Origin: Haloferax volcanii DS2 | GTDB taxonomy: Archaea > Halobacteriota > Halobacteria > Halobacteriales > Haloferacaceae | DNA length: 32,000 nt | Assembly (NCBI RefSeq): GCF_000025685.1 | Contig: NC_013966.1 | Span: 210,001-242,000, forward strand | Direction of reading: 5' to 3' | Shown here: positions 1 through 32,000 of the stretch, piece after piece | Position numbering within the stretch: position 1 is the first letter of the stretch | How the letters are laid out: every line of letters starts with the position of its first letter | Position numbers and translations under genes: made by a program | The notes under the pieces: generated by a model | Database searches by the model: none | Told to the model about the DNA's origin: nothing | What the model saw: only the letters and a program-made list of their open reading frames with translations

Positions 1-1
1 G

Positions 2-925
2 CTCGCCCAGACGGTTCACGGGCCGACCCTCAACCCCGAACGGGGTGGGTTCGCACCGTACGACAACTGGTCGTTGCTCGAACTCGCGACCGAAGACTTC
101 GAAGAATCCCGGAAGTTCGGCTTCTATCGAATCGTGGGCCACCAGTTCACCGACTCGGCCTTCGCGTATCGCGGTGACGACGAAGATGACGACTTCCGAC
201 GGGTCGTCGACCACCGCTTGATCGCCGGTGTCCCGCTCGACGCGTCGATGTTGTTCGACGAGTACCTTCGGCGATACCACGACGAATCAGAGGGTGGTGA
301 CCTCCCACCGCACCAGATTGTTGCTCAGCAGTTGGTCCACCTCGAAACCCTCTCGAGAGCGGGCTTACTGAACGGACTGGATGTTCCAATCGAACCACCA
401 ACCATGACAACCGAAACTGAAACTGAAACTGACTTCGATACCACGAGTCTCCCGGCGATCCGAGAACACAGACTCGAATCGTTCCTCGACCGGCCCCTGT
501 TCGAAGCCCCTGCACGGAGAGCGGCCGCACTCGCCGGCGTTCTCGTCGGGCAGGTGAGCTGGCACCAAGAGTCCGAACGAAACGTTGGTCGACCCCTTGA
601 CGCCCAGACAAAGGGCGACCAACTCACGAAGAACAGCCTCGAGAACGCACTCACCTCGGCACTCGAGAAAGCGAAGGTCTACGCACTCGACTCGGAGTAC
701 CGCTCTGATCGGGACATGCTGTTCCCGGAGACGGTCGATCGACTGCTCGAGACGACTGAGGACATGCCGAGTGCGTGGCCGATTGAGAAGCGTGAGCTCC
801 AGTTCTGCTACGTGTTAGGCCACGCGCATGGGCGTCGGTCTATGCCGGTTGCCTTCGACCTCCACGAAAAAGAGGATGAAGACGACCAAGACACCGAAGA
901 ACCCGCTGAGAGCACCACGAACTAA
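2..925 (+). CDS. cas8b: Cas8b (Csh1-type large subunit) of type I-B CRISPR-Cas, C-terminal part; 5' end lies outside the window
   Basis: Frame 2 is open from the window edge, and track ORF 74..925 is only the part from a TTG onward. It lies 20 nt upstream of cas7-cas5-cas3-cas4-cas1-cas2 in the canonical haloarchaeal I-B order. The call rests on synteny; I saw no diagnostic motif by eye. Confidence 0.6.
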   Translation, partial: LAQTVHGPTLNPERGGFAPYDNWSLLELATEDFEESRKFGFYRIVGHQFTDSAFAYRGDDEDDDFRRVVDHRLIAGVPLDASMLFDEYLRRYHDESEGGDLPPHQIVAQQLVHLETLSRAGLLNGLDVPIEPPTMTTETETETDFDTTSLPAIREHRLESFLDRPLFEAPARRAAALAGVLVGQVSWHQESERNVGRPLDAQTKGDQLTKNSLENALTSALEKAKVYALDSEYRSDRDMLFPETVDRLLETTEDMPSAWPIEKRELQFCYVLGHAHGRRSMPVAFDLHEKEDEDDQDTEEPAESTTN

Positions 926-945
926 TCCAACACATAACCAAACCA

Positions 946-1968
946 ATGACGACACTCAACCGATCCGAACTTCTGTTCGTTTACGACGCACAAGACTGCA
1001 ACCCGAACGGGAACCCGATTGGGGACAACCGGCCGCGCCGGGACCCTGACACCGGACAGGGGATCATCACCGACGTTCGGCTCAAGCGCTATCTCCGAGA
1101 CCAGCTCCAAGACGACGGCTTCGATATCTACGTCAAAAAGACCGAAGGACGGTCACACACGCGGACGAAACTCATCAAAGACGTCTTGGGCGGCGTCGAC
1201 GACGCCGACGACCTCGAAGACCTCGGCGACGTTGCCGAAGCGTTCCTCGATGCGGCGACTGACGTTCGGTACTTCGGGTCGACGCTCAGCTTCGAGGCGA
1301 GCGATAAAGACGAAGACGAAGCGTTCCGTGATGCGCTCAACAGTTCGCTCCCGAACAACTACCAGGGACCGGTTCAGTTCCTGCCTTCGAAGTCGCTGAA
1401 CGAGGTCGAAGAGAACGAGGAATACGACTCGCTAACGAGCGTCATCTCGACTGGGGAAGGGAATCGACAGGGCGGGTTCGACCTCGACGACAAGCGCATC
1501 AAATACGGGATTTTCCCTTTTTGGGGGCTCGTCGACAACAACGGTGCGGAGTCGACGAACCTGTCGCAGGCAGACGTCGAACGACTCGACACGCTCTGTT
1601 GGCGCGCGCTCAAGAATCAGACGACCTCGCGCTCGAAGCTCGGCCAAGAGCCGCGGCTCTACGTCCGCGTCGAGTACGAGGAGGGGAACTACCACGTCGG
1701 AGGCCTCCAGAACCTCCTCGAACTCGGTGACGACAGTAGCGAATCGTTGCGGTCGGTGAAGGACGTCGTCGTCGACGTTACCGAACTCGTCGAGACCCTA
1801 GAGCGCGTGGCAGATCGGATCGACACGCTCCACGTGGTTGGAGATGGCCGTCTGGAACTCGACATCGGTGACGAAACGATCCGTGCCGACGAATTCTGGT
1901 CGCATCTCTCCGAGGCGGGACACGACGTCCACGAGATAGACGTGCTCAACGAACGCGACCTCGCCTAA
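946..1968 (+). CDS. cas7: Cas7 (Csh2/DevR-type backbone subunit), type I-B
   Basis: The N-terminal [16 protein letters not shown] motif is typical of Csh2-family Cas7. It is 340 aa and sits between cas8b and cas5. Confidence 0.85.
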
Positions 1969-1978
1969 CGAGGCGACA

Positions 1979-2776
1979 ATGTCACCGCATATCGACGCCA
2001 ACGGCGTGCCGATCGACTGCCTCTCGTTTACCGTCCGGTCTACGTGGGGTCATTTCAAGCGCGTTGGCCGAAGCGTCACCAAGCAGACGTACCGAATCCC
2101 ACCGCGGACCACCGTCGCAGGTATGCTTGCCGCGATAGTTGGTGCAGACCGCGACTCCTACTACGACGTCTTCGGGGCCGACAATTCGGCGATTGCGATC
2201 ACGCCGCTGAGTGACCTCCGAACGGTGAACATCCCGACGACTGGACTGGGGACCGACCCCAAACAGGACGTCACCGAAACTGCGGGGAGTTGGCGGACGT
2301 ACAAGCTCACCTACCAGAATACGACGGGGGATCGACAGCTCCACTCGTACGAGGTTCTCGCGGACCCAGCGTATCGGATTGACGTCGCTCTCGAAAACGA
2401 GGAGTTCTACGACTCCCTCCGAGAGCACCTCGTGAATGGCACGTCGATTTACCCGCCGAGTTTGGGTAAGTCGGAGTACTTAGCGGTTATCGAGGACGTC
2501 GAAGTCGACCGCGAGCCCGAGGTGCAAGACATCGACGAGACGCTCGATATCGACTCGGTCGTACCGATATCTCTCTCTGAGGCGGTCCCTCAGGGAAAGG
2601 TAACCTACGGTGTCGAGCGGTCGCCGGCTGTCATGGTGCGCGAATCGGGAGGTCGCCGGACGACCCGATTCGATGACTACGTCTACGCACAGCAAGCCTC
2701 GAATCCGGTCCGTATCGGCGAACAAACCGACGTTGCGCCGGTTCAGGTTGGCGACCGGACCGTCGTCTTCCGCTAA
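1979..2776 (+). CDS. cas5: Cas5 (Cas5h-type), type I-B
   Basis: The N-terminal [20 protein letters not shown] segment is typical of Cas5. It starts 10 nt after cas7 and ends 24 nt before cas3. Confidence 0.85.
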
Positions 2777-2800
2777 CCGAACACCCTCCGTATTTTCAGC

Positions 2801-5614
2801 ATGACGTACCCACTCATATCGCATCCCGAAGCGAACGACGGCGAGCGGACGTACCCTGACGAACAGCTCACAGACGACGGGTCACTCCGGCTCACGGCGC
2901 ACAACACGGTCGTAAGCGAGTACGCAACGCGCCTCTTTCGGGGACCGGAAACACAGCGGCGATTTCTCTGTGTCGCGGCGTCACTCCACGACTTCGGGAA
3001 GGCGACACCGCAGTTTCAGGCGTATGTGAGAGACGAGTACGAGGGGCCCGAAAAAGAGAAGAATCACGCACGATTGGGCGCGCTCGCGACGTGGTTCGTA
3101 CTCGACCAACGTGACGCACCAGCGCGAGATAAGCTGGCGGCGACGTTAGCGGTCGCTCGACACCACCAAGCACTCCCGGATGCGGCACAGTACACTGCCG
3201 AATCACTCGCGGACGCATTCGAGACGTCGAACTCCGTCCTCACCGCTCAACTCGAGGCGATTAGCGAGCGGTGGCCACAGAAAGCGACCGAGTTACTCCA
3301 GCGAAGTGGGGAGACGGACAGCACGTGGGACGAGTTCAGAACGTGGGTGCAGTCGGGAACGGTGGTCGGGGAGCTACACGAGGTGAGCGCGCGCCGAGAG
3401 CTGACGGGGCCCAAGGCGACTTCGGACAAACTGCCTCGAAAGCTGTACGACCGGACCCTCCACTACTGGGCGGCGATTACGCTCGCCGACAAGAGCCACG
3501 CGATGGCAGTTCCCGAATCACACGTCTTCGATGTGGAGACGTTGGACCGAGAGACGCTCGAAGAGTACATTAGTGGCCTGCGGGCGGAGCCGCCGGACGA
3601 CGAGCTCGAACGGGCATTGAATGACGAGCGAGAGCGTGCTCGGCGACAAGCAATCGACGGGGTCCACGAGTGGCTTGGAGGGGATGCCCAGACACCACCA
3701 ATTGCGACGCTCACGCTCCCGACGGGTCTCGGGAAGACGTTTACTGGACTGTCAGCCGCATTCGAAGCGCGCGGGATACTCGAATCAGACGGCGGGCCGA
3801 CTCGTCCAATCGTGTACGCCCTGCCGTATACGAGTATTATCGAACAGACGCGCTCGATTTTCGAGAGACCCGAGCTCTGGGGTGCCGACCCGACGAAGTC
3901 CGCATTGACCGTCCACCACTATCTGAGCGAGACAGTCGTCTATCGCAACGAACGAGAGTCCGAGGACGTCGCATCAACAGACCAAGAAGAACACGCCAGT
4001 TTCCTCGGAGAAGCCTGGCGTGACGGGACGGTTCTGACGACGTTCGTACAGCTCTTCGAAAGTCTTGTGGGTCCGTCGAATCGGCAGGGGTTGAAGCTCT
4101 CGGCACTTGACGACGGACTAGTGATTCTCGACGAGCCGCAGGCACTCCCCAAGGAGTGGTGGGACGGAATTACGAGGCTCATAGAACTGCTGACCACCGA
4201 GTATCAGACGCGTGTGATCGCAATGACCGCCACCCAACCAACGCTCCTCCGAGACGTCGAAACCACGTCGCTCCTCGACGTGGGGAGAGAACACGACAAG
4301 ACAGGGTGTCTCCGATGCGAAGTCGGGCCAGACTATCCCGTCCGACTGGAACCGGCGCGAAAAGAGACGTACTTCGAAAACGCAGAGCGAGTTCGCTACC
4401 GGATAGACGAGTCTGCACTCTCGTTCCACCTTTCGGCGGACGAGCGGTATCTGAGCCACGAGACGGCGGCGGCGCGAGTCGTAGCGGCAACCGCGGCTGG
4501 CGAAGGCGGTTCGACACTTGCTATCTGCAACACAATCAACAGCTCGGCGACACTTACACAGGAGCTGTGCGGCCATGATGGAGTGACACATCTCGGAGAA
4601 GCGATCGACTCCGTACTGGGGGCAAACGACGTCGATGCGACCAAGCAAGAAAACAACGTCTCAGCAATCGTAGACGCGATACTTCGCAGGTCGGGGCTTC
4701 GGGGGGTTGATGGGGAACTATCAGTTCCGGCTGGCACCGATATCGTCGTTGCAACGCTCAATTCGAGATACCGGCCGTTCGACCGGCGGCTCCTCATCGA
4801 GATCGCCGATACGCTCTCTGGAAGTGAGATTCCGTTCGTACTGATATCGACGCAAGCCATCGAAGCGGGCGTCGACCTCAGCTTCAAGCGGGTATTCAGG
4901 GACATCGCGCCATTGGACAGCATCGTCCAAGCAGGAGGGCGGTGCAATCGGTCGTACGAGTGGGGGCGGAACGGGGGGCAGGTAGTCGTCTGGACGCTTG
5001 CCGACCCGGACGAAGAGAACCCCGGAGACCCAACAAAATCACCGCCCGCCCACTGGGTGTACGAGCGTGGTTCGAGTGATGCAGGAATCCAAACTCACCT
5101 CCAACTCATTTCGTCGATTCTGGCACAGTTCGAGGATGAGGAAGTACCAGACGCAGAGATATCACATCACGCTGTGAACGAGTACTTCGACGCACTTCGT
5201 GAAAAATCGCTCTCATCGACGAAGATTCGAACGCTCATCGATGACGCGAAGGCTGGAAAGCTCGCACGCGAATCGCTCATTGGAGGGTACCAAACGGTCG
5301 ACGTACTAGTTGCAACGACGCAAGCCGAACGAAAGCGGCTGAATGAGCTGACCGAGTTGTTCACGTCGGACGATCCAACGGACAGGTCGACAGGGTACAA
5401 GAAGTTAGAACAGGCGGCGGGAATCCGGGTGAGTCTACCGCTGAATTCCATCGAACAACTCCCGGACGTGAGCCGTGTCGATGGGAAAGAACGGAACGAA
5501 GACGGGGTCCAAGTGTTCCGCTATACTGGCACCGAAAGCCTCGAGTACGATCTGCAGACGGGGGGTCTCCGAGGAAAAGAAGACACAGTCGCAGGGCGGT
5601 TCACAACGTTCTGA
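2801..5614 (+). CDS. cas3: Cas3 HD nuclease / SF2 helicase fusion
   Basis: N-terminal HD motifs (LHDFGKATPQFQ, ARHHQ). Helicase motif I LPTGLGKT and motif II ILDEPQ. A later TQAIEAGVDL..GGRCNR helicase C-terminal region. 937 aa. Confidence 0.95.
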   Translation: MTYPLISHPEANDGERTYPDEQLTDDGSLRLTAHNTVVSEYATRLFRGPETQRRFLCVAASLHDFGKATPQFQAYVRDEYEGPEKEKNHARLGALATWFVLDQRDAPARDKLAATLAVARHHQALPDAAQYTAESLADAFETSNSVLTAQLEAISERWPQKATELLQRSGETDSTWDEFRTWVQSGTVVGELHEVSARRELTGPKATSDKLPRKLYDRTLHYWAAITLADKSHAMAVPESHVFDVETLDRETLEEYISGLRAEPPDDELERALNDERERARRQAIDGVHEWLGGDAQTPPIATLTLPTGLGKTFTGLSAAFEARGILESDGGPTRPIVYALPYTSIIEQTRSIFERPELWGADPTKSALTVHHYLSETVVYRNERESEDVASTDQEEHASFLGEAWRDGTVLTTFVQLFESLVGPSNRQGLKLSALDDGLVILDEPQALPKEWWDGITRLIELLTTEYQTRVIAMTATQPTLLRDVETTSLLDVGREHDKTGCLRCEVGPDYPVRLEPARKETYFENAERVRYRIDESALSFHLSADERYLSHETAAARVVAATAAGEGGSTLAICNTINSSATLTQELCGHDGVTHLGEAIDSVLGANDVDATKQENNVSAIVDAILRRSGLRGVDGELSVPAGTDIVVATLNSRYRPFDRRLLIEIADTLSGSEIPFVLISTQAIEAGVDLSFKRVFRDIAPLDSIVQAGGRCNRSYEWGRNGGQVVVWTLADPDEENPGDPTKSPPAHWVYERGSSDAGIQTHLQLISSILAQFEDEEVPDAEISHHAVNEYFDALREKSLSSTKIRTLIDDAKAGKLARESLIGGYQTVDVLVATTQAERKRLNELTELFTSDDPTDRSTGYKKLEQAAGIRVSLPLNSIEQLPDVSRVDGKERNEDGVQVFRYTGTESLEYDLQTGGLRGKEDTVAGRFTTF

Positions 5615-5803
5615 GCGATTACTGTTGGTGGGGGAGAATTCCTCACCACATCGAGTCACGAAGCCCTCCTCGTCGTGGGTGGGGAAGTGCCCCTGCAGAA
5701 CGATGGCCTTCCTCGGCCGGTCCACAGCAGAGAAACGAATATTAATTGACGTGATAACATCAGTCATGTCAATGATTTACTCACTGGCTAAGCAGGGTGC
5801 GAG

Positions 5804-6355
5804 ATGAGTTCAACTGACGTCGTCGAAGAATACGTCCAAGACGAACGTGATCCGAGCAGGTCCCCAAACGTACCGATTACGGGCCTCATGGTGCAGTACT
5901 ACCACGTCTGCAAACGAGAGCTCTGGTTTATGGCAAACGGCATCGATATCGACCGCGAGACAACGAACATTCAACGGGGGACACACGTCGACGAGACGAG
6001 CTATGGGACGTCCCGGCGGTCGTTTATGATCGATAATCGGATTCAGTTAGATATCTTGGATTCGGGAGACGTGATGGAGGTGAAGGTCTCTTCAGCCTTG
6101 GAAAAGCCCGCGAGGATGCAGTTGCTCTTCTACCTTTGGTACCTTCGAGAGATACACGATATCGACAAAGACGGCGTCTTAGCGTATCCAACCGAGCGAA
6201 AACGAGAATCAGTCGTACTTGATGAGACGACGACTGCAGAGGTCGAATCGACAGTTCGCGGAGTACTAGACGTGGTGGGCAGGGACTCCCCACCACAACT
6301 GGAGAAAAAACCGTACTGTGGCACCTGTCTGTACCAAGACCTCTGTTGGATGTGA
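5804..6355 (+). CDS. cas4: Cas4 RecB-like nuclease with a 4-Cys cluster
   Basis: One N-terminal Cys (YYHVCKREL) plus C-terminal CGTCLYQDLC. A D..EVK nuclease motif (GDVMEVKVSS). 183 aa, ending 3 nt before cas1. Confidence 0.9.
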   Translation: MSSTDVVEEYVQDERDPSRSPNVPITGLMVQYYHVCKRELWFMANGIDIDRETTNIQRGTHVDETSYGTSRRSFMIDNRIQLDILDSGDVMEVKVSSALEKPARMQLLFYLWYLREIHDIDKDGVLAYPTERKRESVVLDETTTAEVESTVRGVLDVVGRDSPPQLEKKPYCGTCLYQDLCWM

Positions 6356-6358
6356 CCC

Positions 6359-7354
6359 ATGACAAAAGCAAATCACCATATCTTCGCTGACGGCGAACTG
6401 TCCCGGAAGGAAGGAACGCTACGTATCGATACGCTCGAAGGGGAGACGAAGTACCTCCCAGTAGAGTCGATCGATGCGCTCTATCTCCACGGACAGATTT
6501 CGTTCAATACGCGCGCACTCGGACTCCTGAACAAGCATGGAGTACCCGTTCACATCTTCGGCTGGAAAGACTACTATCGAGGGTCGTACCTTCCAAAGCG
6601 AAGTCAGCTCTCGGGGAACACTGTCGTTGAACAAGTTCGCGCATACGATAATACGGAGCGACGCCTCCGTATCGGTCACCGAATCATCGAAGCGAGTATC
6701 CACAACATGCGAGCAAACCTCCAGTATTACTCCGGTCGGCGTGGAGACTTCGACTCCGTGGTTGAGACGCTCCGAGAGTTGAAAACTGCAGTTTCAGACA
6801 CACAGCGTATCGACGAGCTTCGAGCGGTCGAAGGAGACGCGAGAAAACGATATTACGACTGCTTCGATTCGATTCTAGAAGCGCCGTTTAGGTTGGCGAA
6901 ACGAGAGTACAACCCACCGAGTAACGAAACGAATGCACTCATCTCGTTTCTGAACGGGATGGTGTACACGAGCTGTGTGTCTGCGATTCGAAAAACGGCA
7001 CTCGACCCCACGGTCGGGTTCGTTCACGAGCCGGGCGAGCGACGATTTACACTCTCACTCGACATTGCGGACATCTTTAAACCGATTCTCGCGGACCGGC
7101 TCGTATTCCGACTCGTGAACCGAAAGCAGATTACGACCGACGACTTCGAAACAGAGCTTGCCGGCTGTCTACTTACTGAACAGGGACGGTTGACAGTACT
7201 CGAAGAGTTCGAGCGGTCGCTTGACCAGACGGTGCAACATCCACGTCTGAAGCGAAAAGTGAGCTTCAAGACGCTCATTCAGACGGACGTGTACAGTCTG
7301 AAGAAACATCTCCTGACCGGCGAGCCGTATCACGCGACGGAGAAGTGGTGGTGA
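6359..7354 (+). CDS. cas1: Cas1 integrase
   Basis: 331 aa. The GFVHEPGERRFTLSLDIADIFKP segment is typical of the Cas1 catalytic region. It sits between cas4 and cas2. Confidence 0.95.
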   Translation: MTKANHHIFADGELSRKEGTLRIDTLEGETKYLPVESIDALYLHGQISFNTRALGLLNKHGVPVHIFGWKDYYRGSYLPKRSQLSGNTVVEQVRAYDNTERRLRIGHRIIEASIHNMRANLQYYSGRRGDFDSVVETLRELKTAVSDTQRIDELRAVEGDARKRYYDCFDSILEAPFRLAKREYNPPSNETNALISFLNGMVYTSCVSAIRKTALDPTVGFVHEPGERRFTLSLDIADIFKPILADRLVFRLVNRKQITTDDFETELAGCLLTEQGRLTVLEEFERSLDQTVQHPRLKRKVSFKTLIQTDVYSLKKHLLTGEPYHATEKWW

Positions 7355-7355
7355 A

Positions 7356-7616
7356 ATGCAAGTTATCGTCGTCTACGACGTGCCCGCCAAGAGGACTCGC
7401 ATCTACCGTAAGTTGCTCCGCCGACGTTTGGAACATCTCCAGTATTCGGTCTTCTTCGGTGAGCTCACAGCAGGCCAAGTTACTGCGATGAAAAATGAAA
7501 TCGAATCCGAACTCGAACCGACGGATTCGATTGTCGTCTTCGAATTCGACAACCCTCATGCGTTCGACCACACGACGTTCGGGGATGCGGACGAACCGGG
7601 GAGTCGGTTTACCTGA
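7356..7616 (+). CDS. cas2: Cas2
   Basis: 86 aa with an MQVIVVYDV N-terminal strand carrying the conserved Asp. It starts 1 nt after the cas1 stop. Confidence 0.9.
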   Translation: MQVIVVYDVPAKRTRIYRKLLRRRLEHLQYSVFFGELTAGQVTAMKNEIESELEPTDSIVVFEFDNPHAFDHTTFGDADEPGSRFT

Positions 7617-7812
7617 ACTAAGGCACCACCTTGACAAGCGAACGGCGTCAACCGTGAGCGAGTCGGACGAGCGCGTTCGTCCGATCCAGTTCTCGAAACA
7701 CAGATACATCATTTCCGTCGACCCCCCGGGGGGTACAGGGGAATTGAGGGTCGACGGAAACGTTGATGTGAGTTCGCTATGTACAGCCGTCTACCCCCGT
7801 GAATTCGGACGG
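7617..7812 (+). promoter_or_regulatory. CRISPR leader (between cas2 stop and first repeat)
   Basis: The degenerate repeat is at the far end of the array (8537..8566), so the leader end is cas2-proximal. The leader contains hairpin 7664..7683 and a nested palindrome at 7712..7760. The promoter position itself was not identified. Confidence 0.6.
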
Positions 7813-8566
7813 GTTTCAGACGAACCCTTGTGGGTTTGAAGCTCGGGGTGGACGTTCTGCCGGGCATAGGCAATATATTGGTTTCAGACGAACCCTTGTG
7901 GGTTTGAAGCGAGCGGAGTCGATGGAAGCCGAGACGGAACAACTGTGTTTCAGACGAACCCTTGTGGGTTTGAAGCTCGGTGGTGTCGCGTATCGAATCA
8001 CACGTCTGTGGTTTCAGACGAACCCTTGTGGGTTTGAAGCCGCTGGCGTCCGAGTAATTACGCCTGCCCCGAGTGCGGTTTCAGACGAACCCTTGTGGGT
8101 TTGAAGCAGCACCTCCGTGGGAGTTGTCGATTCTATCGAAGCGGTTTCAGACGAACCCTTGTGGGTTTGAAGCTGCTAGTCGGACCGAGGGAGGAAGCCT
8201 CTCGGATCGTTTCAGACGAACCCTTGTGGGTTTGAAGCGACAACGTTCGCCACCCCGAGACGGGTAACTTCACAGGTTTCAGACGAACCCTTGTGGGTTT
8301 GAAGCTGTGGGGAACAAGCAATAGAGGACTTTGAAGGATGGTTTCAGACGAACCCTTGTGGGTTTGAAGCCGTCCGGCGACCCGAATATGTCCGTCCCCG
8401 TGCGGGTTTCAGACGAACCCTTGTGGGTTTGAAGCGGCGACAACGACGGCAACCTCGAAGTCTGCGCCGCCTGTTTCAGACGAACCCTTGTGGGGTTGAA
8501 GCGGCACCTACGACCGCCGCTACAACGACGACCCGCGTTTCAGGCGAACCTGTGTGGGATTAAATC
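7813..8566 (+). CRISPR. CRISPR array: 12 x 30-nt repeats (GTTTCAGACGAACCCTTGTGGGTTTGAAGC) and 11 spacers of 34-38 nt
   Basis: Repeats start at 7813, 7881, 7947, 8011, 8078, 8144, 8209, 8276, 8341, 8406, 8473 and 8537. Repeats 1-10 are identical. Repeat 11 has GGGG in place of GGGT. Repeat 12 is degenerate (gtttcaggcgaacctgtgtgggattaaatc). The orientation would give an 8-nt TTTGAAGC 5' handle, as in Cas6b-processed I-B crRNAs. Confidence 0.97.
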
Positions 8567-8612
8567 GAAAACTCGTCGGGACGAAAACACCCGAAAGAAA
8601 CAGACTCGGGCG

Positions 8613-9671
8613 CTACGCCGCCTCGGCGTACATCGCCACCAGCTCGTCCGCGTTCGACTGCCACGAGTAGCGCTCTTCGATGGCCGAGCGGTTCGTCCGA
8701 CCCATGCGGACGGCTTCCGCGGGGTCGGAGACGAGTCGGGCGAGCGCCCGCGCCAGTTCCTCGGCGTCGCCGGGTGCGACGAGAATCCCGCGGTCGTCGG
8801 TGATGACCTCGGGGATACTGCCGACGGGGGTGGTCACGATGGCGTTTCCGCCGGCCATGCCTTCGAGCATGGCGATGGGAAGCCCCTCGGCGTAGGTCGG
8901 GAGGACGAACACGGTGCCGCGGCTGAGGAGGTCGCGCTTGTCTTCCTCGGAGAGGAAGCCGAGGTACGAGACGTTGTCGTGGGCGGCGGCGACCGCCTCG
9001 GCGCGGTCGGCGTGGGGGCCGCGGCCGCCGATGCTCACTTCGAAGTCGAGCCCCGGCGTCGATTCGAGTCTCTCGACGGCGTCGAGGAACTCGCGGATGC
9101 CCTTGCGGTCGATGAGGTTCGAGACGAAGACGAGGTGGACGGGGTCGGTCGGGTACGTCGGGTCGTACTCCGCGGGTTCGACGGCGTTGGCCATGACGTG
9201 GACCTTCTCCTCGCCGGCGAGTCGGGAGACGAGGCCGCGCCAGTACTCCGAGAGGACGACCACGTCGTCGACGGCGTCGAAGACGAGCGACTGGAGTCGG
9301 CGGACGACCCGCGAGTCGGTGGCGAGGAAGTCGTCGAACGACGAGCCGTGGATGTGGAAGACGACGGGGACGCCCCAGACGTACTTCGAAAACAGGGCGA
9401 AGAACGCCGCGCGGTAGAACGAGTAGGTGTGCGACGAGTGGACGTGGACGATGTCCGGGCGTCGCTGGAAGGGAAACAGAGCGACCGCAATGAGCGACGA
9501 GAGGAGCATTCGCGCGGCGAGTTCGAGTCCCTCGCCCTTCGGCGCGGTGTAGCGCGTGTAGACGCGCACGTCCATCCGGTCTTCGAGGTAGCGGCGCTGT
9601 TCGGTGATGTATCGGTCGATGCCGCCGGTGCCTTTCGGGCCGACGATGAGGAGTGTTTGCTTGGGCTTCAT
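8613..9671 (-). CDS. Glycosyltransferase, GT4 (GT-B fold) family
   Basis: 352 aa. N-terminal LLIVGPKGTGGIDRY. C-terminal PTYAEGLPIAMLEGMAGGNAIVTT (E-x7-E motif region), typical of GT4 enzymes. Confidence 0.85.
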   Translation of the reverse strand: MKPKQTLLIVGPKGTGGIDRYITEQRRYLEDRMDVRVYTRYTAPKGEGLELAARMLLSSLIAVALFPFQRRPDIVHVHSSHTYSFYRAAFFALFSKYVWGVPVVFHIHGSSFDDFLATDSRVVRRLQSLVFDAVDDVVVLSEYWRGLVSRLAGEEKVHVMANAVEPAEYDPTYPTDPVHLVFVSNLIDRKGIREFLDAVERLESTPGLDFEVSIGGRGPHADRAEAVAAAHDNVSYLGFLSEEDKRDLLSRGTVFVLPTYAEGLPIAMLEGMAGGNAIVTTPVGSIPEVITDDRGILVAPGDAEELARALARLVSDPAEAVRMGRTNRSAIEERYSWQSNADELVAMYAEAA

Positions 9672-9788
9672 GGGTTGGTTCTGCGGGTCGTGGTCGGTGA
9701 ATCGCGAATCCGACTCCGAGTCACGGGACGCGTCGAGGCGGGCGCGAGCGCGCGCCGGTCGATACGCGAAAATTGGAGGGTTCGACGG

Positions 9789-9797
9789 TTAGTTATG
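9789..9797 (-). promoter_or_regulatory. ATAAC(A/T)A box copy (CATAACTAA on minus strand), 118 nt upstream of the GT4 gene ATG
   Basis: Differs by one nucleotide from the CATAACAAA motif and is sense-oriented to the downstream gene. Confidence 0.35.
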
Positions 9798-9845
9798 GGT
9801 CGATTGACCGTCTTCGGGGGAGAGGGGAGTGCCGAGCGGCATCGA

Positions 9846-10943
9846 CTACGCCGGCACGGTGTGTCGCGTCAGCGAGTCGACCCTCTCGACGGAGCCGTAG
9901 TTCAGCGCCACCTGGACGATGACGTCGGTGAGGTTGACTTTGTCCGCGAGGAACGCGTCGCGCTTGTCGGCCCAGCGGGCCTTCGCGCCGTCGTCGGTGA
10001 GGAGTTCCTCGGCGCGGGCCATCACGTCGTCGAACGACTTGAGGTTGGAGATGAGCCCCTGCCGTTCGAGTTCGACGAAGTTGCCCATGTCGTCGTCGCC
10101 GACGAAGGAGTTCGACCGGATGGCGGGCGTCCCGAGGAGCGCCGCCTCGGTCACCATGGTCTGGGTGTCGGCGACGAGCAGGCTCGCCTCGGCGAGCACG
10201 TCGTGGACGAGCGCGGGGTGGAAGTCGAACGGGCGGGTGTCGAGGTCGCCGTCGCGGCGCTCCTCGCTCTCGTCGAGGACGAAGACGGTCGCGCGCTCGC
10301 CCAGCAGCTCGATGAGTTCGCGGCGGCGCTCGGGCGTGAAGCCGCCGTGGCCAACGTCGTGGTGCGAGCCGAACGCGTTGAACCGGACGACGACGAACGT
10401 CTCGTCGGGGTCGAGGCCGAGTTCGGCCCGGATATCGACCGAGGGCTCGTACACGTCGGGGTGGAGATACGCCGTCTCTTTGAACCCGCGGAACTGGTAG
10501 TGGTTGTCCGCGAGGTCCTTCCCGAAAGTGTGTGGCGTCAGAATCGCCTTGGCGAACGGTCGGGAGACGACGTGGTCCAGCGAGGTCGGCTCGGAGTCGA
10601 GGAGGAGAATCACGGGCGTCCGCGAGACGGCCCCGGCGTGGGCCGCGTAGCCGCCCATTCCGAAGATGAGGTCGGGCTTGAACCGCCGCACGGCCCGGAA
10701 GATGTTGACGTAGTGGAACGGGAGCGACTTGAAAAGCGAGTACTTCGTCGTCCCGCAGGAGCCGTAAATCTCGTGCGGGAGGTCGTAGTAGTCGAGCAAG
10801 TCCTTGGTACAGCCGTAGTCGCGGCCGAGGACGAGCACGTCGTGACCCATCGCCTGAAGCTCTCTGACGCCGTACTTGTAGAGGTGAACGTGCGCGGGCG
10901 TGTTGGTGAAGAACAGGTATCGCATACTCTCTGGCAGTTTCAC
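9846..10943 (-). CDS. DUF354-family protein (predicted GT-B-like, function unknown)
   Basis: MRYLFFTNTPAHVHLYK..GHDVLVLGRD resembles DUF354 proteins as I recall them. The track start is a GTG at 10943. ATG 10925 (MRYLFF) is the more likely start, given the TATA-like box at 10958..10965. Confidence 0.65.
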   Translation of the reverse strand: MKLPESMRYLFFTNTPAHVHLYKYGVRELQAMGHDVLVLGRDYGCTKDLLDYYDLPHEIYGSCGTTKYSLFKSLPFHYVNIFRAVRRFKPDLIFGMGGYAAHAGAVSRTPVILLLDSEPTSLDHVVSRPFAKAILTPHTFGKDLADNHYQFRGFKETAYLHPDVYEPSVDIRAELGLDPDETFVVVRFNAFGSHHDVGHGGFTPERRRELIELLGERATVFVLDESEERRDGDLDTRPFDFHPALVHDVLAEASLLVADTQTMVTEAALLGTPAIRSNSFVGDDDMGNFVELERQGLISNLKSFDDVMARAEELLTDDGAKARWADKRDAFLADKVNLTDVIVQVALNYGSVERVDSLTRHTVPA

Positions 10944-10957
10944 GCGCCCCGCGGGAG

Positions 10958-10965
10958 TAGTTATA
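10958..10965 (-). promoter_or_regulatory. ATAAC(A/T)A box copy (TATAACTA on minus strand), TATA-like, 33 nt upstream of ATG 10925 of the DUF354 gene
   Basis: An AT patch at a promoter-like distance, sharing the ATAACTA core with 9789..9797. Confidence 0.4.
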
Positions 10966-11043
10966 CGGCGTCTACCCGCCGCGGTCGGTCGGAGAGACGC
11001 CGGGTCGCCGCCGCGACGACCGACCCGGGGCCGTTACGGTCGC

Positions 11044-11052
11044 CATAACAAA
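11044..11052 (+). promoter_or_regulatory. CATAACAAA box, 224 nt upstream of the membrane hydrolase gene
   Basis: Exact 9-mer shared with 11894, 18383 and 19804. Confidence 0.35.
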
Positions 11053-11275
11053 ATCCGGACGAGCACTCGGGTTCCCTGACCGGGCGCTCGCGCGCCGTTT
11101 CGCCCGTTCGCGTCGACGCAGACAGGCAGTCCGCACCCCCGACGCGGACGGCATCCCCGCCCTCCAAACCGACCGCGACGCGCCCCACAAGCCAAATGTT
11201 TCAGACGCCTATTCCGACGCTCACCCCGCGACGACGAACCGCCGACGCCAACGCGACGACCCGGAGCGACCGCTG

Positions 11276-11863
11276 ATGTTCCCGTGGGAACACGCCGCCG
11301 TCGGCTACATCCTCGTCTCGCTGTGGGCGCGGGTGACCGGCCGGCGACTCGACGGCTGGGCCGCGCTGGCGGTGCTCGTCGGAACGCAGTTCCCCGACCT
11401 CGTCGACAAGCCGCTGGCGTGGTCGTTCGGCGTCCTCCCGAGCGGTATCTCGATGGCGCACTCGATTCTCGTCTCGGTGCCGGTCTCGATAGTCGTCGTC
11501 GCCGTCGCGCGGCGCTACGGGGCGGCGACGGTCGGCGTCGCGTTCGCACTCGGCTATCTCTCGCACATCCCCGCGGACCTGCTGTTCAACGGCTTTTTCT
11601 TCGGGAACTACGACGTGATTCGGGCGTTCCTCTGGCCGCTGTCCCACGGGAGCGAGTCGTCGATGGGCGGCTTCTTCGCCCAGACGTGGTTCTACCTGCG
11701 CCGGTTCGTCGTGTTCCTCCGCCGGCCCGAGGCGTGGATTCTGGTCGCGTTCGAACTCGCGTTGCTCGGGAGCGCCGTCTGGCTCTGGCTCGGCGACGGC
11801 GCGCCCGGCGTGGGGCTTCTCAAGCGCTCTGTGACCGGAATCCGCCGCGGCGTTACGAAGTGA
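11276..11863 (+). CDS. Membrane-bound metal-dependent hydrolase, YdjM/DUF457-like
   Basis: 195 aa, hydrophobic, with His/Asp motifs in the expected order (WEHA, FPDLVDKP, MAHS, SHIPAD). Confidence 0.65.
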   Translation: MFPWEHAAVGYILVSLWARVTGRRLDGWAALAVLVGTQFPDLVDKPLAWSFGVLPSGISMAHSILVSVPVSIVVVAVARRYGAATVGVAFALGYLSHIPADLLFNGFFFGNYDVIRAFLWPLSHGSESSMGGFFAQTWFYLRRFVVFLRRPEAWILVAFELALLGSAVWLWLGDGAPGVGLLKRSVTGIRRGVTK

Positions 11864-11893
11864 CTGCGACCGGAAACCGGGCGGCAATCACTC

Positions 11894-11902
11894 CATAACA
11901 AA
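11894..11902 (+). promoter_or_regulatory. CATAACAAA box, 144 nt upstream of the acetyltransferase (first gene of the sugar operon)
   Basis: Exact 9-mer, with the flanking CC..G also shared with the 18383 copy. Confidence 0.35.
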
Positions 11903-12045
11903 GCCCTCACCGAGACTGAATTTCGCTAAGGCAGGCAGACTCCCCGCCGACATGATATGAGATTCCAGATTTTCCAGTCGATTCGGCCGACCGCCGAGTC
12001 GACACAGACGGCCGACGGAGCGCGACCGACGCGAGGTGGACGCCG

Positions 12046-12621
12046 ATGAGCGCCGAGGTGGGCGTCGAATCCCACGTCGACGACGGCGTCACCATCGGCT
12101 ACGGCGACGGCGACGATCCGGTCATCGGTGACCGGGCGCGAATCCGCGCCGGCACCATCGTCTACGACGACGTGATCATCGGCGACGACTTCGTCACGGG
12201 CCACAACGTCCTCGTCCGCGAGCACACGACCATCGGTGACGGGGTCCTCCTCGGGACCGAGACGGTCGTCGACGGCACCACGACCATCGGGTCGCGCGTG
12301 AGCATCCAGACGAACGTCTACATCCCCACCAACACCCGAATCGGCGACGACGTGTTCGTCGGTCCGGGCGTGGTGATGACGAACGACCCCTATCCGGTCC
12401 GCACCGACGCGGAGCTGGTCGGCCCGAGAATCGAGAACCACGCCTCAATCGGCGCGAACGCGACGCTCCTCCCCGGCGTGACCGTCGGCGAGGGCGCGTT
12501 CGTCGCCGCCGGCGCGCTCGTCGTGAACGACGTGCCGCCGCGCACCCTCGCCGTGGGCGTCCCCGCCGTCCACCGCGACCTGCCGGAACAACTGCGGGGA
12601 GAAAACAGGGTACGACGATGA
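12046..12621 (+). CDS. Hexapeptide-repeat (left-handed beta-helix) N-acetyltransferase, WbpD-like
   Basis: Repeating [LIV]-G-x4 hexapeptides run throughout (IGDRARIRAGTIVY, IGDDFVTGHNVLV, IGDGVLLG, IGSRVSIQTNVYI). A GAGGTG Shine-Dalgarno sits at 12033..12038. The stop overlaps the next start (ATGA). Confidence 0.85.
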   Translation: MSAEVGVESHVDDGVTIGYGDGDDPVIGDRARIRAGTIVYDDVIIGDDFVTGHNVLVREHTTIGDGVLLGTETVVDGTTTIGSRVSIQTNVYIPTNTRIGDDVFVGPGVVMTNDPYPVRTDAELVGPRIENHASIGANATLLPGVTVGEGAFVAAGALVVNDVPPRTLAVGVPAVHRDLPEQLRGENRVRR

Positions 12622-13721
12622 GTGCAGACCACATCTCAATCGCCGCGCCCCAGCTCGGCGCGGCGGAACGGGACCGAATCGCGGCCGTCCTCGAAAGCGG
12701 CATGATAGCCGACGGCCCCGAGGTCAGGGGCTTCGAACGGGAGTTCGCCGACTACTGCGAAGCCGACCACGGCGTCGCCACCTCCAACGGGACGACGGCG
12801 CTCCACGCCGCGCTCCACGCGCTCGGCGTCGGCCCCGGCGACCGCGTCCTGACGACGCCCTTCACGTTCATCGCCACGGCCAACGCCGTCGCCTTCGCGG
12901 GCGCTGAAGTGGGTTTCGTCGACATCGACCCGCGAACGTACAACATCGACCCCGACGCGCTCGAAGCGCGGCTCCGGGCCGGCGAGCGGGTGGACGCAGT
13001 CATCGCAGTCCACCTCTACGGCCTCCCGGCGGACATGACGCGGCTCGCGGAGCTCGCAGCGGAGTACGACTTCCTGCTCGTCGAGGACGCCGCGCAGGCT
13101 CACGGCGCGGCAGTCGAGGGACGACGCGTCGGCTCCTTCGGCGACGCCGCGTGCTTCTCGTTCTACCCGACGAAGAACATGACCACGAGCGAGGGCGGCA
13201 TGATTACGACAAACCGCGCCGACGTCGCCGAGCGCGCCGCCCGGTTCGTGGACCACGGCCGCGTCTCCGGCTACGAACACGCCGAGGTCGGCCACAACTT
13301 CCGCATGACGAGCATCGCCGCGGCCATCGGCCGGGTCCAACTCGAACGTCTCCCCGAGTTCACTCGCGCGAGACAGGCCAACGCCGCCGCGCTCACGGAG
13401 TACCTCGAAGACTCGCCGGTCACGACGCCTCACACGCCGCCGGGCCGGACTCACGTCTTCCACCAGTACACCGTCGCCTGCGACGGTATCGAGCGCGACG
13501 CCCTCAAGTCGTACCTCGACGCGAAGGGCATCGCCACGGGCGTCTACTACCCGAAGCCCGTCCACAAGCAGCCCGCCTACGAACACCTCGCGGTGTCGGC
13601 TCCGGTCGCGGAAGAAGCCGCGACACGGGTTCTCTCGTTGCCGGTCCACCCCGGACTCAGCGAGGCCGACGTGGAGCGCGTCGGGACTGCGGTCGCCAAC
13701 TACGCGGAGGTGGCGAGGTGA
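12618..13721 (+). CDS. DegT/DnrJ/EryC1-family PLP-dependent sugar aminotransferase, WbpE-like
   Basis: 367 aa. Contains SNGTTALHAAL, DAAQAHGA and FSFYPTKNMTTSEGG (the PLP-lysine region), typical of this family. Confidence 0.9.
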   Translation: MSADHISIAAPQLGAAERDRIAAVLESGMIADGPEVRGFEREFADYCEADHGVATSNGTTALHAALHALGVGPGDRVLTTPFTFIATANAVAFAGAEVGFVDIDPRTYNIDPDALEARLRAGERVDAVIAVHLYGLPADMTRLAELAAEYDFLLVEDAAQAHGAAVEGRRVGSFGDAACFSFYPTKNMTTSEGGMITTNRADVAERAARFVDHGRVSGYEHAEVGHNFRMTSIAAAIGRVQLERLPEFTRARQANAAALTEYLEDSPVTTPHTPPGRTHVFHQYTVACDGIERDALKSYLDAKGIATGVYYPKPVHKQPAYEHLAVSAPVAEEAATRVLSLPVHPGLSEADVERVGTAVANYAEVAR

Positions 13722-14803
13722 GCCGAGACCCCGCCGGACTCCGCGCCGACGGCGGCCGAGAGCGCCCGGTCCGCGCGGGCGTCGTCGGCGTCGGGTCGAT
13801 GGGAACCAACCACGCGCGGGTCTACGCGGAGCTTCGCGGCGTCGAACTGGTCGGCGTCGCCGACGCGGACGCGGACCGCGCCGCCGAGGTCGCCGCCGAC
13901 TTCGGCACCGACGCGTACGGCATCGAGGAGTTGCTCGACCGCGTGGACGTGGTAACGGTCGCAGTGCCGACGCCCTATCACGCGTCGGTCGCCCGGCAGT
14001 GCATCGACGCCGGCGTCCACGCGCTCGTCGAGAAACCCTTCGTCGACGACCTCGGCGTCGGCGCGGAGTTGGCCGCGCTCGCGGAGGACCGCGGCGTCGT
14101 GCTCCAGGTCGGCCACATCGAGCGGTTCAATCCGGTCGTCCGCGCCCTCCCCGACCTCCTCGACGGCGTCGAACCCATCGCCATCACCGCGAACCGGCTC
14201 GGCCCGCCGCTGAACCGCGAGATGGGCGACGGCGTCGTCATGGACCTCATGATTCACGACATCGACGTGGTGCTCTCGCTGGTCGATGCCGAGGTCGACC
14301 GCGTCGCCGCGACCGCCACGCCCGACGAGCAGTACGCGACGGCGCAGGTGACGTTCGACAACGGCGTCATCGCCTCGCTCACGGCGAGTCGGCTCACCCA
14401 GCAGAAGACGCGGACCCTCGACATCACCGCGCGCGACCGGCTCATCCGGGTGGACTACCTGAACCAGTCGGTCCAGATTTTCCGCCAGTCGCGCCCGGAT
14501 TACCTCCGGGACAACGGGGGCGTCCGCTACCGCCACGAAGTGGTGATGGAACAGCCGATGATTTCCACCGGCGAGCCGCTGAAACGCGAGTTACAGGCGT
14601 TCGTCGACGCCGCGACCGACGGCGGCCCCGTCCTCGTCTCGCCGGCCGACGGCCTGCGCGCTATCGACCTCGCCCGGCGAATCGAGGCCGACGCCGAATC
14701 GACGGTTCGGAGCGTCGAGACCGCGGAGACTGCGGAAAATGCAGAGACCGCGGAAGCCACGGAAAACGCTGAGACTACGGAACCCTCGGAGGGTCGACGA
14801 TGA
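13718..14803 (+). CDS. Gfo/Idh/MocA-family NAD-dependent oxidoreductase, WbpB-like, with an acidic repeat tail
   Basis: Rossmann motif VGVVGVGSMGTNHA near the N-terminus, and a later EKP motif (LVEKPF). I place the start at GTG 13718, overlapping the upstream stop (GTGA). The track ORF start at 13151 is an Arg-rich overlap with the aminotransferase and is not credible. Confidence 0.82.
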   Translation: MSRDPAGLRADGGRERPVRAGVVGVGSMGTNHARVYAELRGVELVGVADADADRAAEVAADFGTDAYGIEELLDRVDVVTVAVPTPYHASVARQCIDAGVHALVEKPFVDDLGVGAELAALAEDRGVVLQVGHIERFNPVVRALPDLLDGVEPIAITANRLGPPLNREMGDGVVMDLMIHDIDVVLSLVDAEVDRVAATATPDEQYATAQVTFDNGVIASLTASRLTQQKTRTLDITARDRLIRVDYLNQSVQIFRQSRPDYLRDNGGVRYRHEVVMEQPMISTGEPLKRELQAFVDAATDGGPVLVSPADGLRAIDLARRIEADAESTVRSVETAETAENAETAEATENAETTEPSEGRR

Positions 14804-16227
14804 GCCGCGAGCACCCCGGACTGTACGGCTCCGACCGCTCGCCCGACGAACAGACGCGGGCCCTGCGCGCCGGCGAGGTCCCCGTCGCGGTGTACGGCCT
14901 GGGGAAGATGGGCCTCCCGCTGGCGGCCGTCTACGCCCGCGCGACGGGCAACGTCACCGGCGTCGACATCAGCGAGGACGTGGTTGGCGGCGTCAACGAC
15001 GGCGAGTGCCACGTGGCGAAGGAGCCGGGACTGCCCGAGTTAGTCGCCGAGCAGGCCGAACGCGGCGCGCTCCGGGCGACCACCGACGGCGTCGCCGCGG
15101 CCGAGGGAGCCGCGGTGCACGTCATCATCGTCCCGACGCCGCTGACCGACGACCGCGAACCCGACCTCGCGGCGTTCGAAGCCGTCCTCGACAGCATCGC
15201 GCGGGGGCTCGCGCCCGGCGACCTCGTCGTCGTCGAGTGTACCGTCCCGCCGGGGACGAGCAAAGACCTCGTAATTCCGCACCTCGCGGACCGAAGCGGC
15301 CTCTCGGCCGGCGAGTTCGGCGTGGCGTTCTGCCCCGAGCGGACCTCGTCTGGCCGGGCGCTCCGCGACATCACCGAGTCGCACCCGAAAATCGTCGGCG
15401 GGGTCGACGCCGAGAGCACCCGCGTGGCGGCGCTCGTCTACGGCGAGATAACCGCGAACGAGGTGATTCCCGTGCGCGACGCGACGACCGCGGAGGCCGT
15501 GAAGCTGTTCGAGGGCGTCTACCGCGACGTGAACATCGCGCTCGCGAACGAACTCGCGCGGCTCCGCGACGACCTCGGCATCGACGTGACCGAGGCCATC
15601 GACGCGGCCAATACCCAGCCGTACTGCGACATCCACGCGCCCGGCCCGGGCGTCGGCGGCCACTGCATCCCGTGGTACCCGTACTTCATCACGAGCCGAG
15701 TGGCGGCCGAGACGCCGCTGCTCCTGACCGCCCGCGAGGTCAACGACAGCATGCCGGCGTTCACCGCCGACAAGCTCCGCGACGAACTGGCCGCGGCGGG
15801 CCGAGAGATACGGGGCGCGACCGTCGCCATCCTCGGCGTCACCTACCGCCCGGGCGTCGCCGAGACCCGCGCGACCCCCGCCGCGGGCGTCATCGACCGA
15901 CTGAACGACCTCGGCGCGACCGTCCTCGCGGTCGACCCGATGCTCTCGGACGAAGTCGTCGCGTCCTTCGGCGCGACCCCCGTCTCGCTCTCCGACCTCC
16001 CGAACCGCGCCATCGACGCGGCCGTGGTCGTCACGCCGCACGAGGAGTTCGACGGCATCGACTGGGCCGCCTTCGACGACCTCGTCGTCGTCGACGGCCG
16101 CGGCACCCTCGGTGACATCGGCCACCGCGTGTACGAAATCGGCGGCGGACCGCGGGGCGAGTCGTCCGAGACCGAGGCCGGCCCCGAGATTGCGGCCGAC
16201 TCGTCGCACGGAGGGCCGGGCCGATGA
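14800..16227 (+). CDS. UDP-sugar 6-dehydrogenase (UDP-glucose/GDP-mannose dehydrogenase family), WbpA/WecC-like
   Basis: N-terminal VAVYGLGKMGLPLA Rossmann motif. A catalytic-Cys region GPGVGGHCIPWYPYF. 475 aa. ATGA overlaps at both ends. Confidence 0.9.
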   Translation: MSREHPGLYGSDRSPDEQTRALRAGEVPVAVYGLGKMGLPLAAVYARATGNVTGVDISEDVVGGVNDGECHVAKEPGLPELVAEQAERGALRATTDGVAAAEGAAVHVIIVPTPLTDDREPDLAAFEAVLDSIARGLAPGDLVVVECTVPPGTSKDLVIPHLADRSGLSAGEFGVAFCPERTSSGRALRDITESHPKIVGGVDAESTRVAALVYGEITANEVIPVRDATTAEAVKLFEGVYRDVNIALANELARLRDDLGIDVTEAIDAANTQPYCDIHAPGPGVGGHCIPWYPYFITSRVAAETPLLLTAREVNDSMPAFTADKLRDELAAAGREIRGATVAILGVTYRPGVAETRATPAAGVIDRLNDLGATVLAVDPMLSDEVVASFGATPVSLSDLPNRAIDAAVVVTPHEEFDGIDWAAFDDLVVVDGRGTLGDIGHRVYEIGGGPRGESSETEAGPEIAADSSHGGPGR

Positions 16228-17309
16228 GCCGTCTCAAGGTGCTCTCGGTCGTCGGCGCGCGCCCGCAGTTCATCAAGGCGTTCCCCGTCTCCGACGCGCT
16301 CAGACGCGACCACGACGAGGTGCTCGTCCACACCGGCCAGCACTACGACGAGTCGATGTCGGGCGTGTTCTTCGACGAACTCGCCATCCCCGAGCCGGAC
16401 TACAACCTCGGGGTCGGCTCGGGCGGCCACGCCGCCCAGACCGCCGAGATGATGACCCGGCTGGACGGCGTCGTCGCCGACGAAGCCCCCGACGTGGTGC
16501 TCGTCTACGGCGACACCAACTCGACGCTCGCGGCGGCGCTCGTGGCCGCGAAGCGCGACCCCGCTCTGGCGCACGTCGAGGCCGGCCTGCGGAGCCACAA
16601 CTGGGCGATGCCCGAGGAGGTCAACCGCGTGCTCACCGACCACTGCTCGGACCTGCTGTTCGCGCCCTCCGAGTCGGCCGCCGAGACGCTGGCGGCCGAG
16701 GGCATCCGAAACGGCGTCTCCGTGACCGGCGACGTGCAGTACGACGCCGTCCTCCGGGTCCGCGAGGCCGCCCGCGAGCGGTCGTCGATACTCGACGACC
16801 TCGACCTCCGAGACGGCGAGTACGTCCTCGCGACGGTCCACCGCGCCGCCAACACCGACGACCGCGACCGCCTCGGAGGCATCGTGGAGGGGCTGGCGTC
16901 GTCGGAACTCCCGGTCGTCTTCCCGGTCCACCCGCGGACCGAAGGGGCGCTCGAAGCCAGCGGCCTCTGGTCGCGGCTCGCAGACGCCGAGAACGTCGTC
17001 CTCGTGGAGCCGGTCGGCTACCTCGATTTCGTCCGCCTGCTCGACGGCGCGGAGCGCGTCGCCACCGACTCCGGCGGCGTCCAGAAGGAGGCGTTCTACC
17101 TCGACACCCGGTGTCTCACGCTCCGCGACGAGACCGAGTGGACAGAGACCGTCGACGCCGGCTGGAACGTCCTCGTCGGCGCGGACGCGGCCGCGATTCG
17201 GGCGGCGCTGGCCGACGACGACCCACTTCCCGAAAAGCCCTCGCTGTACGGCGACGGGAGCGCCGCCGAGCGAATCGTCGCCGCGCTCTCGGAGTACGGG
17301 GATGCGTGA
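16224..17309 (+). CDS. wecB: Non-hydrolysing UDP-N-acetylglucosamine(uronate) 2-epimerase, WecB/WbpI-like
   Basis: VVGARPQFIKAFPV, HTGQHYD and VLVYGDTNSTLAAAL are classic epimerase_2 motifs. 361 aa. Confidence 0.92.
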   Translation: MSRLKVLSVVGARPQFIKAFPVSDALRRDHDEVLVHTGQHYDESMSGVFFDELAIPEPDYNLGVGSGGHAAQTAEMMTRLDGVVADEAPDVVLVYGDTNSTLAAALVAAKRDPALAHVEAGLRSHNWAMPEEVNRVLTDHCSDLLFAPSESAAETLAAEGIRNGVSVTGDVQYDAVLRVREAARERSSILDDLDLRDGEYVLATVHRAANTDDRDRLGGIVEGLASSELPVVFPVHPRTEGALEASGLWSRLADAENVVLVEPVGYLDFVRLLDGAERVATDSGGVQKEAFYLDTRCLTLRDETEWTETVDAGWNVLVGADAAAIRAALADDDPLPEKPSLYGDGSAAERIVAALSEYGDA

Positions 17310-18387
17310 GAAGACGGGAGATGCGGACGCGCGAGATGGCCCCGGCTACACCGCCTCGGAACCGAGCGGGCCCGGCGAACCCGGCTCCGGTCCCGGCTTC
17401 GCGGTCTGTCTGACTCACGACGTGGACCGCCCGTACAAGACGTATCAGGGGCTGTACTACGCGGCGAAGTCGAACCCCGGCTACCACCTCCGGACGCTCC
17501 TCCGGCGGGAGAACCCCTACTGGCAGTTCGAGGATATCATGGCGCTCGAACGCGACCTCGGCGTCCGCTCGTCGTTCTACTTCCTCAATGAGCCGAGCCT
17601 CCTCGAAACGGGGTCGCTGTCGGACTGGCTCGAACCGAAAAACTGGGTCGAACACCTCGGCCGGTACGACCTCGATTCGGCGTCGATAGCCGACGCCGTC
17701 CGCGACCTCGACGGGGGGGGCTGGGAGGTCGGCATCCACGGCTCGTTCCGGTCGTGCGACGACTTCGACCGCCTCCGAACCGAAACGCGCGAACTCGAAG
17801 CGATACTCGGCCACGAACTCGTCGGCGGCCGCCAGCACCACCTCAAACTCGGGCCGAACACGTGGCGCTACCACCGCGAACTCGGCCTGAAGTACGACGC
17901 CAGCCCCGGGTCGAGTTCGGAACACGGCTTCCAACACGGTTACCGGCCGTTCAGACCCTTCGACGACGACTTCGTCGTCTTCCCGCTGACGCTGATGGAG
18001 GTGTCGCTTCCCGACCCCGGGTCGGCGTTCGACGAGGCGTGGGCCGAATGCGAGCGCCTGTTGGACGAAGCCGAGGCGAACGACGCCGTGATGACGGTGC
18101 TGTGGCACCCGCGGTACTTCAACGAGGACGAGTTCCCCGGCTACCGCCGGCTCTACCGCCGCATCGTCGAACGGGCGCTCGACCGCGGCGCGTGGGTCGG
18201 CCCCGTCGCGGACTACTACCGCGAGTTCCTCGCCGAGCGCGATTCCAGCGACTCCGACGATGCCGGCGACGATTCGGACGGGAGGGCGACCGACAACGCG
18301 ACCACCGACAACGCGACCGCCGGCGGTTCGAACTACTCTCTCTCTCCCGGTAGAATCCGGCATCGTCGGTCGGTATCGGCCCCATAA
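17302..18387 (+). CDS. Polysaccharide deacetylase (CE4)-like protein, divergent
   Basis: CLTHDVDRPY and WEVGIHGS resemble the Asp-Asp and His motifs of the deacetylase fold. It overlaps the epimerase gene by 8 nt. It has a low-complexity N-terminus and an acidic C-terminal tail. Confidence 0.55.
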   Translation: MREKTGDADARDGPGYTASEPSGPGEPGSGPGFAVCLTHDVDRPYKTYQGLYYAAKSNPGYHLRTLLRRENPYWQFEDIMALERDLGVRSSFYFLNEPSLLETGSLSDWLEPKNWVEHLGRYDLDSASIADAVRDLDGGGWEVGIHGSFRSCDDFDRLRTETRELEAILGHELVGGRQHHLKLGPNTWRYHRELGLKYDASPGSSSEHGFQHGYRPFRPFDDDFVVFPLTLMEVSLPDPGSAFDEAWAECERLLDEAEANDAVMTVLWHPRYFNEDEFPGYRRLYRRIVERALDRGAWVGPVADYYREFLAERDSSDSDDAGDDSDGRATDNATTDNATAGGSNYSLSPGRIRHRRSVSAP

Positions 18388-18391
18388 CAAA
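18383..18391 (+). promoter_or_regulatory. CATAACAAA box overlapping the TAA stop of the deacetylase-like gene, 59 nt upstream of the 438-aa ORF
   Basis: Exact 9-mer. Confidence 0.35.
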
Positions 18392-18449
18392 GCCACGAGC
18401 GGGCTTCCTCTCGGACAGCCAACACCCTTCAGAGAGGCTATTCTGCACC

Positions 18450-19766
18450 ATGAAACAACCAACGCAGTATCACCGCGACGGCGACGACGCGGCCGACACG
18501 GAGCGACTCCAGCGGTACGTCGAGGTGCTCGACGACGTGCTCGACTACGCCCGCGACCGCGACTACAAGGGCTGGGACTACGGCGACGGCATGAGCAGCA
18601 GGCTCCTGCTTTCGGTCCCCATCGACAACCGCTGGTTCAACCTCGCGGTCCAGGAGTTCATCAAGCGCTCGCCCGTCAACGTCCGCCCGCTGTTTCTCGT
18701 GGAGCAACGCCGGAACTTCAAAGGCATCACGCTGTTCGCCATGGCGAACCGGACCCGCGCCCAGTTGGCCGAGCGGTTCGACGGCGACCGCCCGGCGGAG
18801 ACGTACCGCGACGACGCGGCATCGCTGACGGAGTGGCTCGTCGAGAACCAGGCCAGGGGGTACAGCGGCTTCGCCGGCAGTCACCGCCACGTCATCCAGC
18901 ACATCTCCGGTCGCAACGGCCCGCGGTCGGGGATTCCGCACTCACCGAACATCGTCTCGACGGCCTACGGCGTCAAGGCGCTCCTCGCGGGCCGGGAGTT
19001 CGACCCCGACTACCCGGACATCGCCAAAACCGCCGTGGACGTGCTGCTCGACGACCTCAACTACCGGCCGAAAGACGACGGCGCGGTCATGGACTACTAC
19101 CTCTCGCACCCGAAGGACAGCTACACGCTCAACGCGCTGGCCATCGGGGCGCGGTTGTTCGTCGAGCTGTACGACCACTTCGGCGACGAGGAACTGCTCG
19201 AACGCGCCGAGAAGGTGTACGACTTCGTCGCGTCGAAGCAGACCGACCGCGGCGGGTGGTACTACCGCGAGCCCGCGAGCGCCTCGCACCTCTCGATGGA
19301 TAACCACCACAACGGCTTCATTGTCGAGTGCTTCCAGCGCTACGAACAGGTCGTCGGCAGCGGACGGTACGACGAGACGCTCGCTCGCGGCCTCGACTTC
19401 TACGCCCGCGAACTGTTCGACGAGGACGGCGCGCCCAACTTCGACGAGGAGCATCCCTACCCGCGGGACATTCACGCGACGGCGCAGGGCATCCTCGTGT
19501 TCGCCTACGCCGGCCAGTACGACCGCGCCGAGCGCGCCATCGACTGGGCGCTCGCGAACATGTACGTCCCGTCCGAGGGCCGGTTCTACTTCCGCAAACA
19601 CCGCTTTTACACCAAGCGCATGACGCTCATGCGGTGGTGTCAGGCGTGGATGGCCTACGCCATCGCCGAGTACGTCGCCACCAGAATCTCCGGGGAACCG
19701 ACGCACGGCTACGGCATCGACGCCGACGGTATCGAGCGCCTACGGGCGGCGGCAGAGACCCCCTGA
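18450..19766 (+). CDS. Conserved hypothetical protein, aromatic-rich and probably all-helical; function unknown
   Basis: 438-aa ORF with haloarchaeal acidic composition and no competing credible frame. Motifs such as GGWYYRE, DNHHNGF and RWCQAW suggest a carbohydrate-active toroid-like fold, but I could not place it in a family. Confidence 0.7.
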   Translation: MKQPTQYHRDGDDAADTERLQRYVEVLDDVLDYARDRDYKGWDYGDGMSSRLLLSVPIDNRWFNLAVQEFIKRSPVNVRPLFLVEQRRNFKGITLFAMANRTRAQLAERFDGDRPAETYRDDAASLTEWLVENQARGYSGFAGSHRHVIQHISGRNGPRSGIPHSPNIVSTAYGVKALLAGREFDPDYPDIAKTAVDVLLDDLNYRPKDDGAVMDYYLSHPKDSYTLNALAIGARLFVELYDHFGDEELLERAEKVYDFVASKQTDRGGWYYREPASASHLSMDNHHNGFIVECFQRYEQVVGSGRYDETLARGLDFYARELFDEDGAPNFDEEHPYPRDIHATAQGILVFAYAGQYDRAERAIDWALANMYVPSEGRFYFRKHRFYTKRMTLMRWCQAWMAYAIAEYVATRISGEPTHGYGIDADGIERLRAAAETP

Positions 19767-19776
19767 CGGCGTGTAG

Positions 19777-19794
19777 GCCGGCGCGAACGCCGGC
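19777..19794 (+). terminator. GC hairpin just after the stop of the 438-aa ORF (possible terminator or RNA-stability element)
   Basis: gccggcg-cgaa-cgccggc, a perfect 7-bp stem starting 11 nt after the TGA at 19764..19766. No T-tract follows, so the function is uncertain. Confidence 0.35.
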
Positions 19795-19803
19795 TAGTCG
19801 CTT

Positions 19804-19812
19804 CATAACAAA
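19804..19812 (+). promoter_or_regulatory. CATAACAAA box, 225 nt upstream of FemAB-like paralog 1
   Basis: Exact 9-mer, 10 nt after the hairpin at 19777..19794. Confidence 0.35.
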
Positions 19813-20036
19813 TCTCCGTCCTCCCGTCACAGTAGTTCGAGAATGTCTTTTCGAATGATACACGCCGACGCGACCCGACCGAATCGCGGGTCGATTTACG
19901 GAGCCGCCGAATCGGCCGGTGAATCGGCTTATTTCGGCCGGTTCGGTCGGACTGGACATCTCGAACGCGTCGCCCGGAATCGCTGCTGTCGACGACAACG
20001 GACGCAGTGCGAAGACCGCCGGTCGGCCCGCAGTCT

Positions 20037-21125
20037 ATGACCATCGAAATCGTCGAGTTCGACGAGCGCGACCGCGACGAGTGGGACACGTACGTCAGTC
20101 GGTCGAGTCAGGCGAGCCTCTTTCACCAGTACGAGGCGCTTCGGCTCCAAGCGAACTACTCGAACTCGAAGCTCCACCTGCTCGTCGGCTACAAGACCGA
20201 GGAGCCGGTCGGCCTGTTCCCCGTCTTCGAGATTCGAAAGGGGCTGGTCAAGACGGCGTTCTCGCCGCCGCCGCACATCGGCGTCCCCTACCTCGGGCCC
20301 GTGATGCTCGACGCCGGCAACATCAAGAGCCGGAAGTTCGAGCGCCGCCGCAACCAGTTCATCGACGGCTGTACCGAGTGGCTGGGCGAACACATCGGCC
20401 CGAGCTACACGCACGTCCGCGTCGGTGACTACTACACCGACATGCGGACGTTCCTGTGGGGCGGCTGCGACGTGTCGCCGAAGTACACCTACAACGTCGA
20501 CCTGACCCGCGGCGAAGAGGACCTCCTCATGTCGTTCAGCCGGAGCGCCCGCCGGAACATCCGCGACGGTCGAAAGCTCGTCTCGGGTATCGAGGAGGGC
20601 GACCGCGACGACATCTGTTCGATTCTCACGCTGGTCAAGAACCGCTACGAGGAACAGGATTTGTCGTTCGACGTGCCGCCGCAGTTCGTCATGGACCTGT
20701 ACGACTCGCTCCCGAAAGGCCAAGTTCGGCCCTACGTCTTCCGGTACGACGGGGCGTTCGTGAGCGGAATCGTCGTCCTCCAGAACGGGGACACGCTCTA
20801 CCGCTGGCTCGGCGGCGTCCGCCCCCAGTTCGATTTCGGCATCGACGTCAACGACCTGCTGGACTGGCGCATCATGCGCGACGGCATGGACGACGGGATG
20901 CGCCGCTACGACCTCGTCGGCGCGAACAACCGCCGACTCAACCGCTACAAGAGCAAGTACAACCCCGAACTCGTCACGTTCTACCAGATAGAACACGGCG
21001 CGCTCCCGGTCAGAACCATCGCGCACCTGTACAAGAGCCGCCTCGGCCCCGGCATCGAGATGCTGTCCCGGGGAAACGGGACGAGCCTCCCGTCGCGGCT
21101 CGTCTCGGGGTTCCTCCACCGATGA
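20037..21125 (+). CDS. FemAB/CelD-like GNAT-fold transferase (paralog 1)
   Basis: The C-terminal YDLVGANNRRLNRYKSKYNPELV matches the YDxGG...FKxxFGG signature of FemAB/Acetyltransf_6 proteins. ATG 20037 (MTIEIVEF) is preferred over the track start at 20007. Confidence 0.7.
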   Translation: MTIEIVEFDERDRDEWDTYVSRSSQASLFHQYEALRLQANYSNSKLHLLVGYKTEEPVGLFPVFEIRKGLVKTAFSPPPHIGVPYLGPVMLDAGNIKSRKFERRRNQFIDGCTEWLGEHIGPSYTHVRVGDYYTDMRTFLWGGCDVSPKYTYNVDLTRGEEDLLMSFSRSARRNIRDGRKLVSGIEEGDRDDICSILTLVKNRYEEQDLSFDVPPQFVMDLYDSLPKGQVRPYVFRYDGAFVSGIVVLQNGDTLYRWLGGVRPQFDFGIDVNDLLDWRIMRDGMDDGMRRYDLVGANNRRLNRYKSKYNPELVTFYQIEHGALPVRTIAHLYKSRLGPGIEMLSRGNGTSLPSRLVSGFLHR

Positions 21126-21213
21126 CGACCCGCTCGACGAGCCGACCGACGCACCGACCGACGCGTCAACCCACGCACCGACCGACGACCACCCACCCAC
21201 ACGACCACGACCT

Positions 21214-22251
21214 ATGTCACAACTCCGTATCGAACCCCTGAGCCTCGACGAGTGGGGAGCCGCGCTCCCCGCGTCGGGCACCGAAGTCTTCCACACCCCC
21301 GCGGTGCTCGCCGCCATCGACGAGCACTTCGACGGCGAAATGCACCTGTTCGGCGTCTTCAAGGGCCAAGAGCCGGTCGCGCTGTTCCCGACGTTCGTCC
21401 GCCGAAACCCCCTCGGACGGGTCGTCGTCTCGCCGCCGCCGTCGATGGCGATTCCGTACATCGGCCCGGTGATGATGCCGAACAGCCCGAAACAGAGCGC
21501 CTACGAGTCGGTGAACCGCGAGTTCGCCGACCTCGTGGTCGAGGAGCTCGGCATCCGCTCGAACCGGACGTTCGTCCGCCTGCTCTGTTCGCCGGCGTAC
21601 CTCGACCCCCGCCCGTTCGAGTGGACCGGCTTCGCGGTCAAACCCTCGTTTACCTACCGGCTCGACCTCGGCGGGCGCTCGCTCGACGAGATACAGGCCC
21701 AGTTCAGCAGCAGCCTCCGCCGCGAGATTCGGCAGGCGCGCGAACTCGACATCACCATCGCGGACGAGGGACTCGACGGCGCTCGCGTCGTCTACGACGA
21801 CGTGGTCTCGCGGTACGACGAGCAGGACGAACCGTTCGGGATGCCGTGGGAGTTCGTCGAGTCGCTAGTCGAGAACCTCGGCGACCGGTGTCGGGTGTAC
21901 GTCGCCCGCGACCCAGGCGGCGAGTATCTCAGCGGGATGATTGTCACCTTCTCCGACGAGGTGGGCTACTTCTGGCTCGGCGGTGCGCGGGGAGAGTACG
22001 ACGGCGTCAGCATCAACAGCCTGCTGCACTGGACCATCATCGAGGACATCGTCGAAGACGAGGCGCTCGCGTCGGTCACGAAGTACGACCTCGTCGGCGC
22101 GAACACGGAGCGGCTCTGCAACTACAAATCCAAGTTCGGCGGCGAACTCGTCCCGTACTACGTCGTCGAGTCGACCGGCGTCGGGATGAACCTCGCAAAG
22201 CGGACCTACCAGCTCCTGTACAAGGGGTCGGAGCGAATCGCCACGAAGTGA
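21214..22251 (+). CDS. FemAB/CelD-like GNAT-fold transferase (paralog 2)
   Basis: A clear paralog of 20037..21125 (EPVALFPTF vs EPVGLFPVF; SPPPSMAIPYIGPVM vs SPPPHIGVPYLGPVM; YDLVGANTERLCNYKSKFGGELV). Confidence 0.7.
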   Translation: MSQLRIEPLSLDEWGAALPASGTEVFHTPAVLAAIDEHFDGEMHLFGVFKGQEPVALFPTFVRRNPLGRVVVSPPPSMAIPYIGPVMMPNSPKQSAYESVNREFADLVVEELGIRSNRTFVRLLCSPAYLDPRPFEWTGFAVKPSFTYRLDLGGRSLDEIQAQFSSSLRREIRQARELDITIADEGLDGARVVYDDVVSRYDEQDEPFGMPWEFVESLVENLGDRCRVYVARDPGGEYLSGMIVTFSDEVGYFWLGGARGEYDGVSINSLLHWTIIEDIVEDEALASVTKYDLVGANTERLCNYKSKFGGELVPYYVVESTGVGMNLAKRTYQLLYKGSERIATK

Positions 22252-22305
22252 GTCGTCGGGGTCACACGACGCACCGCAGCGCCCGCGAGACGCGGGCGAC
22301 CGCGC

Positions 22306-22602
22306 TCACGCCATCTGCTGTGTTTGGATGACGTGCCAGATGTTCTCGGCGTCGTCGGTGATGCCGTACACCCGCCCTTTTCGGCGCTGTTCCGGGACGA
22401 GCAGTTCCACGAGCGAGCGGTCTCTGAGTTCCTGTAACGCCCGCGAGACGTGGGCGACCGCGCTCTCGGAGTCGGTGGCGATTTGCGTCGGCGTCGCCGG
22501 CCCCTCCGAGAGTCTATCGAGAACGGAGACGCGGTAGCGAGAGCTGATGACGAAGCCCACGTCGTCCCACGGCACGTCGTCGGTTCCACCGACGGAGCTC
22601 AC
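22306..22602 (-). CDS. Small winged-helix-turn-helix transcriptional regulator
   Basis: 98 aa. RYRVSVLDRLSEGPATPTQIATDSESAVAHVSRALQELRDRSLVE is an ArsR/MarR-like wHTH pattern. The start is a GTG with a GAGGTG SD upstream (22611..22616 on the + strand). Confidence 0.8.
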   Translation of the reverse strand: MSSVGGTDDVPWDDVGFVISSRYRVSVLDRLSEGPATPTQIATDSESAVAHVSRALQELRDRSLVELLVPEQRRKGRVYGITDDAENIWHVIQTQQMA

Positions 22603-22707
22603 GCAACGCCCACCTCGCTTAGGGCGGCGGGGCGTTCGGCGGTCGTGACAGCCAACGGGGACGGGACCGCCGACCGTGACAGAGACGAAACTACCGAAAA
22701 CAGACGA

Positions 22708-22724
22708 GTTAACGGAACGTTAAC
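22708..22724. promoter_or_regulatory. GTTAAC-N5-GTTAAC dyad, candidate operator upstream of the wHTH regulator gene
   Basis: Two palindromic AT-rich hexamers 5 nt apart in GC-rich intergenic DNA, ~105 nt upstream of the regulator start at 22602. Confidence 0.3.
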
Positions 22725-23014
22725 CGCGATGTCGGCGGGTGCCCGGCGTGCCGGCCGCATCGGTTCGGTGCGCATTCGTTCGTTAGTACGAACTTAATTA
22801 CATAAAGTCGTCGTTTGGATTATATTCGGCTATTCCTGAGTGTCTCGAGTTTATGGATGTCACGCTGACAGGAGTTCGGTCGAGTGCCCGTCGGCGTGGA
22901 GGAGGCTCGGCGGTCGACGGCGACGCGGCGATGCAGCGGCACGGCGATGCAGGCGACGCGCGGGAGGACGCGGCCTCGGCTCAGAATCCGGAATAGCTAC
23001 GGCGACCGGCGGAA

Positions 23015-23902
23015 ATGCACGACTCGATGACCGACACCTCGTCTTCGCTTCGAATCCTCCTCACCAACGACGACGGCATCGACGCGCCCGGCATCGCCGC
23101 CATGCGCGAGGAACTCACCGCCGTCGGCGACGTGACCGTCGTCGCGCCCGCCGAGAACCAAAGCGGCGTCGGCCGCGCCCGCAACGAACACGCGGTCCGC
23201 CGCGACCACCCGTGGGGGTACGCTCTCGAAGGAACCCCCGCGGACTGCGTCGCCTACGCCCTTCGCGGCCTCGACGCCGACTTCGATATCGTCGTCTCCG
23301 GTATCAACGACGGCCCGAACGCGGGCAACTACGTCGTCGGCCGGTCGGGAACCGTCGGCGCGGGCGTCGAGGCCGCGTTCCTCGGGACGCCCGCCGTCGC
23401 CGTCTCCAGCTACCACGCCAGGGACTTCTTCTGTCACCCGCCCGAGGAGTACGACTTCTCCCGTCCCGCACGGGTCGCCCGTGCCCTGACCGAGCGCGTC
23501 TTCGGGACCGACGTGTTCGACGAAGTCGACCTCCTGAACGTCAACGCCCCGGCGGACGTGCCGAGCCCCCGAATGCGCGTGACCCGCCCCTTCGCGGACT
23601 ACGACCAGCAGGTCGACCACGACCCGGACGCCGGCGCGCTTCCGGACGGCGACCGCGAACACGACCTCGACGACGACGAGGTGTACGTCCGGTTACAGGA
23701 CATTTCGTGGCCGGACTCCGTCGGCTTCGAGAACCCGTTCCCGCTCGACGACGAACACCGCGACCGCTATCCGGTCGGGAGCGACCGCCGCGCGATGGTC
23801 GACGGCGAAGTGAGCGTCTCGCCCCTCGCGGTCCACCACGGCCACGCGACGGACCCGCGGCTGGCGAGCATAGTCGAGAGCCTCTCCGAACAGGTGGAGT
23901 AG
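23015..23902 (+). CDS. surE: 5'/3'-nucleotidase SurE
   Basis: The N-terminal ILLTNDDGIDAPGI signature and a later SGINDGPN motif. Confidence 0.93.
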   Translation: MHDSMTDTSSSLRILLTNDDGIDAPGIAAMREELTAVGDVTVVAPAENQSGVGRARNEHAVRRDHPWGYALEGTPADCVAYALRGLDADFDIVVSGINDGPNAGNYVVGRSGTVGAGVEAAFLGTPAVAVSSYHARDFFCHPPEEYDFSRPARVARALTERVFGTDVFDEVDLLNVNAPADVPSPRMRVTRPFADYDQQVDHDPDAGALPDGDREHDLDDDEVYVRLQDISWPDSVGFENPFPLDDEHRDRYPVGSDRRAMVDGEVSVSPLAVHHGHATDPRLASIVESLSEQVE

Positions 23903-23929
23903 CGCGGAAGTCAGCCGGAAGCGACGACG

Positions 23930-24334
23930 CTACGACCGCGCCAACTGCCCGGTCTGCGAGAGGTACGCGGCGAGGTCCGACGTGGCAATCATCCCGATGA
24001 CGCCCTCCTCCTCGTCGACGACGGGCATGTGGTGAAAGCCGTGTTCGGTCATCGACTCCGCGACGGAGAGGATGGAGTCCTGCGCGCCCGCGGTAATCAC
24101 GTCCGTGGTCATGTACCGCTCGACGGTCGTCTGCGCTTTCGGCTGGCTCTTGGCGACGATGTCGACGAAGTCCGTCGTCGTCAGGATGCCTTCGAGCCGG
24201 TTGTCCTCGTCGACGACGATGACCGAACTGATGTTGTTGTCGAGAATCAACTGCGCCGCGTCTTCGACGAGCGTGTCTGGCGTGACCGTGTGGAGGGTCG
24301 TGGACATGAGTCTCGCGACGAATACGTCTTCCAT
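23930..24334 (-). CDS. CBS-domain pair protein
   Basis: 134 aa from ATG 24334 (MEDVFVARLMSTTLHTV). It has two CBS repeats (SSVIVVDEDNRLEGILTTTD and HHMPVVDEEEGVIGMIATSD). The track ORF extension to 24796 is antisense to msrA and is not credible. Confidence 0.88.
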   Translation of the reverse strand: MEDVFVARLMSTTLHTVTPDTLVEDAAQLILDNNISSVIVVDEDNRLEGILTTTDFVDIVAKSQPKAQTTVERYMTTDVITAGAQDSILSVAESMTEHGFHHMPVVDEEEGVIGMIATSDLAAYLSQTGQLARS

Positions 24335-24357
24335 GGTAATTGCTGACAGACAGGGCG

Positions 24358-24365
24358 GATAAATG
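24358..24365 (-). promoter_or_regulatory. TATA-like box (ATTTAT on minus strand) ~27 nt upstream of the CBS gene ATG; implies a leaderless mRNA
   Basis: An AT patch in GC-rich DNA at the canonical archaeal TATA-to-TSS distance from ATG 24334. Confidence 0.45.
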
Positions 24366-24446
24366 TTGGCTTCGCGTACAGTTTCGTGGGGAGGTACATC
24401 GGGATGACGACCGCGGGCCCCGGCCGCGACTGCCCCCGCCGCGGGG

Positions 24447-24453
24447 CTTAATT
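24447..24453 (+). promoter_or_regulatory. TATA-like box (CTTAATT) ~26 nt upstream of the msrA ATG; implies a leaderless mRNA
   Basis: An AT patch at the canonical distance from ATG 24476. Confidence 0.45.
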
Positions 24454-24475
24454 CCCCGGCGACGTAACCGAGGCT

Positions 24476-25045
24476 ATGGGAAGCACACAGACTGCGACGT
24501 TCGGCGGCGGCTGTTTCTGGTGCGTCGAAGCCGCGTTCAAGGAACTCGACGGCATCAGCGAGGTCACCTCTGGCTACGCCGGCGGCGAGACGGAGAACCC
24601 GAGCTACGAGCAGGTCTGTTCGGGGAGCACCGGCCACGCCGAGGTCGTGCAGGTCGACTACGACCCCGCGGTCGTCGGCTACGACGAACTGCTCGACGTG
24701 TTCTTCGCGGTCCACGACCCGACCCAACTCAACCGACAGGGGCCGGACGTGGGGACGCAGTACCGCTCTATCGTCCTGTTCCACGACGACGAACAAAAGC
24801 GACAGGCGTCGGCCTACATCGATGCGCTCGACGAGGAGTACGACGACGAGGTGGTCACGGAGTTAGTTCCGCTCGAGACCTTCTACGAGGCGGAGGAACA
24901 CCACCAGGACTACTTCGAGAAGGTAAGCACGGCTGACGGAAATACTAACGACGCCTACTGTCAGTTCAACGTCGTCCCGAAGATAGAGAAGGTCCGGGAG
25001 AAGTTCGCGGACAAGGTGAAGGCGGAGGCGGAGCCGGACGCCTGA
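24476..25045 (+). CDS. msrA: Peptide-methionine (S)-S-oxide reductase MsrA
   Basis: FGGGCFWCVEA active-site motif, and GHAEVVQVDYDP. Confidence 0.95.
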   Translation: MGSTQTATFGGGCFWCVEAAFKELDGISEVTSGYAGGETENPSYEQVCSGSTGHAEVVQVDYDPAVVGYDELLDVFFAVHDPTQLNRQGPDVGTQYRSIVLFHDDEQKRQASAYIDALDEEYDDEVVTELVPLETFYEAEEHHQDYFEKVSTADGNTNDAYCQFNVVPKIEKVREKFADKVKAEAEPDA

Positions 25046-25085
25046 CCCTGCTGGAGGCCGGTCCGCTCGTCGTCACCCCCCCGGG

Positions 25086-26375
25086 TTAGGTGGTCGGGAG
25101 CGCCCGGGCAGTCGTAGTGAGCCGCGCCTCCGTAGCGAACGGGAGCGCCAGCCCCGCGAGAGGCCGGCCCTCATCCTGCCGGAAGCCGTTGGCGAGGTCA
25201 TCCGCCAGCCCACGGAGCGCGTCCGGCTCCATCTCTGCCAGCCGGGCAAGAGCGCGGAAGCCCTCCCGGTGGTACTCCCGGACGCCAGGGTAGGCGTCCA
25301 CGTCCTCCCCGTCTACCGCCGCCACGGACCACTCCGTCGGGGAGAGCGAGAGCGTCCGCACGTCTACCTGCGGCGGCTTCCCCGGCGGCGCGTCCAGGAG
25401 GTCCGCCCAGTCTGCCCGGAGGTCCTCCCGGGCCATCACCCGCTCCTCGCCGCCGTAGACGACGTGGAGGTGGGCCACGAGGTCCCTCTGTGGTTCGAGG
25501 ACCGCCAGGTAGTCCGGGACGTGCCCGGGTCGTGGCCGGTCCGCCCGGGAGTACCGGAAGCGGGAGTGGAGGTCGTCCAGCGCCTCCCGTAGCGTCTCCA
25601 CGGAGCCGTAGACGGACGGGACGCACTCCCGCGGGAGTGTGAGCGTCACCCACGAGGCCACGTCGTACCGAGTTGTGAGCGCGTCCGCCGCCGTCTCGAA
25701 CCGCTCCCGCGTTCCCGCCGCCTTCTCTGGAGCCGTGAAGCGGTCCCCCGCCGGGAGGCCGTCCCGGTCCGGGAGGTGAAGCGTCTTCGCCTCCCCCTCC
25801 GCCGTGAGCATCGTCTCCGCGTGGTCCGCCAGGAGGTGAAGCAGGAGGGACCGCTGGCCGTCCGTCTCCACCCTCCGGACCGACCGGAGAACCGACGCGG
25901 CCCGGTCCCGCGGGAGCCGGTCCCAGCGGTCCGTCGCGTCAGGGGCGCTCCCGGGCGTTCCGGAATTACGAATGCTACGTATCAAGGCGACGGCTTTCCC
26001 GGTGGGGCGTACCCACAGCAAATCGCCGGACGGCTTCCGGGTGTCGAAGAAATCGCCGTACCGCTGGATGAAGCGGTACGCCCGTCCGTACTCGGGGCCG
26101 CCGGAGGCCCATCCGTCCCCGTAGACTTCGGTCAGGAGGGCGTGGAACGGGATGCCCTCCGGCGTCACGTCCGGGTGTAGTACGGCGGTTTTCAGGAGAA
26201 GCGACTTCTCCATCGCGTTCGGTTCGTCCGCCCACGGGACCGGCGCGTCCCGGAGCGGGACGAAGGGAGCGGCCCCCTTCTCCCCGGGACTTTTTGGCGA
26301 CCCCTCCGGAGCGGCGTAGCCCCCGCGGTCCGAACCTTCATTTCCGAGCGTCCCGTCACCCGACACGACGACCAC
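25086..26375 (-). CDS. Rolling-circle replication initiator-like protein (HUH endonuclease superfamily)
   Basis: WVTLTLP resembles RCR motif I, and VAHLHVVY resembles the HUH motif II. A candidate Tyr motif (GVREYHREG) lies downstream. The track start is GTG 26375. GTG 26366 sits 6 nt after a GGAGGTG SD and may be the true start. ATG 26213 is another option. Confidence 0.55.
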   Translation of the reverse strand: MVVVSGDGTLGNEGSDRGGYAAPEGSPKSPGEKGAAPFVPLRDAPVPWADEPNAMEKSLLLKTAVLHPDVTPEGIPFHALLTEVYGDGWASGGPEYGRAYRFIQRYGDFFDTRKPSGDLLWVRPTGKAVALIRSIRNSGTPGSAPDATDRWDRLPRDRAASVLRSVRRVETDGQRSLLLHLLADHAETMLTAEGEAKTLHLPDRDGLPAGDRFTAPEKAAGTRERFETAADALTTRYDVASWVTLTLPRECVPSVYGSVETLREALDDLHSRFRYSRADRPRPGHVPDYLAVLEPQRDLVAHLHVVYGGEERVMAREDLRADWADLLDAPPGKPPQVDVRTLSLSPTEWSVAAVDGEDVDAYPGVREYHREGFRALARLAEMEPDALRGLADDLANGFRQDEGRPLAGLALPFATEARLTTTARALPTT

Positions 26376-26462
26376 CTCCCGCCCGGAGCGTGCCGTCGTC
26401 CTCTACCTCAGCGGTGATGGCGGGCGCTGGGACCCCCGTCGTCCTCGGTTTCACCGGCACCG

Positions 26463-26645
26463 TCACTCTCCACGAGCGGCGGCTTCGGCGTCGAGGAGCG
26501 CCCGTGCCACCCAGGAGACGGGGAGGTCACTGCGCGCCAGGTCCTCCAGGTCGTCCCGGTGGTCCCGGACCGCGGAGAGGTCCCGCCCGGAGATGGGTCT
26601 GTTCGTACGTCCGTTGCGGTCGTTGGAGTCCGTGTTCTGGCTCAT
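26463..26645 (-). CDS. Small hypothetical protein (60 aa) upstream of rep
   Basis: ATG-initiated ORF with acidic/charged composition, in the position where RCR plasmids often carry a small copy-control gene. No motif recognised. Confidence 0.4.
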   Translation of the reverse strand: MSQNTDSNDRNGRTNRPISGRDLSAVRDHRDDLEDLARSDLPVSWVARALLDAEAAARGE

Positions 26646-26704
26646 GGCTCATGGTCCCAGCATGGTCGATGCCATTGGCCCTCGGACTCTGGTGTCGTCT
26701 GTCT

Positions 26705-26740
26705 CTTACGGGCGCTCTGGTCCGTAGAGCGTCCCGTAAG
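26705..26740. repeat. Imperfect inverted repeat / hairpin (14-bp stem with one bulge, 7-nt loop)
   Basis: cttacgggcgctct (26705..26718) pairs with agagcgtcccgtaag (26726..26740). Confidence 0.8.
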
Positions 26741-26893
26741 CGATTAGGTCCCGGCGGGAGAAGGATGGAGTGTCGAGGTCCGGGTCCTTCTCCGGTCCCG
26801 CCTTTCGCTAATCACAGAGTAGTTACTACGCTAATCCCTTAAATCTGCGGAGTACGGGGCTTCTACCTCCTGAATAGGGCTAACTCAGACTAA

Positions 26894-27010
26894 TTAGCGG
26901 AACGTGTCCGGCGAGCAGGCGGGACAGTCGCGTTCTCCCTTCAGCACAGGGGCGAGGTTCTTCGGCCACGTCTCCCCGCAGGAGCCACACCGGACGGGGC
27001 CGTTGTCCAT
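26894..27010 (-). CDS. 38-aa zinc-ribbon protein (CxxC-x17-CxxC), not in the ORF track
   Basis: My own translation is MDNGPVRCGSCGETWPKNLAPVLKGERDCPACSPDTFR*. Its ATG (27010..27008) overlaps the TGA of the upstream ORF by 1 nt (TGATG), which suggests translational coupling. Confidence 0.5.
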   Translation of the reverse strand: MDNGPVRCGSCGETWPKNLAPVLKGERDCPACSPDTFR

Positions 27011-27345
27011 CAGTCCCCCTCCGCCGAGTCGTCGTCTCCGTCCTGTGCGTCGGCCAGGAACGCCTCCGCCTCGAAGCCGGCCTCTCTCCCGGCGTCGGGG
27101 AGGCCGAGCGTGTGAGCGGCGTCCTCGGCGCTCTCGTCGTCCGCTACCACGACCGGAGCCGAGTGGTCCAGCGCGGCGGCCTCCTCGACGTACTCCCGGG
27201 CCTCCGCGGGGAGGTCGAAGGCGTCCAGAGAGACGCCCACGAGGAGTTTCGCGTCTCCCGGCGGCCCGTCCGCGTCCCCCGGACGGTCCTGCTCCCGGTA
27301 CTGCCGGATGGCCCGCTCCACGTCTCTACGAGTCGGTCCGGCCAT
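27010..27345 (-). CDS. Hypothetical acidic protein (111 aa)
   Basis: The ATG directly abuts the upstream stop (TAGATG). Haloarchaeal acidic composition. No recognisable domain. Confidence 0.55.
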   Translation of the reverse strand: MAGPTRRDVERAIRQYREQDRPGDADGPPGDAKLLVGVSLDAFDLPAEAREYVEEAAALDHSAPVVVADDESAEDAAHTLGLPDAGREAGFEAEAFLADAQDGDDDSAEGD

Positions 27346-27786
27346 CTACTTCACCCGAAACGGGCTTTCGCTCTCCCGTTCTTCCTGTTCTAAGGCTTCG
27401 ATACGCTCCAAGAGGTCCTCTAAGTCGCTCTGCCGACGCCACTCTTCGAGGTCGAGGAAGGTCTGCGCCGCCTTCCGGTACTCCTCGTCCTCCAGCAGTT
27501 CCCGGGCGCACCGCCACAGGAACGCCTCTCCCTCCAGCGTGGCCGCGTCATCGTCCGCGGCCTCGTTGAGGTATGACCCGAGACGCTGTACGTCTTTCCG
27601 GACCTGTTCGCGGCTCACGTCGTAGCGTCGTCCGTAGGCGGCGTAGTTCAGGAGCCGAGGGCTTCCCGCCTCCTCGATGAGGGAGAGCAACTCGGCGCGT
27701 CTCTCCCGGTACGAGTATTCCGCCGGGTCCTTAGCGTCCGGGACCTCGACAGCGCGGTAGTCTTCCGTCATGTCAAGCGTAGTCAA
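27346..27786 (-). CDS. Hypothetical protein with a possible HTH segment and a coiled-coil C-terminus (146 aa)
   Basis: YGRRYDVSREQVRKDVQRLGSYL resembles a helix-turn-helix recognition region. The track start is TTG 27786; ATG 27771 is an alternative. Confidence 0.55.
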   Translation of the reverse strand: MTTLDMTEDYRAVEVPDAKDPAEYSYRERRAELLSLIEEAGSPRLLNYAAYGRRYDVSREQVRKDVQRLGSYLNEAADDDAATLEGEAFLWRCARELLEDEEYRKAAQTFLDLEEWRRQSDLEDLLERIEALEQEERESESPFRVK

Positions 27787-28007
27787 CCCTCCGCGGACGG
27801 ACCAGCGCCGCTCTCGTCGGCGCTACGACTGTCTCCGTCCGTCTCTGTTGCTGTTGACAGGCGTAGGTCCCCGGGGCCGTACCGCTCCGGGAGCGAGAGG
27901 TCCGCGGGACCGACCGGCTCCCGGACCAGCTCCCCGCCGAGCGTCGGCTCTGCGTCGGCCTCGTGGTCGCCGGCTCCGTCCTCCGGGGGAAGCGTCTCGT
28001 CGGTCAC
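27783..28007 (-). CDS. Hypothetical low-complexity acidic protein (74 aa), doubtful
   Basis: GTG start 10 nt after the upstream stop. Only its position in the compact operon supports it. Confidence 0.3.
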   Translation of the reverse strand: MTDETLPPEDGAGDHEADAEPTLGGELVREPVGPADLSLPERYGPGDLRLSTATETDGDSRSADESGAGPSAEG

Positions 28008-28017
28008 GGGACGGCCC

Positions 28018-28752
28018 TCAGGCAGGCGTGCCGTCCTCTCCGGCGTCCTCGTTCTCCAGCGCGGCGAGGGACGCGAGCGCCCGGCGGCGGGCCTGGTTCC
28101 CGTCGTCGTCCAGGTCCCGGCTGTCCGGCATGGCTCCCCGGAGGAACGTGGCGAACTCCGAGAGCGGGTCCGAGAGGTCCCCGCCGTCCTCGACGTACTG
28201 CTCTACGGCGTCCTTGGCCGCCTCCGCGACGGCCTCCTGCCGCTCCAGTTCGTCCTCGATGGACTCCAGGAGGTCCACGGCGTTCGCGCTCTTGCTCAGG
28301 TCCGCGTCCGCCGCGGCCTCCCGGAGGACCTGCTTCGCGCTCGGCGTCGGGCCGTCGATGGCCGCCAGCCGGTCCCGGATGTCCTCCAGGAGCCGGAGGC
28401 GCTTCTCCTCGGTCGTGAGGGACGCCTCCTCGATGTCCGCCCGGGAGAGCGAGAGGCTGACCCGCTCCTCGTCTCCCTTCGCTACGTCCGTCCCGGTCGG
28501 GTCCCAGTCGTCCAGGGCGTCCTCCAGCGTCTCCTGGGCCGACTTCTCCACGTCCTCTCCCGCTCCGAGGATGCCGTCGAAGCCGGAGCCGGGGCCGTCG
28601 GCGTCCCGGTCCTCCGCCGGGGAGCGTGGCGCGTCGTGGTCGTCGTGGACCTTCCCGGATGTCCGGCCCTTCGCTCGGCGGTATTCTCTGTACGTCCGCG
28701 GGGAGTCGTCCGCGTCCTCCCCGTTCGTGCCGTCGTCGGAGTCGTGCGGCAT
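28018..28752 (-). CDS. Hypothetical highly acidic protein with a predicted coiled-coil region (244 aa)
   Basis: First gene of the compact minus-strand operon, with an ATG start. Heptad-like helical stretches (EEKRLRLLEDIRDRLAAI, LLESIEDELERQEAVAEAAKDAVEQY). No recognisable domain. Confidence 0.6.
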   Translation of the reverse strand: MPHDSDDGTNGEDADDSPRTYREYRRAKGRTSGKVHDDHDAPRSPAEDRDADGPGSGFDGILGAGEDVEKSAQETLEDALDDWDPTGTDVAKGDEERVSLSLSRADIEEASLTTEEKRLRLLEDIRDRLAAIDGPTPSAKQVLREAAADADLSKSANAVDLLESIEDELERQEAVAEAAKDAVEQYVEDGGDLSDPLSEFATFLRGAMPDSRDLDDDGNQARRRALASLAALENEDAGEDGTPA

Positions 28753-28987
28753 GGACGGTCGTAGGTGAGCCAGCGGCTTAGTTTCCTATGTAAGCATACT
28801 GAGTTTGTTTGGCGCAAATACCCTACGTAGTCGGGTGATTCAGTATCAGAAGTCGGGTAGGTCCCGGTAAACTGAAGCCGCTCCGGACGGTACGACGAGA
28901 CGGGCCGGTCCTCTCGCTCGGAGCGGCCTGAAGACGGACACGCGCCTCTCGTAGGCTCATGTGTTACACCGTCGTCGGTGTTCTCCA

Positions 28988-29033
28988 CCCGGGTCGGCGG
29001 CTTCCCGCCGGCCCGGGCGTACTCAGGAGTACG
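28988..29033. repeat. Two adjacent GC-rich hairpins/palindromes
   Basis: cccgggtcggcgg (28988..29000) pairs with ccgccggcccggg (29005..29017), 13 bp with one T-G pair and loop cttc. It is followed at once by the palindrome cgtactcaggagtacg (29018..29033). Confidence 0.8.
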
Positions 29034-29081
29034 ATACAATATCCGAACTCTTCGATATAATGTCAGCAACGCCTAACGACA

Positions 29082-31625
29082 CTATACGTCGAGCGTCTGC
29101 TGGCCTTCCAACTCGAACGTCAGATAGTCCGATTCGACCCCTTCCCAGGACATATCTAAGGTATCCTGAATATCGACGGTCTCCATCACCGCTCGAACAA
29201 TACGACAGAACTTCCGAATATCACTACTCGAAAGAGTCTCACCGATACGGTTCTGAATCCACTTCTTCACGACTGGCCTATCACCAATCTCGTACTCCCA
29301 CACATCCGCCGGAACTGGGGCGAAGTACTGGTCAGAATTGATATACAGCCGCTCTTCTTCCTCATCGTAGTGCCGGTAGTACTCGCCAGTATTCTCCGAA
29401 ACCTCATTCTCACCATCACCATCTTCCTCAGTGTGAAGCTGCACGCCCGGCGACTCCAAATCAGGGTGGTCGAGTAAGTGTAACTGCACCAAATTCGCGC
29501 CCAGGGACTCGTACTTCCGGAAGAGTGCTTCGTCCTCAGGGAACGGAATTTTCGGGAAGTCCGTCTCCATGAACTCCGAGTACTTCAGACGGTACGTCCG
29601 CGTGTACAACACAGCATACGTGTAGTTGAACACTTCCTCAGGCGTTACCTCGTCGCTGTAGACCTCAGAAAGCTGGGAGACGATACGCGGATTCACGTTC
29701 GTCTGTCGAGATGTGTTTTGGAGTTTTGAGGACGTTTCATCCGGCGCGTTCGGGTACAGATACAGCGGGAACTGGTAATTCACCTCCTTCGTAGACATCC
29801 CATGGTGCGTCATCAGTCCATCCGTCACGAACGCGTGGTCGAACGGCGTTCGTTCCGTTCGCCGCGGCACTGAGAGGCTGATGTTGTCGCTCGCTAGCAT
29901 ATGTTTCGACAATCGCCCAGCACGGCGATGTACTGCGACGTGTTCGTCGTAGACGGTGTATTCCTTGTCGAACGGAGACGTCTGGATTTGAACGATTTTA
30001 TCCTCCCAGTTTGTGGTTTCCAGATGTTCTTTCGCGTCGCTGTAGAGCCACTGGTCTTGGCTACACAGATTGAAGTACTCGCGCGCTTCGCTTTCTGTGT
30101 CTGTAGCAAGTAGCTGTCTGACTTTCTGTTTCTGGCGTTCCGGGGTGAGTGAGATAGCGAATTCGTTGTGCGTGGTTACGATACCGGGTGCGGGGTCGCC
30201 GTATTCTGAGAAAATTTGTGGCACTTTCACCCAGTCGTGATAGGAACTTGCGAGTTCCTCGTCCCGAGGTACGAAGAGGTAGTGCGGCTCACGCGGAGTC
30301 ACCTCTTCCCACTCGATATCGTTCATGTCGTTGCCGCTCAGTGCTTCGTACTTCTCCTCTCTCGTTCCCCACAGGTCGCTGTGGTAGATATCAGCGTATT
30401 CGCCGTCATCCACGTTGTCGGTTTTTACAAAGATACTGATGGCGACACCCTGTTGGATGTCGAACACGTTCTCGTCAGTACCGCCTTCCGGGGGTTCCTC
30501 CAGCCTGTTCGAGTTCCCGTGTAGGTCAAGCACGTAAATTTCGTCGAACTCCAACAGCAACTGCTCACGCATCCCCATGAACGTCGGATTGTCGATGTAC
30601 GCATGATTCGTGATGTACCCCAGCGTACCTTCAGCGGCGTCAGCGAGTTTCCACTGTGCCCAGCGGATGAACTTCACATAGTCGTCGTGCAGCCACTTCG
30701 CCTGCCCACGCTTCTGTAACTCCGGATATCCCTCTTTGTAGTCCTCGACGAGGGATTCAATCCACTCCCCCTGATTTTCTGAGTGCCCTGAGTATGGCGG
30801 ATTCCCTAAAATAGCCAAAATTGGGGTGTCCTCCTTCACTTCGTGGGCCATCTCCGCTTCCTCGGCGAGCGACGCCGCGAACGGCAGGTGCGTCTGTTCC
30901 GCTTCCTCTGGCTCTAACGTATTAGTCAGGAATAACTTCACGCGGTCATCGTCGTCGAGTTCATAGCCCTGTTCTTCGAACAGAATCGCCATTTTCAGAT
31001 GGCCGATAGTGTACGCCGCGACGAGTAGCTCGAACGAATAGAAGTCCTTCAAGACGTGGTCGGACAGCAGTGCTGACACCCCACCACGACCGTATTTCTC
31101 CGCGTACTCCTCGACCGCCAGTCGCGTCGCCGCAGCTGTGAACGTCATCGTACCTGCGGCAGGGTCAAGAATAGTAACATCTTCGTCCGCAAGACCGTCT
31201 CCGCGCCCAAGGTCGGTTTTCAGCACAGAGTTCACTGACTTCGTAATCCACTCTACCACCGGCTCTGGCGTGTAGTACACGCCTTTCTGCTGGCGAGTTT
31301 CCGGGTCGTACTCTTCGAGGAACGTCTCGTAGAAGTGAACAAGCGGTGTGGATTCGGCTCTATCCGCGTAGAACTCGCTCAGAATATCGTCTACGTTCGT
31401 ACCGGAGAGTACGTCTGCGACGTCATCAACAATCCATTCGATTTCTGTTGGCGGGTCGGACGTGGAGATGAAGTCAAAGATATCTTTCAGAATACCGATA
31501 GTGGACGGGATAGCGTCGGCAGCATCAGTGCGGCTGAACTCGCCTGATACCCGCGTTCGAGCGGTGAGTAAACCGTACGTGATGGTTTGGCTGTAGATAT
31601 CAGCGAACTCTCGCCGGCATGCGTT
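29082..31625 (-). pseudogene. Type IIG / type ISP-like N6-adenine DNA methyltransferase with C-terminal specificity region; N-terminus truncated
   Basis: Motif I LDPAAGTMTF and motif IV GNPPYSG. The frame stays open upstream of the track start (GTG 31280) to 31625 and encodes conserved-looking FADIYSQTITYGLLTAR and LVHFYETFLEEYDPETRQQKGVYYTPEPVV. That 345-nt stretch has no ATG/GTG/TTG and ends at an in-frame TAG (31626..31628) beside a transposase-like ORF end. Confidence 0.7.
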
Positions 31626-31630
31626 CTAGT

Positions 31631-32000
31631 TTAGTAGCGATCAAAGCCGAACTCACCTCGTTCAACCTGCTCACGTAACCGTTGCCTGTGTGGATTTGGA
31701 TTACGCGACGCCCACAGCAACAGCTCGTCCAAATCCGGCAGTTCGTAGCCCAACTCGATCATGAGATACAACTGGATTAGATGACCGTGGCGTTCCACGG
31801 CGAGCGAACAGCGACGCCGAGGGAGCCGCGACGCCGACGAGTCGGCGTCTGCGGCGGCTTCGCCCTCTCGCTGTCTTGCCTCGAGCGACCGTAACTCATC
31901 CACGATTACACGACTCATCATCAACGAAATTGCGGCCATGATGATCAGCGCCTCGATGATGTAGCCGTCGGTCGTCTTGATCTCGTCCAAGCCGAACCGC
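31631..32000 (-). CDS. C-terminal part of a probable DDE transposase (IS element end); continues beyond the window
   Basis: The frame is open to the window edge (..RFGLDEIKTTDGYIIEALIIMAAISLMMSRV..). This resembles the C-terminal helix after the catalytic Glu of IS4/IS5-type transposases. It abuts the truncation point of the methylase. The IS family was not determined. Confidence 0.5.
   Translation of the reverse strand, partial: RFGLDEIKTTDGYIIEALIIMAAISLMMSRVIVDELRSLEARQREGEAAADADSSASRLPRRRCSLAVERHGHLIQLYLMIELGYELPDLDELLLWASRNPNPHRQRLREQVERGEFGFDRY

Follow-up and report, generated by a model that had tools for sequence, protein, structure and literature searches.

Haloferax cells are covered by an S-layer and lack peptidoglycan; still, two adjacent genes of Haloferax volcanii DS2 code for proteins related to the FemABX transferases, whose bacterial acceptors (lipid II, UDP-MurNAc-pentapeptide) are absent from this host. 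What do these proteins transfer, and to which acceptor? We addressed this question in a window of 32,000 nt, the whole stretch of DNA that was analysed (contig NC_013966.1, positions 210,001 to 242,000). Table 1 lists the features considered; the two genes are designated paralogs A and B.

Table 1. Genes of the glycan island and at its borders, numbered from the first nucleotide of the window
Feature	Position	Strand	Evidence or remark
GT4 family glycosyltransferase, divergent from sugar operon	8613..9671	-	Glyco_trans_1_4 E 3.5e-30; Glycos_transf_1 E 4.4e-28
DUF354 protein (GT-B-like), recurrent module partner	9846..10943	-	PF04007 E 4e-7
YdjM-family membrane hydrolase, heads operon	11276..11863	+	PF04307 E 1e-12
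WbpD-like hexapeptide-repeat N-acetyltransferase	12046..12621	+	Hexapep E 2e-26; NeuD/PglB/VioB-like (NCBIfam)
WbpE-like DegT/DnrJ sugar aminotransferase	12618..13721	+	PF01041 E 2.6e-120
WbpB-like GFO/IDH/MocA oxidoreductase	13718..14803	+	PF01408 E 5e-25
WbpA/WecC-like UDP-N-acetyl-hexosamine 6-dehydrogenase	14800..16227	+	All three UDPG_MGDP_dh domains; TIGR03026 364 bits, above cut-off
Non-hydrolysing UDP-GlcNAc 2-epimerase (WecB/WbpI type)	16224..17309	+	PF02350 E 4e-101
VimE-like sugar deacetylase, putative cytoplasmic	17302..18387	+	NF053580 match
(alpha/alpha)6-barrel protein, optional module member	18450..19766	+	AlphaFold pLDDT 86.7
Paralog A, Fem-type tandem-GNAT transferase	20037..21125	+	ATG start, 362 aa
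Paralog B, Fem-type tandem-GNAT transferase	21214..22251	+	345 aa
Small winged-helix protein, possible local regulator	22306..22602	-	HVO_A0261_N E 3e-9

Two divergent paralogs of Fem type

An earlier note on this DNA had described the two genes as paralogs with a signature of the FemAB/Acetyltransf_6 fold. The positions that it gave for both reading frames and the length of paralog B agree with ours; paralog A has one residue fewer than the 363 reported. In pairwise comparison the proteins were 36% identical across 330 residues (E 2e-59), and both carry the YDLVGAN...YKSK motif, as YDLVGANNRRLNRYKSKYNPELV in paralog A and YDLVGANTERLCNYKSKFGGELV in paralog B, so that the paralogy is confirmed. 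So is the family: PF13480 (Acetyltransf_6; Pfam gathering cut-off 22 bits) was passed by paralog A with 86.7 bits (E 2.2e-24) and by paralog B with 71.1 bits (E 1.4e-19). With PF02388 (FemAB; cut-off 24 bits) paralog A scored just over the cut-off (26.3 bits, confined to a 57-residue stretch), and paralog B below it at 14 bits. The sole NCBIfam match of both paralogs was TIGR03019, PEP-CTERM-associated FemAB, at 25.9 and 16.3 bits; both miss its equivalog cut-off of 260 bits. A link to the archaeosortase is speculative, as neither the window nor the related loci speak to it.

A recent tandem duplication is ruled out, as several genera carry separate orthologs (∼50% identity) of the A type and of the B type; those of paralog B in other haloarchaeal genera are 47-52% identical to it. 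Close relatives are 95-99% identical, in keeping with a Haloferax host.

In RefSeq the paralogs are labeled as GNAT N-acetyltransferases. Another NCBI product name applied to these proteins, 'lipid II:glycine glycyltransferase FemX', cannot be right, as the lipid II acceptor is absent from Haloferax. A peptidoglycan precursor as acceptor, by which FemABX enzymes are recognised, is not available in this host; because Haloferax makes no murein, the paralogs are not FemX in the functional sense. We found no paper pairing Haloferax with FemAB, and none for the guessed locus tags HVO_A0219 to HVO_A0224.

A sugar operon and a deacetylase gene

The upstream operon was recognised, at the domain level, as the five-enzyme set for a 2,3-diacetamido-uronic acid (Wbp pathway): the 6-dehydrogenase, 3-dehydrogenase, aminotransferase and N-acetyltransferase are all in the cluster, together with a 2-epimerase. 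With this set upstream, the paralogs do lie, as had been claimed, in a glycan island beside a di-N-acetyl uronic-acid operon. The epimerase exceeded its NCBIfam cut-off (TIGR00236, 313.7 bits versus 210). The WbpB-like protein reached 196.8 bits with the model of archaeal UDP-GlcNAc 3-dehydrogenase, under the cut-off, and the NCBIfam sugar transaminase matches of the WbpE-like protein were all under theirs. As read from the sequence, the WbpB-like gene starts with a GTG overlapping the preceding stop codon.

The gene following the epimerase had been overlooked in the earlier note. NF053580 (UDP-GlcNAc3NAcA deacetylase VimE) is the sole NCBIfam match of its product (E 4.4e-10), covering 256 residues (35-290) with 38.7 bits versus an equivalog cut-off of 440. 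Its homologs carry the public name 'polysaccharide deacetylase family protein', and the motifs THDVD, HGS and LWHP are invariant; the homologs span 291-349 aa, and the start of the gene is uncertain. A search of the deacetylase profile against PDB sequences gave no meaningful match.

Between the deacetylase gene and the paralogs lies the gene of the (alpha/alpha)6-barrel protein, whose model showed Foldseek TM scores of 0.5-0.65 to AGE-type 2-epimerases and GH76 mannanases. Paralog A is preceded by a gap of 270 bp and may therefore have a transcript of its own, apart from that of the sugar operon. Scans for bacterial-type promoters and terminators and for tRNAs gave nothing useful. On the other side of the operon, an open reading frame of 852 aa (8490-11048, plus strand) turned out to be spurious, the true genes being the two minus-strand glycosyltransferase genes. 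The GT4 protein shows a weak likeness to EpsE in NCBIfam.

Predicted fold and candidate donor

The AlphaFold model of paralog A (pLDDT 92.5, pTM 0.88) has two GNAT lobes in tandem, and the predicted fold of the paralogs is FemX-like, in line with the expectation of the earlier note. In a Foldseek search with this model the best 23 PDB matches were all aminoacyl-tRNA-dependent transferases. The top match was Sbb17/Sba18 (E 1e-15, TM 0.77 on the target), followed by FemX, FemA and MprF, with TM of 0.65-0.69 and probability of 1.00 for FemX/FemA; tandem GNATs using acetyl-CoA appeared only further down the list, with TM <0.5. A search of the family profile against PDB chains also retrieved FemX (E 6.5e-11) and Sbb17 (E 1e-7).

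One could still suppose that the paralogs depend on acyl-CoA, and that they re-acylate a deacetylated amine with a group other than an amino acid, such as glyceroyl, hydroxyacyl or another short acyl. The Pfam family is named 'acetyltransferase (GNAT)' and the RefSeq label points the same way; furthermore, in a methanogen N-glycan 2,3-diamino-glucuronic acid carries N-linked glyceric acid (PMC11407970), and HfsK, a related protein of Caulobacter crescentus, likewise has no assigned donor (PMC5362036). The structural neighbours named above argue against such a donor, as do two features of the sequences. The Q/RxxGxG/A motif, which in canonical GNATs follows strand beta-4 and binds the acyl-CoA pyrophosphate, is found nowhere in either paralog, and of 71 relatives only 1-2 have it at the equivalent loops. 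Lysine K305 of paralog A (YKSKF motif), on the other hand, is conserved in at least 90% of these 71 relatives, and its equivalent (K78 of alignment A3) is invariant in 15 of 15 sequences; in the alignment it coincides with the FK lysine of Sba18 and of Staphylococcus aureus FemA. In FemX of Weissella viridescens the lysine of the aromatic-Lys motif is Lys305. The arrays of up to five Fem paralogs with an ATP-grasp ligase, described below, also fit a stepwise building of peptides better than a single acylation from acyl-CoA. We thus consider acyl-CoA dependence rather unlikely and, by analogy with the nearest structures, aminoacyl-tRNA the most likely donor.

Conservation in haloarchaea and in distant loci

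In a locus search run with 14 haloarchaeal Fem sequences, the cluster was found to be kept in all 13 Haloferax species loci (57-95% identity), with Wbp genes in every one of them and the winged-helix gene always adjoining. The same cluster, at ∼95% identity, is present in H. denitrificans ATCC 35960 (L008). The DUF354 gene and the YdjM-family gene were each present in 12 of the 13 loci, while the (alpha/alpha)6-barrel gene was missing from two. The cluster also occurs in Halocatena, Actinarchaeum, Halosimplex, Halapricum and Halorarius, and in a Halococcus genome (L080) a Fem gene stands beside a Wbp operon. An asparagine-synthase-like gene was seen in two related loci, L006 and L094.

Four distant metagenomic contigs with GC content of 26-49% code for Fem proteins 26-34% identical to paralog A, and there a VimE-like gene is located directly upstream of the Fem genes (one each in L087 and L088, five in L091, three in L093). 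The adjacency of deacetylase and Fem genes persists down to 32-41% identity, and the pair is often accompanied by a 2-epimerase and a 6-dehydrogenase. In L091 an ATP-grasp ligase gene is located within the Fem array. Homologs of the DUF354 protein (31-35% identical) occur in L091 and L093, and a homolog of the (alpha/alpha)6-barrel gene adjoins the Fem gene in L087 (GC 26%).

Loci of A-type Fem genes in other haloarchaea present a different picture: in 52 of 69 no Wbp or VimE-like gene was located within 10 kb, which means that the acceptor of the Fem family is not always a Wbp product. Frequent neighbours there were genes for a Phosphodiest-family enzyme (55 of 69), DUF1616 (45 of 69) and a Wzx-like flippase (23 of 69); the YdjM-family gene occurred in 13. 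These loci, along with the MprF lipid-aminoacylating domains among the structural neighbours, are what one would expect if the acceptor in Haloferax were unrelated to the Wbp product (glucosamine of a polymer, an MprF-like lipid head group or a protein) and co-location reflected just a shared cell-surface island. Such an arrangement seems to us quite improbable given the retention of the Wbp genes in the cluster of all 13 Haloferax species and the survival of the deacetylase-Fem pairing in very distant loci. Moreover, upon inspection of the sequences, signal peptides and membrane segments were absent from both proteins of this pairing, which fits action on cytoplasmic precursors.

Comparison with known systems

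In Porphyromonas gingivalis and Tannerella forsythia the Wbp/Vim pathway combines WbpA/B/E/D with the deacetylase VimE and the FemAB-like VimA; the product is 2-N-seryl- or 2-N-glycyl-3-N-acetyl-glucuronic acid or glucuronamide. VimA aminoacylates the amino group of the sugar, an exchange of VimA between the species switches Ser to Gly on it, and VimA, too, matches TIGR03019 (PMC7468200). The Haloferax island has the same composition of Wbp sugar operon, deacetylase and FemAB-like tandem GNAT, and in some Haloferax relatives an asparagine-synthase-like gene occupies the position equivalent to that of WbpS. The differences are the archaeal host, the scores far under the VimE and TIGR03019 cut-offs, a conserved pair of Fem paralogs where the bacteria have a single one, and the addition of the 2-epimerase, the DUF354 protein and the (alpha/alpha)6-barrel protein. 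As Haloferax has no T9SS or A-LPS, the sugar must also be put to another use.

With FemX, FemA and FemB the paralogs share the tandem-GNAT fold and the aromatic-Lys motif, although identity to FemX/FemA is only 10-14%; like FemX of W. viridescens they are similar in size and have no coiled-coil insert, and, as in the FemX/FemA/FemB series, the tandem arrangement suggests sequential additions. Sbb17/Sba18, ∼13-14% identical to the paralogs, act on the amino sugar streptothrisamine, which shows that proteins of this fold are able to use aminoacyl-tRNA for the aminoacylation of a sugar amine; these enzymes, however, belong to actinomycete secondary metabolism and use a free small-molecule acceptor, with neither a deacetylase partner nor a polysaccharide context. 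Orf11 glycylates an amino sugar using Gly-tRNA (PMC12945691). In the holdfast system of C. crescentus a polysaccharide deacetylase, HfsH, is combined with a FemX-like tandem GNAT, HfsK, which was proposed to acylate the amines exposed by HfsH (PMC5362036). The pairing resembles that of Haloferax, but HfsK is under c-di-GMP control via a C-terminal tail, and its acceptor is a GlcNAc polymer and not a diamino-uronic acid.

Proposed pathway

We propose, with about even confidence, that the island is an archaeal counterpart of the Wbp/Vim pathway, in which a deacetylated diamino-uronic acid is sequentially N-aminoacylated, donor and product being those that we infer. The analysis itself establishes the fold, the conservation of the catalytic-type lysine, the absence of the acyl-CoA motif and the conserved linkage of deacetylase and Fem genes. 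Judging from gene content, the Wbp-type enzymes (12046-17309) would produce UDP-2,3-diacetamido-2,3-dideoxy-hexuronic acid of gluco or manno configuration. The cytoplasmic VimE-like deacetylase would then strip one N-acetyl group, probably the one at C-2, since the WbpD-like enzyme has just put an acetyl on C-3. Paralog A may aminoacylate the freed sugar amine, with aminoacyl-tRNA as the most likely donor, and paralog B may attach a second residue, either to the alpha-amine of the first, which would parallel the FemX-FemA-FemB sequence, or to another amine. The divergent DUF354 and GT4 glycosyltransferases would then build the sugar, so modified, into an exopolysaccharide or a glycan of the cell surface. 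Of the proposals in the earlier note, the addition by the paralogs of one or two substituents, amino-acid or acyl, is still the best reading.

H. denitrificans ATCC 35960, which has the cluster, makes an exopolysaccharide in which GlcNAc3NAcA occurs solely in the fully N-acetylated form and amino acids are absent (PMC3191746). An aminoacylated sugar would therefore have to occur as a minor constituent, serve as a linker or belong to a different glycan.

The site of addition favoured in the earlier note was the uronic-acid carboxylate. In the characterised enzymes of the FemABX/MprF fold, the activated acyl or aminoacyl group ends up on an amine or a hydroxyl; to our knowledge none of them joins the amine of an amino acid to a carboxylate, a reaction that needs ATP-dependent activation. 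Thus, although the product of the operon has a free carboxylate and Methanococcus glycans carry threonine amides on ManNAc-type uronic acids (PMC11407970), we regard it as highly improbable that the paralogs amide-link amino acids to C-6 in the manner of the threonine of Methanococcus mannuronic acid: nothing in the characterised enzymes activates a carboxylate, the deacetylase of the cluster would create an amine acceptor, and the carboxylate activators of related loci (ATP-grasp in L091, asparagine-synthase-like in L006 and L094) are separate genes. N-aminoacylation and the threonine amide of Methanococcus are different linkages. Formation of the latter has reportedly been assigned, by genetics, to AglU. 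The earlier remark that amino-acid addition lacks an assigned enzyme family is out of date as far as N-aminoacylation is concerned, given VimA (PMC7468200).

Implications for the archaeal envelope

We know of no archaeal Fem-type enzyme that has been characterised, nor of any enzyme identified since 1979 as the one making the N-glycyl-glucosamine bridges of Halococcus.

One could speculate further that deacetylase and Fem enzymes serve archaea in general as a device that assembles short peptides on the amino sugars of envelope polymers, with a length of one to five residues, one Fem paralog for each and sometimes an ATP-grasp ligase. We hold this generalization to be distinctly unlikely. If it is true, the device would functionally resemble the stems and cross-bridges of peptidoglycan. 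The amine of the added amino acid could cross-link glycan strands, as proposed for the Halococcus N-glycyl-glucosamine bridges, or alternatively, like the Vim sugar of Bacteroidota, accept the C-termini of proteins; in that case the Haloferax pair would be the first envelope transferases of archaea to depend on aminoacyl-tRNA.

For Haloferax itself, the reading of the island as a deacetylate-then-aminoacylate pathway predicts mass shifts of amino-acid size on the diamino-uronic acid, in a model archaeon that is genetically tractable. N-glycyl-glucosamine is present in Halococcus walls (PMC4187196), and for such N-glycyl amino sugars a candidate enzyme family is now supplied. In uncultured lineages, arrays of up to five Fem paralogs may build glycan-bound peptides.

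Organization of the glycan island

The island is best read as an archaeal version, with two paralogs, of the known Wbp/Vim type of pathway. That pathway is described for Porphyromonas gingivalis and Tannerella forsythia, where di-N-acetyl-glucuronic acid is the product of the Wbp enzymes; the proposed role of VimE is to take off its 2-N-acetyl group, and VimA attaches serine or glycine. With T. forsythia vimA swapped in, serine gave way to glycine (PMC7468200). Clusters of vimA, vimE and wbp genes are present in further bacteria, and VimA matches TIGR03019 (PMC7468200), which is the sole NCBIfam match of both Haloferax paralogs as well.

Features of the window
Feature	Position	Strand	Remarks
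Type I-B cas genes	74-7354		cas8b fragment, cas7, cas5, cas3, cas4, cas1
CRISPR array	7879-8177		short, 66-bp period
GT4 glycosyltransferase	8613-9671	-
DUF354 protein	9846-10943	-
YdjM hydrolase	11276-11863	+
Hexapeptide acetyltransferase	12046-12621	+
DegT aminotransferase	12618-13721	+
GFO oxidoreductase	13718-14803	+
NDP-sugar 6-dehydrogenase	14800-16227	+
wecB-type 2-epimerase	16224-17309	+	TIGR00236, 313.7 bits (cut-off 210)
VimE-like deacetylase	17302-18387	+	361 aa
438-aa protein	18450-19766	+
Fem-type paralog A	20037-21125	+	362 aa
Fem-type paralog B	21214-22251	+	345 aa
Small winged-helix gene	22306-22602	-
Protein with faint Rep-like matches	25086-26375	-	429 aa
Type ISP restriction-modification enzyme	29082-31280	-	732 aa

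Judged at domain level, the genes from the hexapeptide acetyltransferase to the epimerase (12046-17309) correspond to the WbpD/E/B/A/I enzyme set. A gap of 270 bp lies between the 438-aa gene and paralog A, and 88 bp separate the two paralogs. A long plus-strand ORF overlying the GT4 and DUF354 genes was rejected as spurious, the real genes being on the minus strand.

The DNA is high-GC haloarchaeal; among annotated records, plasmids of H. lucentense and H. alexandrinus come closest (99% identity). The RefSeq labels of the H. lucentense counterparts are ‘polysaccharide deacetylase family protein’ for the deacetylase, ‘antibiotic ABC transporter permease’ for the 438-aa protein and ‘GNAT family N-acetyltransferase’ for both paralogs; other records name Fem-like proteins ‘lipid II:glycine glycyltransferase FemX’. 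The cas operon and CRISPR array (74-8177) abut the island. On the other side, several small minus-strand ORFs lie in 25086-32000 and GC falls to 0.53-0.56 at 29-32 kb; region 25086-32000 has the appearance of an integrated mobile element or of what is left of a provirus.

Fold and probable donor of the Fem-type paralogs

The two paralogs were described in an earlier note, and their coordinates and the common YDLVGAN...YKSK(Y/F)..ELV signature were confirmed. Each passes Pfam PF13480 (E 2.2e-24 for A, 1.4e-19 for B), and an alignment of 330 residues gives 36% identity between them (E 2e-59). The match to PF02388 (FemAB) is marginal, with 26.3 bits for paralog A against a cut-off of 24 and 14 bits for paralog B. 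An exhaustive search found relatives in 1768 clusters at E <= 0.001. Paralog A has a pI of 6.7 and a net charge of -1, compared with pI 4.4-5.4 for paralog B and the neighbouring enzymes; few haloarchaeal proteins of the cytoplasm would be expected to be so near neutral, and this hints, weakly, that paralog A may bind a polyanion.

The AlphaFold model of paralog A, built with a 71-sequence alignment, has two GNAT-like lobes (pLDDT 92.5, pTM 0.88). In a Foldseek search of the PDB its best 23 matches were all aminoacyl-tRNA-dependent transferases: Sbb17/Sba18 came first (E 1e-15, TM 0.77 on target), followed by FemX of S. aureus and W. viridescens (TM 0.66-0.69), FemA and then MprF aminoacyl-phosphatidylglycerol synthase domains, while acetyl-CoA tandem GNATs ranked lower (TM < 0.5). 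A search with the family profile gives E 6.5e-11 for the FemX chains and 1e-7 for Sbb17. Together with the PF13480 matches, the tandem-GNAT model and its Fem-type structural neighbours bear out the FemAB/Acetyltransf_6 assignment of the earlier note. The paralogs equal FemX of W. viridescens in size and have no coiled-coil insert. One lysine is invariant in the family; in paralog A it is K305, within YKSKF. A C-terminal sub-profile places it opposite the FK lysine found in Sba18 (nrFKlgF) and in FemA of S. aureus (vkFKkgY).

An acyl-CoA donor is conceivable, glyceric acid being N-linked to diamino-glucuronic acid in a methanogen glycan (PMC11407970). The Q/RxxGxG/A motif that binds acyl-CoA pyrophosphate is absent from both paralogs and, at the equivalent loops, from nearly all relatives.

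The VimE-like deacetylase and the 438-aa protein

The single NCBIfam match of the 361-aa protein is NF053580, UDP-2,3-diacetamido-2,3-dideoxy-glucuronate deacetylase VimE (E 4.4e-10, residues 35-290), but it scores only 38.7 bits where the equivalog cut-off is 440. Its 1126 homologs carry the name polysaccharide deacetylase in their source records and have THDVD, HGS and LWHP as invariant motifs, which resemble those of carbohydrate esterase 4. Neither a signal peptide nor a membrane segment is present in the 361-aa protein, and a PDB sequence search with it gave no match.

The model of the 438-aa protein (pLDDT 86.7) is a soluble (alpha/alpha)6 barrel resembling AGE-type sugar 2-epimerases and GH76 mannanases (TM 0.5-0.65), and its permease label is wrong. 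Another public label is ‘prenyltransferase/squalene oxidase repeat’. Its homologs recur beside Fem genes, even in a metagenomic contig of 26% GC (L087).

Conservation of gene linkage

A haloarchaeal scan covering one genome per species yielded 80 loci, and these were then searched with the window's proteins. The order DUF354 / YdjM-WbpD-E-B-A-epimerase-deacetylase-[438-aa]-FemA-FemB / HTH is kept in 13 Haloferax species, with paralog A 57-95% identical and the 438-aa gene absent from two of the 13 loci. Both Fem types accompany the deacetylase, epimerase and DUF354 genes in Halocatena, Actinarchaeum, Halosimplex, Halapricum and Halorarius. Since A-type and B-type orthologs, each of ~50% identity, exist in several genera, the duplication is old. 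The deacetylase gene, the hypothetical protein gene and the two GNAT genes also have counterparts on the H. mediterranei megaplasmid pHM500 (NC_017944.1:259649-264489; 82.6% DNA identity); the known exopolysaccharide of this species contains GlcNAcA, not a diamino sugar.

The other 69 haloarchaeal loci have an A-type gene of ~336 aa, neighboured by genes for a Phosphodiest-family enzyme (55/69), DUF1616 (45/69) and a Wzx-like flippase (23/69). The Phosphodiest gene (PF01663, alkaline-phosphatase superfamily, ~540 aa) directly adjoins the A-type gene in those 55 loci (e.g. L034:11235-12857); a sulfatase-family gene holds this position in L087. Wbp or deacetylase genes lie within 10 kb in 17 of the 69, including Halococcus salifodinae DSM 8989 (L080), where the A-type gene and its Phosphodiest partner adjoin a WbpD/E/B/A-epimerase operon. 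Halococcus walls reportedly contain N-glycyl-glucosamine bridges (PMC4187196), which makes the Fem-type family a candidate source of the enzyme that forms them.

Gene order in distant metagenomic loci
Locus	GC	Genes
L087	26%	deacetylase, Fem, sulfatase, 438-aa homolog
L088	49%	deacetylase, Fem, GT4 ... CE4 deacetylase, epimerase, 6-dehydrogenase
L091	35%	DUF354 ... deacetylase, Fem x2, ATP-grasp ligase, Fem x3, flippase, GT4, PIG-L
L093	36%	CE4 deacetylase, formyltransferase, DUF354, deacetylase, Fem x3, hexapeptide acetyltransferase

The same core surrounds metagenomic Fem proteins that are 26-34% identical to paralog A. A VimE-like gene immediately precedes the Fem gene(s) in all four informative distant loci. 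In some polysaccharide loci an array of Fem-like genes comes after the VimE-like gene: five, with an ATP-grasp ligase gene among them, in L091:5586-13411 and L092, and three in L093:3054-7731. Such arrays may be assembly lines for glycan-bound peptides; their combination with a carboxylate-activating ligase is consistent with a peptide being built step by step on the amine of a sugar.

Proposed pathway

The earlier note proposed that the paralogs add one or two amino-acid or acyl substituents to the sugar, pointing to amidation of a uronic-acid carboxyl as precedent. Amidation at C-6 is not among the known reactions of this fold, and the cluster would supply an amine acceptor instead. Carboxylate chemistry in related loci belongs to separate genes, the ATP-grasp ligase of L091 and an asparagine-synthase-like gene found upstream of GT4/DUF354 in H. 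lucentense (L094) and Haloferax sp. DFSO60 (L006). The latter may be a counterpart of the uronamide-forming WbpS; its position is occupied in the window by the cas locus.

Deacetylation followed by aminoacylation is the best-supported mechanism. The analysis establishes the fold, the conserved lysine, the lack of a CoA motif and the gene linkage; we infer donor, acceptor position, amino acids and final polymer. The Wbp enzymes would make the di-N-acetyl uronic acid and the deacetylase would free one amine, probably N-2, because the WbpD-type enzyme has just acetylated N-3 (logic as in PMC7468200). Paralog A would then aminoacylate this amine from aminoacyl-tRNA, paralog B would add a second residue, and the neighbouring glycosyltransferases would use the product. 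There are precedents: Orf11 uses Gly-tRNA to attach glycine to an amino sugar (PMC12945691), and in Caulobacter a deacetylase, HfsH, is likewise paired with a FemX-like protein, HfsK (PMC5362036).

H. denitrificans ATCC 35960 (L008) carries the cluster at ~95% identity, and its exopolysaccharide consists of three fully N-acetylated GlcNAc3NAcA residues and galactose, with no amino acid (PMC3191746). This supports an operon making GlcNAc3NAcA, and implies that an aminoacylated form would be minor (a linker, as in Porphyromonas), belong to another glycan or be condition-dependent.

Our literature search found no paper pairing Haloferax with FemAB. This archaeal Wbp/Vim-like island is uncharacterised and partly misnamed in public records, and the predicted aminoacylation is directly testable in Haloferax volcanii.

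What the first reader, a model, noticed from the sequence alone, without database searches (positions are those of the whole stretch)
25046..29081. Integrase-less HUH-Rep module with a compact operon of unknown acidic proteins, between msrA and a broken methylase
A ~4-kb block begins 40 nt after the msrA stop, and every ORF in it is on the minus strand. The 3'-most ORF (25086..26375) carries RCR-like motifs (VTLTLP, AHLHVVY). Upstream of it are a 60-aa ORF and then five tightly packed ORFs of 244, 74, 146, 111 and 38 aa. Their junctions are a 10-nt gap, a 4-nt overlap or 11-nt gap, direct abutment (TAGATG) and a 1-nt overlap (TGATG). I recognise none of the five. They are extremely acidic; one has an HTH-like segment and one is a zinc ribbon. 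I see no integrase, capsid, membrane/spike protein or packaging ATPase, so the block does not fit a pleolipovirus-type provirus. RCR plasmids are also not expected to sit integrated without a recombinase. It could be a decayed plasmid, a Rep-mobilised (IS91/helitron-style) insertion, or an uncharacterised Rep-associated module.
Basis: partly seen in the sequence, partly recalled or inferred. Interest (0 to 1): 0.7.

Follow-up and report, generated by a model that had tools for sequence, protein, structure and literature searches.

The report
Stranded integrative rolling-circle plasmid remnant
The block is the immobilised remnant of a small mobile plasmid-like element that inserted into the msrA gene of Haloferax volcanii megaplasmid pHV4. 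It keeps a replication protein related to that of the pleomorphic virus HRPV-1, but it has lost the integrase that intact relatives carry.

Summary
The window is Haloferax volcanii pHV4, and the 429-aa protein is HVO_A0231.

This protein is a genuine HUH rolling-circle Rep. A profile comparison with HRPV-1 ORF1 gives 96.5% probability, and Foldseek matches it to the same protein at E 4.5e-13. The TxT, HLH and Tyr368 motifs all align.

The lack of an integrase is a secondary loss. A 91%-identical relative (L001) has the same gene order preceded by a 450-aa tyrosine integrase. There the element is flanked by msrA on one side and by the displaced original msrA 3' end on the other.

Seven other Haloferax species have a 177-aa MsrA. 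It diverges from the 189-aa H. volcanii protein exactly after YFEK. The element therefore starts inside msrA, at 24923 after the 10-bp core CTTCGAGAAG, and supplies a substitute C-terminus.

Similarity to the intact relative stops at 29030, 12 nt past where its integrase gene ends. Beyond that lies a 54%-GC segment with a truncated type IIG restriction-modification gene.

None of the proteins is a membrane, capsid or ATPase protein. I read the block as a decayed member of an undescribed family of small capsid-less integrative rolling-circle elements of Halobacteria. It is an ordinary kind of element but a new family, and of moderate interest.

The parts
24913..24922 (+). attR core CTTCGAGAAG, in msrA codons 146-149 (YFEK). 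This is the recombination junction between host msrA and the element.
   Evidence: The same 10 bp occurs at both ends of intact relative L001 (positions 61-70 and 5604-5613) and in the empty site of H. sulfurifontis.
24923..25045 (+). Element-borne substitute 3' end of msrA (VSTADGNTNDAYCQFNVVPKIEKVREKFADKVKAEAEPDA*). It replaces the native NPNDAYCQFHASPKVEKVREKFADKLAN*.
   Evidence: Seven Haloferax MsrA orthologues (177 aa) and 16 other haloarchaeal orthologues carry (K)NPxDAYC directly after YFEK or its local variant (YFAK, YYEK, YFDK). The H. volcanii protein diverges exactly there. L001 keeps the displaced native end beside its integrase.
25046..25085 (.). 40-nt spacer between the substitute msrA stop and the Rep stop. 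It is element DNA.
   Evidence: It aligns with L001 and L002 as part of one continuous block.
25086..26375 (-). HUH rolling-circle Rep (HVO_A0231). It has an N-terminal winged-helix-like region and a C-terminal nuclease domain, with motif I T244/T246, motif II H302-L-H304 and motif III Y368.
26463..26645 (-). 60-aa ORF directly upstream of Rep. Its position suggests a small copy-control or regulatory protein, but this is inferred.
   Evidence: It is conserved in L001, L003, L017 and L018, always just upstream of Rep. dN/dS is 0.58. It has no family match.
26646..26893 (-). Conserved non-coding region. It holds an invariant TTTAAG box (26838-26843) followed by a hairpin (arms 26742-26759 / 26796-26813) and a second hairpin (26702-26743). 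It is a candidate internal promoter and/or replication origin.
   Evidence: TTTAAG and GCGAAAGGC are invariant in four elements. The DNA fold has z = -3.65. Four of 15 predicted pairs show compensatory changes among 4 sequences. Function is not shown.
26894..27010 (-). 38-aa CxxC...CxxC zinc-ribbon protein.
   Evidence: Weak zinc-ribbon family matches. The ORF and its cysteines are conserved in L001 and L002, with related ORFs in L099 and L015.
27010..27345 (-). 111-aa acidic protein of unknown function.
   Evidence: Conserved in L001, L002 and L003. dN/dS is 0.39. No matches in Pfam, PHROGs, NCBIfam, PADLOC or phage records.
27346..27771 (-). 141-aa helix-turn-helix protein with long C-terminal helices (an alternative TTG start at 27786 gives 146 aa). 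It is the most conserved accessory gene and a probable DNA-binding regulator.
   Evidence: phrog_15023 at E 6e-30. Homologues carry Pfam HTH_11. The model has pLDDT 79, with only local HTH matches in the PDB. Homologues occur in tailed haloviruses: phiH/phiCh1 ORF95 (the next genes being a CxxC protein and terS), HSTV-1 gp53, HCTV-2 gp15 and HHTV-2 gp23.
27783..28007 (-). 74-aa acidic ORF. It is variable and may be unconstrained.
   Evidence: Present in L001 and L002, absent from L003. dN/dS is 1.0.
28018..28752 (-). 244-aa acidic protein of unknown function, the first gene of the operon. It recurs alongside Rep in divergent elements.
   Evidence: Homologues in L001, L003, L099, L015 and L016. 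No informative PDB, Pfam or PHROG match.
28753..29030 (-). Conserved upstream non-coding region, the presumed operon promoter. Position 29030 is the last base similar to intact relatives, equivalent to 12 nt after the L001 integrase stop.
29031..31598 (-). Not part of the element. This low-GC (54%) segment sits where the integrase and attL should be. It carries an N-terminally truncated type IIG restriction-modification gene (29082-31598).
   Evidence: No integrase remnant was found.

Best explanation
Window 24923-29030 is a 4.1-kb remnant of a small site-specific integrative element that replicates by a rolling circle. It covers HVO_A0231 and the six ORFs upstream of it on H. volcanii pHV4.

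Intact members are about 5.5 kb in L001 and about 6.7 kb in L003. They encode a tyrosine integrase with a C-terminal zinc ribbon, followed in one direction by the 244-aa protein, a variable small ORF, the HTH protein, the 111-aa protein, a zinc ribbon, a 60-aa ORF and the HUH Rep.

Inferred life cycle, none of which is shown:
- The integrase recombines a short core in the element with the same core inside a host protein-coding gene.
- After excision, the circular double-stranded form is nicked by Rep Tyr368 at an origin and copied by rolling-circle replication. The conserved hairpin region at 26700-26815 is a candidate origin.
- The HTH and 60-aa proteins act as regulators.

What the sequences show directly: in Haloferax the target is CTTCGAGAAG in msrA codons 146-149, and the element carries its own version of the msrA 3' end so that the gene stays whole. 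In H. volcanii the integrase, attL and the displaced msrA end are missing, and a low-GC segment with a truncated restriction-modification gene sits in their place. The copy therefore cannot excise, although its ORFs are intact.
For: Rep identity:
- The HLH motif and motif I are invariant in 16 homologues.
- hhalign against HRPV-1 ORF1 gives probability 96.5%, E 7e-10, over 336 columns. It aligns VTLTLP with VTLTTD, AHLHVV with PHLHVC, and Y368 with the Tyr of YLSK.
- The AlphaFold model (pLDDT 74.6) matches HRPV-1 protein 1 at E 4.5e-13. It then matches microvirus and parvovirus Reps, and weakly the Helitron, B19 and PCV2 nucleases in the PDB.
- Distant family members pass the Pfam REP_ORF2-G2P threshold and also touch Rep_1, RepSA and Phage_GPA.

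Integrative nature:
- L001 reads displaced msrA 3' end, integrase, the same six genes, Rep, then msrA.
- L003 and L004 have the same module plus an integrase inside an acyl-CoA dehydrogenase gene, with the core AGTGGTTCTnTTC at both junctions.
- L015, L016 and L100 are further small elements carrying both Rep and an integrase.

Empty site:
- Seven Haloferax MsrA proteins are 177 aa and diverge from the H. volcanii protein exactly after YFEK.
- H. sulfurifontis is syntenic with window 15449-25014 and then continues with parA, DUF7970 and orc, with no element.

Loss of the integrase:
- There is no tblastn trace of it in the window.
- Similarity to L001 ends 12 nt after the L001 integrase stop, and GC drops from 69% to 54% there.

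Not a virus:
- No protein has a hydrophobic segment.
- No HRPV-1 protein other than ORF1 matches.
- There are no capsid or ATPase family hits.
Against: - No circular or free form of any family member was recovered. None of eight contigs tested has a terminal overlap.
- The window Rep is itself below the Pfam threshold (19.2 against 27.8 bits), and PDB fold matches are weak (E at least 0.12).
- One homologue (P0010) has His in place of Tyr368.
- The origin and nick site are not identified. The haloarchaeal plasmid motif TCTCGGC, which I recalled from memory, is absent from the element.
- The att cores are only 10-13 bp and are inferred from one intact relative per target.
- I could not see pHV4 beyond position 32000. 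An integrase or attL separated from the block by the low-GC insertion cannot be excluded.
- The functions of five of the seven proteins remain unknown.
Confidence: 0.78

Rival explanations
1. The block is a virus satellite. On this reading the family has no capsid of its own and is moved between cells by a helper virus (tailed halovirus or pleolipovirus), with the HTH protein and zinc ribbon acting in hijacking or packaging. This is compatible with the integrative-plasmid reading and adds a claim about how the element is transferred.
For: The HTH protein has homologues only in this element family and in tailed haloviruses (phrog_15023 at E 6e-30; tblastn E 7e-18 to 7e-11). In phiH and phiCh1 the next two genes after the homologue are a CxxC protein and then terS, echoing the order HTH, 111-aa protein, CxxC seen here. 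The Rep is of a virus type. Plasmid-derived satellites of haloarchaeal spindle viruses have been proposed (bioRxiv 10.1101/2025.02.15.638363).
Against: No protein resembles a capsid, terminase, portal, packaging ATPase or pleolipovirus core protein. The HTH model shows only a generic HTH with helices. In HCTV-2 the homologue lies 2.5 kb from terL, among methyltransferase genes. No helper virus is identified.
Confidence: 0.1
2. The block is a defective alphapleolipovirus provirus that lost its virion module (VP3, VP4, ORF6/7, VP8) along with its integrase.
For: The Rep is homologous over its full length to HRPV-1 ORF1. Integrated pleolipovirus relatives that lost the morphogenetic module have been described for the beta genus (PMC5861418).
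Against: The intact relative L001 is fully delimited by att sites, about 5.5 kb apart, and has no room for virion genes and none present. The same holds for L003. No window protein matches HRPV-1 ORF2 to ORF9 or has a membrane segment. The capsid-less state is therefore a property of the family, not of this copy.
Confidence: 0.06
3. The block is a Rep-mobilised transposon of the IS91, ISCR or Helitron type, which inserted without a recombinase.
For: The best PDB fold match, though weak (E 0.12), is the Helitron transposase. One distant homologue touches Helitron_like_N below threshold. The window copy has no recombinase.
Against: Relatives with the same gene order carry tyrosine integrases and sit between short direct repeats in a target gene. 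There is no Y2 transposase Pfam match. The element carries a tailored substitute msrA end, which is typical of site-specific integration.
Confidence: 0.02
4. The block is a set of host genes, or a long-domesticated module conserved in the lineage, and not a mobile element.
For: GC content is host-like (69% against 68% for the neighbouring host genes). All ORFs are intact and mostly under purifying selection.
Against: The block is absent from the msrA locus of seven other Haloferax species and of H. sulfurifontis. Related copies sit in a different target gene. The Rep gene alone occurs at 91.6% nucleotide identity in an otherwise unrelated context (L018).
Confidence: 0.04

Closest known systems
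Rolling-circle replication endonuclease of alphapleolipoviruses (HRPV-1 ORF1)
   Same: The two are homologous over nearly the whole length, including the N-terminal winged-helix-like part and the C-terminal HUH domain. Motifs I, II and III align.
   Different: Identity is only 19-25%. Motif III reads YHRE rather than YLSK. The surrounding genes are unrelated, and there are no VP3, VP4 or VP8 homologues. HRPV-1 has no integrase gene among its annotated ORFs.
Actinomycete integrative elements of the pSAM2 type (tyrosine integrase plus RepSA rolling-circle initiator)
   Same: The logic is the same: a small element sits integrated through a tyrosine integrase and is expected to replicate by a rolling circle after excision. 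A distant family member weakly touches Pfam RepSA. The pSAM2 biology comes from PMC2440964 (listed) and from established knowledge.
   Different: pSAM2 integrates into tRNA genes and carries conjugation genes (PMC2440964, abstract). It is bacterial. This family targets protein-coding genes, has no transfer genes, and is archaeal.
Integrative plasmids derived from betapleolipoviruses (SNJ2-type elements lacking the virion module; PMC5861418)
   Same: These are haloarchaeal elements with a virus-type replication gene and an integrase but no morphogenetic genes. They have been proposed to live as integrative plasmids.
   Different: Those use the SNJ2-type Rep (Rep-Arvir, DUF7845, related to Rep_trans; PMC13107129). 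That Rep is not an HUH Rep, and no DUF7845 match is found here.
[quoted passage not shown] 2019, PMC6668415)
   Same: They have small size and an HUH Rep. These two plasmid families are the reported sources of the two alphapleolipovirus Rep types.
   Different: tblastn of the Rep against 72,556 plasmid records found nothing. As far as I know, those plasmids are free replicons without an integrase. Which of the two clusters this Rep belongs to was not tested.

Membership tests
HUH endonuclease superfamily (rolling-circle Rep) | Motif II: two His separated by a hydrophobic residue (HUH) | tested here: met
   H302-L303-H304 are invariant in 16 homologues and align with the HLH of HRPV-1 ORF1.
HUH endonuclease superfamily (rolling-circle Rep) | Motif III: catalytic Tyr on a helix downstream of HUH | tested here: met
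   Y368 lies in the first turn of model helix 365-381. It aligns with the Tyr of YLSK in HRPV-1. It is conserved in 14 of 15 homologues covering the site; P0010 has His. Catalysis was not tested.
HUH endonuclease superfamily (rolling-circle Rep) | Fold similarity to known Rep nuclease domains | tested here: met
   Foldseek against BFVD matches HRPV-1 protein 1 at E 4.5e-13, followed by microvirus and parvovirus Reps. PDB matches (Helitron, B19 NS1, PCV2 Rep) are only weak, with E 0.12-1.3.
HUH endonuclease superfamily (rolling-circle Rep) | Curated Pfam threshold for a Rep family | tested here: inconclusive
   The window protein scores 19.2 bits against a cut-off of 27.8 for PF23343. Family members P0129 (39.1 bits) and P0063 (29.2 bits), found with the family profile, pass.
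HUH endonuclease superfamily (rolling-circle Rep) | Site-specific nicking and joining at an origin | not testable with these tools
   Only a candidate conserved hairpin region is available.
Pleolipoviridae provirus | Core virion genes (VP3-like membrane protein, VP4-like spike, ORF6/7, VP8-like ATPase) | tested here: not met
   phmmer of all seven proteins against all HRPV-1 proteins matches only Rep to ORF1. No protein has a hydrophobic segment. There are no family hits.
Site-specific integrative element (tyrosine recombinase type) | Integrase gene within the element | tested here: not met
   None is present in the window. Integrases are present in relatives L001, L003, L004, L015, L016 and L100. 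The window copy is therefore filed as a remnant and not as a functional member.
Site-specific integrative element (tyrosine recombinase type) | Direct-repeat att cores at both ends | tested here: inconclusive
   One core (24913-24922) is present and no second copy exists in the window. Both cores are present in L001 and L003.
Site-specific integrative element (tyrosine recombinase type) | Empty target site in related genomes | tested here: met
   Seven Haloferax species have the 177-aa MsrA, and the H. sulfurifontis locus has no insert.
IS91 / Helitron-type rolling-circle transposon | Y2-type transposase and recombinase-independent insertion | tested here: not met
   There is no Y2_Tnp match. 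Relatives have integrases and att repeats.
Rep-Arvir (DUF7845, SNJ2-type Rep) | DUF7845 / Rep_trans-like domain | tested here: not met
   No such Pfam match at E up to 1. The family definition comes from PMC13107129.
Virus satellite | Genes taken from, or acting on, a helper virus's morphogenesis or packaging | tested here: inconclusive
   Only the HTH protein is shared with tailed haloviruses, and its function is unknown. No structural or packaging homologue was found.

The most novel reading that the evidence does not exclude
The family may be a previously unrecognised class of capsid-less haloarchaeal elements that combine a pleolipovirus-type HUH Rep with an integrase aimed at protein-coding genes, and that depend on a helper virus for transfer. 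On this reading the HTH and zinc-ribbon gene pair, shared with the packaging-proximal region of phiH/phiCh1-type tailed viruses, would be the hijacking module. The stranded H. volcanii copy could then still interfere with incoming viruses.
Probability: 0.1. Interest if true: 0.75.

Novelty: new member of a known kind. Interest (0 to 1): 0.4.

Why it matters
- H. volcanii is the main genetic model for haloarchaea. Its mobile elements have been catalogued (Halfvol1-4, all chromosomal) and deleted to make a 'provirus-free' strain (PMC12091111). This pHV4 remnant is not in that catalogue, and searching the paper library for six locus tags (HVO_A0231 to HVO_A0236) found no paper that mentions them.
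- It shows that the alphapleolipovirus-type Rep also serves a family of very small, capsid-less, integrase-bearing elements. That bears on how pleolipoviruses and plasmids exchanged replication modules.
- The family integrates inside protein-coding genes. In one case it supplies a spare C-terminus for MsrA, and in another it splits an acyl-CoA dehydrogenase gene.
- An intact relative would be a compact candidate for an integrative or rolling-circle vector for Haloferax.
- The finding itself, a decayed integrated plasmid, is ordinary biology.

Tried and rejected
- tblastn of the Rep against phage and plasmid records found nothing. The relation to HRPV-1 appeared only through structure and profile comparison.
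- Scans of the genome, viral and metagenome contig collections with the Rep profile added no new locus.
- A circularity test on eight contigs found no terminal overlaps. The unaligned tails of the Logan contigs are Illumina adapters and not circle junctions.
- I searched for the nick motif TCTCGGC, recalled from memory for haloarchaeal rolling-circle plasmids. It occurs 16 times in the window (12.8 expected by chance) and never in the element.
- An Rfam scan of the block found nothing above chance.
- PADLOC gave no defence-system match for any element protein.
- The 244-aa family profile gave no informative match in the PDB or PHROGs.
- I considered an alternative att core, AACGAYGCCTACTGYCAG. 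I rejected it because it would require a native MsrA containing VSTADGNT, which none of 23 orthologues has.
- Spacers from the neighbouring CRISPR array, and from the L003 array, do not target the element. There is one weak 18-nt partial match to a zinc-ribbon region.
- The restriction-modification gene of L018 is unrelated to the one beside the block.

Full report
**Where we are.** The 429-aa protein is identical to a Haloferax volcanii protein carried on a 635,786-bp contig, which is the size of megaplasmid pHV4 (my own knowledge). One cluster member is named HVO_A0231. The rest of the window fits pHV4. It holds type I-B cas genes and a CRISPR array at 74-8502, sugar-modification genes, then surE, a CBS-domain gene and msrA.

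**The observation.**
- The proteins are acidic (pI 4.05-5.2, except the 38-aa zinc ribbon at 5.99), and none has a hydrophobic segment.
- Homologues exist for every ORF.
- dN/dS against the closest relative is 0.18-0.58 for five of the six ORFs tested. The 74-aa ORF is about 1.0. The 38-aa zinc ribbon keeps its cysteines in two relatives.
- The ORFs are therefore real genes, with some doubt about the 74-aa one.
- In relatives the '146-aa' gene starts at the ATG equivalent to 27771, giving 141 aa.

**The Rep.** By sequence alone the protein is below the threshold for Pfam REP_ORF2-G2P (E 0.0015) and finds nothing in phage or plasmid records. Four further lines establish it as an HUH Rep.
- In 16 homologues, T244, T246 and H302-L-H304 are invariant. 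Y368 is kept in 14 of 15.
- A profile search of 1.8 billion representative proteins finds 126 clusters. Distant members pass the Pfam Rep threshold and also touch Rep_1, RepSA and Phage_GPA.
- An AlphaFold model (pLDDT 74.6) has a beta-alpha-beta-beta-alpha-beta core with Y368 at the start of a helix. Its best match among viral models is HRPV-1 protein 1 (E 4.5e-13, 408 columns), then microvirus and parvovirus Reps. PDB matches (Helitron, B19, PCV2 nucleases; MarR-type winged helices for the N-terminal part) are weak.
- hhalign of the family against HRPV-1 ORF1 gives 96.5% probability over 336 columns, with all three motifs in register.

HRPV-1 ORF1 is the hallmark rolling-circle endonuclease of alphapleolipoviruses (PMC10599561). 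The window protein is not the SNJ2-type Rep-Arvir (DUF7845).

**Relatives show what the block was.**
- Metagenome contig L001 (Rep 91% identical) has the same genes in the same order. Directly upstream of the 244-aa gene it also has a 450-aa tyrosine integrase with a C-terminal zinc ribbon.
- L003 and L004 (Rep 75% identical) have integrase, an HTH gene, the same module without the 74-aa ORF, Rep, and a 69-aa two-helix membrane protein.
- More distant Rep homologues sit in other 4-7 kb units that also carry an integrase (L015, L016, L100).
- The 244-aa family recurs beside Rep in L099, L015 and L016. A 60-aa-like ORF sits directly upstream of Rep in L017 and L018.
- In L018 only the Rep gene is shared with the window (91.6% nucleotide identity), so the Rep gene moves between contexts as a module.

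**Junctions.**
- In L001 the element lies between the 5' part of msrA on the Rep side and a displaced msrA 3' fragment on the integrase side, encoding FFEKNPNDAYCQMHARPKVEKVR.
- Seven other Haloferax species have a 177-aa MsrA that is 85-93% identical to the H. volcanii protein up to YFEK. It continues NPNDAYCQFHASPKVEKVREKFADKLAN, whereas H. volcanii continues VSTADGNTNDAYCQFNVVPKIEKVREKFADKVKAEAEPDA.
- Sixteen further haloarchaeal orthologues also have the NP form.
- The H. sulfurifontis contig is syntenic with window 15449-25014 and then carries parA, DUF7970 and orc, with no element.
- Comparing attB (GACTACTTCGAGAAG|AACCC), attR (GACTACTTCGAGAAG|GTAAGC) and L001 attL (TTATATTCTTCGAGAAG|AACCCG) gives a 10-bp core, CTTCGAGAAG, at window 24913-24922.
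- The element thus begins at 24923 and donates the last 40 codons of msrA. These keep the conserved DAYC and PK.EKVREKFA residues.
- In L003 the same type of element sits in an acyl-CoA dehydrogenase gene. The core AGTGGTTCTnTTC is at both junctions, and the gene is not repaired.

**The missing integrase.** tblastn with both integrases finds nothing in the window. Similarity to L001 stops at 29030, 12 nt after the L001 integrase stop. From 29031 the GC content falls from 69% to 54%. The next gene is a type IIG restriction-modification enzyme that lacks its N-terminal part. No second msrA fragment exists in the window. The simplest reading is that the integrase, attL and the displaced msrA end were deleted or replaced. 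I could not see pHV4 beyond 32000, so a distant integrase is not excluded.

**Accessory genes.**
- The 141-aa protein belongs to phrog_15023 (E 6e-30), and its homologues carry HTH_11.
- Its model is a helix-turn-helix followed by long helices, with only generic matches.
- Its only relatives outside this element family are in tailed haloviruses. In phiH and phiCh1 the gene is followed by a CxxC protein and then terS. This prompts the satellite idea but does not establish it.
- The 244-aa, 111-aa, 74-aa and 60-aa proteins match nothing informative.
- Between the zinc-ribbon ORF and the 60-aa ORF lie an invariant TTTAAG box and a conserved hairpin with some compensatory changes. It could be an internal promoter, a leader RNA or the origin.

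**Comparison with what is known.**
- In function it resembles integrative rolling-circle plasmids such as pSAM2, and the integrative plasmids proposed to derive from betapleolipoviruses (PMC5861418).
- By Rep ancestry it is closest to alphapleolipoviruses, whose Reps are thought to come from pGRB1-like and pTP2-like plasmids (PMC6668415, PMC10599561).
- It is not a pleolipovirus provirus. Even the att-delimited intact relative has no virion genes.
- It is none of the four catalogued H. volcanii proviruses, which are all chromosomal (PMC12091111).
- I found no paper that describes the family or mentions six of these locus tags.

**Verdict.** The element is integrase-less only because this copy decayed. 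It is a new family of a known kind of element, and of moderate interest.

Noticed in passing
window 74-8502: Type I-B cas genes (cas8b C-terminal part, cas7, cas5, cas3, cas4, cas1), followed by a CRISPR array of 11 repeats (GTTTCAGACGAACCCTTGTGGGTTTGAAGC) at 7813-8502, in a 55-60% GC region. No spacer targets the element. Spacer 8041-8077 shares 18 nt (1 mismatch) with the zinc-ribbon region of L003 and 16 nt with L015, which is weak.
   Followed up: partly
window 29082-31598 and 31631-31990: An N-terminally truncated type IIG restriction-modification gene (it matches PADLOC profile positions 552-1062 of 1096) in a 54% GC segment. Upstream is a 119-aa ORF with no Pfam match. A draft H. volcanii assembly breaks at 31833, which suggests a repeat or insertion sequence there.
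   Followed up: partly
L009-L013 (window about 24478-29023): About two dozen public H. volcanii sequencing-run assemblies carry the Rep; five of the contigs were examined. They are 4.2-4.3 kb and run from the msrA start or inside msrA (24478-24746) to near or upstream of the ATG of the 244-aa gene (28727-29023). Two end in Illumina adapter sequence. If these runs are RNA-seq, the operon is transcribed from close to its first ATG. The type of run was not verified.
   Followed up: partly
L018 5020-6277 compared with window 25083-26341: Only the Rep gene is shared (91.6% nucleotide identity). The neighbours differ completely: a serine recombinase, other small ORFs and an MmeI-like restriction-modification gene. 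The Rep gene appears to be exchanged between elements as a module.
   Followed up: partly
L003 11301-11510: The L003/L004 version of the element has an extra 69-aa protein with two strongly hydrophobic helices just after Rep, and an HTH_24 gene after the integrase. By my recollection, a small two-helix hydrophobic protein is reminiscent of spindle-virus capsid proteins. This was not tested.
   Followed up: no
L003 4976-4988 and 11735-11747: Here the element splits an AidB-like acyl-CoA dehydrogenase gene into a 241-aa and a 348-aa ORF without repairing it. An ATATATTCA motif lies 10-25 nt inside both element ends, and a similar TTATATTC lies next to the L001 core. These may be integrase binding sites.
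   Followed up: partly
L003 25-2870: A CRISPR array of 44 repeats (GTTTCAGAAGGACCCTCGTTGGGTTGAAGC) lies about 2 kb from the L003 element. None of its spacers matches the element family.
   Followed up: yes
window 15449-25014 compared with L103: The sugar-modification, surE, CBS and msrA region is syntenic at 91-93% with an H. sulfurifontis contig. There msrA is followed by parA, DUF7970 and an orc/cdc6 gene, so in that relative msrA lies next to a replicon maintenance region.
   Followed up: partly
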